DNA from: Oligoflexales bacterium
GTDB taxonomy: Bacteria; Bdellovibrionota_B; Oligoflexia; Oligoflexales; RGVZ01
Direction of reading: 5' to 3'
Length of the DNA stretch: 47,348 nucleotides
Assembly (NCBI GenBank): GCA_044236265.1
Contig: JBIIGV010000007.1
Coordinates: 1-47,348, forward strand
Part shown: positions 1-47,348 of the stretch, piece by piece
How the letters are laid out: the number at the start of each line of letters is the position of its first letter
How positions within the stretch are numbered: the stretch's first letter is position 1
The notes under the pieces: generated by a model
What the model was told of the DNA's origin: nothing
Seen by the model: only the letters and a program-made list of their open reading frames with translations
The model's database searches: none
Made by a program: the position numbers and the translations under genes

Positions 1-904
1 AGATAAATATTATGGTTCCATAATTTTGTACACTAGCCGCCGGGTCAAGAAGCATGCCAACGGATACGAAGAAGACCGCTCCACATATGTCTTTGAGAGG
101 GGAGACGAGGTTTTGAATGTGGTGACTCTCACGGGTCTCAGCCAGGATAGACCCCATAATGAATGCACCGAGGGCAACCGAATAGCTATAAAAATCTGCT
201 AGCGAGACCAACAAGAAGCACAACCCAACCGATACGATTAAAAGCATCTCATTGGTGCCATGTCTGCCAACAGCGCGGATCAGTCTCGGGACAATAAATA
301 AACCAAAAACCAGCCATGCTCCCACGATAATACCAAGCTTTGTAACTGCACCAATCAAGTCACTTCCACTTACCGACTCATTGGTGGCAATGCTGGTCAG
401 CGCAACAATGATCAGGATGGCGGCTAAGTCCTGGACGACGAGAATTCCATAGACCATTTCGGCGAATTTTTTGGTTTTAAGCCCCAGTTCCTCGAGGACC
501 TTAATGATGGATGTAGTGGACGATATGGCTAACATGGCGCCAAGGAAAATTTGGTCCATGCTACTCCAGCCGAGCAACTTGCCCCCCATGTAGCCGATAA
601 ACATCATCGATCCAATTTGAATCGAGCCAGTGATCGTCGCTGCTTTGCCAATCCGCGTTAACCTGCGGAAGCTGAATTCAATCCCCAGTGCGAACATGAA
701 AAAAATCACACCGAGATCTGCCCATACTTTGACATTCTGGATGTCAACGATTGAAAAGATTTGAGGAGTGTAAGGCCCAACAATGATTCCAGCGACAATG
801 TATCCGAGAACAACCGGTTGCCGAATTAAGCGGAATAAAAATGTCACAACCGCTGCCACACCAAGAATGACGGCCAGATCTTTAATCAAGGGGGCCATGT
901 GCAT
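1..904 (-). CDS. Cation:proton antiporter (CPA2/KefB-like), runs off window start (3' truncated)
   Basis: Manual translation of minus strand from ATG 904 (GGAG upstream): MHMAPLIKDLAVILGVAAVVTFLFRLIRQPVVLGYIVAGIIVGPYTP...ADLGVIFFMFALGIEFS...ISSTTSIIK...GILVVQDLAAI, typical CPA2 motifs; not in ORF track because it is truncated. Confidence 0.9.
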   Translation of the reverse strand, partial: MHMAPLIKDLAVILGVAAVVTFLFRLIRQPVVLGYIVAGIIVGPYTPQIFSIVDIQNVKVWADLGVIFFMFALGIEFSFRRLTRIGKAATITGSIQIGSMMFIGYMGGKLLGWSSMDQIFLGAMLAISSTTSIIKVLEELGLKTKKFAEMVYGILVVQDLAAILIIVALTSIATNESVSGSDLIGAVTKLGIIVGAWLVFGLFIVPRLIRAVGRHGTNEMLLIVSVGLCFLLVSLADFYSYSVALGAFIMGSILAETRESHHIQNLVSPLKDICGAVFFVSVGMLLDPAASVQNYGTIIFI

Positions 905-983
905 GGAACGTGTCTCCAGTTGTAAAATCGTAACGACCCAGCCGTTAAGACGTGGTGTCGTATAGTACTATCATATCATAAAC

Positions 984-1781
984 TTAGTGCGCGGGAATGG
1001 TTGTGTTGCTACCGTCTGGACTTACTTTTTGATTCAAAGGAGGTTTGGTTAAATCTCGGGCATTGCGCTCGGCCAGGATCCGCTCATTCAGGCGATCAAT
1101 TGAGCGTTTGAGAGCAAGGTCTCCAGGTGTCAAGTCATAAGCTCGTTGCCAAGACCGCATCGCTAACTCGCGATTTCCAGTTTTAACGAGTAGAGTTCCC
1201 TTCATTTTTAGCAGCTTTGGACTATTAGGATAGAATGCCAGAAGATTGTTAAGTTCAATCAGCGCTAGCTCAAAATTCTTTTCCTTGAAGAGTTGGTTCA
1301 CCTTCGCAATCCCAATTGTGTAGCTTGGTGATTGAACAGGGCCTTCAGGAGTGCCGACGCCGAAAGCGCCATCGAGCATGGATGTTTCGTCTGGCTTTTG
1401 TTTCGCAACGTCTGGAAGCGCAGCGACCAGCTCCTTGTCGGTGGTGGCTGCATTGATTGGTTTTGAATTGCGTCCCAGGGCAAATGCACCATTAGGGGCA
1501 GGTTTTCCAGAGATTTCAGCAAGCGGTATAGCGATGTCATAACGGCCGCCGTTTTCAGGTATTTCGACTGAATACTCAGTTTCACCAACTGCTGATCTTA
1601 TGACAAAAGGCGATCTTTTTCCGTTATTTCCCAGTCTTTTAGTCTCAGCGACGAATGGGTATGAAATACTTCCTTCAGCTAGGCGTGATTTGAATGGGCG
1701 CGACGTCTCGCAGCCAAAAAGCAAGACGATAGCAGTCATTATTAGATCGCGCTTAGAAGTTGTACGAGAGGACGAGGTCAC
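984..1781 (-). CDS. TPR-containing putative lipoprotein
   Basis: ORF 984..1814; better start GTG 1781 after GGAGG gives MTSSSRTTSKRDLIMTAIVLLFGC (lipobox-like LFGC); C-terminal TPR-like helices (ALIELNNLLAFYPNSPKLLKMKGTLL...AMRSWQRAYDLTP); overlaps upstream gene end. Confidence 0.75.
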   Translation of the reverse strand: MTSSSRTTSKRDLIMTAIVLLFGCETSRPFKSRLAEGSISYPFVAETKRLGNNGKRSPFVIRSAVGETEYSVEIPENGGRYDIAIPLAEISGKPAPNGAFALGRNSKPINAATTDKELVAALPDVAKQKPDETSMLDGAFGVGTPEGPVQSPSYTIGIAKVNQLFKEKNFELALIELNNLLAFYPNSPKLLKMKGTLLVKTGNRELAMRSWQRAYDLTPGDLALKRSIDRLNERILAERNARDLTKPPLNQKVSPDGSNTTIPAH

Positions 1782-3060
1782 CGCCGCCACCTCCGCGTGA
1801 AGTCTGGTAATCACCTTTAACTAAAATCGTGCTTTCAGAGATATACTGAGCCGAAACCGTTAATACAAATCGACGACCAAAGTATGTGTCCCAACCTAGC
1901 CGCGCCGAGGGAGCCAGATAGCCAGTACTAATGATGCCTCCTAGTCCAAAATGCACGCCGTGGCGAACGCGGTCATAAACCTCAACGTCGCCCACAAAGT
2001 TATAGGCGGTTAGAGCCTGGACCCCAAGAACATAGGTGTAAGGTAATGGTCTGGCGCTTCCTGAATAAGTTGTCGATGATGATGACGATGTAGCAGCACC
2101 CTCGCTAGGATATGTGTTTAGAAATTTTGCCGTGCTGATGTAGCCTGACGTCAAGAGTCCGAAATCTAATTTGCGGTTTGCGAATTTTTCAACCGAGCGA
2201 ATGTGAACTCCAAGGAAGGATTTGTCTCTCTCCCCACCGGCAACGTTGGGAAGATTTGAACCACTAAATCCAACAAGGATTTTGTAGTCGGGAACATATT
2301 CATCACTGTTCCGAGATTTTTCGATTTGATTGAAGTCGACAGCCATACGTTGATAGCGACTACGCACGGTTTCGCTATTGTAAGTACGTGCCCAAACGAG
2401 TTCTTTGGTTTGCGTGCTGAAGACGTTGAACGCTAAAACCATGTGAGTCGTATGATAAACCAGGACAACATCCATGTAATTTTCAATGCCCAATTGATTT
2501 GCGGCTTCGTCCATTTTCTGAACATTGGTTAGTGGTGATGTGATGATTAATTTTCCTTCGACCATGGTTGATGACTTGCTCTTGCATGGGATGCAATTGA
2601 TCAGTTTGACTTTGCTGTTCTCGCGGATTCTCTCGGACACTAAAAGTTCAGTATATTGTTCGTAGGTGCGAGGTAGAGTGTCGGAAATGTCGATTCGTCT
2701 GATCGAGAGGTTTTTTAAACCATTGATTTGGCCTTGCTTAACGTCGTAGGCAAATTCTGACAAGAGATCGTTCAAGACTTCGTGAAATTGACGCACTTCT
2801 GTGTTAGGTGCAACATCATCCAGCCCTTGTTGAGAGGCTTCCCGCGCTGAGAGTCGCGGAGCAACGCGCTGGTTTTTTTTGGACGTTTTTTGTTGCGACT
2901 GTTGGGAGTAGGCGCGTTGCTGGGACTGACTGCGTTGGGAGGCCTGCTTTCCGGCCTGTTGCTGTCCTTGCTGCTGTGAAGCTGCAAATGCGTTACAGGC
3001 TAGCGCAATACTACTTGCGATAACAGTGGTAAGGATTCGCTTTTTTGGAGCCGGTAGCAC
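1753..3060 (-). CDS. Exported hypothetical protein: signal peptide, Gln-rich linker, CsgG/FlgO/TolB-N-like alpha/beta domain with CxxC, C-terminal probable OM beta-barrel
   Basis: Signal peptide ending AFA; Q-rich tract; NCIPCK; alternating beta-strand pattern in last ~180 aa ending LVLSYNF (terminal Phe). Confidence 0.65.
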   Translation of the reverse strand: MLPAPKKRILTTVIASSIALACNAFAASQQQGQQQAGKQASQRSQSQQRAYSQQSQQKTSKKNQRVAPRLSAREASQQGLDDVAPNTEVRQFHEVLNDLLSEFAYDVKQGQINGLKNLSIRRIDISDTLPRTYEQYTELLVSERIRENSKVKLINCIPCKSKSSTMVEGKLIITSPLTNVQKMDEAANQLGIENYMDVVLVYHTTHMVLAFNVFSTQTKELVWARTYNSETVRSRYQRMAVDFNQIEKSRNSDEYVPDYKILVGFSGSNLPNVAGGERDKSFLGVHIRSVEKFANRKLDFGLLTSGYISTAKFLNTYPSEGAATSSSSSTTYSGSARPLPYTYVLGVQALTAYNFVGDVEVYDRVRHGVHFGLGGIISTGYLAPSARLGWDTYFGRRFVLTVSAQYISESTILVKGDYQTSRGGGGGDLVLSYNF

Positions 3061-3098
3061 GCGGATCTTCTCCCTAAAATCTTGGGCTTGCCTCAGGG

Positions 3099-3125
3099 GT
3101 ATCGGCAGTCGGCCGCTGGTCTTTA
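3099..3125 (-). promoter_or_regulatory. sigma28/FliA-type promoter TAAA-N15-GCCGATAC
   Basis: Minus strand TAAAGACCAGCGGCCGACTGCCGATAC, ~40 nt upstream of GTG 3060; consensus TAAA-N15-GCCGATAA. Confidence 0.75.
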
Positions 3126-3146
3126 ACGGTGATTAACATCAGGAAT

Positions 3147-3182
3147 AAAAAAAGGTTGGCCTCAGCCAACCTTTGTTTTTTG
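3147..3182. terminator. Rho-independent terminator (for 3227..4156 on minus; T-tracts both sides)
   Basis: AAAGGTTGGC-ctca-GCCAACCTTT 10-bp stem flanked by A7 and T-rich runs. Confidence 0.8.
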
Positions 3183-3226
3183 ACAAAATACTAAAAAACG
3201 AAACTAAGATCAGGTGATTCGTCTGC

Positions 3227-4156
3227 TTATGGGCGGATCACGGTGCACGTTCCCGAGGCTGTGCACTTATCAATGAGAGATAGTGCTGTGGTGCTGGCTT
3301 CTGGCTTTATGTCGAGGCAAGATTCCATGATTTTTACCTCAGAGACGTTGTTTGGACCTGCGTCGGTGATTTCTTTGATGTCGATCGTTTTATCAATGTT
3401 CTTCTTATCGCCGGGCTTGACTTCGATAACGGCATCTTCAAGCATCGCGCGCTTCATTGCCGTTCCCATAAATTTTACTTCAGCGGCGATAGCACAGAAC
3501 TTTACTGCCGATGAAATGGATGTAATTTCTCCAGCACTCAAAAGCAAGTTTGATCCGCTTATTGTTGGTGTTGCCGGTCTTGTAAGTTTGAAAGTTAGAG
3601 AAGGTTGAGCGATGACGGGGTCGATAACAGTCTCTGTTGAATCATCAGCAACGCTTGGACATGCTGCTAGACTAACGCCCAGTTCCTTGGCACCAAGCTC
3701 AGTGACGCTGACGCATGCTTTGACTGTGATTGCTGTTTTACCCTGAAGTTCTTCCTTCTTGATTGCTGTAGGTAGGGCGGCCTTTTTGTCGTGCGCGTCA
3801 GATGTCAAAAAAATCTGGTCAATTTTTTTGCCGTCTGCTGAGACTTTTCCGAATGAAAGTAATAGGGAGTAGTCACAGCCTTGGCGTAATGATGCGTCTA
3901 TTTTGACGTCATCCGCAGCAACTTTTTCTACACGCGCAATGTCTGTGAAAATACAATCACCACCAGTTTTCTTGATGGACAACGAGTATCCGTCCATTTT
4001 TCCGGTGATGTCCTTATCGCCGATTTTTGTCGGCATCTTCATTTTGACGCTCACTAGTTTGGCGCCATTTTGATTGTTACTGCTGAGGCTTCCAGGCTTT
4101 ATGCAGCCGGACGCTCCAGCTGCCAATGCCAATACTGCGGTCGTAAGTCTTAACAT
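3227..4156 (-). CDS. Hypothetical lipoprotein, Cys-containing, beta-rich
   Basis: GGGAGG RBS; MLRLTTAVLALAAGASGC lipobox; several paired Cys. Confidence 0.75.
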   Translation of the reverse strand: MLRLTTAVLALAAGASGCIKPGSLSSNNQNGAKLVSVKMKMPTKIGDKDITGKMDGYSLSIKKTGGDCIFTDIARVEKVAADDVKIDASLRQGCDYSLLLSFGKVSADGKKIDQIFLTSDAHDKKAALPTAIKKEELQGKTAITVKACVSVTELGAKELGVSLAACPSVADDSTETVIDPVIAQPSLTFKLTRPATPTISGSNLLLSAGEITSISSAVKFCAIAAEVKFMGTAMKRAMLEDAVIEVKPGDKKNIDKTIDIKEITDAGPNNVSEVKIMESCLDIKPEASTTALSLIDKCTASGTCTVIRP

Positions 4157-4209
4157 AATAAATTGTCCTCCCGTATTTTGTCTTAGAAATTTCTAATTTT
4201 AGCTCTTAT

Positions 4210-4881
4210 TTATTCATCAAATTCTTCAGCTGGTTTTCCCCGAGATGACGCAGGCAATCTAAAATCGCCAGCACTCATTGATTCAAGGCGACGTCCAAAA
4301 GTATTTTGGCTTATTTCAGTATAGCGCGCTCTCAGGTAATTCATATAGACCCCCGTCGTACTCGATGCGTCCAGAGCACGTCCCAGTGCCCAAAGTGACT
4401 TCATTCTGGCGAGAAAAATTCCCGCCTTTTCGTCCATGAGTGAGGTGTCGGCAGCTAAGCTGTTATCAAGGTCTGACATCATTTGATAGAAGCACCAATG
4501 AAACACCCGCAGGTTTGAAGAGACGGGGCTTTCAAGGTCTGCAGCAACGTCTTGCAGGGCGCGTAAATTAGTCGCCTGACTCGATACCGACTCAACGCGC
4601 TCTCTACAGCGATTAATACTATCTGCAGATGGCTGGCGCGACGTCATGATCAGCTTTCGCGTGAACCATGCAGAAGCTTCTTTTGGATGTGGCATCAACG
4701 TGACGCCGCTCGACGAATCGACTTCCTCCTCGGCCAGATCCTCGGACTCGAGGCCTTGATCATCTGGCTCTTCGTCTTGTAAAGAAGCCAGATCACTTTG
4801 CTGCTGTGCCGTCTGACATCCATTGACGTACACCGTTGCTATGCAGAGCAAAAGCAAGAATGTGTACAATGTCGATCGCAT
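4210..4881 (-). CDS. Hypothetical lipoprotein, acidic linker then helical domain
   Basis: ATG 4881 after GGAGGA; MRSTLYTFLLLLCIATVYVNGC lipobox. Confidence 0.75.
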   Translation of the reverse strand: MRSTLYTFLLLLCIATVYVNGCQTAQQQSDLASLQDEEPDDQGLESEDLAEEEVDSSSGVTLMPHPKEASAWFTRKLIMTSRQPSADSINRCRERVESVSSQATNLRALQDVAADLESPVSSNLRVFHWCFYQMMSDLDNSLAADTSLMDEKAGIFLARMKSLWALGRALDASSTTGVYMNYLRARYTEISQNTFGRRLESMSAGDFRLPASSRGKPAEEFDE

Positions 4882-4914
4882 GCAGTCCTCCATATGCGGC
4901 AAATTCTGCCGTAG

Positions 4915-4941
4915 TCATCGGACGTCACAGATCGTTCTTGA
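4915..4941 (-). promoter_or_regulatory. sigma28-type promoter TCAA-N15-TCCGATGA
   Basis: Minus strand TCAAGAACGATCTGTGACGTCCGATGA, 34 nt upstream of ATG 4881. Confidence 0.65.
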
Positions 4942-5020
4942 TATTTTTTTTCAAGGATTTCTTGGTAAATTATGAAAAAAATTCACTGAACCAAGACAAA
5001 CTGGGGCCTTGCGTTAGTGA

Positions 5021-5881
5021 TTAGTAGAATCCGGATGCTGAAAGGCCCGCATAATAGAATGTTTTACCGCTAGCAGTTTGGACTCCTGTTATAACTCCAA
5101 AGCCCAATGCCCCTCGGGTAATCCGAGTCCATCGCACTTCGCTCCAAAGTGCTGGAGATTCATAAGCCCATCCTGACCCTTGAAAGTCGCTCGGTGCGCC
5201 TTTAAAGGTTTCGTCATCCCGCGAAAGCTTGCTAATCGCAGCAACGCCGCCGGACCAAAGCCAGGCAAATCTTTTAGGATTGTCATTAAGAGGGTCATCG
5301 GGCATACCGACTTTTCCAACAGCAATAGCCGGACCAAGGAATGTCATTGCAAATCGCGCTGTCACTTTATTTTGAGTTCCAAAGCCGCCAAATGGCGCAA
5401 CCCGAACGCCAAACCAGCCCTGTACAACACTAGGATCCTTATCAAAGAACATCCGCAGATATGTTGATATATGCGTAGTCATGTCGCAGGTGTAGTTTGA
5501 GCGTGATCCCGAGACAGCGGCTGCAGGTTTTAACAGGCTGAGATCAAAGAATCCGTAGAACGGTCGTTTCTCTTGCGCCTCAGCTTTGGCTTTGTCCGCT
5601 GCGTCTTGGGACTTACGGGCGATAGATTCTGCTTCGATTTTCTTTTTAGCTTCAGATTTTTTTTCTTCACGCTCAAGGCGCCTTTTCTGAATTGGGTCTT
5701 TTGAGTCTGGAAGACTCGGTGGTGGCTCTGCAACTGGCGGGGGCGGAAGAGCGATCTGGGCTTGCAAGGAGGGTGAAGTGCTCAATGCGAAAGGAAGCGC
5801 TAAGACTCGGAATCCTAATGCGGCAAGATTTACCGGGTAAATCCTACCCGGGAATCGGCAAATTGTGCTTATTTTGCGCAC
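5021..5881 (-). CDS. Exported hypothetical protein, Pro-rich/coiled N-part and probable small OM beta-barrel
   Basis: GGAGG RBS before GTG 5881; PPPP tract, K/E coiled segment, amphipathic strands ending YYAGLSASGFY. Confidence 0.65.
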   Translation of the reverse strand: MRKISTICRFPGRIYPVNLAALGFRVLALPFALSTSPSLQAQIALPPPPVAEPPPSLPDSKDPIQKRRLEREEKKSEAKKKIEAESIARKSQDAADKAKAEAQEKRPFYGFFDLSLLKPAAAVSGSRSNYTCDMTTHISTYLRMFFDKDPSVVQGWFGVRVAPFGGFGTQNKVTARFAMTFLGPAIAVGKVGMPDDPLNDNPKRFAWLWSGGVAAISKLSRDDETFKGAPSDFQGSGWAYESPALWSEVRWTRITRGALGFGVITGVQTASGKTFYYAGLSASGFY

Positions 5882-5986
5882 CCTTAGCCTCCAATAAAAT
5901 TAAGTATAGGGGTCCCTAAACCAGCCCCTTCTTTCAACCATTGTAAACCTCTTATTTAGTTTAGTCTCGGAAAGGGGCTCTGTTCC

Positions 5987-7585
5987 ATGGGAATCTTGCA
6001 AAACCGGAACACCACCAGTCATTCGTCCCATCGTTTTGACCCTTTTGAGGGCCTCGATGACTCAGTGACCGACAAAAATTTATTTGCCGACCTGAGTGTC
6101 ATATCGGACCGTCCATACCGAGTGCCTACGAAGGCCGATAATTCTGCTTCAGCCTCGTTACCGCAGAGTTCACGCTCAAAGATTTTGGCAGCTGCTCTTC
6201 TTCTCGTCTTGACGGGATTTGCTGCTGCTCGCTTTAAGCCTTGGTCATACTTTACATCTCAAGAAATCGTTTACGCCTATTTTGAGGTTAGGGCTCTAGA
6301 TGCTGGGGGGCGGCCCATCGCCGGTGCCGTCGTCAAAAATGGCGGAAAAAGAGTTGGTACAACCGATAGTTTTGGAGAGTGGCGGCGTTATATGAAGGTT
6401 CCGTTGGGGGCCACAGTGCCTTTGACGATTGCCAAGAAAAATAGTCATCAGTTGCTGTTTGCAACAAAAAACTTTGCAGTCCCTCCCGATAAGCCAGAAA
6501 AAAGCGATGTCGAACTGCGTGGCAGTGTGCAATTACATGTCGTTGACAACAACGATGCTGAAGCAAGAAGTGCTGTGGCAGTCAGTCCTTCGGACATTGT
6601 TCGTACGCGTGCTCCTAAGCAAGGAGCGGATGCCAACCGCCAGCAGACAGAATCGATGATTTTGACAACTGTTGAGACTGAGTCTCAGGAGAAGACCGCC
6701 TCCGTTGATTCACGTGCAGATGAATCGGCTGATAAAAGACCACAGCCAACAACATCCAAAGAACAGATCAAATTCGCATCAAGCCATGAGAGTATTTGGT
6801 TTGAATCTAACGGAAATCAAGCGTCAGCTCTAAGTCGCGAAGTATTACCTGCCCTGCGCAAACGTGCAGCTGAAATCGGCTTAAGAATTGACCCCAATGC
6901 AACCTGGAAGGTGCGACTGAGTGGATTAATTGAAAAGCCTGACCGCGTGGAGAAAGAGGGCGCTGGTCTCATGATGATCTCCAGTCTTGATGGCGAAAAA
7001 GACGCTAGTCCAAGAGACTTTCTACGTGCATACAGTCCAGATCCAAATCAGACGGCAAGGGGAATATTGTTCTCGCTTGCTCGAGTTGTAAATAAAAATA
7101 TCGTAGCTCAAAGAAATGGGGACCGATGGGTCGCTGTTACGGATAAGTCCTCTCCTGAGTTGTGGAGTCTGACGCCAGGTCAGGAACTGGTGGGCTCTAG
7201 TGGAACGTTCGTTGTCAGTGGAGAGTCTTACACAACGGACACTGCCACAGGATTTTACCTGACCAAGACTGACCGCAATCCTTGCGGTCATAATTCTGAT
7301 ATTTGCGAATTAAGGACGAGGACCTACACCGAGGTGCCTCCTGTTCCATCATGGAAGCAGATGCGTCTGAAAGTAGGTGCGTTAAGCAAAGATCCTGTGA
7401 AGATATTTGTCTCAGGCTATGAGTCTCGACCCGTCGGTGATAAGATTTTTGAGTATTGGGGGCAGGACAGGGCGCGGGTCAATGTGACCGTGATTCAAAA
7501 TTCTCGGGTGCTGTATCGCGGACAGATCGTAAACGATAAGTCAGCTCCTGTAAGTCTACCGGTGAGTAACATCTCTCGACGTTAA
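5987..7585 (+). CDS. Single-pass membrane hypothetical protein with carboxypeptidase-regulatory-like (transthyretin-fold) domain
   Basis: TM at ~aa 67-82; VRALDAGGRPIAGAVVKNGGKRVGTTDSFG motif typical of CarboxypepD_reg-like domains. Confidence 0.65.
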   Translation: MGILQNRNTTSHSSHRFDPFEGLDDSVTDKNLFADLSVISDRPYRVPTKADNSASASLPQSSRSKILAAALLLVLTGFAAARFKPWSYFTSQEIVYAYFEVRALDAGGRPIAGAVVKNGGKRVGTTDSFGEWRRYMKVPLGATVPLTIAKKNSHQLLFATKNFAVPPDKPEKSDVELRGSVQLHVVDNNDAEARSAVAVSPSDIVRTRAPKQGADANRQQTESMILTTVETESQEKTASVDSRADESADKRPQPTTSKEQIKFASSHESIWFESNGNQASALSREVLPALRKRAAEIGLRIDPNATWKVRLSGLIEKPDRVEKEGAGLMMISSLDGEKDASPRDFLRAYSPDPNQTARGILFSLARVVNKNIVAQRNGDRWVAVTDKSSPELWSLTPGQELVGSSGTFVVSGESYTTDTATGFYLTKTDRNPCGHNSDICELRTRTYTEVPPVPSWKQMRLKVGALSKDPVKIFVSGYESRPVGDKIFEYWGQDRARVNVTVIQNSRVLYRGQIVNDKSAPVSLPVSNISRR

Positions 7586-7611
7586 TGCGGCGTGCCAAGG
7601 AGAAACGGGCT

Positions 7612-9210
7612 GTGTCTGCTAAGACCAAAGTTTTGATTACCGGTGCATTGCACAAGTCCGCTATGGCGTCATTTGAGGGTAATGATCACTTACAGGTGCT
7701 CTATCATCCGGATTGTGACCGCGCGACGTTGCTGAAATATGTGCGTGACGCGCAGGTGTTAGTGACTCGTAGTGAAACTGATGTCGATCGTGAGGTGATG
7801 GATGCCGCACCACTTCTAAAAGTGGTCGCGCGGGCAGCCGTTGGTGTCGGTAACATCGATATTTCCTATGCCACGAAAAAGGGCATTCTGGTTATCAATT
7901 GTCCCGGAAAAAATACGAATAGCGCGGCTGAGCTTACGATTGGCCTACTCTTGGCCATGTTGCGAAATATTCCACAAGCACAGGAGACCATGAAAAAGGG
8001 TGGCTGGGATCGTCACCGATTCACGGGGCGGGAATTGCGTGGTAAACGGTTGGGAATTGTTGGTCTAGGAAACGTAGGGCACCGCGTTGCCAAATTTGCA
8101 CGTGGGTTTGACATGGATGTATTTGCTTATGACCCCTACATCGCCCCTCAGATTTTCGAACTGCATGGCGCAAAGCGCGTCGGATCTCTTCGAGATCTTG
8201 CCTCACAGGTCGATGTCCTGACATTTCATGTTCCGCTGAATAAAGAGACCAAAGGTATGGCCACCAAAGAGATTTTGCAGACCATGCCTCGAGGTGGTTG
8301 GGTGCTGAACGCTGCTCGCGGTGGTGTCTTTAAAGAATTGGATATCATTGAACTACTGAAGTCAGGGCATTTGAGCGGAGTTGGTATTGACACTTTTGAG
8401 ACGGAGCCAAAGGTCAATCCGGACTTGCTCGCCCTGTCGGGTGTTTGGTGTACGCCACACATAGGGGCGTCAACTGAAGAGGCGCAGATCGCCATTGGTG
8501 AGGCGATATATAATCAGATCATCAAGGCTATTGATGGCGGAGTTGTAGATTACCCTGTGAACCTCCCACAAGTTGGAGTTATTCAGGATCAACGCACCAA
8601 AAGTTATGCGGTGTTAGCCGAAAAATTGGGAAGTCTTGCTGGCCAAATCGCTGGTTTTAACGCGAGTCAGGCAGAGTTATCATATCGCGGTGATATCGCG
8701 GGAAGTGACCACTCCTTGATCAGACTGAGCTTTTTGAAGGGCTATCTATCCCAGGTTGTAAATGACTATGTCTCGTTTGTGAATGCAGAGTCTCATGCGT
8801 CCAAAATTGGTCTGCAACTTAATGATCGTTCTGATCCGCAATTTGATAGCTACCGTAGCGCTTTAAAAATCACCCTAACGGGTGTTGATGGTCAATCATT
8901 GCGTGTTGGTGGACTCGTGTTTGATGATCAGATACCGAGGCTTTCTCTGATCAATGATTATTATTTTGAAGCGGAGCCCTCAGGACACATGTTGTTAGTT
9001 GAAAATGAAGACAAGCCTGGTGTCATTGGGGATCTTGGGCACTTCCTGGGTTTTAAAGGCGTCAATATTGCAACCTTTGAGTTGAGTCGTAATCGTCGTG
9101 GTGGACGGGCCATGGCCGTGATTCGCACGGATGAAGAGGTCTCGTCACAAGATCAGATGGAGATGGGGCGTATCCGAAATATTTCCAAGGTTCACCGAGT
9201 GTATTTATAA
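7612..9210 (+). CDS. serA: D-3-phosphoglycerate dehydrogenase (long type with ASB + ACT domains)
   Basis: RAAVGVGNID, GIVGLGNVG, NAARGG, TPHIGASTEEAQ, C-terminal DKPGVIG ACT; GTG 7612 follows AGGAG (ORF track start 7585). Confidence 0.93.
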   Translation: MSAKTKVLITGALHKSAMASFEGNDHLQVLYHPDCDRATLLKYVRDAQVLVTRSETDVDREVMDAAPLLKVVARAAVGVGNIDISYATKKGILVINCPGKNTNSAAELTIGLLLAMLRNIPQAQETMKKGGWDRHRFTGRELRGKRLGIVGLGNVGHRVAKFARGFDMDVFAYDPYIAPQIFELHGAKRVGSLRDLASQVDVLTFHVPLNKETKGMATKEILQTMPRGGWVLNAARGGVFKELDIIELLKSGHLSGVGIDTFETEPKVNPDLLALSGVWCTPHIGASTEEAQIAIGEAIYNQIIKAIDGGVVDYPVNLPQVGVIQDQRTKSYAVLAEKLGSLAGQIAGFNASQAELSYRGDIAGSDHSLIRLSFLKGYLSQVVNDYVSFVNAESHASKIGLQLNDRSDPQFDSYRSALKITLTGVDGQSLRVGGLVFDDQIPRLSLINDYYFEAEPSGHMLLVENEDKPGVIGDLGHFLGFKGVNIATFELSRNRRGGRAMAVIRTDEEVSSQDQMEMGRIRNISKVHRVYL

Positions 9211-9261
9211 TTGAAGTTATAAATTTGTTTCATTTACCGTTGATTGTTTGGAGGAGATTTT

Positions 9262-10917
9262 ATGGGCCGTTGGTTTAATCATTATGAGCCGGGTGTTGCA
9301 AAAGAAGTTGATCTAAAAACCTATTCCTCTATTAATCATATATTCGAGGACACATTCAAAAAGTACGCTGTGGCACCTGCCTTCCACAATATGGGGACGA
9401 CCATAACTTTTGCTGAGCTAGATGAGCTCGGCAGCAAGTTTGGTGACTATTTGCAGAACGAATTAAAAATGGTGGCTGGTGATCGGATCGCTGTGATGAT
9501 GCCGAACATATTGCAGTATCCGATTGCAATGGTGGGTGCGATGAAAGCCGGTCTTGTGATCGTGAATTGCAACCCTCTTTATACGGCGCGCGAGCTTGAG
9601 CATCAGCTTAAGGATTCGGGGGCGAAGGCCATAGTTATTTTTGAAAACTCCGCAGCTATTCTTGAGAAAGTGCTTCCAAATACAAGTATCAAGCACGTCA
9701 TCACGACGCAAATCGGTGACATGCTCAAATTTCCGAAAAATCATATTGTAAATTTTGTCATAAAGAACGTGAAGAAGATGGTTCCCGCTTGGAGTATCTC
9801 ATCCGCTGTAAGCTTCAAGGATGCGTTGGCTAAAGGAGTGGCTGGACGTGTCAAGATACCAGCGCTGACTCACAAAGATCTTGCCTTTCTTCAATACACG
9901 GGTGGGACTACAGGCGTTTCCAAAGGCGCTGAATTGACCCACGGTAACATTGTGGCAAACATGCTACAGGCTCGCGAGTGGATCAAGAATTCGGTACGAC
10001 CGGGGGAGGAGATTATCATTACGCCGCTTCCTCTGTACCACATCTTCTCCTTAACAGCGAACTTCCTGGTTTTTGCTTCGATCGGTGGTCTTAACGTTCT
10101 GATTACGAATCCAAAGGATGTTCCGGGTTTCATCAAAGAGCTTAAGAAGTGGAAGTTCACCGCGATTACGGGTGTTAACAGTTTATTTAACCTTCTTTTG
10201 AACCATGATGATTTCAAGACAGTTGATTTTGGAGCTATGCGTCTCACCTTAGGTGGAGGGATGGCGGTTCAAAAAGCTGTTGCCGAGCGTTGGAAAGGGC
10301 TAACGAAAATTCCTTTGATTGAGGCATACGGACTCACGGAAACATCGCCAGCCGCTTGTATCAATCCTTTGACCAACAAAGAGTACAATGGTTATATCGG
10401 TATTCCGATTCCTTCGACCAAAGTGGCCATTCGTGATGACGATAACAAAGACTGTAAGCCCGGAGATGTCGGTGAAATTTGTATTCATGGTCCGCAAGTG
10501 ATGCGCGGGTACTGGCAGCGTCCTGATGAGACAGCAAAAGTTATGACCCCGGATGGCTATTTCAGGACGGGTGACCTTGGGTTTATGACCGATGACGGAT
10601 TTGTAAAAATTGTTGATCGTAAGAAAGACATGATCTTGGTTTCGGGCTTCAACGTTTATCCAAACGAAGTTGAAGACGTGATGATGGGGCATCCGAAGGT
10701 TGCAGAGTGCGCCGCTGTTGGAATTCCAGATGCTCACTCGGGCGAGGTCGTGAAGCTATTTGTTGTAAAGCGCGACCAGAGCTTAACGGAAGAAGAGCTT
10801 AAGGCTTATGCAAAGCAAAATCTGACGGGGTACAAGGTCCCAAAGGCGGTCGAATTCAGAAAAGATCTGCCTAAGTCAAATGTTGGAAAAATTTTGCGCA
10901 AGGAGCTGCGCGTTTAA
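9262..10917 (+). CDS. fadD: Long-chain-fatty-acid--CoA ligase
   Basis: LQYTGGTTGVSKG, YGLTETSP, RTGD, DRKKDMILVSGFNVYPNEVE, LPKSNVGKILR; GGAGGAG RBS. Confidence 0.93.
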   Translation: MGRWFNHYEPGVAKEVDLKTYSSINHIFEDTFKKYAVAPAFHNMGTTITFAELDELGSKFGDYLQNELKMVAGDRIAVMMPNILQYPIAMVGAMKAGLVIVNCNPLYTARELEHQLKDSGAKAIVIFENSAAILEKVLPNTSIKHVITTQIGDMLKFPKNHIVNFVIKNVKKMVPAWSISSAVSFKDALAKGVAGRVKIPALTHKDLAFLQYTGGTTGVSKGAELTHGNIVANMLQAREWIKNSVRPGEEIIITPLPLYHIFSLTANFLVFASIGGLNVLITNPKDVPGFIKELKKWKFTAITGVNSLFNLLLNHDDFKTVDFGAMRLTLGGGMAVQKAVAERWKGLTKIPLIEAYGLTETSPAACINPLTNKEYNGYIGIPIPSTKVAIRDDDNKDCKPGDVGEICIHGPQVMRGYWQRPDETAKVMTPDGYFRTGDLGFMTDDGFVKIVDRKKDMILVSGFNVYPNEVEDVMMGHPKVAECAAVGIPDAHSGEVVKLFVVKRDQSLTEEELKAYAKQNLTGYKVPKAVEFRKDLPKSNVGKILRKELRV

Positions 10918-10937
10918 ACGCAGCTGCTTATGTAAAG

Positions 10938-10979
10938 AAAAAAAATCGGCGCGGGGTTACCCGTGCCGTTTTTTTTTTT
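10938..10979. terminator. Bidirectional Rho-independent terminator between convergent fadD and small protein gene
   Basis: A8, CGGCGCGGG-gtta-CCCGTGCCG stem, T11. Confidence 0.88.
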
Positions 10980-10996
10980 AACTTATTTTGAATCAA

Positions 10997-11260
10997 TTAG
11001 CCGACGCGACGTCCAGACTTCGCTCCTGGCATGCACTGGGCGACCCAGCCATGAGCTGTTGCGGACTTGTAGCTGGCCGGAGCGCCTTCGGCCCACTCTG
11101 ACTCGCTCTTGAAGCGGCTTGCAAACTTCTTGCAGCGCTCGAGGGTCCATGCTGACTTCTTTTTAACGCGCTGATTGTGGACGTGGACAACTTCGCCAGC
11201 CTCGCCGTCAGCTTTCTTTTCTTTTTTTTCTTTTTTTGGCGCTTCTTTATTCTCTGACAT
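10997..11260 (-). CDS. Small basic protein with a single WT..C...A..F....W......SY..A...GW...CM repeat unit (putative nucleic-acid-binding)
   Basis: AAGGAG RBS, own terminator, Lys-rich N-tail; 87 aa. Confidence 0.8.
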   Translation of the reverse strand: MSENKEAPKKEKKEKKADGEAGEVVHVHNQRVKKKSAWTLERCKKFASRFKSESEWAEGAPASYKSATAHGWVAQCMPGAKSGRRVG

Positions 11261-11317
11261 GGTTCAACTCCTTTGTACCGTTGAGTGAAAACGGCAGAGT
11301 AACTGCCGTCCTGGAAG

Positions 11318-11344
11318 GTTTCGGCGTTCTGTCAGGGAACATGA
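11318..11344 (-). promoter_or_regulatory. sigma28-type promoter TCAT-N15-GCCGAAAC
   Basis: Minus strand TCATGTTCCCTGACAGAACGCCGAAAC, 58 nt upstream of ATG 11260. Confidence 0.5.
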
Positions 11345-11365
11345 GTTTTAGGAGTTTGGTGATTT

Positions 11366-11653
11366 TTAAAAAAGCGCCCTAAGACCATTAAGTTTCAGCA
11401 GGTTTTCGTAAACCCCATGCACTTCTGCGGCACTATTCAAAGTTAAGGAAAGGGTCAAGGCTAGATGCTGACCGGACTTTGATGGACGGGTTGAGTGCTG
11501 AAAATCACGATCATCGCCAAGAGAATTTAGTGCTAACGAAAGCGCATCAGCTACAAAATCCTCGCGATGGTCGCCGATGACTTTGAATATGTAAGGTCCG
11601 GGAAACGAGTGCTGAGACTCAATTAATTCTAAACTTGGAAGTTGTGGTGTCAT
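11366..11653 (-). CDS. DUF493/YbeD family protein
   Basis: FPGPYIFKVIG...RPSKSG...V HGVYENL pattern, 95 aa. Confidence 0.85.
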   Translation of the reverse strand: MTPQLPSLELIESQHSFPGPYIFKVIGDHREDFVADALSLALNSLGDDRDFQHSTRPSKSGQHLALTLSLTLNSAAEVHGVYENLLKLNGLRALF

Positions 11654-11674
11654 GAGCGATGGGCCTCGTTGTTA

Positions 11675-12715
11675 TTATTTCGTCAGGCGACCTGATGCGT
11701 GAGGTGTTCCTTCATGAAAGCCTGCCGGAGTGATCTCCATAAATTGGGCTTTTCTCTGCAGTTGCTTTATATTCAGGGCTCCGCAGTAGGTGAGGCCTGA
11801 GCGGATCCCTCCCATCACATCGAGGATGACGTTTTTTACTGGGCCTTTGGACAAGACTTCAACGGCAACGCCTTCAGCGGTTTTCCATTCAGCCATTCCA
11901 CCCATAAAGTCTTCCTGCGCCTCTCGTGACGCCATTCCACGGAAACGTTTAAGTTTGGTTTCAGATCCGTCGCTATTTTTGCGTGTCATGAATTCGCCAG
12001 GTGTTTCATCAGTTCCAGCCAGCATGCCACCCAACATGATAAAGTCAGCTCCTGCAGCTAATGCTTTGACGGCGTCTCCAGGTGATTTGATACCGCCGTC
12101 AGCGATAATACAGCGATCAACCTTGCGGCATTCTTGCAGCGCTGTCAGTTGGGGCACGCCAAAGCCTGTTTTGATGCGGGTTGAACAGACAGATCCCGGT
12201 CCAATTCCAACTTTTATAACGTCTGCGCCAGCAGCTGACAGGTAGTCGGCACCAGCATATGTTGCCACGTTACCTGCAATGATCATTATGTGTTGTCCCC
12301 ATTTTTCACGCAGTTGGCGAATGGTGCGGTTCACTTCCTTGCTGTGACCATGAGCAACGTCAACGCAAATAATCTCTGCTCCGGCACTGATAAGTGCCTC
12401 GGCGCGAGGTAAAGCCTCTTCACCGATGCCGATGCTGATTCCTGTTTTCTTCGGGTGTTTGAGGCGCTTGAACATCGCCACATTTTCTTCAATCGACATG
12501 AATCTATGTAGAATCGCCATGCCACCGAAATCTGTCATGGCGTTGGCCATGGTCTCACCGGTTACGGTGTCCATATTGGCACTGATCATGGGAATTTCGA
12601 AAGTGCGCCCGGCAACCGTAACACTCGTAGTCACATCCTGACGCGACCGGATGCCGTTGTACCCAGGAACGAGCATCACATCATCAAAGGTAAGACCGCG
12701 AATATTGGACATCAT
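11675..12715 (-). CDS. IMPDH/GMP reductase family protein lacking CBS domains; GMP reductase more likely
   Basis: LTFDDV, SANMDTVT, VDVAHGHS, GNVAT, KVGIGPGSVCSTR, IADGGI, RGMAS; GGGAGGG RBS before ATG 12715. Confidence 0.88.
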   Translation of the reverse strand: MMSNIRGLTFDDVMLVPGYNGIRSRQDVTTSVTVAGRTFEIPMISANMDTVTGETMANAMTDFGGMAILHRFMSIEENVAMFKRLKHPKKTGISIGIGEEALPRAEALISAGAEIICVDVAHGHSKEVNRTIRQLREKWGQHIMIIAGNVATYAGADYLSAAGADVIKVGIGPGSVCSTRIKTGFGVPQLTALQECRKVDRCIIADGGIKSPGDAVKALAAGADFIMLGGMLAGTDETPGEFMTRKNSDGSETKLKRFRGMASREAQEDFMGGMAEWKTAEGVAVEVLSKGPVKNVILDVMGGIRSGLTYCGALNIKQLQRKAQFMEITPAGFHEGTPHASGRLTK

Positions 12716-13074
12716 AAAAGATAACCCTCCCGGGTTTGAATCGTGCGTTATTAAAATTACGGGTGTTTTTATTAAAAATCCTTGTCTCCCGTCAATATTA
12801 AAAGAAGCGAGGCCGTTTGAAGGGCGCAAAGGCTCTGACTGGGTAAATTGGGGGCCGATGGAGCGTTTTGAATATTTATTAACATACTGAAATTATTGAA
12901 TAAATATTAAAATTGGGCGGTTTGTTAAAAAACTCTCAATTTTAGTAAACCCCCTTCCGAGGGGATTAATGGGAGGAAGCGTCTACGAGCAGAGCAACGT
13001 CTAATGGTCGGTGATCTCTGCCAACAAGCGCAAACCCTCAGAGTTTGTGGGAATTTCGGTCGCATTTAGAGGTG

Positions 13075-13083
13075 TGCTATACT
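13075..13083 (+). promoter_or_regulatory. Extended -10 (TGcTATACT) sigma70-type element for 13127 gene
   Basis: TGnTATACT 43 nt upstream of ATG 13127. Confidence 0.5.
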
Positions 13084-13126
13084 GATTTAAGTCCTTGTCC
13101 TGGTTAGGAGTTATGTTGGAGGTTCT

Positions 13127-14626
13127 ATGCGACTTCGGTTCAACATCGTCGCAACCCTTGTTGGAGCATCTCTGCTACTGTCGGCAGGCTGCAGAAGCAG
13201 CTTACGATCGAAGTTGAGTGAGGCGACCGGCTGGGCAAGCGACTCCATGCGCAAATCACGTGGGGTTTGGTATGTTGAGGCTGATCAAACGATTCACGTG
13301 GGCGCATGTCCATCAATCGTCTCTCAACCAAGACGCTCCTGTCCTGGAATCGTTGAAGAGTCTACTCCCATAAATCTTTCCGAGTATGAACTCCGTCTGA
13401 AGCAGGCTGTAATTAACTTCCGTGCTCCAGGAGCTCCGATTGTCATGTCTGAGCCGAGTTTGATTCTCATGCAAGCGATGGCGCAGCTATCCTCAGACGA
13501 GGAGGCTCGCGTTGCTGCTGTTTTGGAGCAAATAACGACATCAAAAGATGGTTTCTTTGACGCGGCTCATCGTAATTATCGTTTTGCTTTAGCGCCGTTC
13601 ATTCCCATGGGTGGGGCTATTGATGCGGTGTGGCCAACCAAGGCTCAATTATTGGCGTCCAGCACAACACGAAAAAACCTTGGATTGGTGACTCCGGCGC
13701 ACATTTTCAAGTTTGATGGTCCAGTTGCGGAGCGATCGGTCGTGCTTGACGACGGAACAGTCGTTACAGCCGTCGGCTCATCAATTATATGGTTAAAATC
13801 TGGTACTAAACGTTATGAGTTCAAGACTCGTGATTTGATCGGATCCTCTCCTGCTTTGCTCGGGGATGGCACGGTTGTCGTTTCTCGTGGTCAGAAGGTT
13901 TATTGGCTTAAGAACGGTGAGAAGCGTTTTGAATATACAACGTCAGGTGATGTTTTATCATCTCCAGCGGTCCTTTCGGACGGAACGATTGTTATTGGTT
14001 CAGATGATCACAAAGTTTACTGGCTGAAGAATGGAGAGAAAGAAGATGAGTTTGCTACGGGTGGTCCCGTTCGCTCATCGCCAGCGGTTTTGGCCGATGA
14101 TACTGTTGTGATTGGATCTAAGGATCGTAAAGTGTACTGGCTAAAGGATGGCGAAAAGAAATTTGAATTTGAGACTGGCGATGCAGTTACCGGTTCGGCA
14201 GCAATATTGGCAGATGGAACAGCTGTCGTCGGCTCCCTGGACGATCATGTCTACTGGTTAAAGGACGGCGTCAAACGTTTTGACTTTAAAACCGGAGGTG
14301 ATGTGCGATCATCACCGGCTGTTCTTTCAGATGGCTCCGTGGTCGTCGGTTCTGATGATTATGTGTTGTATTGGCTAAAAGACGGGGCAAAAACATACGA
14401 GTTTCAGGGCTTGGTGCGGTCAGCTCCAGTGGTGTTGTCGGATGATACCATCGTCGTCGGAGTTGGAATTTCAATTCATTGGCTGAAGAATGGTATTTCC
14501 CGTTTTGATTACAAGAGTCAGGGCGAAACCTACGGAAGTCCCGTTGTGTTAACCGATGGCAGTGTTGTCGTTGGGGCGGATAACGGACGTAAGTTCGACA
14601 ACGGTCGGATCTTCTGGCTTGAATAA
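13127..14626 (+). CDS. Lipoprotein with C-terminal 8-bladed PQQ-like/BamB-like beta-propeller
   Basis: Lipobox LSAGC; eight ~37-39-aa repeats SSPAVLxDGTxVxGSxDxxVYWLKxG. Confidence 0.85.
   Translation: MRLRFNIVATLVGASLLLSAGCRSSLRSKLSEATGWASDSMRKSRGVWYVEADQTIHVGACPSIVSQPRRSCPGIVEESTPINLSEYELRLKQAVINFRAPGAPIVMSEPSLILMQAMAQLSSDEEARVAAVLEQITTSKDGFFDAAHRNYRFALAPFIPMGGAIDAVWPTKAQLLASSTTRKNLGLVTPAHIFKFDGPVAERSVVLDDGTVVTAVGSSIIWLKSGTKRYEFKTRDLIGSSPALLGDGTVVVSRGQKVYWLKNGEKRFEYTTSGDVLSSPAVLSDGTIVIGSDDHKVYWLKNGEKEDEFATGGPVRSSPAVLADDTVVIGSKDRKVYWLKDGEKKFEFETGDAVTGSAAILADGTAVVGSLDDHVYWLKDGVKRFDFKTGGDVRSSPAVLSDGSVVVGSDDYVLYWLKDGAKTYEFQGLVRSAPVVLSDDTIVVGVGISIHWLKNGISRFDYKSQGETYGSPVVLTDGSVVVGADNGRKFDNGRIFWLE
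13706..14623 (+). repeat. Eight coding tandem repeats (~111-117 nt) encoding propeller blades
   Basis: Repeated WLK(N/D)G and SSPAVL motifs; synonymous divergence at DNA level. Confidence 0.8.
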
Positions 14627-14670
14627 TTTTTGATATTTGATTGTCCACACTTTTCTGAAAGGGATGTCAG

Positions 14671-16251
14671 ATGAGGAAGACGTTTATTATCTTCGCAATC
14701 ACAGGCGTATTGTTGAACATCGCCCTAGGTTTTGTATGGTTTCCTGGTCTTTATGGACTTGTCTTTTTGGTGCCAATTGTTGGTGTTGGCATTTATGATA
14801 TGATTCAGCCACACCACTCTATACGACGAAACTTTCCTGTATTAGGTCGGGCACGTTGGATATTAGAGATGGTCCGACCTGAGATTCAGCAGTATTTTAT
14901 TGAGAGTAATACTGATGGTCGCCCATTTAGTAGAGAGCGACGGTCGCTAATTTATCAGCGTGCAAAAAACGATATTGCAACGTTGCCGTTTGGAACCCAG
15001 CTTGACGTTTATGAAACGGGTTATGAATGGGTTAACCATAGTCTCGCTCCCAAACATGTCAAACCTGAAAATCTTCGAGTATCTGTAGGGGGTCCTGCGT
15101 GTAAACAACCTTATAACGCGTCCATCTTGAATATTTCAGCGATGAGTTTTGGAGCGCTTAGCAAGAACGCTGTCCTTGCCCTCAATGGCGGGGCGAAGAT
15201 GGGTGGATTTGCACATTGTACGGGTGAGGGTGGCCTTTCGCCGTATCATCTCGAGCCTGGAGGCGACATCATTTGGAATATTGGTACGGGATACTTTTCA
15301 TGTCGAACTCCTGATGGACGATTTGATCCCGAACGATTTGCAGAGCGCGCATCGCTTCCCAATGTAAAAATGATCGAGCTTAAGTTGTCACAAGGCGCAA
15401 AGCCTGGACACGGTGGCATCCTTCCTGCAAAAAAGCTGACTCCGGAGATCGCAGCAATCCGCGGCGTACCAATGGGGCAGGATGTTCTATCGCCTCCAGC
15501 TCACACGGCGTTCAAAGATCCCATTGGGCTATTGAAGTTCATTGAGCAATTGCGCACCCTAAGTGGCGGTAAGCCGACAGGCTTTAAGTTGTGTTTGGGT
15601 AAACGTCGCGAGTTTTTATCTATCTGTAAGGCCATGGTCGAGACGGGAATTGTTCCGGATTATATTGCCATCGATGGGGGGGAGGGGGGCACCGGTGCTG
15701 CACCTCTTGAGTTCTCAAATCATGTGGGTAGTCCGCTGAATGAATCATTGGTTTTTGTACACAACGCCTTGGTCGGCATCGGCGTGCGAAAGCAGATCCG
15801 TCTTTGGGTGTCTGGGCGGATAACAACTGGTTTTGATATCGTCTCAAAAATCTGTATGGGTGCTGACGTGTGTTACTCGGCGCGTGCGATGATGATGGCT
15901 TTGGGTTGTATTCAAGCGCTGCACTGCAATACGAACAAATGCCCCACGGGAGTCGCTACGCAAAATCCTTGGTTGGTACGAGGGCTTGTTGTCGATGATA
16001 AAAAGACGCGTGTCCGCAACTTTCATCATGCCACTCTAGAATCCGTTGCGGAGATGATTGGTGCGATGGGTTGCACATCGACCGCAGAGCTTAGGCCGTG
16101 GCATCTTATGCGTCGCTTTGGTCCGTTTGAAGTGAAGCACTACGGTGAGATTTTTGACTACTTAAATGATGGCGATCTTCTTTCGGCAACTCCACCAAAA
16201 GCTTTTGCCCGCGCTTGGAGTGTTGCCCGCGCAGACTCATTCGATTCATAG
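14671..16251 (+). CDS. FMN-binding glutamate synthase family protein (single subunit, N-terminal TM)
   Basis: ISAMSFGALS, TGEGG, ELKLSQGAKPGHGG, DGGEGGTGAAP, CIQALHCNTNKCPTGVATQ. Confidence 0.92.
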   Translation: MRKTFIIFAITGVLLNIALGFVWFPGLYGLVFLVPIVGVGIYDMIQPHHSIRRNFPVLGRARWILEMVRPEIQQYFIESNTDGRPFSRERRSLIYQRAKNDIATLPFGTQLDVYETGYEWVNHSLAPKHVKPENLRVSVGGPACKQPYNASILNISAMSFGALSKNAVLALNGGAKMGGFAHCTGEGGLSPYHLEPGGDIIWNIGTGYFSCRTPDGRFDPERFAERASLPNVKMIELKLSQGAKPGHGGILPAKKLTPEIAAIRGVPMGQDVLSPPAHTAFKDPIGLLKFIEQLRTLSGGKPTGFKLCLGKRREFLSICKAMVETGIVPDYIAIDGGEGGTGAAPLEFSNHVGSPLNESLVFVHNALVGIGVRKQIRLWVSGRITTGFDIVSKICMGADVCYSARAMMMALGCIQALHCNTNKCPTGVATQNPWLVRGLVVDDKKTRVRNFHHATLESVAEMIGAMGCTSTAELRPWHLMRRFGPFEVKHYGEIFDYLNDGDLLSATPPKAFARAWSVARADSFDS

Positions 16252-16259
16252 ATTTGGCG

Positions 16260-16328
16260 ATTTGGGGACACACGACCAAACCCAAATTGCTTAAAAAATA
16301 GTTTGGGTTTGGTCGTGTGTCCCCAAAT
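16260..16328. repeat. Perfect 27-bp inverted repeat with 15-nt spacer (REP/REPIN-like) between convergent genes
   Basis: ATTTGGGGACACACGACCAAACCCAAA (16260-16286) and its exact reverse complement (16302-16328). Confidence 0.9.
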
Positions 16329-16341
16329 TGATCGAAGTGAG

Positions 16342-17271
16342 CTAGTGTTCGTAGCCTTGAACCGCTAGAGACGAGGCGGGTTCACCAGTTAGAGGAATGA
16401 TTTTTACTCCTCTGCCTGCGGTCACAGTCCCGATTTGTCTGATGCCACATTCAAACGGAAAACGTTTTGCTATGGTTTGCGCATCGGCTTTACTGCAAGT
16501 AAACACCAACTCAAAATCCTCACCATCACAAAGTGCCGCTCTAAGTTCGGTTTCAGTAGCAGGTGCGGTGCCGACAACTTGTTTTGCATCGATTGTGATT
16601 TCAACGCCGCTAGATTCTGCAAGGCGTGGTAAATCAGTTGCAAGACCGTCTGAGAGGTCCATCATGCTGTGGATTTTGAAATGATCCATGAGCCAGCGTG
16701 CTTCTTGAAGGCGCGGACGAAAGCGTAAGTGTCGCCCTGTTTCAAGACTGTGGCCCAGGGATTTTCCAGTGATGAGAGCGCAGTCTCCAGCTTGCGCACC
16801 GGATCGTGTCACAGCCCCACGCCAATGGGGAATCCCTGTTACGCAGACGTTTACGACAAGAGGGCCTCTCCAACTATTGGTATCACCTCCATCAATTCCA
16901 CATTGGAACTCACGTGCGGTGGCTGCCGCTCCAATCATCAGGCGCTCAATCCATTCCCTTGCTGTATTGCGTGGAATACCTAGAGAAATAAAGACACTTT
17001 GAGGCCACCCGCCCATAGCAGCAATGTCACTGAGATTGGCAGCTACAGCCTTTCTGCCGATTAACTCCGGCGTGGTTTCTAGAGCGAGAAAGTGTGTTCC
17101 ATCCAAAAACATGTCAGTTGCAACGAGCACGCCGCGATCAGTCGTGCTTAAGAGAGCTGCGTCGTCGCCGTTAGGAATCAGAGCAGACTTCGAAATTGGC
17201 ATCGAGTTGTGAAGCCAGCGCAGGAATTCTCCTTCGCCAAAGGATTGACCAGGGGGTTGTTTGTCAGCCAT
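16342..17271 (-). CDS. thiL: Thiamine-monophosphate kinase
   Basis: GDDAA, DGTHF, ANLSDIAAMGG, GGDT, MMDLSDGLATDL, GEDFELVFT, terminal GYEH. Confidence 0.95.
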   Translation of the reverse strand: MADKQPPGQSFGEGEFLRWLHNSMPISKSALIPNGDDAALLSTTDRGVLVATDMFLDGTHFLALETTPELIGRKAVAANLSDIAAMGGWPQSVFISLGIPRNTAREWIERLMIGAAATAREFQCGIDGGDTNSWRGPLVVNVCVTGIPHWRGAVTRSGAQAGDCALITGKSLGHSLETGRHLRFRPRLQEARWLMDHFKIHSMMDLSDGLATDLPRLAESSGVEITIDAKQVVGTAPATETELRAALCDGEDFELVFTCSKADAQTIAKRFPFECGIRQIGTVTAGRGVKIIPLTGEPASSLAVQGYEH

Positions 17272-17289
17272 GGATTGCGCGCTCCCATT

Positions 17290-18174
17290 TTATGTTGACG
17301 GTGTCACTCCAATGCCTCGAAAAAGCTCCGGAAGCCTGTCGAGTTTGATGGGGGACGCATCGGGCGTCAAGCCGGCAAGATTCGCCACAATGCCCCTCAA
17401 TTCATCGGCACCCAAGGGAGTGTGGCTATAAGATTTTAAACTTTCTGAAAGTATCCGTTTGCTAAGTTTTTGACCCGTGGGATTTGCAATAAGAGGGTGA
17501 TGTATAAAAATAGGCACAGTCGCATCAGGCTTGATTAATTTGCGCATGGCAAGCTGTCGCCCAGTACTTGAAAGAAGATCTTCGCCGCGGATGATCAAAT
17601 TAATACCTTGCTCAAGATCGTCGATCACAACCGCAAATTGGTACGTCCATTGTTTTAGTCGATCGCGAACGACGACATCACCACACTGATGCGCAGGGTT
17701 CTGATTTATAGGTCCTTTCATGCAATCGATTAAAGAGAATGACTCCTCCGGTATGACGAGCCGCAGGCAGGTTCCTTGTTGATCGAGGGGGATTTTGCGC
17801 CCCCTACAGGTTCCTGGGTACGTCAATTCGCCTGAATTTTGACCAATGCTACTTTGAACATCCTTCCGACTGCACGAACAGGCGTAAATCAGATGTCTTC
17901 TCATCAAATCCTCAAGATGTTTCCTGTATACGTCGTCGCGGTGACTTTGGCGCCAAAGGCCCTTTGGGACGTTAAAGCCGAGCCATGCGAGATCTTCACA
18001 GATGGAGGCTTCGAATTCTGGGCGACAGCGACTGTGGTCGTGGTCTTCCATCCGCAGAACGATGTCTGCGCCAAGATTGGCGGCAATGCCTTGGACGTAC
18101 ATTAGATGAAGGACGTGACCAAGATGCAGATGGCCGGTTGGGCTTGGAGCTAAGCGCGTGTGCAGGGAGCTCAT
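17290..18174 (-). CDS. gluQ: Glutamyl-Q tRNA(Asp) synthetase (GluRS catalytic domain only)
   Basis: RLAPSPTGHLHLGH, LRMEDHD, CxC...YPGTC zinc motif, YQFAVVIDD, RGEDL, KLSKR; 294 aa, no anticodon-binding domain. Confidence 0.88.
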   Translation of the reverse strand: MSSLHTRLAPSPTGHLHLGHVLHLMYVQGIAANLGADIVLRMEDHDHSRCRPEFEASICEDLAWLGFNVPKGLWRQSHRDDVYRKHLEDLMRRHLIYACSCSRKDVQSSIGQNSGELTYPGTCRGRKIPLDQQGTCLRLVIPEESFSLIDCMKGPINQNPAHQCGDVVVRDRLKQWTYQFAVVIDDLEQGINLIIRGEDLLSSTGRQLAMRKLIKPDATVPIFIHHPLIANPTGQKLSKRILSESLKSYSHTPLGADELRGIVANLAGLTPDASPIKLDRLPELFRGIGVTPST

Positions 18175-18359
18175 GAGTTCTCCTTGATATGTGGCTGATT
18201 TTAAATGGTTTTAGCACTCTTCGCCAGGCTTTCAGCGAGTATTTGGGGAGTGGCGTTTGTCGCCTGATTTACAGGTTTCAAGGGTTTGCAAAAGTTTACG
18301 GCAGTGATATGGTCCCTAACCCCTGATGGGCGCGGGCCTCAGGACTTAAAGGTAAAGTT

Positions 18360-19223
18360 ATGATCTCGTTATTTCATTCATTATTTGATCGCAAAGGGCT
18401 TTGTTCGCGCCAGCCCTTGGTGCGAATTTTTGCAGTTGTAGTTCTTGCCTGGAGTGTGGTGGGGCTAGCTGCCGTAACGGCTGATCGCTATTTCAATTCA
18501 ATGGGCCAGGGCGAGCATATTTTCCCAACTACATTGCGCTTTGAATTAGCTGAATTAAGGATGCCTCTAATTGGGGCGCCCTCGCCGAAGCCGGCAATAG
18601 AGCGATTATTGGCTGCAGCGGATCGTCTGGTAAAAGAAACGTCAGTTCCCTATGTTTTTGGGGGAAGCCGCATCGGTTCACCCAAGCAATGTCAAGGCTG
18701 CGTCGATTGTGCGCGTCGCTTAAAACTTCCAGCTGATTCAACCCTTTCAAGATATAACCGATGCCCCGAGTGCCAGCGTTGCGGTATCGATTGCAGTAAT
18801 TTTGTCAATTTACTCTATGCTGAGGCTGGCTTGGGGTTTCCTTTTGCCGATACACGAACGCTTCAATCATCCGGACATGACTTCTTAAGGGAACGTTATG
18901 GATTTCTAAATATTGGCAAAGATCTCGAAGTGGCGCGGGCGGGGGATCTAGTGGTCGAAAAAGGTCATGTGATGATGGTGATTGATGTCGACGCCAAATC
19001 TCGGACTATCGCCTACATCCATTCAAGTCGAGGTAGCCGTGGGCGTAAACCCATTGGTGGCATCGAATTAAGGCGCGGAAAATCTTTGGACGAGGTGCAA
19101 AAGCGTACCTTGAGAATTCTACGCCATCGTGACTTGGTTCTTCCGGAAGATCAGGATATGTTGGTTGGATCCAAGCCATCGATTTGGTCTGGACTGCGGT
19201 ATGTGTTTGCCGCAAACCACTAG
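18360..19223 (+). CDS. NlpC/P60 cysteine peptidase with six-Cys insertion, N-terminal TM/signal
   Basis: PYVFGG...GIDCSNFV...GDLV...GHV...IHSS NlpC/P60 motifs. Confidence 0.85.
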   Translation: MISLFHSLFDRKGLCSRQPLVRIFAVVVLAWSVVGLAAVTADRYFNSMGQGEHIFPTTLRFELAELRMPLIGAPSPKPAIERLLAAADRLVKETSVPYVFGGSRIGSPKQCQGCVDCARRLKLPADSTLSRYNRCPECQRCGIDCSNFVNLLYAEAGLGFPFADTRTLQSSGHDFLRERYGFLNIGKDLEVARAGDLVVEKGHVMMVIDVDAKSRTIAYIHSSRGSRGRKPIGGIELRRGKSLDEVQKRTLRILRHRDLVLPEDQDMLVGSKPSIWSGLRYVFAANH

Positions 19224-19234
19224 GTGACTGCCGC

Positions 19235-20026
19235 ATGCGCATAGGTGTTTTCGATTCTGGAGTTGGAGGGCTTTCGATCCTTGAGGCTATCCAGCAGGTG
19301 CTTCCAGATGCATCGTATGCCTACTGTTGTGACAATGAAAACTTTCCTTACGGCACAAAAACGGAACCAGCCGTCATTGATTGCGCGAGTCAGGTGACGA
19401 CCCGCTTTCATCAGGCAGCGGAGCTCGACATTTTAGTTATTGCTTGCAATACAGCCAGTACAGTTGCGTTGGACAAGATCCGCGCTCGACTTCCAATTCC
19501 AGTGGTCGGCGTTGTCCCGGCAATCAAGCCGGCTGCGGAGCGGTCCAAATCCAAAGTAATCGGAGTCCTTGCGACGCCGGCAACGGTTTCTAGGCCCTAT
19601 TTGGATAACCTGATTCAAGAGTTTGCGAGTAACTGCAAGGTCATTAAATGTGGATCCAGCGGGCTTGTCTTAACGGCAGAGCAAAAATTGCGGGGCACAC
19701 CTATCAAGTTAGATGATATACGCTCAGAAATTATACCGATCCTTGACGCCATTTCACTAGGCTTAGACAAGCTAGTGCTGGGTTGTACCCACTTCCCCTT
19801 ACTAGCCGAGGAGTTGACCAGTCTATTGCCTCCCTCAGTCGAACTCATTGATTCTGGACAGGCGATTGCAGCTCGTGTGCGCTCTCTGGTTGAGCAATCT
19901 TCCAGACAGACTGGACAACCGAAGACGAGTGGTGCTGACAAATTGAGCGGGTGGTGTAGCGGAGCCGCGCACGCGGTGTCATTGCCGAATCAGCGCGGGA
20001 AATTAATATTGCAGACGTTGCCTTAA
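19235..20026 (+). CDS. murI: Glutamate racemase
   Basis: IGVFDSGVGGLS, FPYG, IACNTAS, VLGCTHFP. Confidence 0.96.
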   Translation: MRIGVFDSGVGGLSILEAIQQVLPDASYAYCCDNENFPYGTKTEPAVIDCASQVTTRFHQAAELDILVIACNTASTVALDKIRARLPIPVVGVVPAIKPAAERSKSKVIGVLATPATVSRPYLDNLIQEFASNCKVIKCGSSGLVLTAEQKLRGTPIKLDDIRSEIIPILDAISLGLDKLVLGCTHFPLLAEELTSLLPPSVELIDSGQAIAARVRSLVEQSSRQTGQPKTSGADKLSGWCSGAAHAVSLPNQRGKLILQTLP

Positions 20027-20129
20027 GGCAGTATTTCTTTGGACGGATGTTCCAGTTAAAATCATCCTATTTATTTTGGTCCGACGGTCATGACCTTCGG
20101 GTTCCGTTTGTTCAACAGGGGAGTGCGTA

Positions 20130-21884
20130 GTGAGCAGGGTAGGCTTGTCGGTAGCTTTGGGATTGTTGCTAGTAGCCTGCGGCCCATCTCCCATATCTCA
20201 GTTGAAAATCATTGGCGGTCGTCCAGCCGCTGAACACAGACCATGGTTCGTTCAGTTAATGGATTCTTCTACTAGTGCAGAGGGATTCTGCGGCGGAACC
20301 CTGGTTGCGCCTCGTATTGTTATGACGGCGGCCCATTGTATTGACTTAGCGACGTCGCGCAGTCTCCATGTTGCACTGGGCCTTGCTGATGGTGCAAATC
20401 TGAATGTGAATCATCCTGTAAAGGTCGAGGCTCTGATTATCCACCCGCAGTACTCTGCCAGTGATTTAAAAAATGACATTGCGATCTTGTATCTAGCTAA
20501 TTATGACGGCGTTGAATTCGAGAGGCCGGTTCATCCATTGCCCTATGCTCAAGACCGAGCTTTACCAGAGAGAAACAATGACATTGTCACCGTTGTTGGT
20601 TTGGGTAATACGACCTCCATTGGAAACTTTTTCGATCAAGTCATCCGTGAGGTTGAGATTCCGGTGCTGGATTTGAAGAAATGTAGTGAAATGTATCCTG
20701 ATGTTGGTGAATCACACATTTGCGCCGGCGATATTCAGCAGGGTGGGCGAGATAGCTGCCAGGGTGATAGTGGCGGCCCGATGGTTGCCAAGAATGATAA
20801 CGGCGCTTGGGAGCTTGTTGGTATAGTCAGCTACGGAAATGGTTGTGCGCAAAAATCAGGCCCAGGCGTTTACACCCGCGTTGGATCTCACAGAGCATTT
20901 ATAGATGCGGCTATTACTGATTTATCGGCCCCTCGGGGGTCAGATCTGGCCGGTGACGTGAGTCGTCTTATTCGGACTCGATGTGCCTCTCAATTTGGGT
21001 ATCTGCCGTTCGAACAGGGTTCGTCAGACAGTCATCGTCGTAATACAATTTACGGAGTAGATTTGAAAAACTTCGTCTTAAATGAAGCTGAGACAATTCC
21101 TGCCGGCAGAAAACTTGATGAGTGTGATTTTGTCTTTGATGGAATGAAGGTTCATGCGGAGTGGCTGCTTCTAGGTGACCAGCCAAGAACGCCAAACTCA
21201 AAGGTGACAATTTTTGCAACGGCAGATGACGGCCGTAAATTCATCTCCAGACCGCAGCGACTTACATATCTGCAGGATAGTTTGATTTGCTCCACATCCC
21301 AAGGTCATCTGACTCTGGCAGATCAACGTCACTTTACTTATGTCGTCTTCAAAGATGTATTTTATGGACTGGGGGAGCCTGTAGCTCCGCCGGGCAATGA
21401 TCAGACGACATGGGGCTGTTCAGTAAGTGATGCGTCAATCGAGACCTATGAAATTTCTTATCCCGGGACATCTGAGCGTCAACTTGCAGCGCGTATTCAC
21501 CACAAAAGCGTTGGCACAATTTCGGTAAAACTGAAGCGCATGGATCAGGATTTGAATTTGACGGCAAGATTTATGACTGAAGACGGAGTTCGAGGGATTT
21601 TAATTTTGGATAATGCTTCAAATGATGACTTGTTCACCTGGAAGATGTCCTGTCCAATGCCGTTTAATGTTAAGCTCTCATCGGGAGACGTTCGCTCCGC
21701 GGCCCCCATTCCGGAGGGAGCAGGTTATCAAGTTGTAGTTGATGCCATTCATGATGCCGATGGTGTTATTCGTAGCGGTGGAAAAATAGCATTACCGATA
21801 GACCACGGGAAAGGTCGGAATCTATCAGAATGCGTAATTAATGACGTTATAGTGCCCGTCGTCCAAAGTGCTATTCTCAACTAG
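20130..21884 (+). CDS. Trypsin-like (S1A) serine protease lipoprotein with ~320-aa Cys-containing C-terminal extension
   Basis: Lipobox LVAC; IIGG; CGGTL; TAAHC; NDIA; DSCQGDSGGP; PGVYTRV. Confidence 0.92.
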   Translation: MSRVGLSVALGLLLVACGPSPISQLKIIGGRPAAEHRPWFVQLMDSSTSAEGFCGGTLVAPRIVMTAAHCIDLATSRSLHVALGLADGANLNVNHPVKVEALIIHPQYSASDLKNDIAILYLANYDGVEFERPVHPLPYAQDRALPERNNDIVTVVGLGNTTSIGNFFDQVIREVEIPVLDLKKCSEMYPDVGESHICAGDIQQGGRDSCQGDSGGPMVAKNDNGAWELVGIVSYGNGCAQKSGPGVYTRVGSHRAFIDAAITDLSAPRGSDLAGDVSRLIRTRCASQFGYLPFEQGSSDSHRRNTIYGVDLKNFVLNEAETIPAGRKLDECDFVFDGMKVHAEWLLLGDQPRTPNSKVTIFATADDGRKFISRPQRLTYLQDSLICSTSQGHLTLADQRHFTYVVFKDVFYGLGEPVAPPGNDQTTWGCSVSDASIETYEISYPGTSERQLAARIHHKSVGTISVKLKRMDQDLNLTARFMTEDGVRGILILDNASNDDLFTWKMSCPMPFNVKLSSGDVRSAAPIPEGAGYQVVVDAIHDADGVIRSGGKIALPIDHGKGRNLSECVINDVIVPVVQSAILN

Positions 21885-21898
21885 CTCTCAACTGAGAC

Positions 21899-22810
21899 TC
21901 ATTCTTGCTCTGGACTGTTCGCATCATTTTTGGATGTTGGCTTTGATTCAGGCGCCGAGTTACCATCAGTTGGTAGGCTAAGTCTGATTTTGGTAGATAG
22001 TTTCAGTGTTAAAGCAGCGGTGTCGGGGCTCGCAGAGGTTATCCTCAATACGGCTAGCCGACCCTTGGCGGATACGAGTTCCAAATTCGGACCTGGTTTA
22101 ATGTCGCTTGTCCGAAGAAAAGCTTTATCAGATGAATCAAGAAGTATTTGTCCTGTAACAGATTTAAACTTCGCTAGTGGTGGTGTAAGTGCCAGAATGT
22201 AGCCGTCTTGGGCGTCTAGCACCCTTGCATTGAAACCCAGGTTCTCGTTGAGCCATCTATAGTAATCGTTTGATGGATCCTTTTTAGCTGTGAAAATCCT
22301 AAGAAGTTTGTCTTCAGTTTGACCGACGGACAGGAACTCCCACTTGTTTTTACTGATATCCAGGATATAGCCGGCTGATAAGCATTTTAGAAGAGCAGGA
22401 CGTTTGCGGACACATGGGTTTCCATTTTTTGTTTGATTTATATCCAATTGCAGGTCGCGCTCTTGGTCGGAGGGGGTGAAAAGATGATGAGAGTCTTTTT
22501 TTGAAATTGTGTCTGTGTCTATGGCAGAAAAAATTTTGCCACTTAATTTTATGATGATGAGTTTAGAATTCATGTTTTCCTCAAAGGATTTGTTTGCTGC
22601 TCGCCATTTCTGGTGCCACTTAGTGAGATCCGGCGGCTGTGGGGGTGGGGCCTCTGTTTTTGGTGTTTCTGCTACCTCTGGCGGGCTAGAGATTTCAACT
22701 TCAGACGCCGATGCTGTTTGGTCGGTTGATTCCTTTAATGCTTGCGAAGATTGCGCAGACGCAACTCCACTTGAGAAGCACAATGCAATCAAAATGACGC
22801 GTATTACCAT
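21899..22810 (-). CDS. Exported hypothetical protein
   Basis: ATG 22810 after GGAGG, overlapping upstream stop; signal MVIRVILIALCFSSGVASA (ORF track start 22966 likely too long). Confidence 0.7.
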   Translation of the reverse strand: MVIRVILIALCFSSGVASAQSSQALKESTDQTASASEVEISSPPEVAETPKTEAPPPQPPDLTKWHQKWRAANKSFEENMNSKLIIIKLSGKIFSAIDTDTISKKDSHHLFTPSDQERDLQLDINQTKNGNPCVRKRPALLKCLSAGYILDISKNKWEFLSVGQTEDKLLRIFTAKKDPSNDYYRWLNENLGFNARVLDAQDGYILALTPPLAKFKSVTGQILLDSSDKAFLRTSDIKPGPNLELVSAKGRLAVLRITSASPDTAALTLKLSTKIRLSLPTDGNSAPESKPTSKNDANSPEQE

Positions 22811-24360
22811 GTGAGAGTGATACCTCCGCCACCAAAAAAACTTCCAAATTTTACCTGTGTTGTTAAATTGGGATTTTCGTTCAATTCTTCCTTTGTCGCC
22901 AAGCGTGTATAATGATTCTGATCGACAGCTGAGAATACAAGTAAAGCTAGTTTTATGGACTTCCAATCTGCTATTTCGCGGTAAAAGTCGACTCCTGCGC
23001 GTATGGACGTGCTCTTGTATTCCTTGTCAATGGGGAGGGCTCCAAGGCTGTAGCTACCATAACCCCATAGTCGAATTAAAAATGCATTGGTGCGTTTTTC
23101 TAGGCCCACTTCAAGTCCAACGGTTGGCGCTCGCTGAAGTTTGAATTCATAACCATCGGTGGCTGCACCAGGATTAGGCGTGCTTGTTAGGGTGAGATTT
23201 GTCACCCCTAGCCTCGGAGAAATATCGACCCAATTGAGAATGGGATTATCAAGTTTTAGACCAAAGCCATAGCCGAGCTGAATACGAGACCATGAAAACT
23301 CCTCTCGAAATTCTTCAGTTTCTGACTTCTGAGTCGGAATTGTGTCATAGTTAACGCGAAGCCCGGACAGGACTCCGCCTCTAAATTCTCCGAATATTCC
23401 GATTAAATTTACGTTTGCCAGTACACCAGTCCCTTTCTGCATGGGGACGCCGTAACGGATGCCCAAATAAGCCGAGCGACCGATGTTAAGAAATTTTGCG
23501 AAAAAACTACCCATCCTTGATTTCAATGAATCGTCAATTTTGCGAAGATTTGCCTCTTTGTCACTTATCTGATGGAGAAAGTATATAGATTGGCGTTTCA
23601 CCAAGGGTGCATCGTCAATGGGGTTTGTAAAAAGTTGCTCGATTTGGATTTGTGTTTTTGTATCCGATCGTTTTGCAATACTTGCCGTTCCAATAAGTTT
23701 GGTGATCCACAAGTCCCCAGATCTGCGAATTTGATAAATTTCTGCATCGTTTGACTCCAGGTTAATGTTGGATAAACCCCTAGTCTTGATTGTAATGCGG
23801 CCGCCGCTAACTAGACGAGATCCTGTTAAAGCTGTCCGAATTGGTAGGCTATTGGTCAGATAGGCTGCGATTAATTGGGAAAATTCATGCTTTTCAAGGA
23901 GTGTTGTCAATGGAATCTCGGAATTAAATTCGTAGAGTGCTTGCTGTGACTTTTCGCCTTTGGAGTTTTGATACATGATTTCAAAACGTCGTTTATCTCC
24001 CGATGATGAGACCATCATGGACCATGGCGATGTGGTGGGTGACGCCGAGGTTTTTTTGTCAGCATTTTTATTTTCTATGCGGGATGATTTGATGCTGCAG
24101 ATGGCACGTGTGAAAGGTCCGCTCGCCCATAAGCCCCGATTTTTTGTCATATAGACAGAAAAAGACTCGCATGCTTTGGTGAGTTTTTCTCGTGCGCTGA
24201 TTTTGCTTTCGTCGAGGATATCATCAGAAACCTCTATTGTGATGACGCGTTTTTCGGTTGGCTTTGTAGCACCATTGCCACTTTGGCAAAAAACGGTCGG
24301 ACTGCTCGCCGTAAGGCCAGCGATCAGCTGTACAAAAAAAATGAAGCGTGCCCCTACAAT
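22804..24360 (-). CDS. Exported protein with C-terminal probable OM beta-barrel; probable ATT start
   Basis: Frame is open upstream of ATG 24150 to stop at 24412-24414; extension encodes signal peptide IVGARFIFFVQLIAGLTASSPTVFC; ends FFGGGGITLTW. Confidence 0.65.
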   Translation of the reverse strand: MVGARFIFFVQLIAGLTASSPTVFCQSGNGATKPTEKRVITIEVSDDILDESKISAREKLTKACESFSVYMTKNRGLWASGPFTRAICSIKSSRIENKNADKKTSASPTTSPWSMMVSSSGDKRRFEIMYQNSKGEKSQQALYEFNSEIPLTTLLEKHEFSQLIAAYLTNSLPIRTALTGSRLVSGGRITIKTRGLSNINLESNDAEIYQIRRSGDLWITKLIGTASIAKRSDTKTQIQIEQLFTNPIDDAPLVKRQSIYFLHQISDKEANLRKIDDSLKSRMGSFFAKFLNIGRSAYLGIRYGVPMQKGTGVLANVNLIGIFGEFRGGVLSGLRVNYDTIPTQKSETEEFREEFSWSRIQLGYGFGLKLDNPILNWVDISPRLGVTNLTLTSTPNPGAATDGYEFKLQRAPTVGLEVGLEKRTNAFLIRLWGYGSYSLGALPIDKEYKSTSIRAGVDFYREIADWKSIKLALLVFSAVDQNHYTRLATKEELNENPNLTTQVKFGSFFGGGGITLTW

Positions 24361-24387
24361 ATGATTGTCCCCGAAGAATTTATACTT

Positions 24388-24414
24388 TCTTCGGATTATT
24401 CTAAGTATTCTTTA
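24388..24414 (-). promoter_or_regulatory. sigma28-type promoter TAAA-N15-TCCGAAGA
   Basis: Minus strand TAAAGAATACTTAGAATAATCCGAAGA, 28 nt upstream of ATT 24360. Confidence 0.65.
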
Positions 24415-24463
24415 GAGACGTCGGCGGGGGCTGTGATTGTTTCTGATTCAGTGGTCTTGGACT

Positions 24464-24483
24464 TTTGGGGACAGACAGAACCA
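24464..24483. repeat. Possible single degenerate copy of the REP-like arm
   Basis: TTTGGGGACAGAC(AGAACCA) vs TTTGGGGACACAC(GACCA) at 16261; 12/13 identity in core; intergenic just after a stop codon. Confidence 0.4.
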
Positions 24484-24486
24484 AGC

Positions 24487-26031
24487 TTATGGGCCAATGA
24501 GCGTTAATACGCCTGCAGAGGCTGACTTGCTGGATATAGAAAATATTGATGCATCCCAATTGATGTTGTTATCCTGATTATACGTGACAGCTGCAGCTTG
24601 GTTGACCGCAGAATTCGAGGGTTCCTTAGCACGGGGGACGAACCTATCTAGCTTGCGTCGCATTTCCGATTTTCTTTGTGCGAGATGAAGGGGTGCGTCG
24701 ATGGCTTTCCACGCAAGTAGGGAAAAGTCAGCCTGTTCGACTTTGTCTGGTGGCAGTAGATTTGGAGAGTCGACAGTGTTAATCCGAATAGGAGCAGGCA
24801 ATGATTGATATGATCCCTGTAAATCGACAAAATAAGAGCCAGAAAGAAAGCTGTCCCAGGGATTAAGTAGGCCTTTGCTGCGCCATTCGTGGTGACCAAA
24901 CAGCGGCATCCGTCGTACCCCGAGATATCCGAAGATTTTTGCAAAATGGCGTACAATTTTGAAATTGTCCGGAATCAAAACTGCATCTTGTTGAATATCA
25001 GGAGCTAAGGCGATCATCTTTGGATTGAAGGGTTCTCCTGTTTCCTGTGAATGGAGTTTTGCTGTCTCATATAATTTTTTCAGATCATCCCGACGTTCAG
25101 ACGGATCCAGTCGAAAAATTTTCCGTGCTGCAGATTCCATCAGGTCAAAACGCTTTGGGTCATAAATGACTTGGTGTATGACGTTGATATCGTTTTTCTT
25201 CGCCGCATCAACGTAATGAGCAATAAACCGGCTCGAACGTTGATGCGAGGGAGTTAGTATAGAGACTCTTTTGTGTCCAAATCGTAGATTCGCTTGAATG
25301 GCACCTTCTGCCAATACTTTTTGGCTCGGATAGGAATAGAAAACAAACGGTGTAGGTGCTGATGTGGGTGGTTCCATCATAATGAAAGTGGGAATCATAA
25401 GACGGGGTGCCCACAAGCGTAGGATTGCAGCATCAGCTGGCTCTGTTCCGCCAATAATTGCCGAAACTTTGTGCTCAAAGATAAGCGATGAGACCGCTTG
25501 TGTCGTTTTCTCTGGTCGATTGTTGTTATCAATCAGCACCAAAAACTTCTTTGGATCGAGGTTGTCTTGACGCGCCCTAGCTTCAAACGCAGCAAGCACG
25601 TGTTTTAAATGTGATTGAGGTCCGATTGGTAGAATAATTCCGACACGTCCAGTGTGCGTGTTTAGTATTTTTGACAAAAGAGCAATGAATTCTTGTCGCG
25701 TGTCTTCACTTTTGCAATGGTCTGCTGTCATGTCTTCAATAAATGAGTATCCATCGGTGCTTTCGATACGCAAGTCTTTTGGACGTTTGCTCCACAGTTC
25801 CTTAAGCGAGGGAACGAATTTGTTAAATAATTTGAGGCACGTCTCTTCGTTTGGTTTCGCAGGTGCTAGGGCGGGAGTCGGAGATGATGGGAATTTTTCT
25901 GTGCTTTCGATTTTGGAAGACGCGGTTGACTGCGCTAAGACTCGGGGTGCGCCTTGAGCCGGTGATATGCATATCACGGAAAAGTTTCCAGCGAGTGATA
26001 TCATCAAAAGTTTTTTAATGCCGGAATACAT
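24487..26031 (-). CDS. LpoA/LppC-like penicillin-binding-protein activator (type-1 periplasmic binding fold)
   Basis: VGIILP, AIIGG, DAVLIPD...LFG..W motifs of PBP1/LppC C-domain; start ATG 26031 overlaps PBP1A stop. Confidence 0.7.
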   Translation of the reverse strand: MYSGIKKLLMISLAGNFSVICISPAQGAPRVLAQSTASSKIESTEKFPSSPTPALAPAKPNEETCLKLFNKFVPSLKELWSKRPKDLRIESTDGYSFIEDMTADHCKSEDTRQEFIALLSKILNTHTGRVGIILPIGPQSHLKHVLAAFEARARQDNLDPKKFLVLIDNNNRPEKTTQAVSSLIFEHKVSAIIGGTEPADAAILRLWAPRLMIPTFIMMEPPTSAPTPFVFYSYPSQKVLAEGAIQANLRFGHKRVSILTPSHQRSSRFIAHYVDAAKKNDINVIHQVIYDPKRFDLMESAARKIFRLDPSERRDDLKKLYETAKLHSQETGEPFNPKMIALAPDIQQDAVLIPDNFKIVRHFAKIFGYLGVRRMPLFGHHEWRSKGLLNPWDSFLSGSYFVDLQGSYQSLPAPIRINTVDSPNLLPPDKVEQADFSLLAWKAIDAPLHLAQRKSEMRRKLDRFVPRAKEPSNSAVNQAAAVTYNQDNNINWDASIFSISSKSASAGVLTLIGP

Positions 26032-28138
26032 TTCGATAGGTCCTATCAGAATTTTGTTCGATTGATTCCAACGCTGATGATGTCTCAATGGGCTGATTCG
26101 ACTCCAGGAAGTACATGCGTGCACCACCCTCTATTCGGTGACCATAGCGCGGATGAATTGTTGCTTCGGTGATGCCATCCGGTCTTTCGAACTGGGTTGG
26201 CGGCCTAATTGTAAATGAATTTCGGACAAATTGGTCCCATATGGGAAGTGCGACGCTACTTCCGGATGCGTTTGCGTAAATGGGGGCATGCTCGTCTGTT
26301 CCAACCCACACAATAGATACGAGGTTGGATGTGTAGCCACAAAACCAGTTGTCGGAGCTATCGTTGCTTGTACCTGTTTTGCCAGCAGCGTGGACTGCTA
26401 GGTCCGAGCTTTTCGCGGCGGTTCCACTGGTCAATACAGCTCGCATGCCCTGTGTCATTAAGTAGGCGATTTGTGCGTTTATGACTCTTTGAGTTCTGTG
26501 GTCTTCCGAGCTTCGCTCCCATAGAATGTCGCCATCGGCGTTCGTGATCTTTGTGATTGCGCTTGGCTCAGTTAGCATACCTTGATTAGCGTATGTCCCA
26601 TAAAGACGGGCCAAGTCGAGCATTGTAACATCGGAGGAGCCCAGGGCTGATCCGAACTCCTGCTTAATTGGTGATTTGATACCTAGTTTTTTGGCTCGGT
26701 CAATAATTGCCGGAAGACCAATCTTTGTTGCGATTTCGATGGTTGGGGAGTTCATCGAGCGGTAGAAGGCTCTCATCATCGTTGTTTCAGTAAGGTAGTC
26801 GTCCGATTGATTTTTAGGCCGATAATTTTCGATATTAATCGGTGAAACATAGATCATATCGCTCCATTTAAATCCGCGAAAGAGGGCCTCGGTGTAAACA
26901 ACCGGTTTGAATGCGGATCCTGGTGACCGCAGTGCGGAAGTTGTCCGGTTAAATTGTGACTTCCGATAATTTCGTCCTCCGACCATAGCGAGGATGTCGC
27001 CATTTTTCGGGTCGGTGACAAGCATTGAGGCTTCCACAGTTGCATTTTTTAAAAGTCCTGATTCCGGGTCTTTAATTTTGCCAGTTCGTTTCGATAGCTC
27101 ATTTAAGGGTTTGTCGTACCATCCTACAGAGCGCTCAGCTAGCGATTGCAGACGACTATTTAGTGTGGTGTAAATACGGAGACCGGTTGATTTCTTTAGT
27201 TGGGGAGTGGTGAGTTTAAGTTTTTTCATGAGATCAGCAACATAATCAACAAACCACGATGCTTTTTCGGTGTTGATGAACTTATATGGCTGATAAACGA
27301 GCTTTTGTGCTGCGATGGTTTTTGATTCACTTTCAGTAATTGTGCCATGTTTGCGCATAGCTTCGATCACCATGAGTTGTCGTTTTTTTGCCCGCTCTGG
27401 ATATTTGGCAGGATTGTAACGGCTTGGTGATTGGAAGAGACCTGCGATAAGTGCGCTCTCGGCAGCTGAAATATCTCGCATTTCTTTTCCAAAATAACGG
27501 TGTGCAGCTGCACCCACGCCATATGATCCATTGCCAAGAAACATAATATTGACATAAAGCTCTAGAATTTTCTCTTTACTCAGATGGCGTTCAACTTCCA
27601 GAGCCCAAGCGATTTCCTGAATTTTTCTCTCGATCGAACGCTCATTGTGTAAGATCGTATTTCTCACGAGCTGCTGGGTGATTGTGCTTCCGCCCTGGTT
27701 AAATGACTCTGATTTCAATCGCGAGACGATAACGCGAAGGATCGCGCGATAGTCAACTCCATGGTGGTCGAAGAAACTAGCATCCTCGATTCCCGTTAAT
27801 GCTTTAACGAAATGGTCCGGTAGCTCTTCAAAAGGTACGAAAACATGGTAGCGATCAAAGAATTCACCAATCTTTTTCTGATCACTGTCATAAACAATCG
27901 AATTGTCACGAAAGGAGTAATTTTCAAGGATTGAGATTCTTGATTTATCGAGGTTAAAGACGCCCAGGGCTTTCAGCCATAGGTAGATGCTTATGGTGCC
28001 TGCCAGTAACATGAGTGCAGAAAAAAGCAGAGATAATCGCAAAAACCTCATGGACCACGATGTTTTACCAGATTGCTCTGGAGTTTCCTCGGGTCCCGGT
28101 AGTACTGCCTTCATTTTCAACTTAGATTCTATTTCCAA
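26015..28138 (-). CDS. mrcA: Class A penicillin-binding protein (PBP1A family, transglycosylase + transpeptidase)
   Basis: EDASFFDHHGVD, GGSTITQQ, RKIQE; SAFK, SMN, KTGT; single N-terminal TM. Confidence 0.92.
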   Translation of the reverse strand: MEIESKLKMKAVLPGPEETPEQSGKTSWSMRFLRLSLLFSALMLLAGTISIYLWLKALGVFNLDKSRISILENYSFRDNSIVYDSDQKKIGEFFDRYHVFVPFEELPDHFVKALTGIEDASFFDHHGVDYRAILRVIVSRLKSESFNQGGSTITQQLVRNTILHNERSIERKIQEIAWALEVERHLSKEKILELYVNIMFLGNGSYGVGAAAHRYFGKEMRDISAAESALIAGLFQSPSRYNPAKYPERAKKRQLMVIEAMRKHGTITESESKTIAAQKLVYQPYKFINTEKASWFVDYVADLMKKLKLTTPQLKKSTGLRIYTTLNSRLQSLAERSVGWYDKPLNELSKRTGKIKDPESGLLKNATVEASMLVTDPKNGDILAMVGGRNYRKSQFNRTTSALRSPGSAFKPVVYTEALFRGFKWSDMIYVSPINIENYRPKNQSDDYLTETTMMRAFYRSMNSPTIEIATKIGLPAIIDRAKKLGIKSPIKQEFGSALGSSDVTMLDLARLYGTYANQGMLTEPSAITKITNADGDILWERSSEDHRTQRVINAQIAYLMTQGMRAVLTSGTAAKSSDLAVHAAGKTGTSNDSSDNWFCGYTSNLVSIVWVGTDEHAPIYANASGSSVALPIWDQFVRNSFTIRPPTQFERPDGITEATIHPRYGHRIEGGARMYFLESNQPIETSSALESIEQNSDRTYRNVFRH

Positions 28139-28172
28139 GTCTACGAATTCCTTTGAAGAAATTATGGTTGCT

Positions 28173-28199
28173 GTATCGGACGGCGTCGCCTTGCCTTTA
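28173..28199 (-). promoter_or_regulatory. sigma28-type promoter TAAA-N15-TCCGATAC
   Basis: Minus strand TAAAGGCAAGGCGACGCCGTCCGATAC, 35 nt upstream of TTG 28138. Confidence 0.7.
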
Positions 28200-28282
28200 C
28201 GCTACCATTCGGGTGCAACCGGAAGGCTGACCGTTAACCCACCGACATAATGGGGCTATTGCTTGACTTTGTCGAAATTGAC

Positions 28283-28309
28283 TAAGGAAATTCGAGTGGT
28301 TGCCGAAAC
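28283..28309 (+). promoter_or_regulatory. sigma28-type promoter TAAG-N15-GCCGAAAC
   Basis: TAAGGAAATTCGAGTGGTTGCCGAAAC, ~50 nt upstream of ATG 28361; divergent from the mrcA promoter. Confidence 0.6.
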
Positions 28310-28360
28310 GGACTACGAGGTTTGGGTCTGGTATCGATAACGGAGGGGGTCCTTTTGGTT

Positions 28361-29416
28361 ATGCAATTGCCATCTCGGGCGGTTAGTTTATTGCTGGTTT
28401 GCAAAAGTCGCAATGAAGGCAATCTACTGCGTCTCGCGATTGAAGAGTCTCTTTCTGGTTTACTAGCTGGTGTGTCTATTGTTCATGATGTTCAGGATGG
28501 GTTTGTATTCTACAAAGAGAAACATCCCGATCTCGTCGTTATTTGTGGTTTTGAAAGTGGGTTTTCGGAGGCGCTTACGATCAATATTCGTAGAGTTGAT
28601 GGCCGACGACACACGGGCGTCATAGTGATGGCTCCCGTAGACGAGAATCTCGAACAGACGTTTGCTAATAATTATCATGCAGGCGCAGATGATGTGATTA
28701 CGACAAATACAAGCATAACGATTCTAAAGTCAAAAATAATTGCTGTCATTAACCATAAGATTGCGGCAGACGAGTTGAGATCCGCTATTCATAAACTTGC
28801 TGAGATGAGCGTCACTGATGATCTAACCGGGCTTGCGAATATGCGTGGCTTTTTGAACAAGTTTCCAAAAACCATCCAAGGTTGTAGGGAGCATGGTCGG
28901 GGATTTGCTGTTTTAATGATGGATCTGGATCGATTCAAGATGATTAACGACACGATGAATCATCTTGTGGGCAGTTTTGTAATTAAATCAGTCGCTCGGA
29001 TTATTCGTCAGAAAGATCATCTGACCGAGGGTGATTATGCGGCTCGGTATGGTGGTGATGAGTATATCGTTGTCATTCACGATAATGATCTTGAACAATT
29101 GAATAAAAAAGCGGAATCGATTCGCGCCTGCGTACAAAAAGCGGAATTTTCATATCAAAAATTTGTAGCTAAGGTGACATGTAGCGTAGGTTTATGCTTC
29201 GTGCCCCCAGGGAGTACGATGAGCGGCGAAGAAGTGATAAAACTTGCTGACGCGATGCTGTATCGCAGCAAGGAAAAAGGTCGCAACCAAGTTCAGACAT
29301 TGAGGCTAGGGGATCCTGTTGATCTTGACCATGTTGGTCGGTCTAACCTGGTTGATGGGAATTCCCGCAGTGATGACGACAGTGTCGCCAGAGTTGACTA
29401 CGCCAAGGCCTTTTAG
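28361..29416 (+). CDS. Diguanylate cyclase with atypical receiver domain (GGDEY)
   Basis: DDLTGLAN, MDLDRFKMIND, ARYGGDEY, ADAMLYRSKEKGRN; N-terminal REC-like PDLVVI...AGADDVI; GGAGG RBS. Confidence 0.88.
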   Translation: MQLPSRAVSLLLVCKSRNEGNLLRLAIEESLSGLLAGVSIVHDVQDGFVFYKEKHPDLVVICGFESGFSEALTINIRRVDGRRHTGVIVMAPVDENLEQTFANNYHAGADDVITTNTSITILKSKIIAVINHKIAADELRSAIHKLAEMSVTDDLTGLANMRGFLNKFPKTIQGCREHGRGFAVLMMDLDRFKMINDTMNHLVGSFVIKSVARIIRQKDHLTEGDYAARYGGDEYIVVIHDNDLEQLNKKAESIRACVQKAEFSYQKFVAKVTCSVGLCFVPPGSTMSGEEVIKLADAMLYRSKEKGRNQVQTLRLGDPVDLDHVGRSNLVDGNSRSDDDSVARVDYAKAF

Positions 29417-30796
29417 AAGTTCAGGTAGCTGCTGAAGCAATTCATCCGTATTGTAAAATAGAGGGTTTTGCAGCCCATAGCATCCCCATATCAGGCTAAC
29501 ACGAGCAGCAACCTCCGGGCGTGGCGAAATGGCGATGACCGGAGTCTTGGGCCGCCACTTAGCCATGCTTCTTGCAATACTACCTGTCAATGTTAGCGCA
29601 ACGATCGCCTTTGCATTCAGAGAGTCTGCGGCTTCACATGCAGCCCTAGCAATTGCCTCGTGATCCTCCCAGTGTCGGGATCGATCAAGCTCATCCGTGG
29701 AATAGCGATCAGGACGTTTGAACGTCCAATGCTCAACCTCGCGAATGATATTCGCCATAGTCTTTACACATTCTACCGGGTATTTGCCCGAAGCGACCTC
29801 ACCGGAAAGCATGACACAGTCAGCACCATCAAGCACGCCGTTTGCAACATCTGCTACTTCGGCAAGAGTCGCTTGTGGATTTTCGATCATAGATTCCAGC
29901 ATTTGTGTTGCCACAATCACTGGTTTTGCATGACGTGCACCAGCTGCGAGTATCATCCGCTGGAATCCAGGGACTCGCTCTACGTTGCCCTCTACGCCCA
30001 AATCTCCACGAGCGACCATCAGACCATCAGCTGCTTGCGCAATTTCATCGATCGTTGCAATGGCTGGAAGCTTCTCAATTTTGGCGATAACTGGAATGTC
30101 GGAACCCATGGCTTTGATCATTTTCTTGATACCGTGGATATCGGCAGGGTCCTGCACAAAAGATAACGCAACATAGTCCACACCGTTTTGAATGCCGAAT
30201 AGAAGATCTCTGCTATCTTTTTCGGTCATTGCAGGCAAAGACAGCTTTGCATCTGGGAAGTTTACCCCTTTGCGAGGCTTCAATAGCCCACCATCTTCGA
30301 CGCGAACGATCACATTTTGACCTTTTATGTCCTCTATACGCAGAATGAAGTTGCCGTCGTCCATCATGACGCGTTGGCCGATGGATACATCTTTCACCAG
30401 GTCTTTGTAATCTATTGGGATGACTTTCGGGTCAGTTTGCTCGACACCAAAAACCAGCGTGTAGATTTCGCCTTTTTTGATCTCGATTCCGTTGTTGAGA
30501 AGTTTGCCGCAACGAATCTTTGGCCCTTGAAGATCTTGGAGTAAAGCAACCGGATGGCCTGTTTCTTCAGAGATGCGGCGAACCATGTCTATATTTTTTT
30601 TGTGAGTTTCGTAGTCTCCATGGCTGAAGTTGAGTCGGGCGATGTTCAGTCCCGAAAGAATCAATTCACGCAGGGTGTTCTCATTTGAAGATGAAGGGCC
30701 CAAGGTGCCAATGATTTTACAATGGCGAATTTCCTCGGCCGAGACGTTTTGAAAGTTTGGGAGTTTCAAGGAAGATGTCGCATTGACCTTTGACAT
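29306..30796 (-). CDS. pyk: Pyruvate kinase
   Basis: KIIGTLGP, ARLNFSHG, DLQGPKIR, MVARGDLGVE, ATQMLESM, DCVMLSGE; ATG 30796 after GAGAGG. Confidence 0.96.
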   Translation of the reverse strand: MSKVNATSSLKLPNFQNVSAEEIRHCKIIGTLGPSSSNENTLRELILSGLNIARLNFSHGDYETHKKNIDMVRRISEETGHPVALLQDLQGPKIRCGKLLNNGIEIKKGEIYTLVFGVEQTDPKVIPIDYKDLVKDVSIGQRVMMDDGNFILRIEDIKGQNVIVRVEDGGLLKPRKGVNFPDAKLSLPAMTEKDSRDLLFGIQNGVDYVALSFVQDPADIHGIKKMIKAMGSDIPVIAKIEKLPAIATIDEIAQAADGLMVARGDLGVEGNVERVPGFQRMILAAGARHAKPVIVATQMLESMIENPQATLAEVADVANGVLDGADCVMLSGEVASGKYPVECVKTMANIIREVEHWTFKRPDRYSTDELDRSRHWEDHEAIARAACEAADSLNAKAIVALTLTGSIARSMAKWRPKTPVIAISPRPEVAARVSLIWGCYGLQNPLFYNTDELLQQLPELLKGLGVVNSGDTVVITAGIPINQVRPTNMVKINRIP

Positions 30797-30994
30797 GGGT
30801 GGCCCTCTCGGTGGCTTACAAGATTCAAGACGCCTGATGGCGGGTCGGCCAACAAACGGGAGAAACATTAGTGCTTATGAAATGTTACACCTCTGGCAAC
30901 GGGACGTCAAAGCCAGGAGTCGTCACCATGGTGCTAATGCATCAGGTTTAAGCATCCGAAGGTAAACTGCGGGAATCATTGTATTGTCGGTGAC

Positions 30995-33900
30995 ATGGGC
31001 CTCCTTGGAGGAAGTGTGAGTAGCTCTTCAAATAGATTCACGGGTAAGTGGATCGGGCAGCGATACTGTATCGAGCAAGAGCTCGGTCGCGGTGGGATGG
31101 GTGCTGTTTATCGAGCTTTTCATGTCGATGACCCATCTAATGATGTTGCAATCAAGCTCATTCATCGAACCCAGAAAATGTCCTCAACTGATCTGCTCCG
31201 CTTTCAAAAGGAAGCGGCTCTGATGAGTCAGCTGTATCACTCCAACATTATTGCATTTCATGAGCTTGGAATATTCCAGGCCGAAGAGTCAAAGGACATC
31301 AGCCGCGGTTACTACATCGTGATGGATTATGCGCGCGGCAAGAATCTTAAAGAAAGTTTGGCGGATGATGGGCGGAAGGATCTGGCGTTTTTCTTTCAAG
31401 TAGGTCTCCAGGTCGCAGACGCTCTCGATTACACTCATGGTAAAAACATCATTCATCGCGATATCAAACCACAAAATATAATTATCAGTCAGGCTCCCGG
31501 TGATGAGCGCGGCGTTCATGTGCGTGTTCTTGATTTTGGTGTTGCACGCCTGGGTGATGTGATGGGGAGAGATGATGGCACTGCAGAAGAACGTGCGGGC
31601 ACTCCGATTTATATGGCGCCAGAGCAGACAGCCACTGGATTTGGAGTTTCTGATCATCGTGTTGATCTTTACTCTTTAGGGTGCGTTCTCTATGAGATCC
31701 TGACAGGGCACCCACCGTTTAGCGGGGATAATCGCGAGGCTCTCGAGCGCGCTCATCAGACATCCGAAGCGGAGCCGGTTCAAAGCATTAGACCCGATGT
31801 CCCTGGGGTTGTCTGTCAGATCATCCATAAGCTTCTAGCCAAGCGTCCTGATGAGCGTTACCAGACGGCCTTCTCATTATCTGCAGACTTGCTCCGAGCC
31901 AAAGCGTTGTGGGAGCAAAAACCTCGCAATGTTCCAACATTTCCCCTTGCACTCAAGGATGCATTCTTTGCTGTGTCAGCCCAGCTTCCGTTGCATGGAA
32001 GATCAGCTGAGATTGAGGCGATTCTTCATGAGTACAGCCAAGTCGCAGATGCTAAGGCACGGGGGCGGATCACCGTCGTCACGGGCGCGTCGGGTGTGGG
32101 GAAGACTCGCGTATTAAATGAGTTCAGGAGTAACCTTGCTGCGCGCAGGATTAAATTCCTGAGTGGAGTCTTCACACAGCATGAAAATGCATTGCCATTT
32201 AACGCCCTCGCAAATGCGTTTAACGAATTGCTGGTTAAAACTGCAAAGACATCTCCCGTCGATGCGGATGTGTTGTCTCGAAAAATTAAACAAATCATCG
32301 GTGCTGATGCGCATTTAGTGGCCGGCGTCGTTCCTGGTCTCAAGTCTTACCTTAATGACATTCCTGAGCCTGAAGATGGAACTGACATTGATGGTGAGAG
32401 ATATGCAAGATTTGCAAAAGCGTTTTCCGATTTTACGCGTTGCCTGGTTCCTGAGGCTCAGCCCTTGGTCATGATTCTAGATGACGTCCACTGGGCTGAT
32501 GAGAAAAGCCTGGGGCTCATTGACCAGTTCTTCTCCAATGCCAACTCTTTGCGCTTTCAATTGGTGATCGGCTGCAGAATGGATGCTGTGCAGGAGGGGA
32601 GTCCTTTTTGGCGATTTATTCAGAAGTTCCGTGGATTGAAACTTCGTTATGCAGAGGTCAACTTAAGTGCGCTATCTCTCGATGCGTCACGTTCTGTTGT
32701 AACGTCGCTGTTAAGGCAGTCTCAAGCGGTCTCTTCGGAGCTCGCTGAGCATTTGGTAGCAAAAAGTGGCGGGATACCAATGCGCCTTGTCGAGTTGACG
32801 CGTCGCTTGGTTGCTTTAGATATGATTCGTCTAAACAGACGAGATAAGGGCTGGGAGTACGATCTGTCAGAAATTCGTGCTGCTAAGATAAGCTTAACGG
32901 CAGTGGACTTAGTGTTAGGTCGGCTAACCGAATTCAAGGGTGCAGAGTTAACAATTCTGCGAACGGCTGCCAGTTGCGGCATGTCGTTCCAGTATGAGAC
33001 GTTACTTTTGCAGGGAAAGCAGCCAGCAACCGGCGTGGTTAAGTTGATTGAAAGAGCCATTGATGAAGGAATCATCGTCAGAGCTCCGGAGCCGCCCGGC
33101 CTTAAGCATTTGGGTAAGGCGTATCTTTTCGTGCATAAAAAAGTTCGCGATGCTCTCTATGATGTGATCGAACTAAACGAAAGGCGCTCACTTCATGGGG
33201 CTATTGCAAGGCAGTTAATGGAGGCAGTTGAAAAGCCCAAAGATCAGATGCTTTTTGCTATTGCCCAGCATTTAAACAAAAGTCGAGATCTATCGGCTTT
33301 GGATCCTGAAATTGAGCAGCAGGCATTAACGTTTAATATGAAGGCTGGTGACGCAATCCGGCTAAAGCAAGGGTGGACGGCTGCTAACAACTATTATCGG
33401 ATCGCTCTTGAGATAATTGACCAAAAGACGATTCCGAAGGTTGATCCTTCTATTCGACGAAAAATTATTGAGCGTCTTGCAGATGTTAATGCGGGCCAGA
33501 CAAACTTTAAAATTGCATTGCAACGTTATGCTGAATTGTTACAGCAGCCCATGTCAAAGTCGGAGTTTTCTTCAGCGGCTGCCAAAGCATCTCAGCTCCA
33601 TCTGGTTTGTGGAAATGTTTCTGAGTCTTTATCTTGGATTCGAAAAGGCTTGGAAGCGCGTGGTTTGCTGCTTCCAAAAATTGGTTGGCTCGATAGACTT
33701 AAGTTCTTTGTGGGTATGTTGACGGATGCTCTATTAGCAGGGAGCCCTGGGGCCCCCTTGGTGGCAGGTTTAAAGAAATGCTGGGCGGGACGTCAAAAAC
33801 TTGGGGATGGTGCTGATGTACATTTTTCACAGGCAAGACTTCGGTTTTTGTTGGCATTAGCATCCAGTCGACATGACCGGGCACTTTCTGAGTCTGCGCA

Positions 33901-36412
33901 TGCGGCTGCTCGTGGTGATGTTCTAGAGGGGCGCGCACCCGTTTCTGTAGCCATAAAGATTATTGCTGAGCGAGCTGGGCAGTTAGCATCCCTTGGGGCT
34001 ATCGGAAGTTCGTACAAGCTTTTTGATCTGGCCGATAAGATTAGTCGCCAAGGTGGGCTGCCTCGCGCCTCCGGTTACGTCTCCTTGACTCGTGCGATGA
34101 CGGTTGATTATGTGAAGGGTCGTCTTGATGATGTCGCGTTTCATGTGAAAGAGGCGTTCCAAAAAATCGATTCCGAGCAGGATCGGATCGCTTACGCTCA
34201 GCTTGTTGTGTTCAAGCAGTATCTGGAGCTTTTGGTTGGAAATTTTGATGCAGTCGAACAACTGAATTCCGAGGTTCGACTGACGGTACCTACACGCAAT
34301 TGGATTAGTCCGATGTCTATGTCTTTGCTGCTCTTCGGGCTTCTGCTGAGAGGGCGAAGGCAGCGACTGGTTAAAATTGGCGAGGATTATTTGCGTCGTC
34401 GGCGGGCTGTCGGTGGTCGCGAGGATCTATTTAGCAATATTGTGACGACGCTACTTGTTTTTGCTCGCGGAGAGGATGATCATGCCCGTGAGGGCTTTTC
34501 GAAAGTTGTAAAACAATTTGTTTACGCTCCACGTTCTGAAGTTCTTTCGGCTTGGCAGGAGGACTTTGTTGGGATGTTTTTGCTGGTGTTCCCGGTTTTC
34601 TTTGAGATGGAATACGGGAAGCAAGTTATGCGTAATGCTGAAATGTTCAGATGGCTTAGTTTGTTGGGCGAACGCCAGCCTTTTGCGACAAGGATTTTTC
34701 ACAGACGAACCGTACAGTCAATGATTAGAGCTCGATGTGGTGAGCTTGTCGGTTCTAAAAGCATCAGAAAAATTTATGATGACGCGTTGCGAGAGGCGAA
34801 GGTTGAGGGCAATATTCTTGTTCAGTCTCTTTGCTATTTATGGTTTGGAGCTCATCTGCTGAGTCGCGGGCAACGAAGTCGTTCTGATTATCTTGATCTA
34901 TCTCTGAAAATTGCTGATGAGAATGATTTGTCTGGACTGGTTTTCTATATACAGCGAGTTATGGAAAACTTGGGCGTTCAGCCGGCTGTCGAGCTCGTTC
35001 GGCCAGAGCTAGCCCAGTCTGATGTAGGCCCAGCTCTCGGTGTTTCTCTCGAGCTTGTCAGCCGACATCTGGATTTTTTGGTGTCGGCTGTTAATAATGA
35101 TTCTGAAAGTAGAGTTGACTTGAATGGCACTATCGATGTGCTGAAGTCGGTATATCCAGACTCGCCATATATGATTGTTCTGTCAGATGGCGTTAAGACG
35201 GATCCTGTGTTGCTTTCCACCCTGGGTGCGGCAGAATCTTCAGACATGTTGAAATCAGTTTTTCCTTATTTCACAATACGCTCGACGTTAGTTCTTCATC
35301 TGTCTGGATCCGGAATGACCATACGTGGCGATCAGACCGCTTATGGCGCAGAATCTTTGGAGAAGACTTTTGTTCCTGAAGAGGATCTGGGATCAACACA
35401 AGTATTACAAGCTAGTGGATCTGACTTAACGCTTCGACCTGAAATGTTCTCCTCGACCGGAGGTGTAGACAGCCCCGCGCGTAGTCAGTCTTCAAAGTCC
35501 ATATCCTCAGGCTCTATGCAGTGCTTGATTCCGATTCGTGCTGGTGGTGAAACCATAGGGCTGATTGTGATTACGGATATTGGCACTGATGCGCCGCAGG
35601 ATTTCCATTGGCTAAAGCGTGAATTTGATGCCATTGGTGCGCATGTGGGTTGGTTACTAGCGCAGAAGTTTCTTCCGCTACGCGATTATTTGGACAGCAC
35701 AGAGCGTGGAGTGCCCGCTGATTTGTCTGTTATGGGTGGTGTTTATTTTGAGCCAGCTCCATGGCTGGATATCCAGTTGGTTGGGAGCCTTCGAAAAGAA
35801 CGTGAAGCTAGCTGGTATCTCGGTCTGAAGTGGGGCAACACACAATATCTTGTAGTCTACTGTTGTGTGAAGGGCGATGTCTTGGAGAGAGACCGTTTTG
35901 CCGCTTTATTGATGTATCAGGTGTTTATAACCCGCGAAATGATCAATATGCTTGGTCAGGCGCGTAGCGAGGTCACTGATGTTCGAATATTCCTTCAAGG
36001 TGTACTCAACTCAAGTGGTCTGGCAGGCCGTATGGATGAGATTCTTTTTGCATATAGTCTATTTGAAAAGGATGGCGATATTGTTGCATCCGGTCATTAC
36101 GGTCAGGCGCGTCCAGTCGTGCTAGGCGTAGAGAATCGAGTCACGGCATTTAATCAGGCGTCTCTGCGCATGCGGGACGGTCGGGATTTGCGTTATTGGG
36201 AGGTTTTTGCTCCCATGGGACAAGACAATGTATTCCTCGTCAGCTATGATACCAGTCGAATCGATGGCGGAGCAAAGATGTTTATGACGGCAGCGGGTAA
36301 GCGAAGTCAGGCCATGGCACAGTCAAAGTCTGCTACCAAATTACTTGAAACCGCGGTACAAGATAAGTTGCTTCCGCGTTATTATGTTGCGATTACAAGG
36401 CGTGTTGCGTGA
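30995..36412 (+). CDS. Hanks Ser/Thr kinase - STAND/AAA ATPase - helical/TPR-like - GAF-like - degenerate SpoIIE/PP2C multidomain protein
   Basis: GRGGMG, VAIK, HRDIKPQN, DFG, YMAPE; Walker A GASGVGKT, Walker B ILDDVHWAD; SMQCLIPIRAGGETIGLIVI GAF-like strand pair; C-terminal SpoIIE-like pattern. Confidence 0.88.
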   Translation: MGLLGGSVSSSSNRFTGKWIGQRYCIEQELGRGGMGAVYRAFHVDDPSNDVAIKLIHRTQKMSSTDLLRFQKEAALMSQLYHSNIIAFHELGIFQAEESKDISRGYYIVMDYARGKNLKESLADDGRKDLAFFFQVGLQVADALDYTHGKNIIHRDIKPQNIIISQAPGDERGVHVRVLDFGVARLGDVMGRDDGTAEERAGTPIYMAPEQTATGFGVSDHRVDLYSLGCVLYEILTGHPPFSGDNREALERAHQTSEAEPVQSIRPDVPGVVCQIIHKLLAKRPDERYQTAFSLSADLLRAKALWEQKPRNVPTFPLALKDAFFAVSAQLPLHGRSAEIEAILHEYSQVADAKARGRITVVTGASGVGKTRVLNEFRSNLAARRIKFLSGVFTQHENALPFNALANAFNELLVKTAKTSPVDADVLSRKIKQIIGADAHLVAGVVPGLKSYLNDIPEPEDGTDIDGERYARFAKAFSDFTRCLVPEAQPLVMILDDVHWADEKSLGLIDQFFSNANSLRFQLVIGCRMDAVQEGSPFWRFIQKFRGLKLRYAEVNLSALSLDASRSVVTSLLRQSQAVSSELAEHLVAKSGGIPMRLVELTRRLVALDMIRLNRRDKGWEYDLSEIRAAKISLTAVDLVLGRLTEFKGAELTILRTAASCGMSFQYETLLLQGKQPATGVVKLIERAIDEGIIVRAPEPPGLKHLGKAYLFVHKKVRDALYDVIELNERRSLHGAIARQLMEAVEKPKDQMLFAIAQHLNKSRDLSALDPEIEQQALTFNMKAGDAIRLKQGWTAANNYYRIALEIIDQKTIPKVDPSIRRKIIERLADVNAGQTNFKIALQRYAELLQQPMSKSEFSSAAAKASQLHLVCGNVSESLSWIRKGLEARGLLLPKIGWLDRLKFFVGMLTDALLAGSPGAPLVAGLKKCWAGRQKLGDGADVHFSQARLRFLLALASSRHDRALSESAHAAARGDVLEGRAPVSVAIKIIAERAGQLASLGAIGSSYKLFDLADKISRQGGLPRASGYVSLTRAMTVDYVKGRLDDVAFHVKEAFQKIDSEQDRIAYAQLVVFKQYLELLVGNFDAVEQLNSEVRLTVPTRNWISPMSMSLLLFGLLLRGRRQRLVKIGEDYLRRRRAVGGREDLFSNIVTTLLVFARGEDDHAREGFSKVVKQFVYAPRSEVLSAWQEDFVGMFLLVFPVFFEMEYGKQVMRNAEMFRWLSLLGERQPFATRIFHRRTVQSMIRARCGELVGSKSIRKIYDDALREAKVEGNILVQSLCYLWFGAHLLSRGQRSRSDYLDLSLKIADENDLSGLVFYIQRVMENLGVQPAVELVRPELAQSDVGPALGVSLELVSRHLDFLVSAVNNDSESRVDLNGTIDVLKSVYPDSPYMIVLSDGVKTDPVLLSTLGAAESSDMLKSVFPYFTIRSTLVLHLSGSGMTIRGDQTAYGAESLEKTFVPEEDLGSTQVLQASGSDLTLRPEMFSSTGGVDSPARSQSSKSISSGSMQCLIPIRAGGETIGLIVITDIGTDAPQDFHWLKREFDAIGAHVGWLLAQKFLPLRDYLDSTERGVPADLSVMGGVYFEPAPWLDIQLVGSLRKEREASWYLGLKWGNTQYLVVYCCVKGDVLERDRFAALLMYQVFITREMINMLGQARSEVTDVRIFLQGVLNSSGLAGRMDEILFAYSLFEKDGDIVASGHYGQARPVVLGVENRVTAFNQASLRMRDGRDLRYWEVFAPMGQDNVFLVSYDTSRIDGGAKMFMTAAGKRSQAMAQSKSATKLLETAVQDKLLPRYYVAITRRVA

Positions 36413-37311
36413 ATTCACAGAGCTTCATCGACGACTTGCTTCAAAGCAAGAAATTTTTATTGGTCACCGGTAAGGGTGGCATCGGTAAAACATTGCTCAC
36501 TTGTGCTCTAGCCAAAAGAGCTGAGGCGCTGGGACGGCGGGTTTTGGTTGTAGAGCAATCTGCGGTAGAGCAGGTGGGGCCGCTACTTGGCCTGAAAGAT
36601 ATTGGCCACGAAGAGCTCTGGTCGGGGAATCTCGGGGCTGCGAATTTTACGGCAGGTGGAAACTTCCGAGACTTTATAACAAAGCACCTGATGAAGTCGT
36701 CTCTGTTGGACGTGATTCTATCAAATAAGATAGTTCATAGCTTTTTTACCACAATACCTGGCTTCGCCGAGTTAATGCTTTTAGGACGAATCTACTATGC
36801 AATGAACGAGTCCCCGAAGCTGCGTCCTGATTTGATTATTATGGACGCATACGCATCTGGTCACTTCATGAGTTTGATGACCACACCGGATGCCGTGCTG
36901 AAGTCCGGTTTGGCCGGACCAATTGTTCGATTAACAACGATGGTTAGAGATTGGCTCGCCGACTCAAAACTTTGCGGCACGATCTATGTTGGTATACCCG
37001 AGGAACTCGTTGTTAACGAAACTCTTGATTTTTTGCCACAGCTAATCGCGAGGTCTCCAGTTGCGCTGAGTGCGGTTGTGATGAATCGCTGTCTGACATC
37101 CTTAAATGCAAATGGTTCGCGGTCGGCTGCATTTTCATTCTTGGATGAAAGGCTGAGGCGGCAGGCGGCTGCTTTGTCCAGGTTTGCAGAAAGCAAGGCT
37201 CAAAGTGATAAATTACGTTTATTGCCCCTGATTCTCTTGCCTGAGCTTGGATCAATTTCAGAGCCACTGGATGAGACAACGGTATCGAGACTATTCGGAG
37301 GAGCGTCATGA
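36409..37311 (+). CDS. ArsA/Get3-family ATPase, subunit A (BagA/Rv3679-like)
   Basis: GKGGIGKT; VVEQ in place of xDP; TIPGFAEL; DAYASGH; PEELVVNET; GTGA overlap with kinase stop. Confidence 0.85.
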   Translation: MNSQSFIDDLLQSKKFLLVTGKGGIGKTLLTCALAKRAEALGRRVLVVEQSAVEQVGPLLGLKDIGHEELWSGNLGAANFTAGGNFRDFITKHLMKSSLLDVILSNKIVHSFFTTIPGFAELMLLGRIYYAMNESPKLRPDLIIMDAYASGHFMSLMTTPDAVLKSGLAGPIVRLTTMVRDWLADSKLCGTIYVGIPEELVVNETLDFLPQLIARSPVALSAVVMNRCLTSLNANGSRSAAFSFLDERLRRQAAALSRFAESKAQSDKLRLLPLILLPELGSISEPLDETTVSRLFGGAS

Positions 37312-38435
37312 CTGACTCTGTAGGTAGTAAGTCCCGTACGACAATTATTGAAGGATCGCCGGTTGAGAGAATGCTTAAAAGCCAGCGTGTCGTCATCGTG
37401 ATTGGAGCCGGAGGGGTTGGCAAGACGACGTCATCGGTAGCTTTGGCAATTCACGGAGCTCGACTAGGAAGGCGCGTAGCGCTTCTTAGTATTGACCCCG
37501 CAAAGCGTCTTGCGGCTGCTTTGGGGATTGAGTTGGGCCATGAACTGCGGCCAGTCGTGTTTCCTGAATCAAGCGGTATCAAGGGTGTATTGCACGCTGC
37601 AATGTTGGATCAAAAGGCTGTCTTCGACAGCATGGTTCGTAAGCATGCTCCCTCTCCCCATATTGCGGATAAGATACTGCGAGACCCATTGTACATATCA
37701 GCATCTACAAACCTCAGTGGCCCGCTGGAGTACATGGCGTTGGCTCGACTGCAGGAGTTATCAGAGAGCCCTGACTGGGATTTGATTGTTTTGGATACAC
37801 CGCCGGATTCCCATGCTTTGGACTTTTTGGCTAGACCCAATGTTTTGTCGGCTTTTGTAGATAACAAGGTCATGAGTCGCTTGCTCAAGCCTATTGTTAT
37901 GGCCGGACGGATTGGTCTTGGCGGAGTGGCCTCAATTAGTGAGAAGGTTTTAGGTGGAGTAACGAGTATCACTGGATTTGGAGCACTGCGAAGCTTCGGA
38001 GAGTTTATCTTGCTGATGCAGGAAGTCATCGAGGGCTTCCATCGTTCTGGTGAAAGGGTTTTGGAAATTCTTCGCCGTGAATCAACAAGTTTTGTGCTGG
38101 TTTGCGTTCCTCAGAAGGCTGCCGCTCGGGCCGCAGGCGCGCTCAGCAATGAATTGCGCCAGATGGGGTATGCGCTTGATGGAGCTGTTTTTAACAGATG
38201 TCTCCCACGTCCCGTCATTGACGACCTTAAAAAGAATTCTGCAGATGAACTGACGATTCTTAGAGCTCGCGCCAAATCAGAAGATTCAATCATTGAAAAT
38301 TTGGCTGAGGAAATCCACGGTAACCAGGAGTCTGCAAGCATTTGGCAGCTTCGGGTGGATGAACAGACTGATGACATACACTCGATTGTCGGAATTTTGA
38401 AGTTCTCGGAGCTTTTTGGACGCTCGATAACCTGA
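37308..38435 (+). CDS. ArsA/Get3-family ATPase, subunit B (BagB/Rv3680-like)
   Basis: GAGGVGKTT; SIDPAKRLAAALG; EYMALARL; LDTPP; ATGA overlap. Confidence 0.88.
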   Translation: MTDSVGSKSRTTIIEGSPVERMLKSQRVVIVIGAGGVGKTTSSVALAIHGARLGRRVALLSIDPAKRLAAALGIELGHELRPVVFPESSGIKGVLHAAMLDQKAVFDSMVRKHAPSPHIADKILRDPLYISASTNLSGPLEYMALARLQELSESPDWDLIVLDTPPDSHALDFLARPNVLSAFVDNKVMSRLLKPIVMAGRIGLGGVASISEKVLGGVTSITGFGALRSFGEFILLMQEVIEGFHRSGERVLEILRRESTSFVLVCVPQKAAARAAGALSNELRQMGYALDGAVFNRCLPRPVIDDLKKNSADELTILRARAKSEDSIIENLAEEIHGNQESASIWQLRVDEQTDDIHSIVGILKFSELFGRSIT

Positions 38436-38548
38436 TGTCTCAAGTTCGATCAAACTGGGCAGCTTGTGCCTAGTGTCCTATGGCAGCTATCCCGGATACA
38501 ATAACTATTGGAAATATATAGTTTATTGTAAAGCGAGGTTTCCGGGGC

Positions 38549-39364
38549 ATGGCGAGATTGTTGGCGAGTACCTGGCGAGAAACGTTACTGGTAGATCCAG
38601 TAAGCGCGATTGGAAAAATTGCGCTGCAGCGCCTTCACGATCTCGGTGCCTACGGCCTCTACCTCTACGAGATTGCAAAGCAAACTGTTCAGCGTCCCAT
38701 GCGCTGGGAGCTTATTTTCCAACAGTTGGAATTCATTGGAAATCAATCGCTTAATATTATCCTGCTCACCGGTTTTTTTACTGGCGCTGTATTTGCCCTG
38801 CAGATTGGTGGCATTTTCCAGATTTTCCGCGCTGAGAGTATTATGGGAGCTGCAACGGCAAAGGCACTCACCAGAGAAATGGCGCCGTTAATGACGGCGT
38901 TTCTTCTGACTGGACGTGCCGGGTCAGCCATGACCGCTGAAATTGCCACTATGCGTGTTAACGAGCAAGTTGATGCGATGGAAGCGATGGCTGTTGATCC
39001 AATCAATTACCTTGTTGTGCCGCGCACGATTGCAGCGATGATGATTATTCCGTTGTTGTGTGGTGTGTTTATTTTTATCGGAACATTTGGCGCTTTCACG
39101 ATGGGCGTGGCGGTTTTCGACGTGGACGTCGGGATTTTCATTGATCGGATTAAATGGCTTGTTGAACCCCGTGACATTATGAATGGTTTGGAAAAGGCTT
39201 TTATTTTCTCGATCATCATTTCGACGATGGCATGTCGATACGGGTTGCATGCAAGTGGTGGTGCAAAGGGCGTTGGCCGTGCGACGACGATGTCGGTTGT
39301 GACGACGCTTCTCATTATTTTGCTTTGTGATGTTGTAATCACTTACGTCCAATTGAGGTTGTGA
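38549..39364 (+). CDS. mlaE: MlaE-family ABC permease
   Basis: REMAPLMTAFLLTGRAGSAMTAEIATMRVNEQVDAMEAMAVDP, GVGRATT. Confidence 0.93.
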   Translation: MARLLASTWRETLLVDPVSAIGKIALQRLHDLGAYGLYLYEIAKQTVQRPMRWELIFQQLEFIGNQSLNIILLTGFFTGAVFALQIGGIFQIFRAESIMGAATAKALTREMAPLMTAFLLTGRAGSAMTAEIATMRVNEQVDAMEAMAVDPINYLVVPRTIAAMMIIPLLCGVFIFIGTFGAFTMGVAVFDVDVGIFIDRIKWLVEPRDIMNGLEKAFIFSIIISTMACRYGLHASGGAKGVGRATTMSVVTTLLIILLCDVVITYVQLRL

Positions 39365-39366
39365 TT

Positions 39367-40125
39367 ATGGGATCTATCATTGAGTTCAAGAATGTGACTA
39401 AAAAATTCAATAAGCGAGCAGTTCTCGACCATCTCGACATTTCCATTCCAAGAGGAAAAATCACCTTTATAGTCGGCAAATCAGGCGAAGGTAAATCGGT
39501 GACCATTAAACACATTATGGGACTTCTGAAGCCTGATGAAGGACGTATTGTCGTCAACGGAGAGGACATCACTGATTTTGAGGACGAACAACTTCGAGAA
39601 TACAGAAAGAAGTTCGGTATGCTCTTTCAACATGCCGCTCTTTTTGATTCGATGACTGTTGGGCAGAATGTGATTTTTCCGCTGAAAGAGCACACGAACA
39701 TGCCCCTTGCGGAGATGCTCAAGCGGGTAGAGAGGGTGCTTGAGCAGGTTGGACTTCCCAATATGCAGCACAAATACCCAACGGAACTGTCGACAGGCGA
39801 GAAAAAGCGAGTGGGGCTTGCACGAGCTTTGGTCTCAAAGCCGGAGATTATCCTTTATGACGAGCCAACAACGGGCATGGATCCGTTGGTGTCAGAAATG
39901 ATTGATGAGCTGATAGTTCATGTAAATAAGGAAATTCAGGGGATCACCTCGATTGTGATTTCCCATGACTTAAAAGCTGCCCTGGGCACTGCCGAATATA
40001 TTGTTTTTTTGTACAAAGGCAAGGTTGCGTTGGCGGGATCCCCAGAAGACTTCAAAACGACAAAGGATCCGGTCGTAAGACAGTTTTTTAGCGGAAAAGT
40101 TTCCGGTCCAATGGAGTTTTTATGA
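39367..40125 (+). CDS. mlaF: MlaF/Mkl-family ABC ATPase
   Basis: GKSGEGKS, LFQHAALFDSMTVGQN, variant signature LSTGE, YDEPTTGMDP, ISHD; alt start GTG 39361. Confidence 0.92.
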   Translation: MGSIIEFKNVTKKFNKRAVLDHLDISIPRGKITFIVGKSGEGKSVTIKHIMGLLKPDEGRIVVNGEDITDFEDEQLREYRKKFGMLFQHAALFDSMTVGQNVIFPLKEHTNMPLAEMLKRVERVLEQVGLPNMQHKYPTELSTGEKKRVGLARALVSKPEIILYDEPTTGMDPLVSEMIDELIVHVNKEIQGITSIVISHDLKAALGTAEYIVFLYKGKVALAGSPEDFKTTKDPVVRQFFSGKVSGPMEFL

Positions 40126-40156
40126 AATTACCATGATGAAGCTCATGGTGTGCGAC

Positions 40157-40183
40157 TAAAGACGCGATTGATTGTTCCGATGA
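40157..40183 (+). promoter_or_regulatory. Internal sigma28-type promoter TAAA-N15-TCCGATGA for mlaD
   Basis: TAAAGACGCGATTGATTGTTCCGATGA, 27 nt upstream of ATG 40211. Confidence 0.7.
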
Positions 40184-40210
40184 ATTGAAGGCCAAATTGG
40201 AGAGCCGGGT

Positions 40211-41704
40211 ATGTGGAAACAAATGGGAACAGAGTTTAAGGTAGGGGTGTTCACGATTGTGGCCCTCTTCACGCTCGGCTATATGCTCTTCGTGCTGAAT
40301 CCCAATCTCTTAAAAGATACGACTCGCAAGCAGTATTACACTGTTCTAAAGGACGCTGCAGGAATCATTCCTAAAACTCACGTTAAGACCAACGGTGTTA
40401 CCATCGGGAAAGTTAAAGCGGTAGAGTTGGATATCAATAACACGCGCATAGTCGTAGAGATTGATTCCCATGTGAAGCTTCCCGTTGGGAGTAAAATCGA
40501 GGTTAGAACCCGAGGCTTGTTGGGTGATGTTTATCTGGAAATCATTCGTGTAGAAGATACCGGGCAGTTCATTCCAGAGGGTGGCTTAATCCCGAAATCT
40601 GAAGATCAACTCGATATGCAGGGCGTCATGTCACTTCTGGGTAATATTGGCAAAGACGTCAAAAAAATAACTGGTACGATTTCAAATGTTGTCGGTAACG
40701 ACGAAGGCGAGTCGTCACTGCGCAACATCCTCGACAATATTGAAACTCTGACAGCCGATTTGCGCTCCACAGGTGCGTCGATTCGAGGCGCTATTGGCGA
40801 TAATCCAGATTCTATGAAGAATATTGTCATGAACCTTGATAAGTCTCTTGGTAACCTTAAAAAAATCACTGGCACCCTCGGGGATGTTCTGGATGACTCA
40901 AATAAAGAGCGTCTCAACCGTATTATTGCATCTTTTGACGACAGCATGAGTGAAGTTAAAAGTGCGACGAAGAACATACGACTGATTAGTGAGAAAATCG
41001 AGAAGGGCGAGGGCACGATCGGAAAACTTGTGAACGACGATGCCGCTATTCACGAGATTGAGTCAGCCGTTAAAGAACTACGTCAGGTCCTATCGCCGGC
41101 CACGAAGATGCAGTTAATTGTTGATACGCATGGAGAGGGGCGAGCCGACAGAAGCGGGCAGACCTATTTTAACGTTATTTTCAAAACCCGTCCGGACCGT
41201 TTTTATCTCGTTGGTATGACTGACGGGCAGGAGAACATTCGTGATACAACGACCGAGGACTTGGCCGATGTTCCTGCAGGCGAAAACGCGCCTGCAACAT
41301 CTAAGAGTCGCGAGCGCATTACGGAGCGTAAGTCGATACGTTTCAATTTGCAATTGGCGAAGCGCTGGTACTTCGTGACGGCTCGTCTCGGGTTGTTTGA
41401 AAGCACTGGTGGTGGCGCTGTGGATATGCATTTTTTCCGCGACCGGATCAGACTCTCTCTTGAAGCCTTTGACTTCAAGACCTACGATAACGAATGGCGC
41501 AGAGTCGCCCGTTTGAAGGCTTACTTACAAGTTCTGTTCTTTGATCATATCTACTTAATGGCGGGCGTCGACGACATTACTCGCAAGAAAAATCCGAGAA
41601 CCTACGAGGAGCAAAGAGGTCCAGTACCGTTTGGCGGTCTCGGACTTGCCTTTAACGATCAGGATTTGAAAGCCCTATTTGGCGCAGCTGCATTAGCTCG
41701 CTAA
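40211..41704 (+). CDS. mlaD: Long MlaD/MCE protein: TM, MCE domain, helical region, beta-rich C-terminal domain
   Basis: EFKVGVF TM, VKTNGVTIGKV, GLLGDVYLEI; GEGTIGKLVND; C-terminal amphipathic strands (RFNLQLAKRW, ARLGLFESTGG). Confidence 0.88.
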   Translation: MWKQMGTEFKVGVFTIVALFTLGYMLFVLNPNLLKDTTRKQYYTVLKDAAGIIPKTHVKTNGVTIGKVKAVELDINNTRIVVEIDSHVKLPVGSKIEVRTRGLLGDVYLEIIRVEDTGQFIPEGGLIPKSEDQLDMQGVMSLLGNIGKDVKKITGTISNVVGNDEGESSLRNILDNIETLTADLRSTGASIRGAIGDNPDSMKNIVMNLDKSLGNLKKITGTLGDVLDDSNKERLNRIIASFDDSMSEVKSATKNIRLISEKIEKGEGTIGKLVNDDAAIHEIESAVKELRQVLSPATKMQLIVDTHGEGRADRSGQTYFNVIFKTRPDRFYLVGMTDGQENIRDTTTEDLADVPAGENAPATSKSRERITERKSIRFNLQLAKRWYFVTARLGLFESTGGGAVDMHFFRDRIRLSLEAFDFKTYDNEWRRVARLKAYLQVLFFDHIYLMAGVDDITRKKNPRTYEEQRGPVPFGGLGLAFNDQDLKALFGAAALAR

Positions 41705-41730
41705 TCATTGTTCTCCAAAATTTGACGTCC

Positions 41731-42387
41731 TCAGAGAACACCGAACCATTGGCGGTGGGGCGCGAATAGTTCGAGTGAAAATTTATCGCCTTTTTTAATG
41801 GGTCCCACTCCGGACGGGGTGCCCGTGAAAATTAGATCTCCAGGTAGCAGAGTGTTGAACGACAATAGAAAATCTAGAATCTGCGGCACAGAGAATATCA
41901 TTTGAGCTGTGTCACCAGTTTGTTTCAGCTCGTCGTTTAGATAAAACTTGAAGCGGAAACTCTCTTTTGTTTCGCACTCGGAGAGTCGCACCAAGGGGCT
42001 TACGACCGAGGCCCCAGAAAAACTTTTAGCCAATGTCCATGGTAAACCTTTGGCTTTAAGCTCAGCCTGCTTCTCACGGCGGGTGATATCAATACCAAGT
42101 CCTATAGCATCCACAATGTCCCAGCCGACCCCTTTGGTGCCAACCGCTGTGGTCTGGCCGATCCGCAGAACAAGCTCGGCCTCGTAGTGAAATGCAGCGT
42201 CTGAAAAACCCATTTTCCCGCTTGCCAGGGGTCTTAAAGAGGAGGGGGCCTTTAGAAAGACAACTGGCTCCCCAACAGGCGGTGCATTTCCCAGTTCTTT
42301 CGCATGTTCTAGGTAGTTACGCCCAATTCCATAGATGGTGGGGACGGGGGCTGGTCCAAAATTTTCAATCATTACCGTTGGTTGCAT
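41731..42387 (-). CDS. Fumarylacetoacetate hydrolase family protein
   Basis: GIGRNYLEHAKELGN, VFLK, HYEAEL, LPWTLAKSF, GDLIFTGTPSGVG. Confidence 0.93.
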   Translation of the reverse strand: MQPTVMIENFGPAPVPTIYGIGRNYLEHAKELGNAPPVGEPVVFLKAPSSLRPLASGKMGFSDAAFHYEAELVLRIGQTTAVGTKGVGWDIVDAIGLGIDITRREKQAELKAKGLPWTLAKSFSGASVVSPLVRLSECETKESFRFKFYLNDELKQTGDTAQMIFSVPQILDFLLSFNTLLPGDLIFTGTPSGVGPIKKGDKFSLELFAPHRQWFGVL

Positions 42388-42589
42388 TGCTCAGGGTCCT
42401 TTGTCTAACTCACTGAAACGACTGTATATTTTATTTTGTCAGCCGGCAATGATAATATTTTATAAAAATCAATAAAAAACCTTTACAATCTTTAAAAATT
42501 TTGTATAACACTATCACATTCCTTCGAAGAGAAGGGATTGGTGCTCTTAGCTGTTGCTGACTAACTCTTGCTGTTGAGGTGATTTCCAA

Positions 42590-43603
42590 ATGAATCGAAA
42601 TGCTATTCCATCCTGGCTTCGTCCAACCAAAGCAAAAATTTTGACATCACTTCTTGCTCTCAGCGGGCTTATGGGATTTGCCTCCGTGGCGATCTCTGCC
42701 GAAGATTTGACTCAATCATCGCAGGCTACGGCTACATCTCAGACGGCTGAGTCGGCTGTAGTTGCAGATGAAATTTCCAACGGTTCTGTGATTGATTTGG
42801 GTGAGGGTTTATCGATTGCACCCATCGCGGGCTGGAAAATTGAGCGCAAGTCCATGGGCATGTCCCTTGTGATGAAGGAAGTATTGCCTCCTCAGACTGG
42901 AGAGATCGATTATTCTAAGCCCGTATTTGCGAGAAATCTGACACTTTTGACGATGAATCAAGCGCGACCGATTGACGAGGCAGCCGTTGCTGAGTTGAAA
43001 GGTGAAGTCTCGAAAATGTATTCAAAAGGGCTTGCTTCATCAGATTTGACATTCACCGATCACAAGTTTTTTGACTACAAGGGCAAGGGTGATGGGTTGA
43101 TTTTGTTCTCGCAGTTTACGCTAAACAACTATCAGATGATGCAAATGCAGGTTGTTGTTTCTGGCGACTCTAAATCCTATTTGATGACGTATACCGATTT
43201 GGCAAGCAACTTTGCAAATCCAGCAAGCTACGAAGCCGCTTGGAAATCCATGACATCGATTCAAGTTTCCGGCGTTGCTCCTAAGCGTTACCACAAAGAG
43301 ATGATGATGGGTGGTATGTTTGCCGCTGCTTTGTTTGCAATTATCTTCCCGTTCGTGCTCGTTCGTTGGTCAAATGCTCGTCGTCTGCGTAAGTTCGCAG
43401 CGGAGCTCCAGTATGATTGGGACACTGGCGCTTCTAAGTCAGATGTTGATTACCAGTTGAGTGATTTCCATGTGCTTGACCAAACCCGTCCAGTTCAGAA
43501 AATGGCAAAGGCTAAAAGATCTGAGTCCAAAAGTTTTGATATCGATGTCAGCTCCCTGAGTCACGTAAGCGCTATCAGCACGCGGCATAGCCGCTTTGCT
43601 TGA
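42590..43603 (+). CDS. Hypothetical exported/membrane protein (PsbP/DcrB-like core suspected, C-terminal TM and cytoplasmic tail)
   Basis: GAGGTGA RBS; signal peptide; P..GW start of domain; TM GGMFAAALFAIIFPFVLV. Confidence 0.65.
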   Translation: MNRNAIPSWLRPTKAKILTSLLALSGLMGFASVAISAEDLTQSSQATATSQTAESAVVADEISNGSVIDLGEGLSIAPIAGWKIERKSMGMSLVMKEVLPPQTGEIDYSKPVFARNLTLLTMNQARPIDEAAVAELKGEVSKMYSKGLASSDLTFTDHKFFDYKGKGDGLILFSQFTLNNYQMMQMQVVVSGDSKSYLMTYTDLASNFANPASYEAAWKSMTSIQVSGVAPKRYHKEMMMGGMFAAALFAIIFPFVLVRWSNARRLRKFAAELQYDWDTGASKSDVDYQLSDFHVLDQTRPVQKMAKAKRSESKSFDIDVSSLSHVSAISTRHSRFA

Positions 43604-43615
43604 GACCACAAATAG

Positions 43616-43649
43616 AAAACCGGCGTCGGATAAGTCCGACGCCGGTTTT
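43616..43649. terminator. Bidirectional Rho-independent terminator
   Basis: AAAACCGGCGTCGGA-taag-TCCGACGCCGGTTTT perfect 15-bp stem between convergent genes. Confidence 0.88.
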
Positions 43650-43659
43650 GCTTTGCGCA

Positions 43660-44472
43660 TTATTTTGGGATAACAACTTCAATACTCGTATCGCTGATTT
43701 CTTCGGGCACACCTGCAACGATGGGAAGTGCTGGCGCGGTTTGCAATTTGGCTAGGTTGCCGTCAAAGATTGCGCCGTTAGGCCAGCTGCCTACGAAGAA
43801 TTCGGATCCACACTGCACCATGAGTTTGCCGCACTGGGTCCTTGCAGCATCAGCCTTGGTGACATTTGCAAAGCTACATGTCCCTGCGTTCGGTACCTGT
43901 TGGACGTCAAGCTTCGTCACGTTATTGGCTAACGACGGTTGGCATGAAATTGAGCAGGTGCAAAGCCCCGAAAATGCTTTTGGTCCGGTGACAGGGACCT
44001 CTAGCTGCCAGACGGTGGAGGCTGGAACTCCCTGGATTGATGGTGGCGTTGAATACAATTGCTGGACAAAAGCCACGCCCGACAGTTTTCCGGAGTCACT
44101 GTTAATCGCAATTCTTCGGGCGTCGTACAATAAGCCTGGGTCTGAGAACCAGCTGGCAACGCCGACGTCAGCCTTGTCTGCAAGCACTTTCAAGTCACAA
44201 CGATCGTCTTTTCTCAGGTTTTGAGTCATGAAGTTGACGAGGTTTTCCGTGCCTTTCGTTCCGGAGGTGTTTCCGGCACCACAGCCCGAAAGCGTGTAAA
44301 CCAACTCTGACCGGGCCAAATCAGCATCTTTCATGCCCACGACTTTAATTTCAACACCTACGGGGTCTCCGGGGTTGGTCTGGGGTCTCAGGCCCGTGCG
44401 GCAGGAAGATAATGCGGCAGCTAATATCACTGCAACCGAAGTCATCTTCATGTGGTCAACTTTATGGAACAT
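43660..44472 (-). CDS. Hypothetical Cys-rich lipoprotein
   Basis: GGGAGG RBS; VILAAALSSC lipobox; CTCSISC cluster. Confidence 0.72.
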   Translation of the reverse strand: MFHKVDHMKMTSVAVILAAALSSCRTGLRPQTNPGDPVGVEIKVVGMKDADLARSELVYTLSGCGAGNTSGTKGTENLVNFMTQNLRKDDRCDLKVLADKADVGVASWFSDPGLLYDARRIAINSDSGKLSGVAFVQQLYSTPPSIQGVPASTVWQLEVPVTGPKAFSGLCTCSISCQPSLANNVTKLDVQQVPNAGTCSFANVTKADAARTQCGKLMVQCGSEFFVGSWPNGAIFDGNLAKLQTAPALPIVAGVPEEISDTSIEVVIPK

Positions 44473-44619
44473 AGGGCCTCCCGACTAAATTTTAGACTCT
44501 CTTATTTTATAACGGCCACCGGACTTTGACCAAATTGTTGACGTCAAAAAAGGGGGCTGGCAAAGTGTTGAGATAACTCAAATACAAGTGCTCATATTCA
44601 ATGATTGCGGAAGGTTGAT

Positions 44620-45582
44620 ATGGCGTTAATTGAAGTCAGGGGCATTTCCAAGTTCTACGGGCCGCACGCTGCCGTGCGAGACGTGAGCTTTGATATCAAA
44701 GAGGGTGAAATCGTTGGTCTACTTGGCTTAAACGGGGCCGGTAAGAGTACGATTTTGAAAATTTTGGGTACTTTTTTGCTGCCATCCTCTGGGCGCGCGG
44801 TTATGGGGGGGCACTCTGTCGAAGATGATGCCGACAAAGTCCGAGAGTTGATCGGTTATCTGCCAGACACGCCGCCGCTCTATGAAGAGATGCGAGTCAT
44901 CCCATATCTTCGCTTTGTAGCGCAGTTGAAAAATGTAGCTCCCCGGCTCATTGATGAGCGCATTGCCAATGTGTTGAAAAAAACAAACCTGCAAGAGGTG
45001 GCATGGCAACCACTAGGCGAGCTCTCCCATGGCTTCAGGCAGCGAGTCGGCATTGCTCAAGCCCTTATTCACGATCCACCCATTATCATCTTGGATGAGC
45101 CGATCAACGGGCTTGATCCGGTCCAGATCGTCGAGATGCGCGATTTGATTTTATCTTTACGTGGTAAACACACAGTCATTCTATCGAGTCATATTTTGTC
45201 CGAGATTACCAGAACGTGTGATCGGATTCTGATAATTGATAAGGGTCGCCTTGTTGCCGAGGGGCAAGAAGCTGAGCTTGATAAGGCTGTGGCCAGATCC
45301 ATGCGAGTTGTGGCCCAGTACGTGGGTAACGTCTCCCTTGCGGAAATTCGAAAAATAAGTGGCGTTCGTCAGGTGAGCGAGGGTCAGGGTGTTGAAAAAA
45401 ATAGTAAGTTGTTGACCGTAGAATGCGATGGAGATGTTCGATCTGAGGTCGCGCGTGCCATCATCTCATCAGGAGCTCAGCTTCTAGAGCTAGGACGCGA
45501 TGGCGATGGTCTTGAGTCTATTTTTATGAGTCTGGTCAGATCGTCCAAACTTCAGACGTCAGCGGAGGTCACTCATGGGTAA
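44620..45582 (+). CDS. ABC transporter ATP-binding protein (GldA-like)
   Basis: GLNGAGKST, LSHGFRQRVGIAQAL, LDEPINGLDP, LSSHILSE. Confidence 0.9.
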   Translation: MALIEVRGISKFYGPHAAVRDVSFDIKEGEIVGLLGLNGAGKSTILKILGTFLLPSSGRAVMGGHSVEDDADKVRELIGYLPDTPPLYEEMRVIPYLRFVAQLKNVAPRLIDERIANVLKKTNLQEVAWQPLGELSHGFRQRVGIAQALIHDPPIIILDEPINGLDPVQIVEMRDLILSLRGKHTVILSSHILSEITRTCDRILIIDKGRLVAEGQEAELDKAVARSMRVVAQYVGNVSLAEIRKISGVRQVSEGQGVEKNSKLLTVECDGDVRSEVARAIISSGAQLLELGRDGDGLESIFMSLVRSSKLQTSAEVTHG

Positions 45583-46303
45583 AACGTGGCAAATTGCTCG
45601 TAGGGAGTTGGGTGCATTTTTTAACACGTGGATGGGTTACGTAATCGTAGCTGCTGTTTTGATTATTGATGGTCTTTTGTTTAACGCGTTTGCAGTTGGA
45701 AATGAGCCCAAGCTTTCGGCTGATGTTCTATCGGACTTCTTCTATTTCTCAAGTGGTATGAGCATGGTTGCGGGGATATTTCTAGCGATGCGGCTTATGG
45801 CAGAAGAAAAGCAGAACGGAACCATCGTTTTGTTATTCTCATCACCGATTTCTGAGCGTCAGGTGATCTACGGCAAATTTGTTTCGGCCTTCCTTTTTGC
45901 AGGCGTTCTGCACCTGGTTTCGCTCTATATGCCGGCACTTATATTGGTCCATGGGAAAATTTCATTTGGTCACGTTTTGGCGGGCTACGTCTGCCTCATG
46001 TTATTGAGTGCGGTCACTATTTCAATCACGTTATTGTCATCGACACTTGCGCCGAATCAATTGGTTGCAGCTGTTGGAGGTGGATTTCTTACGGTTGTCT
46101 TGTTGACTTTTTGGATGCTGGCTAAGGTCGTTGACCAACCGTTCAGGGACATTTTTAGTTGGCTTGCCATTCACAGTGACCACTTCACGCCTTTCAGCAA
46201 TGGCATCATCAATCTTCAGGATTTGGTCTTTTATGTTGGTTTAGTGGTGTTTTTTCTTGAGTGTGCCACGCGTGCTCTCATTGGACGACGATGTCAGGGA
46301 TGA
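45575..46303 (+). CDS. ABC-2 type permease (GldF-like)
   Basis: IARREL, MRLMAEEKQNGTIVLL, GKF; six hydrophobic segments. Confidence 0.88.
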   Translation: MGKTWQIARRELGAFFNTWMGYVIVAAVLIIDGLLFNAFAVGNEPKLSADVLSDFFYFSSGMSMVAGIFLAMRLMAEEKQNGTIVLLFSSPISERQVIYGKFVSAFLFAGVLHLVSLYMPALILVHGKISFGHVLAGYVCLMLLSAVTISITLLSSTLAPNQLVAAVGGGFLTVVLLTFWMLAKVVDQPFRDIFSWLAIHSDHFTPFSNGIINLQDLVFYVGLVVFFLECATRALIGRRCQG

Positions 46304-46315
46304 GGAGTTAAAATA

Positions 46316-47348
46316 ATGAACATGACTAATCAGCTTACGGAAGTCCTTAGGCTCGTTCTGACCGTGATGGGCGCTTGTTTGTTTTTTGTCGGAGAGCGCT
46401 ACTTTGCAGACGCTGCGACTCATTGGTGGCTGACCGGTTTCGGTATTTTTGCATTGCTCGGCGGGGTTTTGCTAGCTGGCGTCTGCCTAAGGAAGGCGAA
46501 GCAGCAGGGCTATGAGCGCGAGTGGCCGGTGTGGAGGCTATCGATCATCTGGCAAGCCTTGTTTCTGCTCTCAGCTTTGGTCTACCTTGCTTATGCAAAG
46601 GTCATGGGTACAAAGCCTGCTCCAGTTACGTTCGTAGAAAAACTTCTTTTGGTTGGCTGGTTGGTCTCTGCTGTGCTGGGCTTTTTTATGGCGATTGGTT
46701 TCGAGTGGGCTCGTATGCGTAATGGTCGAGGTGTATACGCTGAGCCGCAGCGGGTGCGCATGGCGACCCGTGATTGGCTCAAAGTAGGTATGCTAGCCAT
46801 CGTTATTGCCTGTTTGAATTATGCAGCTGCCAAGCGCAATATCGTTTGGGATTTGAGCTATCTGAAGACAACGTCTGTTAGTGATTCTACAAGGAAAATG
46901 GTCGATACTTTAGGTCAGGATATCCAGGTTGGTATCTTTTTCCCTCAGGGTAACGAGGTGTTGTCTCAGGCAAAAATGTATTTCAATCACCTGACCCAAG
47001 CGTCCTCGCGTCTTTCTTTGAATTATTACGATGTGGAACTGCAGCCCCTGGAGGCTGAAAGGTTTCGGGTTAGTCGCAATGGCTACGTCGTGCTGAAGGC
47101 TGGTGAGCAGACTGAGCGTTTTGACATTGGTTTGAACTTAGCATCGGCGCGGAAGACCCTGCGGAGTCTTGATTCTGAATTTCAGAAGGCTTTACTCGCC
47201 GTCACAGAGAAGAAGAAAGTTCTCTATTTTACTCGTGGTCACGGTGAGCTGTCATGGTCAACAGGCGACGACGCGAGCTCCTTAAAGTCAATAAAGACAC
47301 TCGAGAGTTATTTGCGGCAGTTGAATTTTACCATGCGGTTTTTTGGCG
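46316..47348 (+). CDS. GldG-like ABC transporter auxiliary component with extra N-terminal TMs (3' truncated)
   Basis: Manual translation from ATG 46316 (GAGGAG RBS): ~5 TMs, NYAAAKRNIVWDLSYLKTTSVSDSTRKMV, KVLYFTRGHGE; open to window end. Confidence 0.85.
   Translation, partial: MNMTNQLTEVLRLVLTVMGACLFFVGERYFADAATHWWLTGFGIFALLGGVLLAGVCLRKAKQQGYEREWPVWRLSIIWQALFLLSALVYLAYAKVMGTKPAPVTFVEKLLLVGWLVSAVLGFFMAIGFEWARMRNGRGVYAEPQRVRMATRDWLKVGMLAIVIACLNYAAAKRNIVWDLSYLKTTSVSDSTRKMVDTLGQDIQVGIFFPQGNEVLSQAKMYFNHLTQASSRLSLNYYDVELQPLEAERFRVSRNGYVVLKAGEQTERFDIGLNLASARKTLRSLDSEFQKALLAVTEKKKVLYFTRGHGELSWSTGDDASSLKSIKTLESYLRQLNFTMRFFG

Follow-up and report, generated by a model that had tools for sequence, protein, structure and literature searches.

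Organization of the locus

The window, a stretch of 47,348 nucleotides from an Oligoflexales bacterium (contig JBIIGV010000007.1), carries a row of six genes on the + strand. A giant kinase gene (30995-36412; 1805 aa; Pfam Pkinase and AAA_16) is followed by two genes of the Pfam family ArsA_ATPase (PF02374), encoding the bagA-like ATPase A (36409-37311; 300 aa) and the bagB-like ATPase B (37308-38435; 375 aa). Downstream lie the permease gene mlaE (38549-39364; PF02405, E 7.5e-72; TIGR00056 above cut-off), the ABC ATPase gene mlaF (39361/39367-40125; PF00005; best NCBIfam model MlaF, under its cut-off) and a long mlaD (40211-41704; Pfam MlaD). The mlaF start is probably the ATG at 39367, 2 nt past the mlaE stop, because close relatives give a product of 252 aa; the intergenic gap between mlaF and mlaD is 85 nt.

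The initial annotation had this layout right. All six ORFs are co-oriented, and the GTGA overlap of the kinase gene with ATPase A (36409-36412), the ATGA overlap between the two ATPases (37308-37311) and the 113-nt gap upstream of mlaE can be read directly in the sequence. It had also reported that ars genes, mlaA and mlaC are missing, and a Pfam scan of 33 of the window's 69 ORFs found none of these families. A search of the whole 88.7%-complete genome for MlaA and MlaC found neither. A promoter and terminator scan was uninformative, with 22 and 18 sites compared with 14.7 and 13.5 in shuffled sequences and none on the + strand within the bagB-mlaE gap (38436-38548).

A BagA/BagB-type ATPase pair

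Sequence comparison identifies ATPases A and B as distant relatives of BagA and BagB (Rv3679/Rv3680), as first proposed, rather than an arsenic pump. The best NCBIfam model for ATPase A is BagA, at 55 bits against a cut-off of 400, and ATPase B matches BagB at 223.9 bits against a cut-off of 521; as both cut-offs are missed and the models are named for mycobacterial proteins, the claim is limited to distant relationship. Among PDB chains, 6BS3_A is the best match to ATPase A with a single passing stretch (E 8.5e-32); the two-domain 5ZME is higher in summed score, yet has no such stretch. For ATPase B, 6BS3_B is by far the best structure match (E 1.4e-78; the next is at 8.9e-36).

The motif pattern points the same way. 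The signature Lys of BagA (K22) is found in 40/40 sequences of the class and 112/112 outside it, and the corresponding Lys of BagB (position 34) in 0/40 and 0/137. The switch I Asp of BagB (D63) is kept in 40/40 class sequences, with DP in 138/138 outside, and BagA has no switch I Asp-Pro. A Mycobacterium locus (L174) shows the same Lys/Asp split between its subunits. This division of catalytic motifs predicts a heterodimer with one complete ATP site, to which BagB would contribute the P-loop and Asp and BagA a trans-acting Lys. BagB has a long hydrophobic insert. BagA has no long client-binding insert, its span from switch II to the following strand being 53-54 aa against 105-112 aa for the comparable span of BagB, and the groove of the pair would therefore be one-sided.

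An ArsA arsenite pump was considered and rejected. The proteins come from separate genes (300 and 375 aa) instead of forming a two-domain single chain, and their 40-row alignments hold no invariant or nearly invariant Cys. Where the ArsA reference motif is DTAPTGH, the motifs here are DAYASGH and DTPPDSH. The ORFs scanned lack ars families, and the neighbours in relatives are tatA, mla and the kinase gene.

A predicted minimal Mla lipid bridge

The mlaEFD genes encode a minimal trans-envelope bridge of the Veillonella type, in line with the initial annotation. The predicted model of MlaD comprises an N-terminal helix, an MCE domain, a helical stalk (133-298, modelled at low confidence) and a C-terminal beta-barrel of about 10 strands, an architecture that agrees with such a bridge, as does the failure to find MlaA and MlaC. 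No MCE gene besides this mlaD was found in the genome, and contig C191 carries a second mlaE that is not linked to the row. Phospholipid trafficking and an outer-membrane location of the barrel are suggested by analogy with Veillonella parvula, whose minimal MlaEFD with a long, barrel-ended MlaD is published (Grasekamp 2023, PMC10665443) and portrayed as an ancestral core that suffices by itself. The idea of a new kind of Mla was rejected, because an MlaEFD-only bridge is already in print (PMC10665443).

Conservation of the gene row

Conservation was assessed in a class set of 130 genomes, probably Oligoflexia; a phylum-level search gave the same 130. Loci outside the class were surveyed by tblastn and HMM searches, with Bdellovibrio and its kin outside the survey. 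The expected synteny of the kinase, the Get3-like pair and mlaEFD held for the pair and mlaEFD but not for the kinase, which occurs in one order only. Of the 99 class genomes in which it could be tested, 90, from two orders, have bagB before mlaE. The bagB-mlaE gap is -4 to +8 nt in 15/18 loci of family f19. Because the row recurs throughout the class, it is not a chance arrangement. Outside the class, mlaE was beside bagB in 0/155 loci.

The ancestral row is tatA-bagA-bagB-mlaEFD. A tatA gene directly precedes bagA in 28/34 own-order loci outside this genus and in 17/20 loci from other orders of the class, against 0/12 in this genus, where 10/13 genomes have a different tatA beside speD. The absence of tatA from genome G000 was not accepted, since contig C70 breaks off within speD, which precedes tatA in this genus. 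In another phylum tatA lies two genes upstream in 11/20 loci; near the pair in actinobacterial loci it was not found. The GTGA overlap of the kinase gene and bagA is thus derived, and we infer that it arose after the intervening tatA was lost in this genus. Translational coupling of the two genes as an ancient link was rejected, as tatA stands between them in most relatives.

The modules also come apart. The bagAB genes are cleanly deleted (not found) in six genomes that are 91-94% complete (G048, G024, G039, G127, G034 and G045) and have tatA-mlaEFD or kinase-tatA-mlaEFD instead, and the pair and mlaE are apart in nine further genomes of several families. Second bagAB copies (3/3) have none of tatA, mla or kinase as neighbours, and mlaD is present in 126/130 class genomes against 112/130 for bagB. 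These natural deletions and separations indicate that Mla and the kinase can do without BagAB.

Of 41 tight co-oriented gene pairs, 25 are shared by the two orders, mostly true single-pathway operons, with about four joining unrelated functions; only 2/13 looser pairs are kept. Elsewhere, bagAB neighbours are often lipid- or granule-related (a PhaR-type regulator, ketoacyl synthase, hydrolases and a thioesterase). The initial annotation knew of no earlier description of the linkage, and our literature searches likewise found nothing linking bagAB, Get3 or ArsA to Mla.

The giant kinase

The kinase is laid out as a Ser/Thr kinase domain, a STAND-type ATPase, a putative helical (TPR-like) region compared by Atlas features, a GAF domain and a PP2C/RsbU-fold domain. 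Its kinase catalytic motifs are intact, and the AAA_16 ATPase that follows has Walker A/B motifs. A Pfam search of the C-terminus gave nothing above cut-off; a fold test assigned this domain to the PP2C fold. At the positions we take to be the metal-binding Asp motifs, only the Asp of 'YD' is kept (26/28), the others reading SWYL, YCC and PRYY, and the domain is probably a pseudophosphatase, judging from these residues. Kinase-GAF-HisK and PP2C-kinase fusions are known (PMC1262709); a literature search on the present architecture returned no matching paper.

The C-terminal profile is found, essentially in single copy, in 75/130 class genomes and in 0/36 outside the window's order; the kinase was also not found in 13/16 genomes of family f12. 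Most of these f12 and other-order genomes retain the bagAB pair and mla. The kinase adjoins the pair in 53/79 own-order genomes, at a gap to bagA of -4 to +37 nt in 11/12 genomes of this genus, and lies on another contig in 7/7 genomes of genus g3. In the one g3 genome examined (G015) it has moved together with a pyk-GGDEF-pbp block. The divergent, unrelated pyk is retained about as often as the kinase (28/41 loci vs 29/47), and two of the bagAB-less genomes, G034 and G045, still have the kinase. All three modules are coordinate-linked in 40 of the 112 genomes that have bagB.

Interpretation of the row

The six genes fall into three known, separable modules that stand side by side in a single class, and the row offers a modest clue to the role of the ATPase pair. 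We consider it moderately probable that the locus is an envelope gene row that is transcribed together but made up of separable modules. The row tatA-bagA-bagB-mlaE-mlaF-mlaD would be an old, class-level one, probably a single operon, with its modules acting separately. MlaE, driven by MlaF, would move phospholipid along the long MlaD anchored by its barrel in the outer membrane, as suggested by Veillonella. The ATPase would be an obligate heterodimer of BagA and BagB whose hydrophobic cleft is one-sided, and it would most likely work as an ATP-cycled holdase of hydrophobic cargo. The kinase would belong to the neighbouring pbp-GGDEF-pyk-kinase block and have come to be placed upstream of the pair in one order. 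Against this reading, the bagB-mlaE link is deep and tight, most gene pairs shared by the orders are single-pathway operons, bagAB neighbours elsewhere are often lipid-related, and accessory proteins may be lost or relocated yet still act on a transporter.

A tentative alternative, which we think rather unlikely, casts BagAB as a dispensable chaperone of envelope proteins that are small or cross the membrane once, shielding the TatA helix, and perhaps the MlaD anchor, before insertion. This would explain why bagAB sits among tatA and mla genes. However, TatA is not tail-anchored, tatA persists in the six genomes with bagAB deleted, this genus keeps bagAB with a different tatA beside speD, actinobacterial loci have no tatA near the pair, and BagA offers no insert for a two-sided groove. 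The long hydrophobic insert of BagB and the rank of tatA as the most widely shared neighbour favour such a chaperone, and Get3 relatives bind membrane helices (PMC6593721; PMC10248533).

It is improbable that BagAB acts instead as a cytoplasmic carrier of lipids or fatty-acyl groups that is coupled to MlaEFD, replacing the missing accessory subunits and exchanging cargo with the inner-membrane complex. The class-wide, nearly overlapping bagB-mlaE adjacency, the failure to find MlaA/MlaC and the lipid-related neighbours elsewhere fit this carrier; however, the inner membrane is the end point for Mla cargo, making a carrier in the cytoplasm unnecessary, mlaEFD occurs without or apart from bagAB, and none of the 155 outside loci shows the link. 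A lipid-sized molecule co-purified with a plant Get3d, although the authors doubt that it marks a primary lipid site (PMC10248533), and the ancestral MlaEFD core is portrayed as self-sufficient (PMC10665443).

The initial annotation's full model, in which the STAND kinase, on sensing a ligand, phosphorylates and thereby switches BagAB and MlaEFD within a single system, is very improbable: three-module linkage, intact kinase motifs and the short kinase-bagA gap favour it, but the kinase was not found in any of the 36 other-order genomes or in most of f12, moved with pyk in G015, persists where bagAB has been lost between it and mlaE, and overlaps bagA only secondarily.

Independence of Mla and the kinase from the pair makes the bagAB-mla row a clue about a known family rather than a new system. 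For widespread BagA/BagB-type ATPases, a tight class-wide place between tatA and the only MCE bridge names testable clients, and the Lys/Asp split, which holds in all of some 180 loci, predicts a single working ATP site and should allow clean mutants. That BagAB is an ATP-driven carrier of hydrophobic envelope cargo serving its own operon, chaperoning TatA/MlaD helices or handing lipid to MlaEF, is doubtful. If it were so, the orphan bacterial Get3-like family would gain its first clients and the ancestral Mla bridge a new accessory, and the order-specific kinase-STAND-GAF-pseudophosphatase could have been added later as a regulator.

Comparison with known systems

HstK-type dual kinases and the TOMM kinase/cyclase TIGR03903 share the N-terminal Hanks kinase, the subsequent AAA_16 ATPase and the late GAF domain. 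The output here is a degenerate PP2C/RsbU fold, not a histidine kinase or cyclase, and the protein is essentially single-copy and restricted to one order. The Mla genes match Veillonella parvula MlaEFD in their mlaE-mlaF-mlaD cluster without MlaA/MlaC found and in an MlaD with N-terminal helix, MCE domain, long helices and C-terminal membrane barrel, but differ in having bagAB upstream (plus tatA in most relatives) and a second, unlinked mlaE.

ArsA shares Pfam family PF02374 and the SIMIBI fold with the ATPase pair. Eukaryotic Get3/TRC40 is a homodimer with two complete sites, a Zn-binding CxxC and a client-binding insert in both subunits, whereas here the motifs are split over two genes, no Cys is conserved and the insert is long in B and short in A. 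The closest counterpart is BagA/BagB (PDB 6BS3-6BS5; NCBIfam NF053622/NF053621), likewise encoded by adjacent single-domain genes, bagA then bagB; the neighbours here are tatA and mlaEFD, whereas 39 of 80 named loci have a PBP1-type gene close to the pair.

Conservation of the gene row

The six open reading frames, two 4-nt overlaps and 113-nt gap described in the initial annotation are all present on the forward strand (30995-41704): a giant kinase gene (30995-36412), the genes for ATPase A (bagA-like, 36409-37311) and ATPase B (bagB-like, 37308-38435), mlaE (38549-39364), mlaF (39367-40125) and mlaD (40211-41704). The window corresponds to contig C96, and the genome it belongs to spans 3.25 Mb and is 88.7% complete; locus L114 carries the same row, with 56% identity in ATPase B. 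Two proteins without a Pfam match (42590-43603 and 43660-44472) are kept 3′ of mlaD in many genomes of the same order.

Of 130 genomes of the class, 112 yielded bagB, 126 yielded mlaD and 75 the kinase C-terminus. Coordinates tie bagB to mlaD in 86 genomes, and mlaE is the next gene after bagB before the contig end in G031, G097, G101 and G123, giving linkage in 90 of 99 testable genomes; 13 further bagB genomes, with contig ends or loci outside the examined set, were excluded. The genes lie apart in nine (G010, G013, G021, G025, G035, G036, G044, G060 and G061), the mla side being viewed directly in all but G021 (8/9). Tight spacing in f19, a family of the other orders, favours a single transcript: the distance from bagB to mlaE ranges from −4 to +8 nt in 15 of its 18 loci.

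The proposed linkage of kinase, ATPase pair and mlaEFD therefore holds for the pair and mlaEFD, but not for the kinase, which was not found in any of 33 other-order genomes with bagB. Of 79 genomes of the window's order, 53 have it no more than 3.5 kb from bagB, 2 have it farther away and 12 have it on another contig; it was not found in the other 12. A survey of 20 chosen loci revealed tatA-mlaEFD rows in G048, G024, G039 and G127 and kinase-tatA-mlaEFD rows in G034 and G045; bagB was not found in any of these genomes, which are 91-94% complete. In G015 the kinase has relocated along with pyk (pyruvate kinase), GGDEF and pbp (penicillin-binding-type) genes, and in G031, G049, G059 and G042 it is lost, leaving pyk directly against bagA. 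At each junction of the proposed system at least two breaks have occurred, leaving the remaining parts in place.

tatA (PF02416) precedes bagA in 28 of 34 loci of the window's order outside its genus, in 17 of 20 other-order loci and in none of 12 loci within the genus (manual inspection, included in the tallies, placed tatA in G053 and mlaE in G055). Since tatA sits between kinase and bagA in most relatives and is gone here, the GTGA overlap of these genes, previously taken as a sign of kinase control, is a secondary by-product of tatA loss. Another tatA lies beside speD in 10 of 13 genomes of this genus; in the window's genome, contig C70 ends inside speD. The copy behind speD (L294-L303) is worded differently, starting MGSMSIVHW, and the class-type copy before bagA is missing, suggesting that the former replaced the latter.

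Retention of the divergent pyk gene served as a within-order control: 28 of 41 loci still have it, against 29 of 47 for the kinase. Between orders, 800 kb of G124 were compared with the window's genome (187 one-to-one matches; 9 contig-edge pairs excluded). Co-oriented adjacent pairs were kept in 25 of 41 cases within 50 nt and 2 of 13 at 51-600 nt, divergent pairs in 0 of 11 and convergent pairs in 0 of 4. Most of the 38 proteins scanned from kept pairs fall in operons serving one pathway (nuo, gsp, pdh, guaBA, rplM-rpsI, prkA-yhbH-spoVR); about four pairs (around rnhB, obgE and ribH) presumably unite unrelated functions. Conservation of bagB-mlaE accordingly indicates operon membership; its depth raises the likelihood of a shared process but does not prove it, and related genomes are not independent observations.

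Outside the class, mlaE or mlaD was beside bagB in 0 of 155 loci among the matches listed, at most three genomes being counted twice. Named loci made up 78 of these, most of them actinobacterial and covered over as much as 8 kb on either flank; the phyla marked by G130, G132 and G131 contributed 30, 30 and 17 (1.5 kb each side, with 20 G132-set loci widened to 10 kb). A PBP1-type gene is near bagAB in 39 of 80 named loci among the matches listed. The widened loci carry a PhaR-type gene (PF07879) in 17 of 20 and tatA in 11 of 20. The PhaR-type gene lies immediately upstream of bagA, with tatA one gene beyond (L325-L344; also L134 and L223-L252); in 4 of the 30 shorter loci a coiled-coil frame, phasin-like by eye, replaces it. 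Nine myxobacteria-related loci (L126, L160, L176, L197, L201, L203, L204, L206 and L219) encode a TPR protein directly after bagB, and five others have a GlmU-like gene there. Partners of bagAB vary by lineage, and the neighbour common to different phyla is tatA, not mla. In genus g15, three genomes carry second bagAB copies (L069, L070 and L071) in unrelated surroundings.

Architecture of the encoded proteins

The proposed BagA/BagB-like identity of the ATPase pair is borne out by structure matches, ATPase A to Rv3679/BagA and ATPase B to Rv3680/BagB (6BS3_B, E 1.4e-78; second-best match 8.9e-36); both miss the NCBIfam cut-offs. In Get3, according to PMC10248533, the Walker A signature lysine crosses the dimer interface and a switch I aspartate positions the attacking water. 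ATPase A has this lysine in 40/40 class and 112/112 outside sequences and lacks the switch I Asp-Pro. ATPase B has the aspartate in 40/40 class sequences and DP in 138/138 outside, and the lysine in 0/40 and 0/137, respectively. A Mycobacterium locus shows the identical split. With the lysine only in A and the aspartate only in B, BagAB is predicted to be an obligate heterodimer with a single complete ATP site. Eleven of 40 BagA sequences (other-order rows of alignment A7) read GKGGVGRT, where arginine replaces the canonical Walker A lysine and the trans-acting lysine is retained, a change consistent with decay of a non-catalytic site. The client-binding insert is long only in B (105-112 aa versus 53-54 aa in A), an asymmetry that may already have been described (Hu 2019).

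The MlaD model starts with an N-terminal helix followed by an MCE domain. Beyond a helical stalk modelled at low confidence lies a C-terminal barrel resembling 10-stranded membrane barrels. In the 88.7%-complete genome, mlaD is the only MCE gene found, and neither MlaA nor MlaC was found. A second mlaE (G000:C191:20070-20909; L092:8071-8910), 53% identical to the window's, has no adjoining mlaF or mlaD and overlaps a gene of transglycosylase type; with its product, the permease might be heterodimeric.

Catalytic motifs of the kinase are retained in 28 aligned sequences. Its C-terminal part contains a GAF domain followed by a PP2C/RssB-like fold from which most of the metal ligands are missing, likely a protein-binding pseudophosphatase. 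In this fold (35720-36412), the surface motifs GRDLRYWEV and LPRYY are conserved despite the metal-ligand loss. The upstream block (24487-30868), encoding an LppC-like lipoprotein, PBP1, a GGDEF/response-regulator-like protein and pyruvate kinase, is conserved together with the kinase; its GGDEF and pyk frames are convergent and overlap by about 100 nt in many relatives.

Discussion

Given the anatomy, motifs and distributions observed directly here, the row is probably best read as a set of separable modules. The envelope genes would form one operon in which MlaEFD traffics phospholipid on its own and BagAB acts as an ATP-cycled holdase for hydrophobic cargo, while the kinase would be an independent sensor belonging to the neighbouring block. 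Against this stand the depth and tightness of the bagB-mla link and the fact that accessories can be dispensable.

That BagAB chaperones TatA-like helices is unlikely. For it, tatA recurs near bagA across phyla, and Get3d binds a membrane helix (PMC10248533); against it, the window's genus keeps bagAB with no tatA before it. Transfer of lipid from BagAB to Mla is more doubtful still, the co-purification of a lipid-sized molecule with Get3d and the class-wide linkage speaking for it and the mla-free bagAB loci outside the class against it. A full kinase-controlled system, as proposed in the initial annotation, is highly improbable given the broken junctions.

Bacterial Get3 function is called unclear in PMC6593721, and bagAB mutants show altered citrate, glycerol/NO, streptomycin and rifampicin survival, with function described as unsettled, in PMC10597346 and PMC12216072. 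Our literature search gave no paper joining Get3/BagAB genes to mla, in line with the initial annotation, although evidence from gene neighbourhoods or pull-downs may be contained in Hu 2019 and Whitaker 2020 (both cited through PMC10597346) or in their supplements.

The row is a real, conserved neighbourhood built of known parts; what is new is the class-wide tatA-bagAB-mlaEFD row, together with the evidence on its loose junctions. The MlaD of this class may already be listed in Supplementary Dataset 1 of PMC10665443, and the window's MlaEFD corresponds to the minimal MlaEFD type that the paper calls ancestral and widespread.
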